Below are positions 1 through 64,000 of a DNA stretch of 64,000 bases, in pieces. How positions within the stretch are numbered: position 1 is the first letter of the stretch; each line of letters starts with the position of its first letter. Under the pieces are notes generated by a model, which was not told the origin of the DNA, did not search any database, and saw only the letters and a list, made by a program, of their open reading frames with translations. The position numbers were made by a program, and so were the translations under genes. Source of the DNA: Ascidiella aspersa (taxonomy: Eukaryota); contig OZ004610.1 in the NCBI GenBank assembly GCA_963924565.1, positions 10,230,001 to 10,294,000 on the forward strand. Direction: 5' to 3'.

Positions 1-57
1 TTAATAAATTTTACAACCTTGTATAAAGTGAAAATTGTTGCACAACTAACAACTGAC

Positions 58-3000
58 ATGGGTCGTTCCAGAAGGAAATATGATGATAGTCAAGATGCTA
101 AACATGGTTTGTAATTTTTATAAGGTTATTGAGATTTAAAAAAACTATTCAATTAAAATTGTTTTATATTAGATAATAATTCAAATCAAACAATTCTTCC
201 AAGTAAAAGACACAAATCCCTCAAAAAGAAGATAAATCCTGCGCAGCCGCGAAAACTTACCAAAAAACAAAAGAAAAAATTGGAAAAAGTCCTTGAGAGT
301 AAGAAAAAGAAGCAAAAGGTATGTATCATTGTGTGGTTGTATTTTTAAGGAAGGCAGTTAGCTACATTACATTCCTAAAAAAATTTAATTACCCATAATA
401 ATAAATTCCCTTCTTTTTTTTCCTAATTACCCATGAATTAACAAATCAACTGAAATAAACCTTGCTAGAACAGAGCCTTTATGTTTAGCGGTCAGAACTT
501 TTGTCTCGCCTTTCAACTGTCCAAGTTACAGCAACCGAACTTGCATTGATGGACAGTGTGGCTCACATTGGCACTAAAAACTCGAAACTTAGCACTTTGT
601 CAAAGCGGCCTTTGCCAATGGCGCTGACTGAAGCGATTAAATCTCCACAAGATCTTACACATTATCCTCTAAACAGCATTAAAGTCCCAAAGGGAAAAGG
701 CAAAAGAAGAAAATTATCAAAGGTTGGCATTTTTTGTTTATTTTTTAAAAGAGCTCTAATAATATCAACACCATTTAGAAAAAAAAGCATATAAACAAAA
801 TTGATCAAAATGCTACTCCAGAAAATACCGATAATAGTAATGGTGAAGACGATGATAGCAGTTTAACTTCAGCAAGTGACGAAGAATGCGAGAAAGGTAT
901 GATCACTTCGTTTTTGTCAAAAGATTAAAATATTTGGATTTTTACACAGAAAAGGTTACTGTCTAGCAGTGTTTCCTCTCATTTTACCGCATGGCCAGGT
1001 GTCTAACATTTTTGTTACACATGGCTCAGTAATTCAAAGTATGGTAGAACATTACACAGAGAGTGTTTTTTGTATTTTTCGTATACAGAACAAACAAAGA
1101 TAATTGAACCAACTTTGATCGAAGAAAAAGATACAACTGTCAAACCAATTGTTGGTGTATCTCAAAATAATAATCCTTTTGAAAGTTCAACAGAAAATAT
1201 TAAAACAAAACCAACCATTTGTGGTAAGTTTGGTTATATTTACTTTAGCCTTTTTAAAACTGATGGTTACATTTTTTTAAAGTATATAAAAGTCACTCAT
1301 TGTATGATCTTATTTTTTATTTTAGATATGCCAACAACAAACAAGGACCAAAGTATTTCCAAATCTGTAACATATGTTCACCTTGACAGAAGCCAAAAAA
1401 TCCAGGTTTTTACCATGTGTTTGTAAATGCAAGTTGTTTTATTCTGTTTAATAACCTAACCGTTCAACAAGGTATCCAGACTGGCCTTACCAATCATTGC
1501 AGAAGAGCAAGTTATTATGGAAGTTATAACAGCTAATTCAATTGTGATTGTTTGTGGTGAAACAGGATCAGGAAAGACAACACAAGTTCCACAATTTCTG
1601 TATGAAGCAGGCTATGCAATGTAGGTTCAATTTAGACAACTTTTGATGTACATGTGCTTGTTGTTGTACCAATAAGTACTTTATATTTGGAATTGGTAAA
1701 CCAATACTTCAGGGCCGGAATGATTGGAATAACAGAACCACGTCGAGTAGCTGCTGTTAGCATGTCCAAGCGTGTGGCAAAGGAGATGAATTTACCAGAA
1801 GCAAAAGTTTCATATCACATAAGGTATAATAATAAATTTCAAAGCCAAAAAGGTCGAGTAGATCGACAGCATCTTGATTAAGACGTGTCGATACGAACTT
1901 GTATCATCTTCAGTTAGTGATCAAAATGCTGTCGATCTACTCTACCTTTTTGGCTTTGAAATTTATTAAGCTACATTACAGATCCGTGCATAGTGTACCC
2001 AAACACATAGAGTATATATTTCAAAAAATATAAATTGTATGATTTTTTCAACTTATTTTATTGTTTATTTATTAAACAAAGTGTACATTTTAATTTAACT
2101 TTTGGTCCATGTAGGTATGAGAACAATGTAACTAAGGACACCCAAGTAAAGTTTATGACTGATGGTGTGTTGACTCGCGAAATGAAAGAAGATTTCCTTC
2201 TGACAAAGTATTCAGTAATTATTCTTGATGAAGCTCACGAAAGAACAGCAAACACTGATGTCTTAATTGGTCTGCTTTCCCGGATTGTTCCTCTCAGAGA
2301 AAAGGTTAAACCTTACTATAAAGTTGTATTTTATTATTTTTTAATGCTATTTAAGGTATGGTATGGTATTAGAGAACAACACACACTACCAGTTATGTTA
2401 CATTTTGTCATCCTGTAATCTGTTTCTAAAGATTTTTATGCAACTAAATTGAAGTTGACAATTTTTTGAGCGTTTACATTGATTTTAAGTTTTAACAACT
2501 ATCTACTTGTTTTACTTTTAACTCCTTTTTAAAAATTTATAATATTTTTCCAGAAAGGAAATCCACTGAAGCTTATTATTATGTCTGCCACATTGAGGAT
2601 TGAGGACTTTACAGAAAACCAACGTTTATTTAAAAAAGCTCCTCCGCTTTGCAAGGTGTTGTTGTACATTCCTTATAAATTTTTAATTTATTTGTTTTGT
2701 TTCCTTTATCTGTTAGTCAATCCATACAACAGGTAGACTTGTGATACATTCTTTTTTTATTTCTGTATCCACAGATAGATGTTCGGCAGTTTCCTGTCAC
2801 TATACATTTCAACAAAAAAACTCCAACCGATGATCCAGATGACAAACATCATTGTCCATATCTAAGTGAAACTTACAACAAGGTATAAGGGATTTCAGTA
2901 ATACCAATAAAAAATTACAATCTATTTTAGGTCATAACTAGGTACTAAGTAGTTCCTAGTTTAATAACTCTTCCTATTTGGTATGACTTTTGTGTTAAAC

Positions 3001-6000
3001 CAGTTATTAAATCTTACAGGTGTTAAGGTGTGTTTAGTTTTCAATATAACCTCTTAGAACAGAAATTTCCTTAGCTTATTAACTTTTTTTAGATATGTAA
3101 AATTCACCGCACTCTTCCATCTGGAGGTATTTTGGTGTTTGTAACTGGAAAACAAGAAATATACGCTCTTATCAGAAAACTGAGTAATACCTTTCCATCA
3201 AAACCTGTGGAGGAACGAAAAGCAAATATGGATGACCAATCTGACAGTAATTAAATTTCTTATAAACGTTATATAAGAAACAATTGATACACTTCACATT
3301 AAAGAAAACTGTATTATATTTTTAAAATAGTTGCAAAATTTAGTGTTACTCTTGTAGTTTTTGACATGCCAAACATTGACCTCAACAAATATGCAACAAA
3401 GCCACAAGTTGAATATGAAAAGGAAGAGTACCATAGTACTAAAGAATTACAAGCTTCTGATGATGAAGGAGATTCTGATCCTGAAATTTTCCTGGTTAGT
3501 TTTGGTAGTTCTCTTTGATTTTCGCCTCATCTGCCATATTTAAATATTAACTTGTTCACCATTAACTAATATATGTACTGTTTTTTTAAGGATGACTCGA
3601 TTCAAAAGGATTTTGATTTGTCTCTACCCCTGCATATTTTACCACTGTATTCTCTACTGCCACCTAGCAAACAAAAATTAGTCTTTGATGAGCCTCCAGA
3701 GGGCTGCAGGTAATAATGGCTGCTTATAATTAGGCAAAAATATTTCACAAAACAAAATATATGTGTATCTGCAAGTAAGGTTTTGTATTTTGATGGAAAA
3801 TAGGTATACGAACATTTATCCATGAACACTGTAATCCTCATTTATACTTATGTTTGTTTTTTTATGTTCATGTTATTTTTGCAAAGGTTATGCGTTATTG
3901 CAACAAATGTTGCAGAGACTTCTCTCACAATTCCTGGAGTTAAATACGTTGTGGATTGTGGAAAAGTGAAAAAGAGAGTTTATGACAAAGTAAGTCGAAA
4001 CAGCCTTTTTAAGAAATTAAACTGTTTACGGCAAAACTATTACACGATGTTTGTGCTGTAATGAAGCATGTCGATATGTTTAAGTCACCAACCGGTGGAT
4101 GGCTTTCCAGTTGGTATACAGGTAATTTACTAAATTTATGTAGAGTCAAAGAGAATAAAAATTAAAAACAATTGTATATTAAAACTAGGCATTACGTAAT
4201 ATAGTTGCTGTTGTAAGTTGGGCTCACTTCAATATTAAATCCACCCAAAAGTTGCATCTTCTTAGGGCTGGAAACAAATAATTGCGTATTGCGTTAGTCC
4301 ACTCATCTGTATTTTAGATCAACTATTTTGAGCTAAATATATTATTCCGAAGCCAGCTATGGTAAGCAGTGGTAGAAAATTTCCACTTTGTGTGTTGTGT
4401 TGCTCAGGTTACTGGGATTTCTTCGTTCCAAGTTTCGTGGATATCAAAAGCGTCAGCCGATCAACGAGCAGGGCGTGCAGGCCGAACTGATTCTGGTCAC
4501 GCGTATCGACTTTACTCATCTGCTGTTTTTCAAGACTTCGCCGATCACGACTTGCCTGAAATAGCACAAAAACCTGTCGCTGGCCTTGTTTTGCAGGTTG
4601 AGTTCTTTTTAGTTTTGCTGGATTGCAGATCATACATTATATTTTCCTACTTTTTAGGATTGTCTGTTTTGGTTTGCCTATAAGTTTTTCAGAAACGTAT
4701 TTTTTCTTTTTTAGAAACGTATATTTATTGAATTAATGAAACAAGTGCTACTAACATTTGTTAAAAACTCCAAGTAACATACGTTTTAAAGGCGTACGTT
4801 TCCGTCTTAAAATATTGTCACTTTCCCAACAAGTTAGCGGCAATCTGTAGTATGGTAATATGTGGAGTCAATAATATTAAACAATTTACGGCGGTTACTC
4901 AGGCTCACTCATTGTCATACCTACCCTTTAAAATAAGTATATTTTAGCAGATTTTGATTTCGTTGTCTTTTAAGTAATACCAACAAAATAATATTGACAA
5001 ATGCTTTAAATTTCTGCTGTTTCTGCGCGCAGATGAAATCGATGCACATTGACCGCGTGGTGAACTTTCCTTTCCCCACGCCACCGTCACGTGACGCGCT
5101 AGAGGGCGCTGAGAATCTTCTCATTTCTCTTGGAACGATCGAACCTCCGCCGAAGAAGGCCACTCTCAAGGAAATTAAGCTAGGCACGTTACCATGATTA
5201 TAAGTTTTGAAAATCAGATACTCATTAACTCGTTCCAGTAGCCCCCTAAAAAATTGTATTATTAAAAGGCGAATGTCCTATCTGTTACCTGATGCTATTG
5301 TCAGGTAGATTTAATCAAGTTGTGTTGAGAAGATATATTGCTTTAATGTTTTTGGGAATTTTCTTCGACCCCAGGCCTTGACCTTGCCCTCTAACTTATT
5401 TTTGCCCAACTTTACCTATAATAAAATCGTTCACGCTTTGCACGAATCTTATTTTACATTCTGGTAAATTTACTTCTATTCCAATGATTTAGTTTAGCTC
5501 TTTTTCTAGACAAAACGGTCAGAGGGGCACTCCTAAAATCTTACACAACAATATTGTTGTAACTAAAACGTTCAACGTTTTGTTCTGCTGAAATTTATTT
5601 TAAGTGCTATTAAGTATTTTTTTTAACTTTCGCAGCAAAGTTCAGCGGAAAAATTACAGAACTGGGAAAGCTTGTAGCCGCCTTTCCCGTCCACCCACGC
5701 TTCGGCAAGATGATTGCTCTGGCCGTACAGAAATCACATCAGAATGACGTCATTCCCTACGTCATTACTGTTGTCGCTGCGTTGACTGTTCGGGTGCGTT
5801 TCAAATTGTGTTGTTTCGACTTTACAAAGTTTTCTTGCGGTTATAAACCGCTGTAGTGTTTTGTTTATCAATCGCCATTTTTGTTACAGGAACTCTTTGT
5901 ATCGACTTCTACCACCAGTGACTCCAACAACAACAAGGTAGGGCTTGCTGTTTCTTAAACCACAGACGATTTAATGGCAGTAACATGCAAAGAATATTAA

Positions 6001-9000
6001 AAGTCGTAATACTGGAAAAAAGTATTTTCCGAAAAGTGGCATATATAATTTTGTTTTGTCCATCTTAACAAAAAATATACATTTATTGTCATCCTCTTTA
6101 GATAGAGTATACATAAATGTCAAAAGTGTTCCCGAATGCTCCAAATGTATTTGGCCATATAAGACTGTCTATCTCAGTGGTCTCAACCTTTTTTATTTCG
6201 TGGCCCATTTACGTTGCAAAAAAATTCTGTATATGAAAGGAAAAACTGTAAAATAGGTCAAAAACCAAAAACAGCAGAACATATTTCAAAGCAGATTATT
6301 TAGTCAACCGTGCATTAGTAAGATGCTTGCGGCTGAACTATAAATATAAATTCCTTTTAAATTCCTCCCCAAGCCATTATTCCTGAAAAAAAATATAGTG
6401 ACACAAATCAAACTAAATCTAACTTTTTTAAATTGGTCTGTGGTTATGGCCCACCAATGAGCCATGGCCCACTGGTTGATAACCGCTGGTGTATCTCTTC
6501 CCATCGGTCGCGACCCATTATTGGCTCGCTGTTTAAATTGGTTGGTTTGCCGACTGCAGTAATTCTATATAGTTAGGTTTATTAAGATAGGTTTTGGGAA
6601 AGATTTCGTTAAAATAAGCAAAAATTGCGGAAGTAGATCGAGGACTTGTGTAAAATTCGAACATATTACTACTATTTTATTATGTGTTGTTAACTTACGA
6701 AACTTTAGTGTAGAGAATTGGGTCGCCAAAGCTTCGCTGTTACACTCACGTCGCCGCTAAAAATGGTTGAAAAACACTGGTATAAGAAAAATGACTTTGG
6801 GTCATCTACTTCAATTTTCGTTTTATCAATAGCAACGTCCAGCGACGTTTGTAGTTTAACTGAAGTCGTATAGTAGCTACGCACACCTTACGCATGCTTT
6901 TTCATCCACCAACAACGCTGTTCTGTTTTTGCTAGGAGGAAGTTCGTCACGTGGCCGCCCGTCTTCACCACTTGAAGGTGCTGTGGAGCACGGTGGGCGG
7001 TGGCGCGCAACGAAAGGCGTTCGGCGACCTCATGGTTTACCTGGGCGCTGTCGGTGCAGCCGAGTACAGCGGCGGTTCTGCCAGCTACTGCGCCTCCAAC
7101 TGCATAAGGTAAGCATTTCCAGCCTTAACCTGTATTTAATAGAGTATGTAGGCAAATGCGAAAGAAGCCTATCGGGCGTGCGGTTTCTTTGTGCGGTAAA
7201 CACGAGATCCTGCATTTCTCCGCTTGTGTTTGTTTGTGACATAACGCTACTTTTATGAGCAAAAAGTGCATTTTACTTAATTTGTTTCTTCACGTGGAAC
7301 ATAATGCTTCGTCATCTTGACTGTCTGTGATCTACATTGTGTAATCACAATTTTCAAAAATATGTTATTACTAATTATAAGCATGTTCAACGAATGTCCA
7401 CTTTTGCACAACATATGTACGACTTATGTGTTTCAAGCAAAGTTTTATCAGCTTAATCACTTTATGTAGACCAAAAGCATTGCTGGAAATTCGCAAACTT
7501 CGATCCCAGCTAACCAACACCCTGAATTGCGCAATGCCGGAGTGTGACTGCTGCATGGATCCCAAGATGTCACCGCCGAGTGAAGATCAGGTACTTAAAA
7601 CACAAATCACACTGACAAGGAGTTCGCGTGCCTACGGAAAACGTTTTGCTGAGTCAGTTGGCTTAATTAGAAATGTAGTACAACGCCCTAGTCTGAAGTA
7701 CAAAATGCAGTAGGTAGACTATCGTCGTTTCTCAACCAGCTCCACTAAGTCTGTAGAGCATCGGTCACGGTGTGGTCGATGTCGTGATTTCGAAACTCAC
7801 TGCTTTTTATTTGTTTCATGCTCACAAGTTTATTTGTTTCTTACACTACAGTCCTGTTTAGGCCAACCTATTTTGGAAATTGATTCTCCCAAGGCACCCA
7901 GTGAATTATTTTGTGTATGTCGTAATTGTTGGTCAGCACTACTTCTACAGGACTCAATAACCATATTTATCACGTGGATTTCATGGCTTAGTTGTTAGTT
8001 TATATGTAACATCTTAGAAATGTATTCACTGAATATTATTCAGTGTAAAGTTGCTCTGGTTTCATGGTTTCTTTAACATAAAGTGGTGCAACACGTAGTA
8101 CGTTAGTTAGTTCTGGGAATACAAAAATAAGTGTTTTTACTATCTTATTAATTTTGAATGTTTTTTAACTCAGCGTGAAATACTTTCGTTGCACAATACA
8201 TGAGCTGTTTAAACGCCAGTACGTCATGTATTGGTTCCCCGAACGAAACCCAATCCAGGTTGTGCTTTATAGTGAAAACGTGTCGCCTCGTGCTAGTGCA
8301 TTTCTTGCGCACTTAAACCTTATTACTGCCAATTTGTCAGATCAAGTTGCTGCGTCAAATTGTCCTTTCCGCGCTTGGAGATCAAGTCGCTCGACTCTTG
8401 CCAAAGGAAAGTCTTCCCGTCGAACAAGCGAAGCAGATGAAGGGCGCGTATCAATGGTCGGTTGCAATTTTTTTTATTATCTATTGTCATGAGCCTTTTA
8501 TGTACTAAACTATTTATAGCTGCAAAGCTACTTCTCTAATGCCCCATAATAAGGTAGGAACAAACCTAACAAATTTAACTCCACTCTAGATGACTTTTAG
8601 TTTATTCACGTTATTCACCACCACTTGTGTTTTACCGTTATATAATACCTACTAACCTACTTACATAACACAATTAATGACTTATAAATCGCAATTTCAT
8701 GAATTTAATTTTGTCTATGTCAGCAGTGAAGATAGTGAAACACATGCTCCTATTTAAATCCCAATCGTAATCTTTGTTATTGTAGCCTCCTATCGGACGA
8801 ACCCGTGTTCATTCATCCGGAATCGGTGCTGTCACGTGACCCTCTGCCCGCCTTCGTCACTTTCCACGAAATTGTTAAAACAGAATCGACTAAGAAACGA
8901 GCGTACATGCGAGGTATAAAACTAAACAAATATCGACTTCTCGCCAACAGTATGTATTTTTACTTGCTCAATATTGATCGTTTTTAGTACTTACCAATTG

Positions 9001-12000
9001 CATCTAGTGAAAATGCAAATGGGTAAATAAAGCCAATCTATAACAAAGCTACCCGATCTGTTGGAAACACAGTTTGGGGACGGTGACAAAATAACAAACA
9101 ACACTACGCTACGATGTTTCGACCTCCAACCTAAATATATTTTCACTTTACGAAGTAGCGATCTTTTGATTGTTCATTCACGTTACTGCTAGTATTTCTT
9201 GTCATCAATAAAGTTAATGCTTTGATATAATACTTAAGTCGAAATTAAAAGAATTATTTTTGATTGGTTTGTGTCCAAAATTGCGGCAGACAAGAATTCC
9301 TGTGAACACTCTATATCTATTGACAAATAACGAGATCGCGGCCAAATACTAAATTGAAGTCGTAAAAATCTTAATTTTAAACCAAATTTTGTTATTCAAG
9401 TAATGCCGCTGATTACCCAGCTGTGATCTATTTTCAACAAGTACACCGAAAGCCTTTGCAGACTCACCGAATCTGTTGATCTATGATGCAAGCAGAGCAG
9501 ACTAGAAAAACAACTAGCCTGCAGTGAGGTTCGAACTCACGACCTCCGGTCAAGCCGGGACCGTCGCTCTACCAACTGAGCTATGCAGGCTCAGAAGGGA
9601 ACGAGTCGAGAAACAACCATGCGCCAATGCTGGCTCAATCTGTTAGTACAAGCAACCTCATTGAAGGGGATCCACAGTACCATATCATTTGTTCAATGAA
9701 ACATTCACAGATAATGTGTGTTAATAACTGAGATCTAGCCCTTCGAAGCTGCTATGGTACTGTGGATACACTATTTTCAACAACTGATCATTTTTCAGAC
9801 GTAACCGAAATCGAGTCGACCTGGCTCGCAACCCTATGTCCGCAGTACTGTTCCTTCTCCAATCCTCTCGCGTCGCCCGAACCTTTTTACAACCCCTCAA
9901 CCGATGACGTCATGTGCCACGTCACGGCGACGTACGGGCGGCTGGCTTGGAAACTTGGCGAGGTGGAAGTTGCTTATCCCCCAGGGTTGGATCGGTAAGT
10001 GAGACGTTTGCATCTCAGGCCAAAGAAACTCGCTTTGCTTTTTGAACCTTGCTTTTGAGTATATAAAGTCTTACAGATGAAATGCATTTCAATCCTTAAG
10101 AAACTTATCGCACAACGCGTAAGCGACTCGAAATTGTTCGTGTGAAGGCAATTTTGAAATTTCTGGCCATTTCTCGTCGGTTTAATTTAAATTTTCCTTA
10201 CTTATGTTCCCTAGTTTTTTTATTGTATTAATCGGAATTAAACCTACTGTTTCCATGTCACTTTTTTAAACATATTTTATTTTCTTCTATAGGTGGTGGA
10301 TACTTAAAAATGAAACTATTGCGTTTTTTAAGGTCTCTTTCATTAGATAAACAGATCATTCTGAATCATCTCATGTTTGTTTAGATTTCGTTGGTTTGCG
10401 CGATTTCTACTTGAGGGAAAAGTGTCTAAGCAGCTGGAACGTTTTGTCTCCTCTCTACTTTCACGGCCAGCTACCATGGTGAAGTCATGGGCCAAGTAGG
10501 TGCTTTTATTTGTTGATCATCGTCGCTATTTTACCCTCACAATTTATCATAAACACTTCCTAAAAATCTAAATGTCTTTGTTAAACTATTGTTGTTTTTA
10601 ACCGGTAGAATTTAGTTTTGTTTTAATAAATAGTCAGTAAATGTTTATGTAAAGAGTAAATAACATTCAAATGTAAACCGAATGCCTTCAGAAAGTCAAT
10701 TACCGAAACCAGTTGGCCTAATCAGATTTGTATTGCAAGTAAAGCAAAGCAAGATTAGGAAACACCATGCTCGTAAACAGAATTAGATTGAAATATATAC
10801 TTAAGTGAATTCCATGACCAAGTTACATTGGAATGTAATAATATTTAATTACAAAATGTATATACAGCAATACATAGTAAGAGAAAGTTAACTACTTTTA
10901 GTTTCTAATAAAAAATAATAATACCACCAAAATATATTCTTGACAAGATTGTTTTAAAAGTGGCAACCAAACAAATGAACGTATTTTTGCAAATCAACAA
11001 ACTTTCTTGTCAATTTACAGTTTGCAACCACGCACTGAAGTAATGCTTCTGGGTCTACGCAACAAGAACGTTGATTCCAAACAAAAGTTGATCAGCGTTT
11101 GGAAGACTGAGCCATCCTGTAAGTCATCGTGCCCTAAAGCAGTGATTCTCAACCTTTTATGGTTTATGGCACCCCTCAATAATAATTAATATTTTTTCGG
11201 CACTCCGACTGAAATTTTCGTTGAGTATTTTACTGAAATGTCACTATAAATGGGACTGAATCAACACAATTAACGTAAAACATGTAGGTAATGTCATTTG
11301 ATATAATGGTCTCTAATCGTACACAAATAGTTATATCAAGAAGCTTATTAATGGAGCAGAAATCAGATTCCTGAAAATTCTCAAATACCTATCCGCACCC
11401 TTAAGCATTAGAAATGGCTCCTCGGCACCACGATTGAAAACCTCTGATCTAAAGGATAAAACTAGTTAATACCAGTGTCGAATGTATTAGAATTCTGGCG
11501 ACTTTTACAAAATAAATAACAGTCCTACCGAAGTATCTAACATTAAAAAATAGTGCCGAGATTTGAGCAACGTTTTACAAGGTTTATCTTTAACTGTTTA
11601 AATTAGTAACAGTAGAAACCCTTGTGTGTTAAGTTGTTTATTTTTATTTGTTCAGTAAACCTTGGTTATGAATGAAAATATGAGGTCTATTTCTCCCCCA
11701 ACATACAAAATGAGGTCATCTGTTTACCACATTCTCCCTTTGTTAGGGTTGTTGCCGCAGCATAAATAAGTACTGCTTCATTTATAGATTTATAGAAGAC
11801 CATTTCTCCCCGTTAATTGGCATTCAATTTAAAACCGCAGGGCTTTTTATCTCTGTCCTGCAAAGGAGCGTTGGCGTAAATAGAACGCTTTGTTTTCACC
11901 AACGCAGGGCTTTTTTATATATGTCCTGCAAAGGAGCGTTGGCGTAAATAGAACGCTTTGTTTTCACTAATTGACCTTTTGCTATATTGAAGTCTTGTTT

Positions 12001-12214
12001 TTGTTCCTGGCGATCTGTCAAGCAAAACTAAAATCCAACCGACTGTCCTCATAATTTCGCACCTTATTTGTATGCATTATGCATAACAGTGTGTGACCCC
12101 ACCTGCCCACCTTATTTGGGACTTTAAATTGCAGATTTGCGTTCGGCCTATCTCCAGTGGTTGCCTAATTCGATTCACGAAAAGGCGACTGCAATTTGGC
12201 CACCCTCCGACTGA
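58..12214 (+). CDS. DHX37: DEAH-box RNA helicase DHX37 (Dhr1 orthologue), multi-exon, complete
   Basis: ATG at 58 gives MGRSRRKY...[22 protein letters not shown]|RSELLSRL, a DHX37-type N-terminus. Helicase motifs lie in successive GT-AG exons: GETGSGKT (~1556-1579), [17 protein letters not shown] (~2220-2245), [25 protein letters not shown] (~4462), then VNFPFPTPP and FIHPESVL. The last exon 12135-12214 ([26 protein letters not shown]) resembles the DHX37 C-terminus and is phase-compatible with the exon ending at ~11118. Confidence 0.93.
1830..2000. mobile_element. Fold-back (palindromic) MITE-like repeat, copy A, in a DHX37 intron
   Basis: 43-bp inverted repeat at 1830-1872 / 1926-1968 (one mismatch), followed by the tail TACATTACAGATCCGTGCATAGTGTACC. 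Homologous to 29552-29752. Confidence 0.8.
6165..6779. mobile_element. Nested hAT-type MITEs (outer 6165-6779, inner 6175-6488)
   Basis: Inner element: CAGTGGTCTCAACC...GGTTGATAACCGCTG with TSD GTCTATCT/GTGTATCT. Outer element ends GGTTGAAAAACACTG, has TSD ATATAAGA/GTATAAGA and an internal GGTCGCGACCC like the element at 51106-51418. Confidence 0.75.
9439..9660 (-). mobile_element. Dispersed repeat with internal tRNA-like core (core 9517-9590), copy 1
   Basis: The minus strand reads GCCTGCA TAGCTCAGTTGGTAGAGC ... GTGAGTTCGAACCTCAC TGCAGGC (A/B boxes; acceptor, D and T stems), followed by a T5 run. The anticodon arm is non-canonical. Flanks are homologous to copies at ~49525 and ~62965. Confidence 0.8.
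11140..11446. mobile_element. hAT-type MITE
   Basis: CAGTGATTCTCAACC...GATTGAAAACCTCTG with degenerate TSD CCCTAAAG/ATCTAAAG. The interior (AAATCAGATTC..AGCATTAGAAAT) is shared with 52849-53156. Confidence 0.7.
11836..11968. repeat. Tandem duplication of about 65 bp in the last DHX37 intron
   Basis: CGCAGGGCTTTTT..TGTCCTGCAAAGGAGCGTTGGCGTAAATAGAACGCTTTGTTTTCAC occurs at 11836-11899 and 11903-11968. Confidence 0.9.
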
Positions 12215-13133
12215 CAACGGACGACCTTTGAAACATGTAGCAGGGAATCGACGAACGGCGTGCTTGTGATGTTCTAGGACGCCTTGCAAGCGGGCCTGGA
12301 CTGTTACAAATCGCATTTCATGACTGTCGAAATGCAAAAGCCGCACTTAGCGGCGTCCGGGATTTGCTTTTGCGGAAGCCTGAAACCAAATCGTATTAAT
12401 ATTGGTGTTAAATGCGGCATAAATAACCAGTTTGGTGAATTGCATAGGCATATTTTGTGCAAATGATCTCTAAACTTAGTCAGACAATATAAAGTACATT
12501 TTTCGCACAGTTACTTTGTAGCCCGCTGTAGCCAAAACGGTTAGAGACGTAAAAATATGATATTTTACTCATTTGTACCTCATTGGTTAAAATCGAAATA
12601 AACCATTACATGTGAATGCAAACTATTTTTGTGGCTGTTCTGTTGTTAGCTTGAACTACAAGTCGTCTCAATTCTAGAAAATTACAATTATCCAAACATT
12701 TTGTATTTTGTAAATGGGCGGAGCACTACTACAAGAATCTTTGAGCTTAAACAGGATTTTTGAAAGAAAACCTACAAATTGACACGTAAAGCAAGTGTTT
12801 AAATTTAGATTTTGAGAAGATAGTTGAGATATAATTTACTTTATGGACAACTCAAGTTGATGAAATTGAGGTAAAAGTGCAACACAATAATTTACGCAGA
12901 CAGAGAACTCGTTGTTTTACTACTATATAACTTTACGGTCGAAAATTTATCTATTTGAGAATTGAAAAGGTCAACGGTAATAGTACTTCTTCCATGAACC
13001 ATATAACAGAACTTTCAGGAAACATAGACTTCGCATGTATGGTGCTAGACACCACCAGTACAGGCGGCAACATTTCTGCGGAACTCACGTAGCGCAAGAC
13101 TGGTAAGAAAAAGTGCAAAATGGCAGAAGTTGT

Positions 13134-16100
13134 TTAAAACGGTTCCTGCGAACTTGTGACCGAGGTAATGTCGGGGTTCTCATTTTCCTCGACGATGACG
13201 CTCTCCCTGCGCGTGACGGCATACGCCCCCGAACTGCTGACGCCCTCGAAACGTTTTCGCTTCTCCAACGCGTTCTGCCATTTCCAGGCGTGTTGTCTTT
13301 GACAGGACGGATCGGCACTTGCCTGATAAATTGGCGGCTCCACACTGCGATGAATTTGAATACATTTTGAAACGCAAGAAGCTTTATTATATAAGGCACT
13401 TGTACCCAAATGCGAAGGAACAGATCAAAGTTTATTTTTGCCGTCTGTTGTTGCCACTCGCAGTAAAGTTTGTCGTTTTGTTGCTACAAAAATTAGTATG
13501 GAAAACAACCGTAGGACGATTTCTGTCACAACTTCAAATTTATGGCGGTTAAGTTAAGCGCAATAATTGAATAATCGTGTGTTCTTTTTCACAGTAAACT
13601 AAACATAACAGGTGTGTCCCCAGATGTCCCAACGGTTGTAGTTTTATAATATATCCCCACGCACTTAAGGTTTTCAAATGATATTGCTATTCAAAGTTTT
13701 AGCAGCACACAACTGGTTTCGTCGCGCGTTTGATCTTTCTAAACCCGAAAAAAACGATTTGTCACTTTCACACAAGTGCAACGGTTTACTGAGTTTGACG
13801 ACGTGCCCTTTAACCGCTAAGTGTTGCGCTGCATAAGATTTTACTGTTTGTTTTGAGTTGTGCATAATCATTAGCATTTCGAAGCGAACAATAAAAAAGT
13901 TCAATAATACGAAAATCGTAACTTATTTAGTAGCAATGAAAATCTTAAAAAAGGTAATTACAGCACCTAGCAATTCCATAATGTAACCCTTTACTAGCTA
14001 AGGATTGTGAAAAGTATGGTACGGTAGTAAAGATCACCTAGTTAAATAAACGGATTTTTATGAGCCTTTGTTATGACATGTCGACTTAAAAGTTTGTCGT
14101 GTGGCTCTTGTTCTAAATCGAGTAAGCAGTCAAAACTTGCAGTCTATAGTACTGCAAATTAAAAATTGATACAATACCTAGAAAGCAACAGTATATAACT
14201 TCTATTAATTTGGTCTACATAAAACGACAATCTTGGTTCACTATTATCCTTGTTAATTGCTTAAACATGGCGTGCCAAAAACTCATAGGAATTTGGGCCC
14301 AAAATACTTTGTAATTTCAGCTTTGGCAAGAATCAAAATCCGGGATATCAGGCGGTTTAGCGTCATTGCTGCTTTTCAGTATGAATCCCACTTAAGTTTC
14401 ACCTGTTACATTGTATCTCCCGAAAGGTGTAGGTGTCCATCGATTCTTTCTCATAAAGCTCCCGGTGCGAGTACATGTGCTTGAGCTCCCACGCCGAAAG
14501 GCCGCTCGTAATCTGCGTGACAAATCCGAAAGCTTGATAAAACACCACACTTCACCAGCTTACTTGGAGAAGGGTTTACGCGCCGTCTTACAACCACTAT
14601 ATTATTATCCTCGTACACACCAATTTTGTTGTTTCTTACAAGTATTTCACACAACCAAGAAACAAGTGATACAATATTCCACCAAAAGATGACGTCATAA
14701 AGTTTCGGCAGAAAAAAAGACAAATTTTGGCAAAGATTGCATTTTGGAGAAAGTCAAGTGAGGAAAATATTCTAATCTTTATACAACCGATATATTCTCA
14801 CAATTATATTTAGTTTTAAATGCACGACGCCTTTGGCTTAAATCTCTAAAAACACGCGCCCTAAAGTTTGGCAAGATTCTTGCGAGCGCGACAAAAATGC
14901 TTTTGTGTTGTTCAAATGGATAAAAAAATAGTTGGGGTGAGCCATGGCTTATGCTCTCCCTCCTGAATCCGCCCCTGACACCAAGCTATATGAGCAAACC
15001 TAAACATTTTAGCACAAAATGTTTTAAATAATAACTATAGAAATGTCCTATGATATCGAAACCGTGCCGATTACCGATGCCAAGTGGTAGTTCGCTACTT
15101 GTTCGAACCAGGCTGATATTTTACCCAAGGAAGGTTATTGAAATACAGCAGGTACAACCGGCGGTAACCAAAATTTTTGGACTCTAAAGCAAAATGTCGC
15201 CTAATAACCTTTAAAAAAGTCATCTAAATGTGGATACAGGGTACCATGCCATGCTTCCCCATTTAAATATACTATATTTAGTGTATTTTTTTACGTAAAA
15301 GCAAACAAATCGAATTACATAAATGCAAAACGTTTTTGCGCTTTGTGGAAACTTTGTTTGGGTTTTGCAATGTTCTTGTCTCTGTGTTAGGCAAATCTAA
15401 TGAGCAAAAAAGCGCTATATATACCATGGCCTGCTGCGCTATGCGACTTATAACCTTCGCAAACAATTTCCATTCATTGTAAAATTATTCTCCCGGCAAT
15501 ATATATATATAACTATATATTTTTATTACAAAGAACAATTTTACAATTGATACAATACCTAGAAGCAACAGTATATAACTTCTATTAATTTGGTCTACAT
15601 AAAACGACAATCTTGGTTCACTATTATCCTTGTTAATGTCTTAAACATGGCGTGCCAAAAACTCATAGGAATTTGGGCCCAAAATGCTTGTACCCGAAGA
15701 CTGGCGAGATTCTGTCAGCCTGGTTTAAAATTTACGCGCTTTTCATAGATGAATCAATCTATGTTGGCCTGCATGGCTTTTGTTGGACCGGCCTCAAGCA
15801 CTAATAATTAACCATCGGAGTGCCGATTTTCGGTAACGACCTTATCAGACGTACGCTAATATTGTTGTTCTTACCAAGTTAATGGCGCTGAAGAGCCACA
15901 GGAAACACGTCTTTTCGGCGCTTTCCATCAGAATACATGATATCGCTTCATCATAGCACCGAACGAACATGGGCACGTACATTCGGTATGCAACCACTAT
16001 GGTAACAAAAGTCACCAATTCGAGGCACAATCTGCGCAAAAATTATTTCATTTATAATTTTGATTTGTTTTGTTTTCCTTGTTTTTCCAGGACCGTTTGT

Positions 16101-19100
16101 CCAGTAGGCCTACCGCGATTTGTTTCTGATGTTTAATGATATAGATTGGTAACGTTATCTGAGGCAGGAGCATTAACCTAACACAACCTTCGTAAGATTA
16201 TTATACACACAATTCCGGTGTGTGCTTTTGATTTGGTTAAATACCGAATTTTAAAAAGTTATGTTTTATTATGAAGATCCATAGCACGAATGGTCAACGT
16301 GCATTCTGCTTTTTGTATTTTTGTTAAGTTTGATTTTGTCTGCTTATGTTGTTAACCAATATTGCCGGTTTCGACTCGAATCCTATCGCTTTTTTGTAGA
16401 ATAAGGTCAATAGAGTTGATAAGCTCCGCGAACATAATAGCATTCATATAAACTGTTGCTACCAGGCATGGTAATATAAATCAAAAACAGCTCCTCTGGT
16501 AATTTTTAATTCTATACCAACGTTTTTTTTATAATAGCATTTATTTAGCAATTCGCGTTTATACTTAATATTGTTAGGGTGCAACACTCACTTTTAATCT
16601 AACTAACAAGTGTATGAAATTGAACTACAAATAGCGAATTTAAATTTCTACCCATGTGTAGGCCTAATGTGTGGCCCCGTGAACAAAGTAAGAAATACGG
16701 CCTTTGGTCTCTGAATGGAAGACCTTCCCCGATCTATATAATACATAAATAAACTATACTTGCCGCATTATAGCTCTAATAGCGGACGACAGGTACACCG
16801 TAAGGCACGGCCAAGTGCAGCCATGCATTGGACAGGCAATGTAATCCTGGCCGATCTCGAACGGCGTCCAGGGCATTACGATTAACCACGGAACGACAGC
16901 CGTGAAGATGCTGAGTACCCAAGCAATCAGGGGCGATATGTTTCCGTTGTACGCCACTCTGTAGAAACGAAAACGATTATGCTAGACCGCGCATCATGTA
17001 TAAACAACCTACATTTACAAGCTACTGAAAATTTAATTAAAACAATCAAGTGGTGTCAATAACGCTATTGATCACCAGACAAGATAGATTTACTCAATGG
17101 TGGTTGCAATTTAGTATATGGAAAAATAAATTTTAAATATGTAGGTAGTTTGCGCAAACCACGTGAGCAATACTGGTGACACTTTTAAGAAAAAACATTC
17201 TTTGCAAAGTTTCCAATATACCGTAAACATGTCGATTGCACCTCGTTCCAGTTGATATCTTCGGTTTCGTTTTCTGACCTAAAAAGTTCCGTAAATAGTT
17301 TAGAACAGAATGCACTTAGGCCTACGCTTAAATTCTACCATTAGAATAAACTAAACAAAATATTTTTTTTCACAAACAAAATCTTATTTTGTTTGTTGTT
17401 TGTGATTTTGCTATTAAATGTCCAAGCTTTATACCTTTGATAAATTGGCTACAGAGTGTTACAAAACACAAAACACTTCTTTGAAAACTTAGGAAAGTTA
17501 TGGTATAATAACCGTAATGAAAGTAATACCGAATTGATCGAATTGCAGCTTGAACACTTACTCGTTTAGCGGCCAAAGAATTGTTCCGTTGACGCCAATT
17601 GTAAAATTGCACTGGATACTTTGTACGTCGTTGGCAAATAATCTTCCCGCAAGTGCTCCGGTTATAATAACCCGAACGATAACGTATACCTGAAGTTGAA
17701 CGATCGACTTTTAATATTATTGTCTTGTAAACTTTATCCGCTTTTCGTCTGTTACTGAAGAAAATTGTCAAAGGTGAAAAAAACGAACTGTGGGCGCACA
17801 AAATGTGGGTAAGCAAGTTTTTTGCACACTGTCATATTTTGTTTGTCAAAACTGAACAGTTCGAAAATCCAAACATATAAAATAAAACGTGATCATCATA
17901 TGTACCGAAGGGGTTGAGTATTACTGGGATTAACAGTAAAGTCTCTGGAGAATTTTCCAGGCTGCGAGTAAAGGTTTTGTGCCATAAAAGCTGTTCTTTC
18001 AAGCATGCCTTTTGTACGTCAGATGATAATCAGTCTGGCCATGCTGGTTATCCAACCGCGTCGTGCATTATTAATTAAAAACAACGTCTAAAACGAAATG
18101 ACCACTCTCGCATGTTAAAAATTCATGTCTAATCTTCTAAACGTGGTGCTAATATCTGAATATATTGCCCTTGAGCATTTTTATTATACCCATAGACATT
18201 TGAAGGGGAGTTCGTTGGCCTATAAACCGGTTATATTTTACGGAGGTATTATTACGTTGGCATTTGAACGAACGAAAACGTTTTTCTTCGTCCTACTATT
18301 CGGGCTTTTTGCTTCGTGGCGGTATCGTCTAATGGAGGAGGCGTTGAAAATGCTAATACACTTTTCGTGTCATCCGCCACCGCACGCGCAGTGATGTCTG
18401 TCGCGCGCATGATCTGGCTTGTTTGTACAACACTAATTTACATTTCGCTTGATACACTTAGGCGAGGTGTTTAGGGATATTTTGTTTTCAGTCGTTTCAA
18501 AAATGTTTGTTTAAATAAAACAAAAGCAATTTACAGATAAGGTATTTGATTTTCGTCGACGTTTTTAATCTAACGTATGTTTGGCAAACGTTCCCTTGCC
18601 TTTTATTGTTCAACTCGGCTATCATCGACATGTACGGCTTTTGTTTTGGTCTTATAATGCACATTTTCGCAAATATGCGAAACTAAATACTTCGATCACA
18701 GTTTGTCATCGTGTATATGTTATCATTACGCATACCTAACCAACAACAACTACGCCATACCATAAACTGGGTGTAGCCGACCAAATGGCAGAGACTGAAC
18801 ATTCCGTTGACCAAAAAGTTGTTGACCAACACACGAAGAACGATGTCGACAACACTGTTGTTTTCTTCTTCTTCGAGGTCAGCAGCTAACTTTCCTAACG
18901 GTTTTTGACATTTAGTTTCTGTGCAAAAAAAAAGATTTAATCTTACGCCGTGTGATCGATCAGCAACTGCGCAACATGTTGCCTTTGGGGAAACATTTAT
19001 CTGACTGGCGAGTCGCTTATTTGATTTCTGCAACACTCCATTTTACATTTAACCACGGAATCTATTTATAACTTTGCTTTTGTACCATTCGATTAAAAAT

Positions 19101-22100
19101 ATAAAAACAAGTAAAATCTATTTGGTATAGTAAACAGTTAAACGTTTATTCAGACCGCTTTTAAACGAGTAGTTGTTACACAAAGTACACCACAAGATTT
19201 TTTTTGCAAGCTTATTTTGTCTTGACTGCGACGCAAAAAAATATTATCATTTGATAAAGAAGAGAATAGTAGGGAACGGAACATCGATCAAATTTATTTT
19301 TTAAACACGCTCTTTAGAAATGACCGTTGTATATTAAATGGTAATGTTGACCGCTTATTCATAACAAGCGCCTTACATATAAAAATACTTTTGGATGCCT
19401 AATTTTAAAAAAAATAAATAACCTAGTCGTTTTTGTATTCGCTAATAATTTCACCGGTGACTGGTCTGTTGCTTGGGATCTAACTAAAATAATCTCTGCA
19501 CCTTCGCTTGGACTTTTCAATGGCTAAACGTAAACCGTCCGAATACGTTTGCCCTTCACGTCGTTTATGCGTTCTGTACAAACATTTTTCGCGTTTCTGC
19601 TGTTGCGTATACGCCACGGTTTCAACTGTTATCGAAACTACTCTTTGTCTCTTCGCGACTTAATGCCGTGTCACCGTTTAGGTACAACTTATGGAATACA
19701 ACCAACGGTTCGGAGAAAAACAAGGCAACGGCAAAATGAATCATTACGGAATGCCCCTAATCTCAAAACGCATTGTTCTACAGTATAAACCGACAAAGCC
19801 ACACCAGAAAAAAAACATTTTCCACTGAAGAACGGGAAATCAGTCGATGTATATAAGCTTCTGGCGCTAAACCAACCGACCACTTTTCAATACCAAATCA
19901 GTGAAAAGCGTGACGAGCGCTCGTTCGTCCTTCGGAATTCTCCATGTGCCAAATTACGTCAATGAAGAATTTTTTATCCCCACTTGTCCAATTTGCCGCG
20001 ATTCTTGAGAATTCCGGTGCGACTTTACAATGTTTTCTGCTGTTTCGTCACACTCCGAATGCGCCGTTACGTCAGCGATGCCCGTCAAACCGAGCTAATC
20101 CCACTTTGCTTGAGCCCCTTGCGGTTTCACGGAGAAACGCGTTTCATTCTTGCTGCTCTAAGTGTTTTTCACACTAGTTTTGTAACTGGAATCTTAATAG
20201 TGAACCATTAACTTTGGAAAACAATTCACGTTTTTTTAGTAATTTCAATAAAAACATTAAAGCCATAGTATTCTATAAAATCGACTCACAGACGTTTCAG
20301 CAATACCTCACGCCATCATCAGTGTGAACCATTAAATCCGTTAAAACATTATAAATGTTTCTTCTTTATAACAAAAAGCAGCAATGAAATGCGTCTTTTA
20401 CCAGTCAGCTTTTTGATTAAAAAAATCTGACTTTAAAAAAAATAAATCTGACTGAATCGAGTTGAAAACATAACCTTTACTGAAGAGACTATTTGTCTGC
20501 GTAAGCAATGATCAGACTTGGTAGTAAACTAGTGCCATGTAATTGAACACAAACAGTTGCTATATAAGTGTTTGGGACCACACAGTGCTGCAATGTGCCC
20601 TTATCTTTTTAAGCCCTTGAGGAAAGATTACTGCGATATGTGATCCTGGGCGCTTCCCAATAAGTTCGCGTTGTTTCTTGTAAAGTTTTGCGTAGTGCTG
20701 TGCGAGAATCCGTCTTACACAAACTCTGGCTGATAAACAAATGTCGCCGCTGTCTATTACCTAACCCTAAAACTACGCAAGTGGGCAGGACCTTTTTAAA
20801 CACGACCCGTGACAAGGGTCGCTTTGAGTGACAAGCATGTATATATACAGGGTAAAGCATGTCTAAACTTCCGTGTCGCAGGAGCGACTCTTTTTAATTT
20901 CAACACAAAAACATTCCGGTTTCAGTGGAGTACTGTGAAAAACTTTTTCTCTAAAAGTGGTTTTGTTGTAAGCCTTATCCCCCGAAGTATTTTATAAGTG
21001 AGATTGATTCCCAATTATTGTCGGTCAAATTGGCGTGTATACGTACGGGTAATGCGAAACCGCGCTAGTCCATAGGGATTTGACATGTTGCATTTAAGTT
21101 AATTGCTGCTTATCGACAGTGATACAGCCACAAGCCACCTCGTTTTTTTAAGCAATGTCGCTTCCATCCGATCTACTAGCTAGTGGCTGTCCAGAGCTTT
21201 TAACCAGTAGGACACCTATTTGTTTAAAACGTTACATTTTTTCTGTTTTGTTAAATTTAAACATTATAAAACGTTAGTTTAAGAAACCGTTTGTCCTAAG
21301 CCTATAATATGCATTTTACTAAATCAGTAGGCCTACCGGTTGGTTCACTTGTCGATTTGAAACCTTTTTGATAGTTATTTCTTCACGATTTACTATAAAT
21401 TATACCCAAACCTGTTTTCGCATGTTAGCATTTACTATCTTTAAGAATACCATCTTTATTTTTTTACCGAAACAATTTTTGTATCTTTAAAAACAAAAAA
21501 CAAAAACATTTGTAAAAATATTTACTTTTCAGTTTTGAGCATAATATCCGCAATTAAAATTATTAGTTTAGCAGAATTACGTTGCCTAGTTTTGGGAAAT
21601 TCTTACGGTTTGCATAGGCAAATGACGCGTTTTTGAAAAAACAATTTTTGAAATGTTTTATTTCGCTGTCATTTTACTGTCAACATACTGATGAATATTT
21701 GCGGTTTCTTAAATTTTCAAGTTTGTGTTAAGTGCGTTTTGCTTTCTTCTAAAAAGTTACTATTTTTTTTAAAGGAGATCACGTTCTTATGCCCAATGGT
21801 AGGCAATATTTCGGTTGAATCGATACGTGAAGCTTTATCATTTTGGGGAAAAAGCATTCCGTATTTTGGTAAATGAGACAAAAAAATTTTTATTTTTAGC
21901 AGTATTTCGTCGTCTATCTCTTTTGCCTAAGTTTTGATAATTTCGTTAATGCAAATGACCAAATACTTGAATTGCACGATATTTACCTGCATCAGTTTCG
22001 TTATGTGTTTTCTGTTCACATCTTTGTGGTTTTTCTTCCGAAGTTCGGCCTCTCCCGCCCATTTCCGTTAGGTTGTGTGTGGTGGAGGATTTCTTAGTCG

Positions 22101-22113
22101 ATGTAAATCCCAT
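13134..22113 (-). CDS. Divergent connexin-like (gap-junction family) protein, 8 exons, about 380 aa, four extracellular Cys
   Basis: Hand-assembled exons (-): 22113-21987, 18918-18761, 17689-17562, 17278-17222, 16958-16764, 16031-15875, 14512-14403, 13344-13134. All phases are compatible, total 1143 nt, six GT-AG introns and one GC-AG. The translation shows connexin landmarks in order: CHLVGYTQFMVYVIVRVIITGALAGRLFANDVQSIQCN (cf. STxxGKxWLxVLFIFRILxLGxAxExVWGDEQSxFxCNT), TCLRVAYNGNISPLIAWVLSIFTAVVPWL (cf. CYDxxFPISHxRxWVLQIIxVSTPxL), TVYLSS..RLCLE (TM3 Y..RxxxE) and RC..SCILMESAEKTCFLWLFSAINLITSGLSAWELKHM (cf. CxISRPTEKTxFxxFMxxxxxxxxxLNxxELxHL). Exon 1 is the least certain. Confidence 0.82.
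14164..15685. repeat. About 140-bp near-identical direct repeat (14164-14305 and 15545-15685) flanking connexin exon 7
   Basis: AATTGATACAATACCTAG...ACTCATAGGAATTTGGGCCCAAAAT is present twice, differing by one indel and two substitutions. Confidence 0.92.
16032..16763 (-). other. Non-canonical GC-AG intron (connexin intron 5)
   Basis: Donor ATGCG|GCAAGT and acceptor TTTTTGCGCAG|ATTG. Only this junction keeps the TM3 R-x-x-x-E motif in frame. Confidence 0.75.
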
Positions 22114-25100
22114 TGAGCTATCGATTGCTCGAAACAGATTGGCTTTAAGTCGTTGGGTTAGACCGCTGACGAATTCCACTTCGTGTCACCTAGTTAATGT
22201 AGTTTCGAAGCTTTAACCTAAAGGGTATTAAATTAGAATCTGGGGATAAATGTCACAATAACTCAATTAGTATTGACCGATACTTCAACATTTGTATGTC
22301 CAGGAAGTTAACGTCCATTAACACACAAATAGTTATTGAAATTTAAGGTTATACTGTCGTTTTAATTTCGAAAACGCCTGGTAAAATTTAATGAAAGCCC
22401 TTAGGTCAATGTATGACGTAAAATTCCGTGTAAGAAAACTGCCTCCTGTGGCCTTATCCGGCCCGCCAGTTTAATTCTTCCGGCCCAACGCATATTTCCT
22501 TTATGATCTCAAAATATGGTTATTAATACTTCTTTAGGTAAATGTTTTTCTCATGCAAATCCACGCTAGATTTTGAGAAATTTAATCTTAATATGCAGGA
22601 CACTATATATTTTTGAAAAGCAAAATTATGTAATCTTCGGTAAACCATGATCATGTCCAATTGCTTACGACTTATGTATAATCCAGCCTGCGATCTTTAA
22701 TCCTCGCAGTTATACATCCCTTCATAAGAAACGTTTGGTGACCCCTTACATAAAATGTTAGTCCTAACAAACTCCACTAATCATAGCCTATAATATACAA
22801 TAGTTTAGAAATTACTATCGTTCCAAGCGGCACTTGGCAATCTCTCGGAAAGTTGCACTTCTACTTAAAAATCTTTTATAGAAGTTAAAAAAACATTTTA
22901 CGTTATATTTTTTGTGGGCGTAATAGCATAAATGATACAAATCTAATATTATGTTCGTACATCTCTTTTCGGTAGAAAACTATGACTCTACAGTGTCGTT
23001 ATAAAAATTCTGGCCAACGTGATTTTTGTCTTAAGATTTTATTTTCATTCAGCTTGACGTTATTCTGAATACTACCAACACTTGAATTACTAAATCGCGG
23101 AGATATTAGTATTATAAATAATTAGCTGTAACAAAAACGAACCAGTGTTTTGTCTTATATTTAACCGATGTGCGAAGGTTCTTTATTTTACACTAAATCT
23201 AAAGTTGTAAACGCCAGTTACAAGGTGTTCATTATTTATAAACCCACAACAGACGACTAGCTCAGTGAGATTACTGGTATATCGTTAACTGCACGTTGGC
23301 AAACTCGAGCTAATGCATCTACCAATATAGTTTCTCCTTATCTTATGTAAAACACTGTCAACACTACATGCCTAATGGGTAATACAAGATCATTTTTCCG
23401 CATCTATTATTAAAATTACGCAAAGTGCAACCATTACATCGTTGATTGCTCGCCATTTAGTTTGGGAGGTTTAATCCTAAATTTTAATATAGAACTGCAT
23501 TTGGTCCTTAACTCTTTCATACTTGCAACCAATTTTAGCCGTTTTTTTGGCAGGCTTTTGTTATTAACTGTAAACTTAATTTTAAGCTTACCCAATTCAT
23601 GTGTTGCATTTTTGTACTAACAAAATTACTGCTTGTTACGGGGAATAAAACGCTAGTCACGTTCAATAACCAATGTCAACAAGATCCGGAGTCATACAGA
23701 GTGGCCTTAAAATCTAATTCTTGCTTTAAAGGTGACAATATCGATCTGACACGTTGGTGTTGTTTTTTTTTGTTTGACAGTTGATTTGCTCTGTTACTGG
23801 AAAAGCCTGGTGGCACTTTTGAATGGTTCAATCATAAATAATTAAGCACTGTGTTTGCTATTAGTTTTTAAACCGACAACTCTGACACAGTGCGTCTCTA
23901 TTGATTTCATCCAGATGGCGTTGCTTGAATTACTCGAAATAGTCGTCATTTTGGCTCTGGGTCAAGTTTTGCTTTGCCAAGGGTGCGAGTCTATTTAAAA
24001 TTTTGCAATCAAATTATTCGCAATGGGGCCAGGGGTTCGTGCTCGGAGTTGCAATCGATTATTTTATGTACAACGAATGAAAAAATGATAACTTAAAAAT
24101 GTACATTTACGCTCATTCACAAAAAGTTTGCATATTCACTTGTTGGCAAATATATTAAAATATAAAGCTGTAGAACTATAGCATTTAACCTATACCGTTT
24201 TTTTTAATTATTTTCCAAACTTTGCAAATTCGTCTCACGTTTTCTGGCCGCGCAACAACTATTGGTTTTAAAAAGAAAATATTTTGCTCTATATTTTTAA
24301 TGAGACCAAAAATGAAATAATATAACTTACGGCAGCCGCAAAAACAGTTAAGTTGATTTTCCTAACCTCCACACGAGACGTAAAAAATCTTCACGTATAG
24401 CACTACCGGTACGTGTTCCACAGGTTGAGTAACACTGTTATTCATCTAAGAGCGAACCATAAACATACTTAAACGATATTTTAAAGCCTTTTTATATAAT
24501 GTATTTTATGTCACCATTTAAAAAATAGACCTACTAGCCAACAAATATCCCGTTTACCAAATTGTGTTTTATACTTCTGAACAATTTTCTCTTCCGATTT
24601 AAGCTAAACTTAAATCACGTTTCCAGTTCGCGAAAAGCCAATTAGAAACAAAAACGATATAGATAAAATCCAACTGCTAGCAAACACGATACCAAAAAAG
24701 GTCAACCAGTATCCATATGTTAAGACCTCCTCACCACTGTCTTTTTCCCTGATTAATTTGGCGCAACATCTTTACATACATGTCTGGCAAAAAGCACATT
24801 TCCTGACGGTTAACCTCAAAATTCTACAACACCGGTCATGTCTTGCCACAAACGGTCTATTGATAATGCCTTATCTAAACATCACCTGAACCTAAATAAC
24901 ATTGATAAATGTCGGGGTCGTGTGTGCACTTAGGCATTATCTTACATGCGTCTCTGATACGATTGCAATGTCCTTACCAATCGATACTGAGAAATGCGAC
25001 TCGGGTGAAAAACCTTCACTAGTGTGTTGTTAAATAATTATTTAGTCTAAAAAGTTGAGCTGGTGTGTCATTTTGTGCTGCTTGCAATAGTATTCTTAGT

Positions 25101-25345
25101 GAATGGTTTACTTTTCAGGAGCATTGGTATACTTACTATTAATTTGTAGCATCATGTTTATTGGAAAGAAAATGCACATTACAAAGAAGGTTAAAATAAT
25201 CCATATTTGTAAAAACAAAAGCACATAAGAACATATTTACCATTGTTCGTCTCATCCTTTGCCATCCGTTCAGTTTTGAAACACCCATCATAACAACTAA
25301 TAGAAGTAAGTGGTGTAACTGATTCGTTTTATTTTAATATACATT

Positions 25346-25351
25346 TTTATT
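25346..25351 (-). promoter_or_regulatory. Candidate DUOX polyadenylation signal AATAAA
   Basis: TTTATT on the + strand about 780 nt past the DUOX stop. Not unique in this AT-rich region. Confidence 0.3.
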
Positions 25352-26126
25352 GCATCACACGTTCGCTGTTAGCGCTCAAGTGTCGCCATGTTAACAACAC
25401 GTGACTGCAGGGTATAAGCAATTTGAATTCTACTCGTTAAACAGCTGCACTTCGGTCTGTTTGCCACAGCGTGACAACAACACATGTGGGAGATTGCGTA
25501 CCGGGATTTGTATTTAGTAATATACGGACATACAATTTATAATCAAGTTTAAACAAGCAGTTAAAATACACATCGTGCGCGGATAAAAGAGAATAACTTT
25601 GTAATGTCGCCTAAATTTGTCACCACCCACTTAATCAGTTGGAAAACCACCGTCTTCTATTTTCTGTAATGCGATCTAAGCGGCGTCATAGCATATAGGC
25701 TAAATATATCGACTTTACGATTGCTATAGTATAGTCGTTTTATTTTAATCACTGACATACATCAATAGGAAGCGCATAGTTATTATACATATAATTATTT
25801 ATGCGAATACAACACAAACAAAAGCACAGTACTGAGTCGATGTAACATACGGTACAAAGCCCGTTCAACGTCAAGGCTGTGCGTTCTAGTAAACACAGCT
25901 TTAGGCATGCATATAGAGACAATTTTCTCGGCATGTTTGCTCCTGTTTATATTTTATATACAATAAGTTTGCTAGAATTCCGTTTGCATGTACGGTGGTT
26001 TTGTTTCATAACATGGTTACATAAACTTATAGTTATGCAATAATGTTTAAGCACATGAGATGGTAAGCACTATACGCCACTGTTAGCAATGCTTAAGACA
26101 GAGCACCCTTTTGGCCGTTGCTTGTG

Positions 26127-29100
26127 TTAGAAGTTTTCGAAGTGGTGAAGAAAAGAGGCGCCCTCGTATTTGTTCAACAGGGAACACGCCTTTCCCACAG
26201 AGTTTGTCATCGGCGGTGGACCGCAGCTGAATACTCCAAATTTATCGACCTACAAATCGTTAAACGTAAATAGTCTGTCGTCGGTGGAAACATTACGGTA
26301 GTCGTCGCAGTTAAATGAGTCACTTGCCTTATTGAATCTTTACTCAACTACCTTGTAAAACGTTTTTCCTTTGGTGTCTAATTTAAATAAATTGGTAGTA
26401 AATCAGCGTTATTCAGGTATAGCGGTCAACAGCTCGCATTTCGCCAAAATTTTAATTTGAAATAGATATGTTGAAAAAGTTAAAATACATAGATAACTTT
26501 GGTTTGAAACCTACCGTCGTGTGTTCGTCGGATAATGATGCCAAAAATGACTTGAAATCCGGTCGTCCAAAATGCGTGACAGCTCGCAGACCTGTGAAAA
26601 GCGACTTTCCCGCCACCTTCTGGAAGTGCCGCTCGCAAATGTACTGAAATGCAAGCAAAAAGTTAATGGCCGCTTCTTGTATGTAAAGTAGTCTCCTAAC
26701 AATTTTTGCGTAATTATATCTATCTGTACGGCGATATTTTAATCGGAAAAACAGTCTCTATGGTTACCTATCAGACGTTGAATTGTTCTAACTTTGTATG
26801 TTACGAGAAACGAAAACTTGCAGTAAGTAATATTTAGGCTTCGAACCCGTTATTATCAAATCAGAGTCGATGACTGGTGGTCAAATATAGGTACTAGTCC
26901 AATACTCGGTGATATTTGTACCAATCAACAAGTTTTGGCCATATTTCTCAAAAATATATGACAAAGATAGAAATATGGCAACTGCTACTATCACTAAACG
27001 TCTGAACCCTAAAGAAAAATATGACTGAGTGACATACTTGTGGTATCTTTGCACGCTTTATGTTAACTTATTTTGATTATGATTATAATAATGAGGAAAT
27101 GTGCATAGGATCAGAAGTACGTTTTGCCCATATGGGGTTCGGGTATCGCTATAGCAAAATAACGAAGTGTGGAGTAATTCTACTTACGAGCATCGTGGTT
27201 CGGAAGTCAAACTTTTGCGGGAATTGAGTGATAAAGATGTGAGTGTCCAGAAGTCCCACGCGATCTTTTCCCTCCACCTCTTGGATTATGTCGGTTAGCC
27301 ACTCGTACTGCTTTTGGTCCCTGGTAATCCAAATGAAGTACACCTGAAAAGGAAAAATCCCTTGATATCATTTAGTTTACCTTTGTTATTTTGTACTATA
27401 CGATGATGCATACGCAGATCCTGGTTTGGTCGTAAACCGCAACTTTAAAAAGATGAAACACTGCGTTGGATATCGTTTAGATGCAAAAATAATTTGGGTA
27501 ACTTCGATTCGATAATTTTGGAAGTCCGTGTAGTTAACTATATAATCTAAACTTAAAGGTTTTAAAGGGTAATAGGGTATGTTTGTGCAGACCTATATCA
27601 TAAGCGATGTGTAACAAATTTGTAAAGATTGTTTATAAGTTTGATTTTCAACTATAGCTATTTCAACCCATCAGGTGGTGTACAGACGAAATCTTCTTAT
27701 TATACAAAAAATTCTGATGAAGGCACTTTCGACACCTTTTTGCACTGTATCTTGACGCCCGACTCGGCCATGTTAATGAGATCTTTGAGGATGGCGGCGA
27801 ATGGCGTCACTCCAATTCCTCCGCCCACCAACACTGACACGTCGTACTTATACCAGTCCTGGTGCCCTTCACCGAACGGACCGTCCAGATAAATCTACAC
27901 AAACGCATACGTTTTCGTATGTTTACAAATAATTTCAGAAGAAAAAAAAACGTTCCATTTGGTATAGTATTACTAAATAGTTTTATTAATTTCCCAAGCT
28001 TGGATTACGCATAACAAAACATCTTAAACGTGTGGTTGACGACGCTAAGACACTTATGCAGTACTTCAAGCAACAATAAGTTGTTAAATCAATGCATTTC
28101 TAAAAGGTCAACATTTTGTTAAAAAAATATATTTTTAGGTCACAAATTATTCGCCCTAATGATAACAAATACAGTGCACCAATGTCCGAGTTAGTGTTCA
28201 ATTTTTGCCTTTTTTATTTTATTTTCTAATTTTTGCGTTGTTTTGGGAAATGTCCCGTTACATTGCTGTTGCCATTACTTAATACTATGAGTACCCTTCC
28301 TATGAGGCCTTTATCGTGAATTGCCTAATGGAGTATCAGGAATAAATGCACAACGCCAATACGTAATAATAAATCAGGCTTTTCAGTCAACAAACTGGCG
28401 CATTTATACAGGTGGTCTTTTAATCTTCCGATATGTGCCTTTTTGGTGATTCGCAATCTGTATAGTCAGTCTCAAAGATATACCTTAGGGTAGGGCGAGT
28501 CACGTAGCACATCGGGGTTGTAAATGTTGCGTAGATTAATGGTCCAAGGTCCGACGGCACGAATGTGAAGCTTCAAGTTTTCGTCTTGGGGTGCTGAGGT
28601 CAGAGTGAAAGGGTGGTATTCGTTGGGCGATTGGGCGAGGCACGCGATTCTTACCTATAGGACATATTACAATGACTGGCTTTTAAAAATAACTTATTAA
28701 ATTTCTTAATTAGAAATAGCTGAACGGTTTGTATTTTTAAAGCAGACACATTGGCAAACCACGTACTTTTTGTAAAAACTATAGTACATTTCGATATAAA
28801 AACATCTACATCGTGCACAGTTAGCGTTGGGTACTTATAGTATAACTTTATAACTTTTCTTTTATCATTGGTGTTTTTCCGGTAGAAATTTACACAATAT
28901 ATTTCTGGCTATGGCATAGAGATTATTTCTAGTTCATGCCTAATATTGTACCCATTGTCCAGCTCGGTAGTCAAAATTAGCAGGGCGTTTGAATTCCAAG
29001 TAAGTGACTTCGGAAGGCAGAAGCTCAGCTTTCACCACAGAAATCTCGTTTTTGCTCCGGCTCAAACTGTAGAGCTTATCCAAAGTGTAGAGGACCGCTG

Positions 29101-32100
29101 GACCCAGGAAAAAGTAGTAGAAGAAAGGATCCTTAATGTAGAATTTGACTCATTATTATGAATGCGAAATAGTATAATACAAATTAAGTAACCGTTGCAA
29201 AGTTTATAAGATTCCATGAATTTGCGATGCCTTAACGGAGAGCTACCTGAATTTGTTTTTTTATTGACAATTGATGGCACCGCAACAAGTAGCATTGTGA
29301 TCTGCATAAAGTTACCTGAACTAAGAAGCCAGCGCCATGTAGGACCATGAATGTGTACAAGAGAACAAATCCGAAGTTGTGGGTCCACCAGAACCACTTG
29401 AAGAGTAGACGACGGGAGTAGTCAGACGCGAAAGTGTACCTGCCACGGACAAAATAAAGTTAAATTAGCGTCTGTGGCGGACGTTTTTTCAGGCAGACTG
29501 CGTTGTCTTTCAAAACTAAAATGCACGTTTTTGTTTAACTTATTAATTTTTCTTGATAATGAATTGCAAAGCCAGAAAGGTCGATTAGATCGACATCATC
29601 TTGATTATTAAGACGTTTCGATACGAGCTTATATCACCTTCAGTTAATGTGTTAATAAGCTCGTATCGAAACGTCTTAATAATCAAGATGATGTCTCGAC
29701 CTTTTTGCCTTTGCATTATCAAGTTACATTACAGATCCATGCATAGTGTACCTAATTTGTCTTGGTCTTTTATTTATCTTGGTACGAAGAAGAAAGTGCG
29801 CAATTTATTTTTAGATGCATTTTGCGTATGCAAGGTAAGCTGCGTCCACACGTCTTGTGTTCCTTTGAGAGCAACTTACATGATAATTACGATGATCGTT
29901 AGAATGACGCCGGTGATGCCGGTGATGGTTTGCCAGCACCAGTAGTGGAACTTGGGCAGTTCGTCGCTAGTTCGCCAGTAGTCGCGGAACAGGCACATCA
30001 GGTCTCCCGGTGTTTGGGTCGAGATCGAGTAAATGTTCAACGAGTGGCCGATGATATGCATCGCTGTGGGAAAATGATTTCGTTGTCATTGGGCGTCGTA
30101 TTATTCCCGCGCAACATATGAAAGGTTAATGGCTGCTGGTGATGTCATTGATATTTTGTTCCGATACCTAATATTTTGGAAAAATCGTATCGCGACCCGA
30201 TACCATATGACGTAACGGCTTTGCTCCAACAAGAAAATACGTAAAATAGAAACACTCAAAGGCCTTTTCTAGGTCATTAGGACAACTTGCTTAAGGTTAG
30301 GAAATTTAGTTACCTTCAGATGTTAACCTTCTATAATTTTCAAAAAAATTACCATCTGAGTTTCAATAGCTGCGTTGGATCGCAAATCATGGCTGAAATT
30401 CCTGTGTTAATTTGGTATCGGATGGGCACCGATAGCACCCTACTATCGGACGAGTAGCGATACTTGGCATCGGTCATCGGCTCCGATTTAATATTATCAG
30501 ACATTCCTAGTGGCTGCCCCATAGTTTGGAGATCTGTATGCATGCAAGGCATTTTTCGTATATGATGCCGATTTTAAAGTATTTGTGGAAAGTTTAGCCC
30601 TACTATACGTGTTATTTGTGTCCAGTCGCTATCATTGACTAACTGTAAGCATGGTTAAGAGGCCTTATTAACATAGTTTATTGTTCTTTCGTCTTTTATG
30701 CCAGCTGATTGACAGCAATTAAAAAAAATTGTGTCGCTAAGTCTTAAAATTGACTGTCTAAAAACAACCTGACTAGTCTCTGTCATGAAATTAGATTGCA
30801 AAGGGAAGACACGGTATTGTATGTTAACACACAGGTCTGTTTTATGAGCTAATGAACTGATTGGCCGCCGACGACCGTCTCTCCCAAATCTCACCTGTAA
30901 AAGCGAGCGCAAGCCAGGCGATGATCCTGTGCATAGTGATTGCCGAGTCGAAAGGAATGTAGCGATGCAGGAAGGTCTCCCGGAGAGCGGTGATGGTATT
31001 CCGGCACATTGTGACCAGCAAACAGGAGTAGGTGAACATCATAGCCGACGCTGCACCCCGGGTGATCGACACACCGTAACCGGCGATGCGTCGCAAACCG
31101 GCGTGTTCGCGCTCGATGGAGTAATCTGGAAAGTGGTTTTACAACCAGAGCGTTTAACTCAGGGCAGCACAACGCGGGGTCGCCAGTAGGCCTTCGCCAA
31201 ATGCGTCACCAGAAGACCTACAAATTTCTTCATCTATACAAGTCTTACGACTATTGAAATGCAAATGTTCAACTTTATGCTAAACTCAAAATTTCCAACT
31301 ATATGTTGATTATTTCTTTAAAAAGAAGCAACAACGAAATTTGTTTTGTTTATCATTGTCAAATGTGAAGGATCGCGAAAAAAAGACTAATCATTTTTTT
31401 CTCTAGGATCACAGACTTAGACATATTGTGACCCCCGATTCACACAACCTTCAATTTTTTTGTGTGTGTGTTTTTGGTCACCTTTAGGAAAAAGATTTAT
31501 AGAAATGCGCGGGACAGAGTCGTACAGGCGTGTTTCAGTATTACTAAAGCCATGCAGTCAAATGCATGTTGCCGAATGGTTAGGTACAAAATTGATCGAT
31601 TGTAAGTTTACGCTTAAAAAATACAATTACTTATTTCATCTTATTATTTCAAAATAAGTCGTATTTCCAGCGTAATAGACTCAATCACTCACAGTAAGCT
31701 CGCTCGATGAAGATCCCTGCCAGCACAAGTAGGTAAAGAGTCAGCCAGAATATCTGCATTTTGTAGTTTTGGAAGTGCTTGGTAAAGGCGCGCAGTCTTT
31801 GCTGCAAGGCCCCCTTCTTTTCCTGGCTCTTGAATACTTTCACCTTGACACGGCTCACGTTCTTGTCTCGTCGCTTTGCCGGGGTAACGCTATAGTATGG
31901 TGTGAAATGTTGTTTTTTAACGCTCGTTGCATTCGTTTACAAACAATAACCAATGAATTGCAGTTCCAATTGTCTTATAAGTTATGCCTCCCTATGTCCT
32001 ATTTGTGATACCGTACAGGTCCAAAATAGACTGTGTATACCTTAAACATTCTTTGGAAAAGTAGGTTTTATATTTATACTGTGTACGCCTATGCATTGTT

Positions 32101-35100
32101 ACAATAGGCGTTAAGAATAAAACAAAATATGCATAAATTGCTACTTGCTAGGTTACTTATAGGACGAATTGCTACTATAAGCGAATAGGTGGGCAATTGA
32201 GTGGTTTGATATTTCTAAGGTAAAACAGTGAAGACAGCTATAAACGTGTATCTTGGTGGACAACAATCTCTCTCGGCGTACAACAGCATCGCAGTAGCTT
32301 CTTGTAAACTAAACATACTGTAAAATGTTAGTTTGAACTCGTACTTTCCAGAATAGAGCTTGAATGTCTTTCGGGCTCGGTTCATTCTGGTTTCACGAAC
32401 GGGGGCCGAGTGCAGTACAGTGTTTGATCTTTCGGCTTGGTTACCCCCCGCAGCACCTGATAAATAATCATATTGTAGTGAAACTTATTTTGCTGTGATT
32501 TATTGTGTTGAGGTTTGTACAATACGCAAAACCAAAACAAATCATAATAAGGTAAATACAGACAGAAGCCAAATGTTGTTTATCAAACACCATGCATTTA
32601 AACGACACCCGCATTGTTTCACGCTGGTTTGCATTCCGTCTCTTGTGTAAAGCAAAACAGTACAGGGCGAGGAGTAATACAGGGCGAGGCAGGCAGAACG
32701 GAAACACAGACGACTAATAACCAACACCAAACACAATATAATATCCCTAATAAAAACAATACACGGAAACCCTTTTACCAACACAGCAAGCAATAGGTTT
32801 ACCTTTTCCAGGTGTTTTCACTCTGAAAGCTATAATTAAATTACGAAATTAGTTGTTTTCGTTTCTACGTGAAAATAAGACTATTTTCGCCACGTTAGGT
32901 CTGTTATATATTAACTTGTCCTTGAAATGTATTTGAAACGAAACCACAATACGTAAATGTCGGAACACAAATTGGTAGTAATATAATCAAGCTGTAGGCT
33001 ATCTATGGAACATAATTGGGAAACAGATATCAGCACGATTTCCGGTATTAATAATTAATTGACTGTTTATAATATTAAACCTATAACAGTTTTTATTGTA
33101 TTTTGTCCCACAATTCAAGTTTTTCTTAGTGCTTTGTTTGTCTTCGGCTATAGTGTTGCCAAGATACACGTCGCATAGTCAAAACTACTTTGCTTTGCTT
33201 ATAATAGTTCCAGTATGTTGCTGATTCGTGTAACAATATCTATCGAGGTAAACATCCTCCAACGGCATACATAATGATAAAGAACAATAGAATAGAAATA
33301 CCAACATATCAACTACACGAACTATATTGTGAGTCCGTCAATAGAAAACCTTTACCTGGCAGTTGAAGAGAAGAGTCACTCAATTCGCTTGAGTAATTCT
33401 GCATGAGTTTCTTGAAGTCACTCAAAGTAAGAGATTTCTTATTTCCCACACTATTCATCATCGTGTCCACAAGTTCGTCTATCTGCTCCTTTTCGATGCT
33501 CGCGTTTACCATGTCCATCATTGACCTGTGCGTTTCATTTAAGTTAAAGAATTACAGTGTTTTGGCAATTTTTTATATATATTTGTTTTATTACAAACGC
33601 GTGATACGCGAACTTAACTGCTCTTTCAGCTTTACGTTTATTTAAAAAAAAACGTAAAAATGTCTTGTTATAATGGGCTGCATTGAATTGTATTATCGAA
33701 TAAAAATATAACTTGACATTTTTAAGCAATTCTTGTAGCAGTTACCTCAGCATTATCTTAAATTCGTTGGTGGAAAGTTCTCCGCTCTTATCCAGGTCGT
33801 ACATGTCGAACATCAACTTGGCTTTGTCATCGGGTGATCCTGTTAATAATTATAGCGACATTTGACAAAACACAACGTCTTGAATTGCGTATATTTTTCT
33901 CCACGGGTCACATTTGTTTCGAATGTGTTGATTAGATAAAAGTAACATAAGTTTCTTGTTTTGATTCTCTGTTTTCGCCGATGTTATGTTTTTAAGATAT
34001 TACGAATTTTGGTCCAAAGATAGAGTATCATAAAGGTTTTGAGCCTTGATATTTCCAATTGTGCCTAAAGACGCTAGTCGCTAGGGTCAGTTTTGGTTGC
34101 CACAATAAAGGACAGTATTTCTGCCTTTCGGAATTCTTGAATTGTTCATTGATTGACGATTTGATATTTAAATGTGTATACCAACGCTTACCTTTGGTGA
34201 ATAGCACCATGATGTCCAGAAACTCCCTAAAGGAGATTGCTCCGCTCTTGTCGTTGTCGGCGATGCTAAACATCTGTTCGACGAACATGCTCTCCGGCTT
34301 TAGCTTGAGATAGTCGGCGAATTCGGCCTTGCTCAGCTCGACGTGAATAAACTTGCGTGCCTCTTTCGAGTTGACGGTGGATGACATGTCCTCCGATTCC
34401 AGACGCACCGACTGCGATTGATTAAATAGGGCTGGCGTAATAGCGTCAACCTTTTTAGAAATTACGAATTTTAAGGTACACGCGTTCTGTTTTGAGTTGC
34501 ATAACAACTACATGATGCACATGCGAAAGCTGGGCAAATAATAACTGATATAAAGTATTGCAATGTTATTTGTCGTCAAAAAATATGTTCATCCAACCTT
34601 GACTGTCATTACAAAGGAAAAGTCACTTTTCGATCACTAAAAACAGGAAGAAAACTTATATTCCTGTCCTTTCTATATTTATTTTGTTAAACAAATCCTA
34701 AAAAACAGCATTTGTACTCGGTTATCAATCGAGCCTTATTCTGGACGTAATTACCAAATACTTACAGTCGCCAAGGCTGAGGTGAAGAACTTCTTCAGCT
34801 GTTGGTCACGTTTCTGCTTGGTCTTGGCCTGTTCCATCAGCTGGGTGAAGCCAACCTCGTTGGTCTCGTGCGGAATTCCCTCCTCGACGAAGAGTCGAAG
34901 CGTCCTCATGATGAAGCTATCTCGTTCCTCTGGATCGTTGAAGTTCAGAACCTTGGCGAAACGTTGTTGTGTAAAAATTATCCCATACGCCTGATTGTGC
35001 CCAAACGTAGCTTTACCTGGATCGAACAAGTCGATTTGGGTCAAAAATAAGGACCGTGGCCGTTTCTCATGTGAAATAAATATCAAGTATAGAGATCACG

Positions 35101-38100
35101 TAGCTATGTGTTTTAGACCAACTTTTAAAAAATATTGCTCCCCACTACAAATGTAAAATGACGTTTTATTTCGTCCAAATAACTCGTCTAGTAGTTTTTT
35201 TACCAGGTCCTTTGCTTCTTGGTTTACTCTGATGTACATCGCAGTTCCGCCGCGGTTGTAGGCCTTGCAAACCTGCACACGTTCCGTCTGGGAAAGGTCA
35301 ATAGTTCTCAACGCTTTGCCGGTCACTGTTTTAACTTGAATCTTCTTCTCGCGAAGTTGAATCTGTAAGCAGGAAAAATATTTGTTGATTATACTTGCTT
35401 AATACACTGAAGTGGCGCCACAATCATAAGGTTGGACACGTTAAACCAGTGGTTCACTATATGTTGGGTTCGTAATGTAGTTTCATGAAACTGCGAAAGA
35501 AAAGTTTATTTAGACATGAACTAAACCAATCCAAATAGTTTCACCTAATTAACTTTACTATACCAATATTATAATATGAGTACATGGAACACTAAAAAGA
35601 GAACCCCTATGCCATTCATTTTAAAAGGTAAAACACTATGTTAAATAAAGGGCAAATAAAAACATAAAGCTTCGTAACTTTGATGTTTGCTTTATATTGT
35701 GTTTGCAACAACTCCGCGGCTAACTATGTGGCAACAGCAACAGCACCTCTCTCAAGACAAAGGCGTTTAACCTGAACTTCATGCGACGAATTTGGTCCCA
35801 GAATTTCGTTGGCGATGTCGCTGTCATCCCCAATATTTTGCCTCCTCTTGGTTGTGTTTGCAGCTCGCTTTTTCACTTCTACGCGATGTTTCTCGGCGCC
35901 CTTACCGAGGAACAGCAGGAAGAGAAGGGTCGCTGGAAACACAAAGCTTGACGTTTAAACTGTCGTTTAAATATAGATTGAAATAACAATCGCTTGAACA
36001 ACGAAGTGATATAACTTATTTTCAAGCAATTTTTGGTCACTACTAATTTAAAGAGCACAGTCATCACAGGGCTACCACAAAGTCTTTGAGTTGATTTACG
36101 TATTAAAAAGTCTTTGAAAAACACTTTGTTTTTTTTCAAAAGTCCTTGAATTTATTTTATGTCCAGCTTAAGTTATGTGTTTTACAATTGCTTTAAAAAG
36201 CAATTAAAAAATGTTTTGCAACAAATAATTCTACCTAAAGCCTTTGATTTATATTCCTAGCACACAAATCATATAATTTGGATAAAAAATTATTGCAATT
36301 TTATGGTGAAAACGAGCGGCATTTTATTCCCAAGATGTAGTTTAAAAATGCATAAGGCCTACCAATGACGAACAGGCCAATTGCGGCGAAGGTGAACGCG
36401 TAGGAATACTCGCTGCCGCTAAAGTAGTCAAATGTTTGAGGTTCCGTGCATTCCTCCATCTGTGTCTCATTCAGTTGGAACGGTTGGGGACATCTTACGT
36501 AATTGTCGCTAGCATCTGCAAAATACACTCGTGTTAACATGCGTTTTTAGGAATTTTTCAAACTATTTGTTGCAAAAGATTGCCTCTGACAACTCGCTAT
36601 CCAGAGAGGGATTAATTGTAATTTATGTAATTAATTACATGTTTTATTGTAATTGTAATGTAATTGAAGAATTTTAATTCTGTGTAATTCAAATTGTAAT
36701 TGTAATTTGCTAAAATTTTGGCTCAATGCATTGATGCCACAAAAAATTGAAGTTTCAATGCCGAAAATTGTAGTTGATGTAATTAATTACAGTTTTTAGT
36801 ATAATTGAAACATTTAAGGGAGTAATTGTAATTGTTATTGAACTTCGAATTTTACTTGTATTAAATGTTATTTTTGTCGACTTACTGCCCAAAAAGGGGT
36901 TCGGCTGAATGTCATATTCGTCCATGGTTGGATTCGTCCGCAGAATAACATCATAAATTGTTGTGTTGTGTATAAATTCAAGCTGGGCAGCGTTGAAAAG
37001 TCTACATGACCCAAAACTCAAGTTAAACCCTTTGGCATGTCTCACTATACTACTATAGTATATACCGTAGTAATTTAACAAATAAACTGGTCCAATTAAC
37101 AAAACTAGCAGTCTCACACGCGTTTATGTACATTTAATAGTCGAACAAAATCAGGAGTCAATTTGTTTTCGCCCCGATTAAGGCGTAAACTGTACTTAAG
37201 CAATTTGTATTTGTTTCCCTTATTTTTGCCTCAACGTCTTCTATGTTATGTCTGACGTAACGTTTTGATATTATCGAAACATTCATAGTGCTCCGATAAT
37301 ATTGTTTTTCTAACATAAAACTGTCTTACCCGTTTTGCGTGTTTTCAAACCAGAAGCGATCGCCGTCCCTTATCCTGGCGAACTGGTCACGAATGACCTC
37401 GCGAAAGAGTTCCCCAGGTCCACTGTCGGTGGTTTCCAGTAGACCCCCTGTCCACACGTCAATTTTGCTGATGTCGTTGTTGTGAACAGCTTTAAGGTTA
37501 TCTAGCAACTAAAGCGACAAGCATACGTTTTGTTTCTTCCATTGGACAACTTGACTTTACTGTATGGATATAATTTGCCCTTTTTCCGTGCTTTTTAAAA
37601 ACAATTTTTTTATTTCCCGCTGAGGCTTACGGTTGCTTAATTTCGATACATAAACTAGGTTCTGATTATATTTTATCGGAGGAACAATATGAAGTCTGTT
37701 TGCATTTTGTCACAATACATATGTATATATATATATATTTAACTCTTGAACCTTGGGACTATTACCTCAGGTTTTCGATCGAAAAGTGCTGGGTTGATGT
37801 CATAAAAGTTTGTCCTTGCTTCGAATCCGTAACTTACTCTTGCCGTGTTGTAATCTGGTAAGCCATGGTCACGTCCTCTCTAAAACGCGCATAATACTGG
37901 AACCTTATTTTTTACGGTATTTTTTGTTGTTTTAAAACAAGCTAAAAATATATTTCAACTCATGAACCTTTATTTACCACAGGTGTACACAAAAATCATA
38001 TTTTATTTAACGAAACAAGACAAAAATAGTACTGATGCCCTCGCGTCATATTTTCTGTTCAGTATTTTTTCGACAACTTTTAGAAAATACTAAAACATTA

Positions 38101-41100
38101 TTCTTTATCAAAATATGGATAACCAATATAGGCTTACCTGAATATTTAAAGCCATCAGGTCTCTGCGCGAAAACTCAAGAAGGCCGAACACTGATCCCCT
38201 GAGATCCGGAGTAATAATATTGTCTTCTCTCTCGGCAATCTGACTTGCCATTCCCATCAGTAGCTTATCGGTGTCAGATTCACTTACCGCTTCCTGTTGT
38301 ACAACCATTATTATTAGAGATTTTAACCTTTCAGTTTAAAGTTTAAAAAACAATTCTATCACGGTTTAGAAAGCGAACATCTACTATATACGTACGGTAT
38401 AGGCTTATTCGATGCGAATTTCCAGTTTGAAAATAAAAGTCACAAACTCACAAACCACAGTTGTGTTCAGTGTTTTATATTTAAAAAGGTTTTGTTGGTT
38501 TACTATACAGTGTAGCTGAGTGGCATTTTGGTCGATCTTGTTTCAAGAGCTAAAGTTACTTAAATATACCAACAACTAACCACAGAGTTCCAGTAGGTGT
38601 TGCAGGTCCTCAGGCCAGGTTTTCCAACATGCAGCGCCTGAAAGTCGTGCCTGTCTCCTGCTGTCTTTAAAGTTGTAGCAAAAAAATCACAATCTCCTGA
38701 CGTGCTGCATAATCGTTTAGAAGTTGTAAAAAATGACTGGGCCAAAGGCGTAGTTTATTCTAGGAAAATAACTTATAAAGCATTTTTGCTTTGTTCTCTG
38801 GTATGGAATGTCCTGACTTCAGAATAAAATGAAACTCTATAAATCTATACGCAATATTGTGTTATATGAAGCTGTGACTTACTGATTGAACTTTGAACGA
38901 CGGAACACACCGGGAGGCACCAGGGTGTGACCGATACGCATGGCCGCAGATTGAAAGATGTGGGTGATTCCGGGATGGATCGCAGATTTGTAACCTACGA
39001 TATAAGATGCACGATAGTGCAGTGTAAGGTTCCATTTTATGATTTATATATTACAGACTAATCTAGAATGACGTTCTTTAGAATAGCATGGTATATGCAC
39101 AGCAACTTAAGTGTTCGAATTTGGGAGTACTTTTTTTGCAGGGTCAGTTTTCGGTATCGTTACAATTTCAAAATTGTCACTTTTTGTTTTATTTCGCTTT
39201 TCTGTTACCGCTGCTAATTGTTACTGATGGGTTGTAGCTTACCGTCGTATGGTGGCATCGTAGTGCACTTTTTCGAAGTGTCAGTCGCATTGCATTCGCC
39301 CAGAAACACAGGCAGCCAATCGTAGAGGACTATTTTCTAAAATGAAAATTTTTTGATGTAATGTAATTGGTAATATATATCAAGCATTTATTAAATTTAC
39401 AACATGCGGAGAAACAGACTAAAAGTTACTGGTAATACTTTCAGCATATTGTTAACAATATGCGGCTTTGGATGATTAACCCGTCTTCTGATAAAAAGGT
39501 ATAAATCTTATTTAATAGCTTATTTACTTGATGAGTGGCGATGTTTAGAATTCTCGCTTCATTGTAAACCTTTTCGTCAGACCAATCAGCATGTTGGTCT
39601 CGCAACATTCTAGCCAACCAGTTGTGGTAGCGGAACCACATCACACCAAAGGTTAGGAGAAAGGGATTCTCATTTCCTCTTGGATTTCCGAGTCCTGCAA
39701 ATATAAATAACAAGGAAATCAAACATAATGCCTTTTGTAACCGTAAATTCTTGGCTGCAATGTATTTTGAAAACATATTCAAAAACCCGTTCGTGAAGTA
39801 CAAATCGTTATAATAGTTTTGGTAAACTATAAAAAAATACAGCTAAAAAGGTACAGTATACAGTAATGAATATCAACAACAAAAACCAGATATATAACTA
39901 ATTACAGTTCGTTATACCTTTGAAATGTCGTGAAATAGATAATACAAATTCACGGTTTTAGTCAAATGCAAATCTAAATCGACACACTCACGGTAAAAAC
40001 GCGTGGCGCTTTTTAACACGTGATCACGCGGTGGTGGGGGATTAGCCAAAGGAAGACCGATGCTGTTTTCGATCGGGTACATCCCCTTGTCTTCGACAGA
40101 TGCCAGCTCACCTCTGCAGTCGGTGGGATCGCCCTGTTTCATAGAACATTAGAGTCATGAAGTTAATTTTTACAGTGAACCATATAGGCTATTCGATGTA
40201 CGCCATCTTACGACAGTACAACACACTAGATTTGTGTTATTAATATGTAAAAATATCTTAAAGTTTTTTATTTGTTTTCTTTGTGCCCCTGTTACCTTTC
40301 TAACCAATTAGTTACGCTACACATGCATGCGTTTCTTTGTACATTTTCGAGATGTTTATAAAATATAAAAACTATCACATAACTGTTATCTGCAAAGCAC
40401 AATAATAAACTTAATTCAGCTGAAAGACTTAGACACGTGGAACTAAGTATCGAGTGTAACCCAATATTTTCGGACATTCCCAGTTTTTGGGCCAATAGAG
40501 TACCGTGCTTCCCAGAATGTTGCTCCCGTTTGTTCGTTCAGGACAACTGCTGTGATGTAGTCGGAGTGCATCGGCCCAGGCTTTGGCCACTCCGTACGTT
40601 AAGCCTCCGTCAATAAAGGCTGTGATTTCGTTTAACTGAAAACCAAGAATGTTGTTAAACTTAAGCCGTTAATTGTAAATGGTGAAAAACGTAGAAGTTT
40701 ATAATATATTATGCGCTCAACAAATATTAAATTATTAACCCGAAAAACTTACTTCAGTTTACATTTTGCAATCGGGTAAATAGCTGTCAATTATCGAGAA
40801 ACTCCAATGCTGTTTGCGTTCTAATAACTTTTTCGACCAAGCTGTATTCAGAATAAGTTATATTTGTTTAGGTGCTGTGATACGATTCTTCCCGACGCTA
40901 TATTTAAGCGCTTGGCATTGTTAGGTACTTGAACGTTATTATGTTAAACTTTGAACCGATATGTTCGTTTTAGACATCATATCCGCTCCAATTGTTGGTT
41001 TAAACGAGACACATCCGCGTACGGCTCTCCAACGGTAAAACTATATAACAACGACTAAACGATATGAAATACCGTAAAGTGTACCTCCCCGTGTTTAAAG

Positions 41101-54800: not shown

Positions 54801-57800
54801 ACGTTATACAGTTTAATATCGCATTTTGGCCAAATTTACCCTAATATGACAGAAAAGACATTCTATTACCTGGACAAGTATGGTTTTCCCTGAGTTCGAC
54901 GTTTCCGCAGCCGCGAAACCTTGTTTGGCTGCCTTTGTCGCAAGAACCGCGACAGGAAGACCACGGTTGCCAGGCGCTCCACGCTGGAGAGGTCCCGTTG
55001 TTGCACAACTTACCGAAGCATGGTCTCGTTTCTGTTGCGTTGTTTGTCGAAGTAGGGTTACACTCTTCGGCCGGCAAACTTTACAAAAAAATGTTGTTTT
55101 TTTTTTCAACGCCCAGCTCGCTATGTTTAACGCTATTTGCAACTATATATTTATACCTCCCAGCTTCGTTTGTTATCGATTTTTCTATAGTATAACATAT
55201 GGAAGTTGAGGTATTTACCTCTGTAACTTGTTGAAGCAACTCCGTTGTCTTGATTGTGTCCCAGCTTTGCAGGACTGACTACAATCGCTCCAAGGCGACC
55301 AATGGGCCCACGAAGGGGGACAAGGAGCACTGTGAAAACAGCAATTTGCTTGAAATACTTTCGTGTTTAATGGGTTTGTAACTATATCCAGATTTGGAAA
55401 AATTAAAAGCAGTAAAATATCACTGCAATTGGTTTAGACCCTTCTGTAATGGCTTCGCTTTTCAGCCAACAAAAACACAGCTATTACCTAACATTGCATC
55501 TGCTTATTTGTCGAAGCTCTTCCTCTACGCAACGGCTTTCCTGACGACAATTTCTCGACCTCATTCTTATTCCCCTTGTTCCTCCGCACGACTGCGAGCA
55601 ACCACTCCAGGGTTGCCACATGTCCATTGTACACGATACGTTTTGGTAACAAGGGCGCATCTGTACAGTCGTTTGTATATATAAAAATCTCTGGGTAAAA
55701 CAAATTTTAAATCATTAACTTACCTCCTCTTTGCTTCCAGCACAAGTGTTTCCACCCAGAAAGCAGTTTCTTTGTCGTTGCTGGATCCCGCCATTACAGG
55801 TGACTAACCACAAAAAGAGTTACATGTAGTTGTTTGGGTGGTTTTGCAGAATGTAGAGCTTTCTATTTATCTATGTGTAATTATTGGACAATAAATAACT
55901 TACCGGAACACGTTGACCACTCAGTCCAAGAGTTCCAACCATGTGATGTGCCATTGGTGCAGTTCGTTTCTGGAGAATCACGACGCTTGTTATGTGTTTC
56001 GCAAAATTTTATTAGAAACTTTAATAAACGAAAACTTGTCGGTAAAAATTTATCGTGTAAATGCGAAGCGAAACTTTTGTAATAATGGTTAGTGTGCCAG
56101 ATTTAAATTAACAATTTAAATCAAACTAAACTGACCTGTAGTGGCTTGGCAGTCGATATTTCCACGGCGTTCACATTTACATGTCGTACAATCCCTAGTC
56201 ACACTGTGATTCTGACTGACAGCGGTCACGCCTATAACAACATTAAGTACACCTTATATTTCACAAGAAGGCAAAAGTGAACAATAGATCTACACTTTGT
56301 AGCTTTAATTTAAAAGCAAACATAAGACCCCAAGGTTGATTCTTTTAAAGTTGGCACTTGCGAATCTTACTCCATATAAAAACAGATTCTAAAAACTCAC
56401 TTATGATATGGGAACATCAAGCTATAAAGTGTGAAAGTAAACAGTAAGGGTTAAAACAAGCCATTACACACCTGTTTCTTCAATAAGAAAGCAGGGGCAG
56501 TTGTCAGGCTCGACACAACGATATTTATCGCTGTTTTCTACAGGACTTAAGAGTAGACCTTTTGGACAGGTGCATTGGGGTATACAGTTATCCCACCGTC
56601 GTTCGCGATCTACACATAAAACAAAACTGAAGTCTAATCTTTTAAATCTTAATAAAGAATCACCTTATTCAAAAGAGAAATTTCTGAAGTTTCATCTAAT
56701 TTAGTAACCAACTAGTTGATACCTAATGTTGGTTAAACAAAGCAAAACGTTATATTATAAAACTATTATACACAATTTATTATTAAAAACCAGATTTCTA
56801 GTATAGGTAAACAGTGAAAAATATTTATATTGAAGTAGGTCTATTTCTTGCTTATTTTAATGCGTCAGTTCTTACATGGAGGTTCGTGTAGCAATTCATT
56901 TCCGTTCAGGCATTGAACTTTGGTCGACAGACCCAAACACGATTTAACTTCTTTCGAAGTCGGAGAGCTTTCACAAGGTGATAGCACAAGACCAGGTGGG
57001 CAAGTTAAACCGCATCGACCGATATTCCACCTAATACAAAAACTAAGTTAATTCTCTAAAAGACAAATTTAAACAACAAACGTACATTCCTATTGATTTT
57101 CCTTATATAGAACGAGTATTATCAACATATGTTTTATACACATTTTCACCTGCACGGCTTAGTTTGCAATTTGATTCCATTACATGGCGATGACGTCACA
57201 CAATGACGACTTCTCACGCTATATGGCGAATCGCATGTACACTCGGTCCAGTCACCCCATCCTCCCCAACTAGAAGGGTTATCCGGGTCGGTGGGGCAAT
57301 GGGGGGTCCGGGGACAAGTTGATGTCTGGGTCTGTTTCGATTCGTTTTTAGGCGTCGCGTCGTTGGTCGTTTCACATGTGAGTGGTTTTCCATCGTGGTT
57401 AACTGGGGCTGAACAGGCACATGACCTGACTCTTTTTCGTTCATGGAGACTGCACGATCTAAATAGATATTTTCATTTGTACACTTGTAGTACCACCTGG
57501 CTTCAATACAATTGTTGTTTATTTAAAATCACTAAATGGACAAACAGAATAAGGCAGTGATTCCAAAACTATGTGCCGCGACACACTCGTACACTAGTAA
57601 TTTTGGAAAAATAAGTTATTTGTATTACCAATAGCATACACGCAAACATTTTAGACTTAAATGCGCACTATCTATTACAAATTTATAATATTGAGACATT
57701 TACATATAGTTGGTCGTGTGCTAAGGGTGATAGTATAGTATATTGTTATTCTGTTAAAAGTATGCCGCGTTATACTCAACATTTTTGTAGTGTACTGCAA

Positions 57801-60800
57801 GCAAATAATTAAGTTTGAGAACCACTGTAATAAGGCAATAGCTTTTGTATAACGTTCTTGGTTTACCTTTCATCACAATACGACCAGTGCGACCAAGCGC
57901 ACCATTCCCCTTTGTTTTCACAACGCATGATGCCGTTGCGACAGTTGCAACGACGAGCAATCGGCTGGCTGTGCACCACACTCTAAGTTAAAAGATATTT
58001 TAAGTATTGTCGCACTGCTTATTCAACAGTTGAACTGGTAGCAACTAGCAGTATTGTAATGACTTAAGTTAATTGACTTAAGTGCACTTAACTCACTGTG
58101 TTCAAATGACTTGACTTAAGTATTTTAGACACATGACTTGAGTTGAATTAAGTGCCTCCAATTTTTTGTAAAATTTGATTATTTATTTTTTACGAGAACA
58201 TCGTTACGGCACATTTGACCACTGGCGACTCTGTACATACTGAGTTTTCGGCGTAAAAAATCCCCGTAGTTGCGTCGAAGCAGCCGCATTGGTCGCTATC
58301 CACACAGGACTTGAAATCTCTGGATAACAACATGCCTGTAGGGCAGTGACATCCTGGCGTACAAGAGGCAGCGCAAACCTGATAAACCAACGAATGCCAT
58401 CTTTAGAACGAATTTTTTGCAAGCAAAAATTTCTGTATATTTTTTAATTTGATTTAACTTTGAATCTTTCACTAAAAATAATATGATAATTAGGCGTTTC
58501 AAGTGCCACTTGTTTTTTTTATATTAGAAGAAATCGTCTCCGCAGAATAAATCCTGTTTCGAAGCGTGAGAAATCGATTTGTTATTGCAACTTTCACTAA
58601 AATTCTCTAAAAGCAAACGACAAATCTGTAACGCGTACAGTTTGCTCGTTGTATTCCTTATTTAGACAAAATTTTATGCTTTATGAAAATAAGTTGTTAT
58701 ACGTTTTTAAAGGGTTTTTATATCTTACGCAGTGACGTGTTTCTAACTTACTGACCTCTTCTCCAAAACACGATTTAGTGCAAATAGGCCTGCATTCGCT
58801 GTAGCGACTTCCCGGAAGAAGGAGTTGACACTCGGCATCGGTGATCGGAGGTGTTGCGTTGTCGTCACAAGGTGGCGCCGTGCTGTTTGTCTCGCAAAAG
58901 GCAACTTGTGTGGATTTACCGGCGCACTGACCTTATTATACAAATACATAATTTGCAAGCATGTTTATTTATTGTAAGTTTGTGTTTCTGTACTTCAACT
59001 ATATTTAAAGTTAATAATACGGTACATTGTAATATGTTAGTTATTCTATCTCATAATTTTTGTATCTTTTAGGGCATTTAATGTGACTACAAAAAAAGTA
59101 ATATATTACGCTAGTTATATACCTGCGTTTGCTTTTTGTTCACACTTTCTGCTTCTGGTCCTAAAAGAACTTTGCGTTGCGTTTGACTGGCACGTGACTG
59201 AGCACTTCGACCAATCAGACCAACTGCTCCAAGTCACGTGATTGGGACACTGTGGAAGCGACGCATTGTCGCAGCGGCTTGTTTCGACCGTTGTAGTACA
59301 GTTGAATGATCTATTTTTAATAACATTTACCATAAGTTCTTTTATGTAGAACCTATTTATGCCAACAACAATGCATGACAGTTTATTTCTAGCATACTTA
59401 TTACATAACAAAACAATAACTTCGTATTTTAAAAATTGATGCATTTAATTAAAATCTTTAAAAGCATTTGAATTATTACGATCCCTGTTAAAAAAAAGCC
59501 TCTAATTTATTTACTCACCCTTGCAGGCATTGTCGGTATCTGTGTCTCCACGAGTGTTCATTACCGCTGACGCAAGTTGTACTACATGAACCCCAAGACG
59601 ACCAAGAGTTTCCGCACGTTGTCAGGTCTTTCAAAAGAATTTGTTTATAATAATAATACCCTCGGTTTAATCATGCAGTCGGTCTTACCTGTGCAGTTGT
59701 AATTTGTTCCCGGACATGCCGTTGTGCTGCAATCACGTTGCTCCATCAGACTCTTGTTGCAATGTCCGTTGATGTATTGGTTTATATACCGGGATTGGAA
59801 AGATCTGGAACCGAACATGTTTTGTCAAAGTTGTCCCTCATAAATACAAACACAACGTTTTGTCGAAAACGAGTGCAAATAGTTTCAGTTTTTACATACG
59901 AGTAGGCCCTATTCACGTGTAATCCAAAACCGAAATAAAGCTTCTGTCTGTATCACTTACCCAAATCTTCGTTGAATACCAACACCACAACTGCGCGTGC
60001 ACGTTGACCACTCCGACCACACGACATTGTTTTTGGTGATGTCATCACATTCTTCTGACGTCATGCAACTGTTTGTCCCGCTATTCTTAGTCGTACACGT
60101 CACTACCCCGTTGACGCACACGCACATTGTGCAGCGACCAAGGAAGAAATGTGTTGCCGGTCTGTAAAAGTGATAAAAACAATCCGAAAAAATAACGAAG
60201 GGCGTTTCATTAACCATGGCTAAAACATTTTACGTTTGGTAATTAAATCTAGTATGTTTCCTGGTAGTGCAACTCTGAATTTGGTAGTACAACTGTGAAT
60301 TATTAACCAGTTACGAAATCACCACGTGTGTACGTTATCACGGAATTTCTTAAAACGCTCGCGCTTATTCAAGCCTTTTTAATGCGTCTTAACAAGTAAA
60401 ATATACATGCTTATGGTGCTTATAATCACCTCTGATTGGTTAGAAAAATACATAGTAGTCTAGTCATTCTTACCGTCTTACAATCCCCATGGCGTAGCAG
60501 TTGCACCGTTCCCGCGGCACACATGCCCCGTTTTGCAGGAACAGACCATCGCGACACTCGCATCTCTCCAGATCGCACGAAGCATTGCTGTTGGTGATGT
60601 TGTCGTGGTTACAAACAATGTCATCCCCGAAATCGCTGTTTAGCCCGAAACATGTGGAAACTACAAATTGCCAATATATGGCGGCCTGTTAGACCGAGAA
60701 TTTAATGTATTTTTTTATACTTATTTTTATAATTTACCTTTGTTGCACGAATTGCATCCCTTGACTAGGGTTGCCCCCGCCGTACAGCCTCCATCTTTGC

Positions 60801-63800
60801 ACGGTAGATTGTTGCAGGATCTAACCTGAAAAGGTAAAAACCTTATTATTTAAAGGAAAGTCAGAAAATGAACTGATATATTAAACATCCTTATCAATGT
60901 AAATAGTTGCCGAAAAATGTTTGCTCTAGCGAAAACTATCACTGCTATTGTAGAGTTAAGTTACTTCGGGATATTAAAAGTTCCTCTACATACCCGATGT
61001 GACTTTCCAGGACATGCCTCCGTTCCTTGCGATTTGCAAGATCTTCGTTTAACCTGAACTCCACCATTGCAGGATCTTTAAAGATATAACAGCCTTTACT
61101 ATTGAAACCTCGCAAAAAATCACATTAAATAAAAACAAACCTGTCACATCGCGACCATTGAGACCACTGTGTCCAGGCCACTTCCATTGGACAAATACTC
61201 AAACCGCAATGGACAGATTGCAATTCTTCCCCGTTACATGGTTCACCATCTTTTGACACAAACAAAGCAAGATAAGTCAAGTTGCTTGGAAAATAATGAG
61301 TAGAATTTTGATACTTACTAGGTAAATTGCAATGTCTGAATCGTCGACTTGTCCCAATCGCTGTTTGAACTGACCCATTTTTTCTGCAACAATTTTTAAA
61401 TGCAATTCAGCAAATGAAATAAAAAGATAAGTTGCATTTTTTTATCTTTTAATATCGATTAAAATACATATTTTCTTGTCACGTTGCATGCTCTCCCAGC
61501 TTATTGCAAAGATGTCACTTCGACTTACATATCTACGCATGAGCGACTGCACGTTGACCACTGGCTCCATGGCAACCATCCTGGTTCGCCGCAAGTTCGA
61601 TTTGTACAAATCATCCTCCCACTGCTGCAAGTGCATTGGTTGCAATCCCAGTTAACGCTTTCTCCCGGGTTGAGATATACCCTCGGCGTTACTTCAAACT
61701 GCGGCCTGTATCTGGACAAGTTGCACTTGCACCCTTCGATGGGAATGCATCTTCCGTTCTGTTAAAGAAATAAGAGTATTGGTGGCTTTATAATTTAGAA
61801 GCAGCGTGTTAGAGTAGTGTTAAACGGAACAATATCGGTTAAGCAGCGAATAAAAATTTTGATTATACAGCTTATATTTAAATAATAATCGTGTTTTTTT
61901 TTAGTTGTAAACAATTAGTTATGAAAAATCCACGAACTTTGTATCTTAAAGTTGTTGTATAAAATACTCTAAAAAAATCAAAACTTTACGTTTACGGGAA
62001 CAGCCTACCTGCAGGTACAAGCCCTCTGGACAAGCGCATGTCCACCGGCACTGGCCAAAGCACGACGGACCCACTGTTACGTCACTTGCTACGTCATCGC
62101 AGCTGCCCGTACACGTGACGCACCGAAAGCTTGCGTCAGGCGAACACGTGGAGCAGCTGGAGTTGGATGTGGATGATTCGGTGCAGATTCTAGTTTGTCT
62201 GGTGCTTGTTTTGCCGTTGAAACGACAGTTTGAAATATGAACTTCGCCGCTGTCGACTGGTTATACAAGTTAGAAAAAAAATTAGGGATTTTATTGGAAA
62301 ATAACGAGGTGCTGTATAAAACATAATCAGTTTATGTCGAAACATTGTCTTTCGTTTTATTAAAAAAGGTATTGTTTAGAAGCGTTGTACATGTTTCGTC
62401 TACCTTTGGTGTAAAAGGCTGCCGGTGAATATTGCGCCATATAAAAAACTTAAGAATACAAAAAAAGATTGGGGGTACTTTCTTTGTAGACAAAAGTGGA
62501 ACAAATACGTCCATACGGAGAAAGACATGCGTTTTCGGTGCCGAGGTTACTTAGTGGTACAAGGTTGCTGATCAAGACCGCACAGCAACTCATAACGGCT
62601 TTCTTGCAACTCTCTTAGACGTTCAACACATCCTTCCACGGATATCGCGATAAAAAAAACACTAACACCCATACCTTGACACTTTCTTTGCCGAAACTGC
62701 CTCCCAACGCCGCAAGTTGTTGAGCATCGGCTCCATTTCGTCCACGGAGACAGGAACGAAGGACAAGAAGCGTTGCTCGCAGAACCGCAAGGTTGAGTTT
62801 CGTGTCCTGAACCCTCGCAGTCACTACCCCGAGGTCCCGACTTTGATGGGTTGGTTGGGGATCTAAAGCGGTGAACGCGCCCGTTGCTGCCGCAAGTCCT
62901 GTAACGCAATAAACGTCACATTTAAACCGCGGGGTTTGGCAATTTTAAGATACCTGCTATATGAAGTACACCGAAAAGCCATCGCAGACTCGCCGAATCT
63001 GTCGATCTATGATGCAAGCAGAGCAAGCCAGAAAAACAACTGGCCTGCAGTGAGGTTCGAACTCACGACCTCCGGTCAAGCCGGGACCGTCGCTCTACCA
63101 ACTGAGCTATACAGGCTCAGAGAGGAGCGAGTCGAGAAACAACCATGCGCCAATACTTGCACATTTTGTTAGTACAAGCAACTTCACACTGGGGGATCAT
63201 CAGTCCACTTTTCGGTGTACTATTGATACGGAAGCCGTAATCGTTGGTCATAAAGCAACTTCCGAGGGGCTAGATCACAGATGTTATTAAACACATATGT
63301 TTGTGTGTGTCTTTCATTGCTATATGAAGCTATCAGAGTACGGCCTCGATATTTGACATTTACGCCGGAAAGGTTTACCCAACCTTACACTTTTTGTTTT
63401 TAAAGTCGATTGCTTGTTGGCAATGGGTTTAAAGTAAAGTTTCAGTTTGAAAAAAATATTTTTCGTATTAGAAGTATTTTAAACCTAACTGTAATAAAGG
63501 TATTGCTATATTAGGGAGAATATCGGCATGTATTTTACCTATTTCTTTACATGTGAGCATTTTTTGGTTTCTTTTTAACTCTTAACATAGCGATGCGAGT
63601 GGCGTACTGCAGTGTGCGGACCGTCACCAGGAGATGACAGATCATCGAACAATATAAAGCCTAATACAAACCTTTTAACATAAACCTAGTTACCTGTCGC
63701 AATGTGACCAAGTACTCCAGCGCGACCAGCCGCAGTCAACGCTGCAGTTTGATTGACAGCTCGTTCGCCCCGCAACACAGGAGCAGTCGCAACCGCCGAC

Positions 63801-63846
63801 GTCAAAACGTGACCCTGGTTCCTCTTCCTTGTTCTTCCCTGTGCAA
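48840..63846 (-). CDS. SSPO: SCO-spondin-like secreted Cys-rich protein (TSP1/TSR repeats, TIL, VWC-like modules, C-terminal cystine knot); 3' portion, 5' end outside the window
   Basis: Many short exons carry WxxWSxCSxxCGxGxxxRxR TSR motifs (e.g. 62675-62900, 59960-60160, 59140-59310, 55490-55660). TIL/VWC-like patterns: CTPGCHCPTGMLL..CVDSDQCGC and DCNQCTCSSGRMIC. CTCK exons ~50800-50665 (CEAR..GC..YCAGRCRS) and ~49265-49114 (CECC..VTLTC..ITSCACQAC). Last exon 48871-48840 is GNSALKTADP*. Orthology to SSPO is inferred from domain order only. Confidence 0.78.
49523..49725 (+). mobile_element. tRNA-like-core repeat, copy 3 (core 49599-49671), more diverged, opposite orientation
   Basis: GCCTGAGTAGCTCATTGATAGAGCGACAGTCCAGATAACTCTGGAGGTCGTGAGTTCGAACCTCACTGCAGGC followed by a T-run. 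Flanks match the reverse complement of copies 1 and 2. Confidence 0.78.
49766..50273. mobile_element. hAT-type MITE
   Basis: CAGTGCTCAGCAACC...GGCTGCGCAGCACTG with perfect TSD GTCTAACC. Confidence 0.8.
51106..51418. mobile_element. hAT-type MITE
   Basis: CAGTGTCTCTCAACC...GGTTGAGTAACACTG with TSD CTCTAATG/CTCGAATG and internal GGCGACCCA repeats. Confidence 0.8.
52849..53156. mobile_element. hAT-type MITE
   Basis: CAGTGGTTCTTAAACC...GGTTGAGAACCACTG with perfect TSD GCCTAACT. Confidence 0.85.
53946..54252. mobile_element. hAT-type MITE
   Basis: CAGTGATTTCCGACC...GGTTGGGAGCCACTG with TSD CTTTAGAG/CTTTAGTG. Confidence 0.8.
57555..57827. mobile_element. hAT-type MITE
   Basis: CAGTGATTCCAAAACT...AGTTTGAGAACCACTG with TSD GAATAAGG/TAATAAGG. 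Confidence 0.75.
58060..58153. repeat. GACTT(A/G)-unit low-complexity repeat
   Basis: Repeated GACTTAAG/GACTTG units in an SSPO-like intron. Confidence 0.55.
62965..63221 (-). mobile_element. tRNA-like-core repeat, copy 2 (core 63043-63116), bounded by 14-bp inverted repeats
   Basis: The core is 73/74 identical to copy 1. AGTACACCGAAAAG (62965-78) and CTTTTCGGTGTACT (63208-21) are perfect inverted repeats. Confidence 0.8.
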
Positions 63847-64000
63847 CTGGAACACATTAAAGGATTAGTTTAAATGACCTCGACTGGGTATTTATGATTA
63901 TGGGAACTTAGTAAACCGAAAAATCTAAACAAACTGATTTTCGATTTACTAAGTTCTGTATTTAGTTTAATCTTTATCATTGGCGTGCAACCAGAATCGT

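What the first reader, a model, noticed from the sequence alone, without database searches (positions are those of the whole stretch)
13134..22113. Hidden 8-exon connexin rebuilt like a pannexin: four extracellular Cys and a glycosylatable loop-1 insertion (candidate non-docking hemichannel)
Seen: eight phase-compatible exons encode a roughly 380-aa, 4-TM protein with connexin landmarks. EL1 has C-x32-C (QCNFTIGVNGTILWPLNESENETEDINWNEVQSTC) and EL2 has C-x6-C (RCYDEAISC). Established: canonical connexins have C-x6-C-x3-C and C-x4/5-C-x5-C and unglycosylated loops that dock. Cx23/GJE1 is the known four-Cys exception, and pannexins carry N-glycans thought to hinder docking. Here the middle Cys of both loops is lost in a coordinated way, EL2 is about 4-5 aa shorter, and EL1 gains about 22 acidic residues with four N-x-S/T sequons. 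Inference: a connexin that converged on single-membrane (hemichannel) function, possibly an undescribed tunicate subfamily. The ORF track alone does not reveal this gene.
Basis: partly seen in the sequence, partly recalled or inferred. Interest (0 to 1): 0.9.

Follow-up and report, generated by a model that had tools for sequence, protein, structure and literature searches.

The report
Divergent four-cysteine, sequon-rich ascidian connexin gene
The window holds a real, single-copy, eight-exon gene for a very divergent connexin conserved across sea squirts, whose outer loops (one disulphide pair gone, a long sugar-site-rich insertion, docking residues changed) suggest a channel that opens to the outside instead of coupling two cells; that function is untested.

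Summary
On the minus strand, eight phase-compatible exons (22113 to 13134) give 1143 nt, or 380 codons. Loop 1 has C-x32-C with four N-x-S/T sequons, and loop 2 has C-x6-C.

Exons 2-7 match the uncharacterised proteins Ciona LOC100176175, Phallusia CAB3260896 and Clavelina LOC143449040. All six core intron positions and phases match Clavelina. The convergent DHX37 neighbour is also shared, and the gene is single-copy in this genome.

Connexin kinship is real but remote:
- Pfam Connexin scores 33.8 bits for the Phallusia orthologue, against a cut-off of 31.3. The window's loop-2 exon alone scores only 14.4 bits.
- All 26 PDB profile hits are connexins.
- Structure searches put connexins on top (Z 14-16).

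All four species carry 2-5 sequons in loop 1. Eight canonical tunicate connexins carry none.

Exon 1, the GC donor of exon 5 and expression are unverified, because the one RNA run showed no exon reads. The hemichannel reading is plausible: the equivalents of docking residues N54 and D179 are not kept. It remains inference. The Cys pattern equals that of Cx23, and zebrafish Cx23 still docks, so an ancestral state cannot be told from convergence.

The family is annotated but undescribed in the literature I could search. The scan's earlier notes hold nothing on it.

The parts
21987..22113 (-). Exon 1 (ATG at 22113; 127 nt, ends in phase 1; donor CAG|GTAAAT). Proposed N-terminal cytoplasmic extension. 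Unverified.
   Evidence: Phase fits exon 2. It is the best-scoring phase-1 donor and the longest ORF among eight candidates within 7 kb upstream. No similarity to P0001 and no RNA reads (one search did not cover this stretch).
18761..18918 (-). Exon 2: end of the cytoplasmic N-terminal region, a helix-like NNFLVNG segment and the conserved GYTQFM motif at the start of TM1. Donor ATG|GTATGG, phase 0.
   Evidence: tblastn to P0001 E 2e-7 and to P0010 E 9e-7. Profile A1 hit E 6.5e-8. The intron falls after 'QFM', as in Clavelina.
17562..17689 (-). Exon 3: TM1, the GRLFAND para-helix equivalent, the first loop-1 Cys (17611-17609) and sequons NFT and NGT. Donor GA|GTAAGT, phase 2.
   Evidence: tblastn E 1.3e-8 to P0001. 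Same intron phase as Clavelina. In alignment A3, Cys1 and the TM1 Arg line up with canonical tunicate connexins.
17222..17278 (-). Exon 4: 57-nt mini-exon holding the acidic second half of the loop-1 insertion (sequon NET; NES spans the exon 3/4 junction) and the second loop-1 Cys (17229-17227) within S-T-C-L. Phase 2 in and out, so skipping it would keep the frame but remove that Cys.
   Evidence: It encodes the family-invariant C-(L/I)-R motif together with the split Arg codon. Clavelina has a mini-exon ending at the same codon position and phase.
16764..16958 (-). Exon 5: end of loop 1, TM2 and a short cytoplasmic loop with a C-x4-C-x3-C / WPC motif. Ends with the GC donor CG|GCAAGT, phase 2.
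   Evidence: This is the best exon match: tblastn E 1e-29 with 63% identity to P0001, and profile hit E 4.8e-25. Only the GC donor gives the conserved ...RAIM-R-L... reading; the GT 4 nt downstream shifts the frame. Clavelina's intron has the same position and phase, with a GT donor.
15875..16031 (-). Exon 6: TM3, loop 2 with C-x6-C (Cys codons 15958-15956 and 15937-15935), the S-x-EKT motif and the first half of TM4. Donor TTG|GTAAGA, phase 0.
   Evidence: Pfam Connexin E 0.033, 14.4 bits, profile positions 153-211. phmmer E 2e-15 to P0001. tblastn E 1.4e-18.
14403..14512 (-). Exon 7: second half of TM4 and the proximal cytoplasmic tail (GLSAWE...REIQCN). Donor AG|GTGAAA, phase 2.
   Evidence: tblastn E 2e-11 to P0001. 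Profile hit E 8.3e-5.
13134..13344 (-). Exon 8: variable C-terminal tail ending in E-P-F, plus the stop codon (13136-13134).
   Evidence: The phase closes the frame at 380 codons. The terminal acidic-x-F ending resembles the orthologues' (DPF, DVF). There is no significant sequence match otherwise.

Best explanation
Window 13134-22113 (minus strand) holds the single-copy orthologue of Ciona LOC100176175, Phallusia CAB3260896 and Clavelina LOC143449040. This is an ascidian-conserved, highly divergent branch of the connexin superfamily.

Shown here:
- A 4-TM protein with a connexin-like fold.
- Its two outer loops keep only the first and last cysteine of each canonical triplet. By the Cx26 disulphide map (my knowledge, Maeda 2009), that leaves two of the three inter-loop disulphides.
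- Loop 1 carries a 20-37-residue, length-variable, acidic insertion between those cysteines, with 2-5 N-x-S/T sequons in every species.
- Loop 2 is 4 residues shorter than in vertebrate connexins.
- The cytoplasmic loop is only about 25 residues and has a conserved Cys motif.
- TM1 is preceded by a variable N-terminal extension, not a terminal pore helix.

Inferred: the subunits oligomerise like connexins, loop 1 is N-glycosylated in the ER, and the glycans plus the altered docking positions stop head-to-head docking. The docking positions are the equivalents of Cx26 N54, which is not conserved, and D179, which is T or S. The protein would then work as an unpaired plasma-membrane channel (a 'hemichannel'), as pannexins, Cx31.3 and mouse Cx23 do.
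For: Gene reality and orthology:
- Intact 380-codon frame with proper splice signals.
- Exon-wise matches to orthologues.
- Six of six core intron positions and phases are identical to Clavelina.
- DHX37 lies convergent next to the gene in both genomes.
- Only one locus in G000.

Connexin kinship:
- Pfam PF00029 scores 33.8, 30.5 and 26.6 bits for P0001, P0004 and P0003, against a cut-off of 31.3.
- A profile of the family hits only connexins in the PDB (26 of 26, best Cx36 at 3e-5). That alignment places a 4-residue gap over the middle loop-2 Cys.
- ESM Atlas nearest clusters are connexins, at 0.91-0.93.
- A family-only AF2 model gives 50 of 50 top Foldseek hits as connexins.
- The deeper-MSA model gives connexins at Z 13.8-16.0, against LRRC8 at 11.7, pannexins at 10 and innexin at 9.6.

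Non-docking:
- Sequon density in loop 1 is 5-9% against 0.3-0.8% elsewhere. Shuffle P values are 0.0037, 0.0002, 0.098 and 0.14, which combine by Fisher's method (my arithmetic) to about 1e-5.
- No sequons occur in loops 1 and 2 of the eight canonical tunicate connexins examined, seven of which had a readable loop 1.
- The residue before the last loop-2 Cys is T in three species and S here. This is the same class of change (D179T) blamed for Cx31.3 not docking, along with N54H (PMC7455182).
- Larger, elaborate loops go with absent coupling in cnidarian connexin-like channels (bioRxiv 10.64898/2026.06.13.731801).
Against: - No experiment or RNA evidence supports this. The one RNA run showed zero exon coverage in the roughly 6% of reads sampled.
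- Glycosylation is only predicted from sequons, and their positions are not conserved.
- Four Cys is compatible with docking in zebrafish Cx23 (PMC4729916).
- The N-terminal half matches connexin profiles only weakly (4.5 bits). hhalign to one tunicate connexin clade gives only 68% probability.
- The second AF2 model used canonical connexins in its alignment, so it is not an independent test.
- The homo-oligomer prediction gave no verdict.
- The lack of a free N-terminal helix and the very short cytoplasmic loop might mean it no longer gates or conducts like a connexin.
Confidence: 0.55

Rival explanations
1. It is a connexin-fold membrane protein that no longer forms a conducting pore. It could instead be an auxiliary, adhesion or scaffolding subunit, or an intracellular-membrane protein. 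In that case the loop-1 glycans serve folding or recognition, not anti-docking.
For: - TM1 is preceded by a variable extension of 8 to about 90 residues instead of a terminal pore-lining helix.
- The cytoplasmic loop is cut to about 25 residues and has an invariant Cys...WPC motif absent from canonical connexins.
- The position I align by eye to Cx26 E42 is an invariant Arg.
- The oligomer prediction gave no verdict.
- No reads in the RNA run.
Against: - The TM1-TM4 core and the loop-2 hairpin are the best-conserved parts and superpose on channel-forming connexins.
- The D/E of the para-helix and the S-x-EKT motif are kept.
- Connexin-like domains fused to other domains still form channels, although those fusions are C-terminal to the connexin domain, not N-terminal extensions as here (bioRxiv 10.64898/2026.06.13.731801).
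Confidence: 0.22
2. It still makes gap junctions, homotypic or with a canonical tunicate connexin. The loop-1 insertion would fold aside, and the sequons would be unused or compatible with docking.
For: - Zebrafish Cx23, with the same four-Cys pattern, forms gap junctions and hemichannels (PMC4729916).
- Canonical tunicate connexins of this genome already have a long loop 2 (C-x9-C-x13/14-C) and are presumably junctional, so loop length alone is tolerated.
Against: - Sequon enrichment recurs in all four lineages while the insertion's length (30-47 residues between the Cys) and sequence drift. That is unlike a precise docking surface.
- The N54 and D179 equivalents are not kept (PMC7455182).
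- Glycans on the outer loops block junction formation in pannexins and innexins (PMC8769644).
Confidence: 0.15
3. The locus is a decaying pseudogene or a false gene model built from chance open segments.
For: - No RNA reads on any exon in the run sampled.
- One non-canonical GC donor is needed.
- Exon 1 is unsupported.
Against: - No stop or frameshift across seven conserved exons, with consensus splice signals.
- 41-71% identity to the Clavelina protein exon by exon, with all family-invariant residues present.
- Conserved intron positions and synteny.
- GC-AG introns with the GCAAGT consensus are a normal minor class (my knowledge).
Confidence: 0.03

Closest known systems
Ciona intestinalis LOC100176175 (XP_002124331 and isoforms), Phallusia mammillata CAB3260896.1, Clavelina lepadiformis LOC143449040. 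All are database entries named 'uncharacterized protein'. UniProt auto-labels one as 'Connexin cysteine-rich domain-containing protein'.
   Same: These are orthologues. They share the motifs (GYTQFM, GRLF-x2-D, C-L/I-R, ISPL, WPC, MY-V/I-P, C-Y-x5-C, S-x-EKT), the two Cys per loop, the sequon-rich loop-1 insertion, the intron positions and the DHX37 neighbour.
   Different: Core exons are 40-63% identical by tblastn. The loop-1 insertion has a different length and sequence. The N- and C-terminal tails are unrelated, and the window has the GC donor. No paper in the searchable library mentions the locus.
Vertebrate connexin 23 (GJE1, epsilon subfamily)
   Same: It is the only known chordate connexin group that lacks the second Cys of each outer loop (PMC4729916). 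It is a very divergent long-branch connexin (PMC7914757). Mouse Cx23 is cited as non-junctional (bioRxiv 10.64898/2026.06.13.731801).
   Different: No loop-1 insertion or sequon cluster is known to me for Cx23. Zebrafish Cx23 does form junctions. GJE1 was not found in cyclostomes (PMC7914757). Orthology could not be tested because no GJE1 sequence was reachable with these tools.
Canonical connexins (Pfam PF00029; solved Cx26, Cx32, Cx36, Cx43, Cx46/50)
   Same: Shared 4-TM fold with a loop-2 beta-hairpin (Z 13.8-16, rmsd 2.6-4.7 A over 160-187 residues). The TM1 Arg, the para-helix acidic residue, the first loop-1 Cys and the EKT motif after loop 2 all align.
   Different: Two Cys per loop instead of three. 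Loop 1 is +22 residues with sequons, and loop 2 is -4 residues. The cytoplasmic loop is about 25 residues against 60-100 in the tunicate connexins aligned. There is no terminal M-x-W N-helix. The HMM score sits only at the Pfam threshold.
Cx31.3/GJC3 (Cx29), a hemichannel-only connexin
   Same: The docking positions are changed. Cx31.3 has H54 and T179 (PMC7455182), and this family has T or S at the D179-equivalent and a variable residue at the N54-equivalent. Structural match Z 14.1.
   Different: Cx31.3 keeps six Cys, has normal loop lengths and has no sequon cluster.
Pannexins and glycosylated innexins
   Same: A working analogy only: a large-pore 4-TM channel with two Cys per loop, whose outer-loop N-glycans prevent junction formation (PMC8769644).
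   Different: Not homologous by sequence: there is no Pfam Innexin or Pannexin hit. The structural matches are clearly weaker (Z 9.6-10.2 against 14-16).
Invertebrate connexin-like (CxL) domains of anthozoan and protostome NLRs (Butler et al. 2026 preprint)
   Same: Two Cys per outer loop, and larger, elaborate loops linked to hemichannel-only behaviour in the cnidarian members tested (bioRxiv 10.64898/2026.06.13.731801).
   Different: CxL domains are mostly single-exon and fused to NLR or immune domains. This gene is stand-alone, multi-exon and chordate. The relationship was not tested.

Membership tests
Connexin (Pfam PF00029) | HMM score at or above the curated gathering score (31.3 bits) | tested here: inconclusive
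   Window exons were searched one by one. Only exon 6 matches, at 14.4 bits and E 0.033, and the genome-wide scan misses the locus. Full-length orthologues score 33.8 bits (P0001, passes), 30.5 (P0004) and 26.6 (P0003), all on profile positions 147-224 only. The joined window protein was not searched, by rule.
Connexin (Pfam PF00029) | Four-helix transmembrane fold with a loop-2 beta-hairpin, as in solved connexins | tested here: met
   Tested on orthologues. The family-only AF2 model (pLDDT 41.8) gives 50 of 50 top Foldseek hits as connexins, with TM(target) about 0.5. The model with the deeper alignment (pLDDT 62.6, core 75-87) gives connexins at Z 13.8-16.0, clear of LRRC8 at 11.7 and pannexin at 10. 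The second model's alignment contained connexins.
Connexin (Pfam PF00029) | Three Cys in each outer loop (C-x6-C-x3-C and C-x4/5-C-x5-C) | tested here: not met
   The window has C-x32-C and C-x6-C. The orthologues have C-x30/33/47-C and C-x6-C. The rule already has one accepted exception, Cx23 (PMC4729916), so this does not exclude superfamily membership.
Connexin (Pfam PF00029) | Short N-terminal helix starting at Met1, about 20 residues before TM1 | tested here: not met
   The model has about 90 residues before TM1 (exon 1 is unverified). Orthologues have from 8 (Clavelina as annotated) to about 90 residues, and none has the M-x-W...ST-x-G-K pattern of the canonical tunicate connexins.
Connexin (Pfam PF00029) | Hexameric assembly around a pore | tested here: inconclusive
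   A four-copy prediction of the Clavelina core gave 'no answer', score 0.00. The tool does not offer a hexamer.
Gap-junction-forming connexins (functional class) | Docking residues equivalent to Cx26 N54 and D179, and unglycosylated loops | tested here: not met
   The residue after the first loop-1 Cys is N here (but as part of the NFT sequon), T in Ciona, D in Phallusia and S in Clavelina. The residue before the last loop-2 Cys is S here and T in the other three. There are 2-5 sequons in loop 1. The role of these residues is taken from PMC7455182.
GJE1 / connexin 23 (epsilon subfamily) | Loss of the second Cys of both loops | tested here: met
   In loop 2 the retained Cys align to canonical Cys1 and Cys3, with the gap falling over Cys2. 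In loop 1 the first Cys aligns exactly. The second lies 9 residues before the I-S-P motif, between the canonical Cys3 (+7) and Cys2 (+11), so its identity as Cys3 rests on the partner logic. The Cx23 pattern is taken from PMC4729916.
GJE1 / connexin 23 (epsilon subfamily) | Groups with GJE1 in a phylogeny of connexins | not testable with these tools
Pannexin / innexin (PF00876) | HMM match, or best structural match, to innexin or pannexin | tested here: not met
   No Pfam hit other than Connexin. Pannexin and innexin chains score Z 9.6-10.2, below all eight connexin representatives.

The most novel reading that the evidence does not exclude
The LOC100176175 family is the first naturally N-glycosylated connexin lineage. 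It is the tunicate counterpart of the two-Cys-per-loop connexins (vertebrate GJE1/Cx23 and the invertebrate connexin-like domains). On this reading it is a dedicated non-junctional connexin channel that predates vertebrates, which would support the idea that hemichannel function is ancestral in the superfamily.
Probability: 0.2. Interest if true: 0.75.

Novelty: new variant of a known kind. Interest (0 to 1): 0.55.

Why it matters
Connexins are usually described as unglycosylated and pannexins as glycoproteins (my knowledge). In pannexins and other chordate innexin homologues the outer-loop glycans are held to be what stops docking (PMC8769644).

A conserved chordate connexin lineage with a sequon-rich loop 1 and only two inter-loop disulphides would be a natural experiment on three questions:
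- what makes a connexin junctional;
- whether glycan-blocked, single-membrane channels arose independently in both large-pore families;
- whether the two-Cys state of Cx23 and of cnidarian connexin-like domains is ancestral, a question raised by a 2026 preprint.

The orthologue exists in Ciona, where knock-out and expression mapping are routine, so the idea is directly testable.

On the practical side, this family is missed by exon-level Pfam scans and sits at the Pfam threshold even at full length. Tunicate connexin counts may therefore have left it out.

Tried and rejected
1. RNA support. The only RNA run of the species (X3) was laid on 13100-19099. Exon depth was zero. The only reads sat on a roughly 55-nt repeat at 16446-16504 in intron 5, with loose ends on both sides. 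About 6% of the run was read, so this is neither support nor refutation.

2. An extra exon between exons 5 and 6. The open segment at 16355-16480 offers no phase-compatible junction, and the orthologues join ...RAI(T/M)-R-L... directly. Rejected.

3. Start codons inside or just upstream of exon 2 (ATG at 18996, 18977 and 18911). All run into stops or have the wrong phase.

4. Similarity of exon 1 to the Phallusia N-terminus: none.

5. More orthologues or GJE1. The full HMMER scan of 1.84 billion representatives with exon 6 found only four relatives. Word-indexed searches with P0001 and with the family profile found the same three species. A search with a canonical connexin of this genome returned six tunicate connexins and no GJE1.

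6. hhalign of the family against eight tunicate connexins gave only 68% probability, on TM3-loop2-TM4.

7. The first AF2 model was of low confidence (pLDDT 41.8).

8. The homo-oligomer prediction (four copies of the Clavelina core) returned 'no answer', score 0.00, and the tool ignored the alignment. It is not evidence either way.

9. Pannexin/innexin, LRRC8 or another 4-TM family as the true home was rejected.

10. All window searches were exon by exon by reference, and full-length tests used the orthologues as proxies.

Full report
**What is in the sequence**

The window is eukaryotic DNA, about 38% G+C. It lies at C4:10230001-10294000 of a 308.6-Mb, 75-contig genome that carries many multi-exon connexin genes. 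That is a tunicate-type genome.

Reading the DNA and checking by script gives eight exons:

| Exon | Coordinates (minus strand) |
|---|---|
| 1 | 22113-21987 |
| 2 | 18918-18761 |
| 3 | 17689-17562 |
| 4 | 17278-17222 |
| 5 | 16958-16764 |
| 6 | 16031-15875 |
| 7 | 14512-14403 |
| 8 | 13344-13134 (stop included) |

- The total is 1143 nt, or 380 codons.
- All acceptors are AG behind pyrimidine tracts.
- Donors are GT, except exon 5, which needs GCAAGT.
- The five split codons read E, E, R, R and S.

Window searches were made exon by exon by reference, and full-length tests used orthologous proteins.

**It is a real, conserved gene**

A HMMER scan of 1.84 billion representative proteins with exon 6 alone found a small family:
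- P0001 at E 2e-15 and 58% identity;
- P0003 and P0004;
- a fragment, P0002.

These are Phallusia mammillata CAB3260896.1, Clavelina lepadiformis LOC143449040 and Ciona intestinalis LOC100176175. All are named 'uncharacterized protein', and one UniProt copy is auto-labelled 'Connexin cysteine-rich domain-containing protein'.

tblastn of these proteins on the window hits exons 2, 3, 5, 6 and 7, at E-values from 2e-7 to 1e-29 and 56-63% identity to Phallusia. Adding the exon peptides to the family alignment as fragments places exons 2-7 in order. All family-invariant residues are present.

Exon 4 is too variable for BLAST. It does encode the invariant C-(L/I)-R motif, with the R completed by the split codon.

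Gene structure and neighbourhood agree with Clavelina:
- In the Clavelina locus (L025) the six introns of the conserved core fall at the same codon positions and phases as in the window. This includes the mini-exon and the intron where the window uses the GC donor.
- The neighbouring gene is DHX37 in both genomes, tail to tail with the connexin-like gene.
- The family profile finds only this one locus in the whole genome.

This excludes a chance ORF mosaic and makes a pseudogene very unlikely.

**What is not verified**
- Exon 1 rests on phase compatibility alone. It has the best donor and the longest ORF among eight candidates in 7 kb, and shows no similarity to the Phallusia N-terminus.
- The one RNA-seq run of the species gave no reads on any exon between 13100 and 19099. 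About 6% of the run was read, and only a short intronic repeat was covered. No junction, the GC donor included, has transcript support here.

**Is it a connexin?**

By sequence it is only just a connexin.
- Exon by exon, only exon 6 touches Pfam Connexin (14.4 bits, E 0.033).
- The genome-wide PF00029 scan reports 58 exon hits elsewhere and misses this locus.
- The full-length orthologues score 33.8, 30.5 and 26.6 bits against a cut-off of 31.3, always on the TM3-loop2-TM4 part.
- A profile of the family searched against all PDB sequences returns 26 hits, all connexins, with Cx36 best at 3e-5.
- hhalign against one tunicate connexin clade gives 68% probability.
- The ESM Atlas places the Phallusia protein next to connexin clusters (0.91-0.93). 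Its own structure model matches connexins first.

Structure predictions agree.
- An AF2 model built from the family alone is poor (pLDDT 41.8). Its 50 best Foldseek matches in the PDB are still all connexins.
- A second model of the Clavelina protein used a 21-row alignment that included canonical tunicate connexins, so it is not independent. It reaches pLDDT 75-87 in the membrane core.
- An exhaustive structural search with that model puts eight connexin representatives on top (Z 13.8-16.0, rmsd 2.6-4.7 A over 160-187 residues). LRRC8 follows at 11.7, pannexins at 10.0-10.2 and innexin at 9.6.

I conclude it is a divergent member of the connexin superfamily, not a pannexin or another 4-TM family.

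**The unusual features**

Alignment with eight canonical tunicate connexins, two of them from this genome, and with Cx36 shows the following.

*Loop 1.* The first Cys, the TM1 Arg and the acidic para-helix residue line up with the canonical ones.
- Between the two retained Cys there are 32 residues here, and 30, 33 and 47 in the orthologues. The canonical figure is 10.
- The second Cys lies 9 residues before the I-S-P motif. That is between the canonical third Cys (+7) and second Cys (+11), so its identity as 'Cys3' is not fixed by spacing.

*Loop 2.* The two Cys align to the canonical first and third. A 4-residue gap falls over the middle one.
- By the Cx26 disulphide map (C53-C180, C60-C174, C64-C169; my knowledge, Maeda et al. 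2009), the retained loop-2 Cys pair with loop-1 Cys1 and Cys3.
- The simplest reading is therefore loss of the middle disulphide.

*Sequons.*
- Loop 1 holds 4 here, 5 in Ciona, 2 in Phallusia and 2 in Clavelina.
- Density is 5-9% in the loop, against 0.3-0.8% in the rest of each protein.
- Shuffles that keep each loop's composition give P = 0.0037, 0.0002, 0.098 and 0.14. Combined by Fisher's method (my arithmetic) this is about 1e-5.
- The canonical tunicate connexins have none in either loop.

*Docking positions.* The residue before the last loop-2 Cys is S here and T in the three orthologues. This position is D179 in Cx26. The residue after the first loop-1 Cys (N54 in Cx26) is not conserved. 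N54H and D179T are the changes held responsible for Cx31.3 being hemichannel-only (PMC7455182).

- The cytoplasmic loop is only about 25 residues and has an invariant Cys...W-P-C motif.
- There is no terminal M-x-W N-helix. Instead, a variable extension precedes TM1.

**Most likely mechanism**

Shown: a connexin-fold 4-TM protein with two inter-loop Cys pairs and a variable, acidic, sequon-rich excursion on the face that normally docks.

Inferred:
- The subunits oligomerise like connexins.
- Loop 1 is N-glycosylated.
- The glycans, the loss of the N54 and D179 equivalents and the shortened loop 2 prevent head-to-head docking.
- The protein therefore acts as an unpaired large-pore channel.

Close analogies are pannexins (PMC8769644), Cx31.3 (PMC7455182), mouse Cx23 and the cnidarian connexin-like channels. 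In the last, larger loops go with absent coupling (bioRxiv 10.64898/2026.06.13.731801).

I put this reading at about 0.55. The rivals are:
- a non-conducting connexin-fold protein (0.22), favoured by the missing terminal helix and the cut-down cytoplasmic loop;
- a protein that still forms junctions (0.15), since zebrafish Cx23 does so with four Cys;
- an artefact or pseudogene (0.03).

A four-copy complex prediction returned no verdict and counts for nothing.

**Comparison with what is known, and novelty**

- The gene is not new to databases, because its orthologues are predicted proteins. I found no paper naming the locus.
- The connexin-evolution papers I could read describe no tunicate connexin with four outer-loop Cys or with glycosylation sites (PMC7914757, PMC8769644 and the 2026 preprint).
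The same two-Cys state occurs in GJE1 and in anthozoan connexin-like domains, so it may be inherited.
- I could not test this because no GJE1 sequence was reachable.

I rate it a new variant of a known kind, at moderate interest. It is a well-supported, conserved and odd connexin lineage with a testable hypothesis, but with no functional or transcript evidence yet.

The scan's earlier notes contain nothing on this locus. The only nearby note concerns a DUOX intron.

Noticed in passing
window 486-12208 (+): More than twenty tblastx blocks collinear with the Clavelina DHX37-type DEAH helicase gene (DEAD, Helicase_C, HA2, OB_NTP_bind and DHX37_C domains). Its 3' end faces the 3' end of the connexin-like gene, the same convergent arrangement as in Clavelina.
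   Followed up: partly
window 14183-14309 and 15563-15689: A 127-nt direct repeat, 98% identical, with one copy in intron 7 and one in intron 6. It is probably a young interspersed element, and it creates the look-alike short ORFs seen in both introns.
   Followed up: partly
window 16446-16504 (intron 5): The only RNA-seq reads laid on the 6-kb stretch pile up here (depth about 9 on each strand), with unlike sequence on both sides. This looks like a short piece of a repeat that is transcribed elsewhere, not expression of this gene.
   Followed up: no
window 16800-16830 (exon 5); orthologues P0001, P0006, P0010: The short cytoplasmic loop carries a conserved Cys motif. It is C-x4-C-x3-C here and in Phallusia, and the first and last Cys plus W-P are invariant in all species. 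It could be a metal, lipidation or redox site, and canonical connexins have no counterpart.
   Followed up: no
window 13137-13145; C-termini of P0001, P0006, P0010: All family members end in an acidic residue, then P or V, then F (EPF, DPF, DVF-V, EVF-YE), although the tails are otherwise unrelated. This may be a trafficking or binding motif.
   Followed up: no
L001 and L002 (G000:C3:22031012-22034154): Two tandem single-exon canonical connexin genes (322 and 484 aa). They have the normal C-x6-C-x3-C in loop 1 but a long loop 2 (C-x9-C-x13/14-C), a form shared with the Ciona and Clavelina connexins found.
   Followed up: partly
L025:10790-10835 (Clavelina): Isoforms X1 and X2 of the Clavelina orthologue differ by 12 nt (R-C-I-D) through two alternative acceptors. 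These lie at the intron that corresponds to the window's GC-donor intron.
   Followed up: partly
L025:9955-10000 (Clavelina): Upstream of the annotated Clavelina start codon the frame stays open for 14 codons. It reads a sequence resembling the NNF-x-x-NG helix segment of the other species before hitting a stop. The annotated N-terminus may therefore be truncated, or an upstream exon missed.
   Followed up: no
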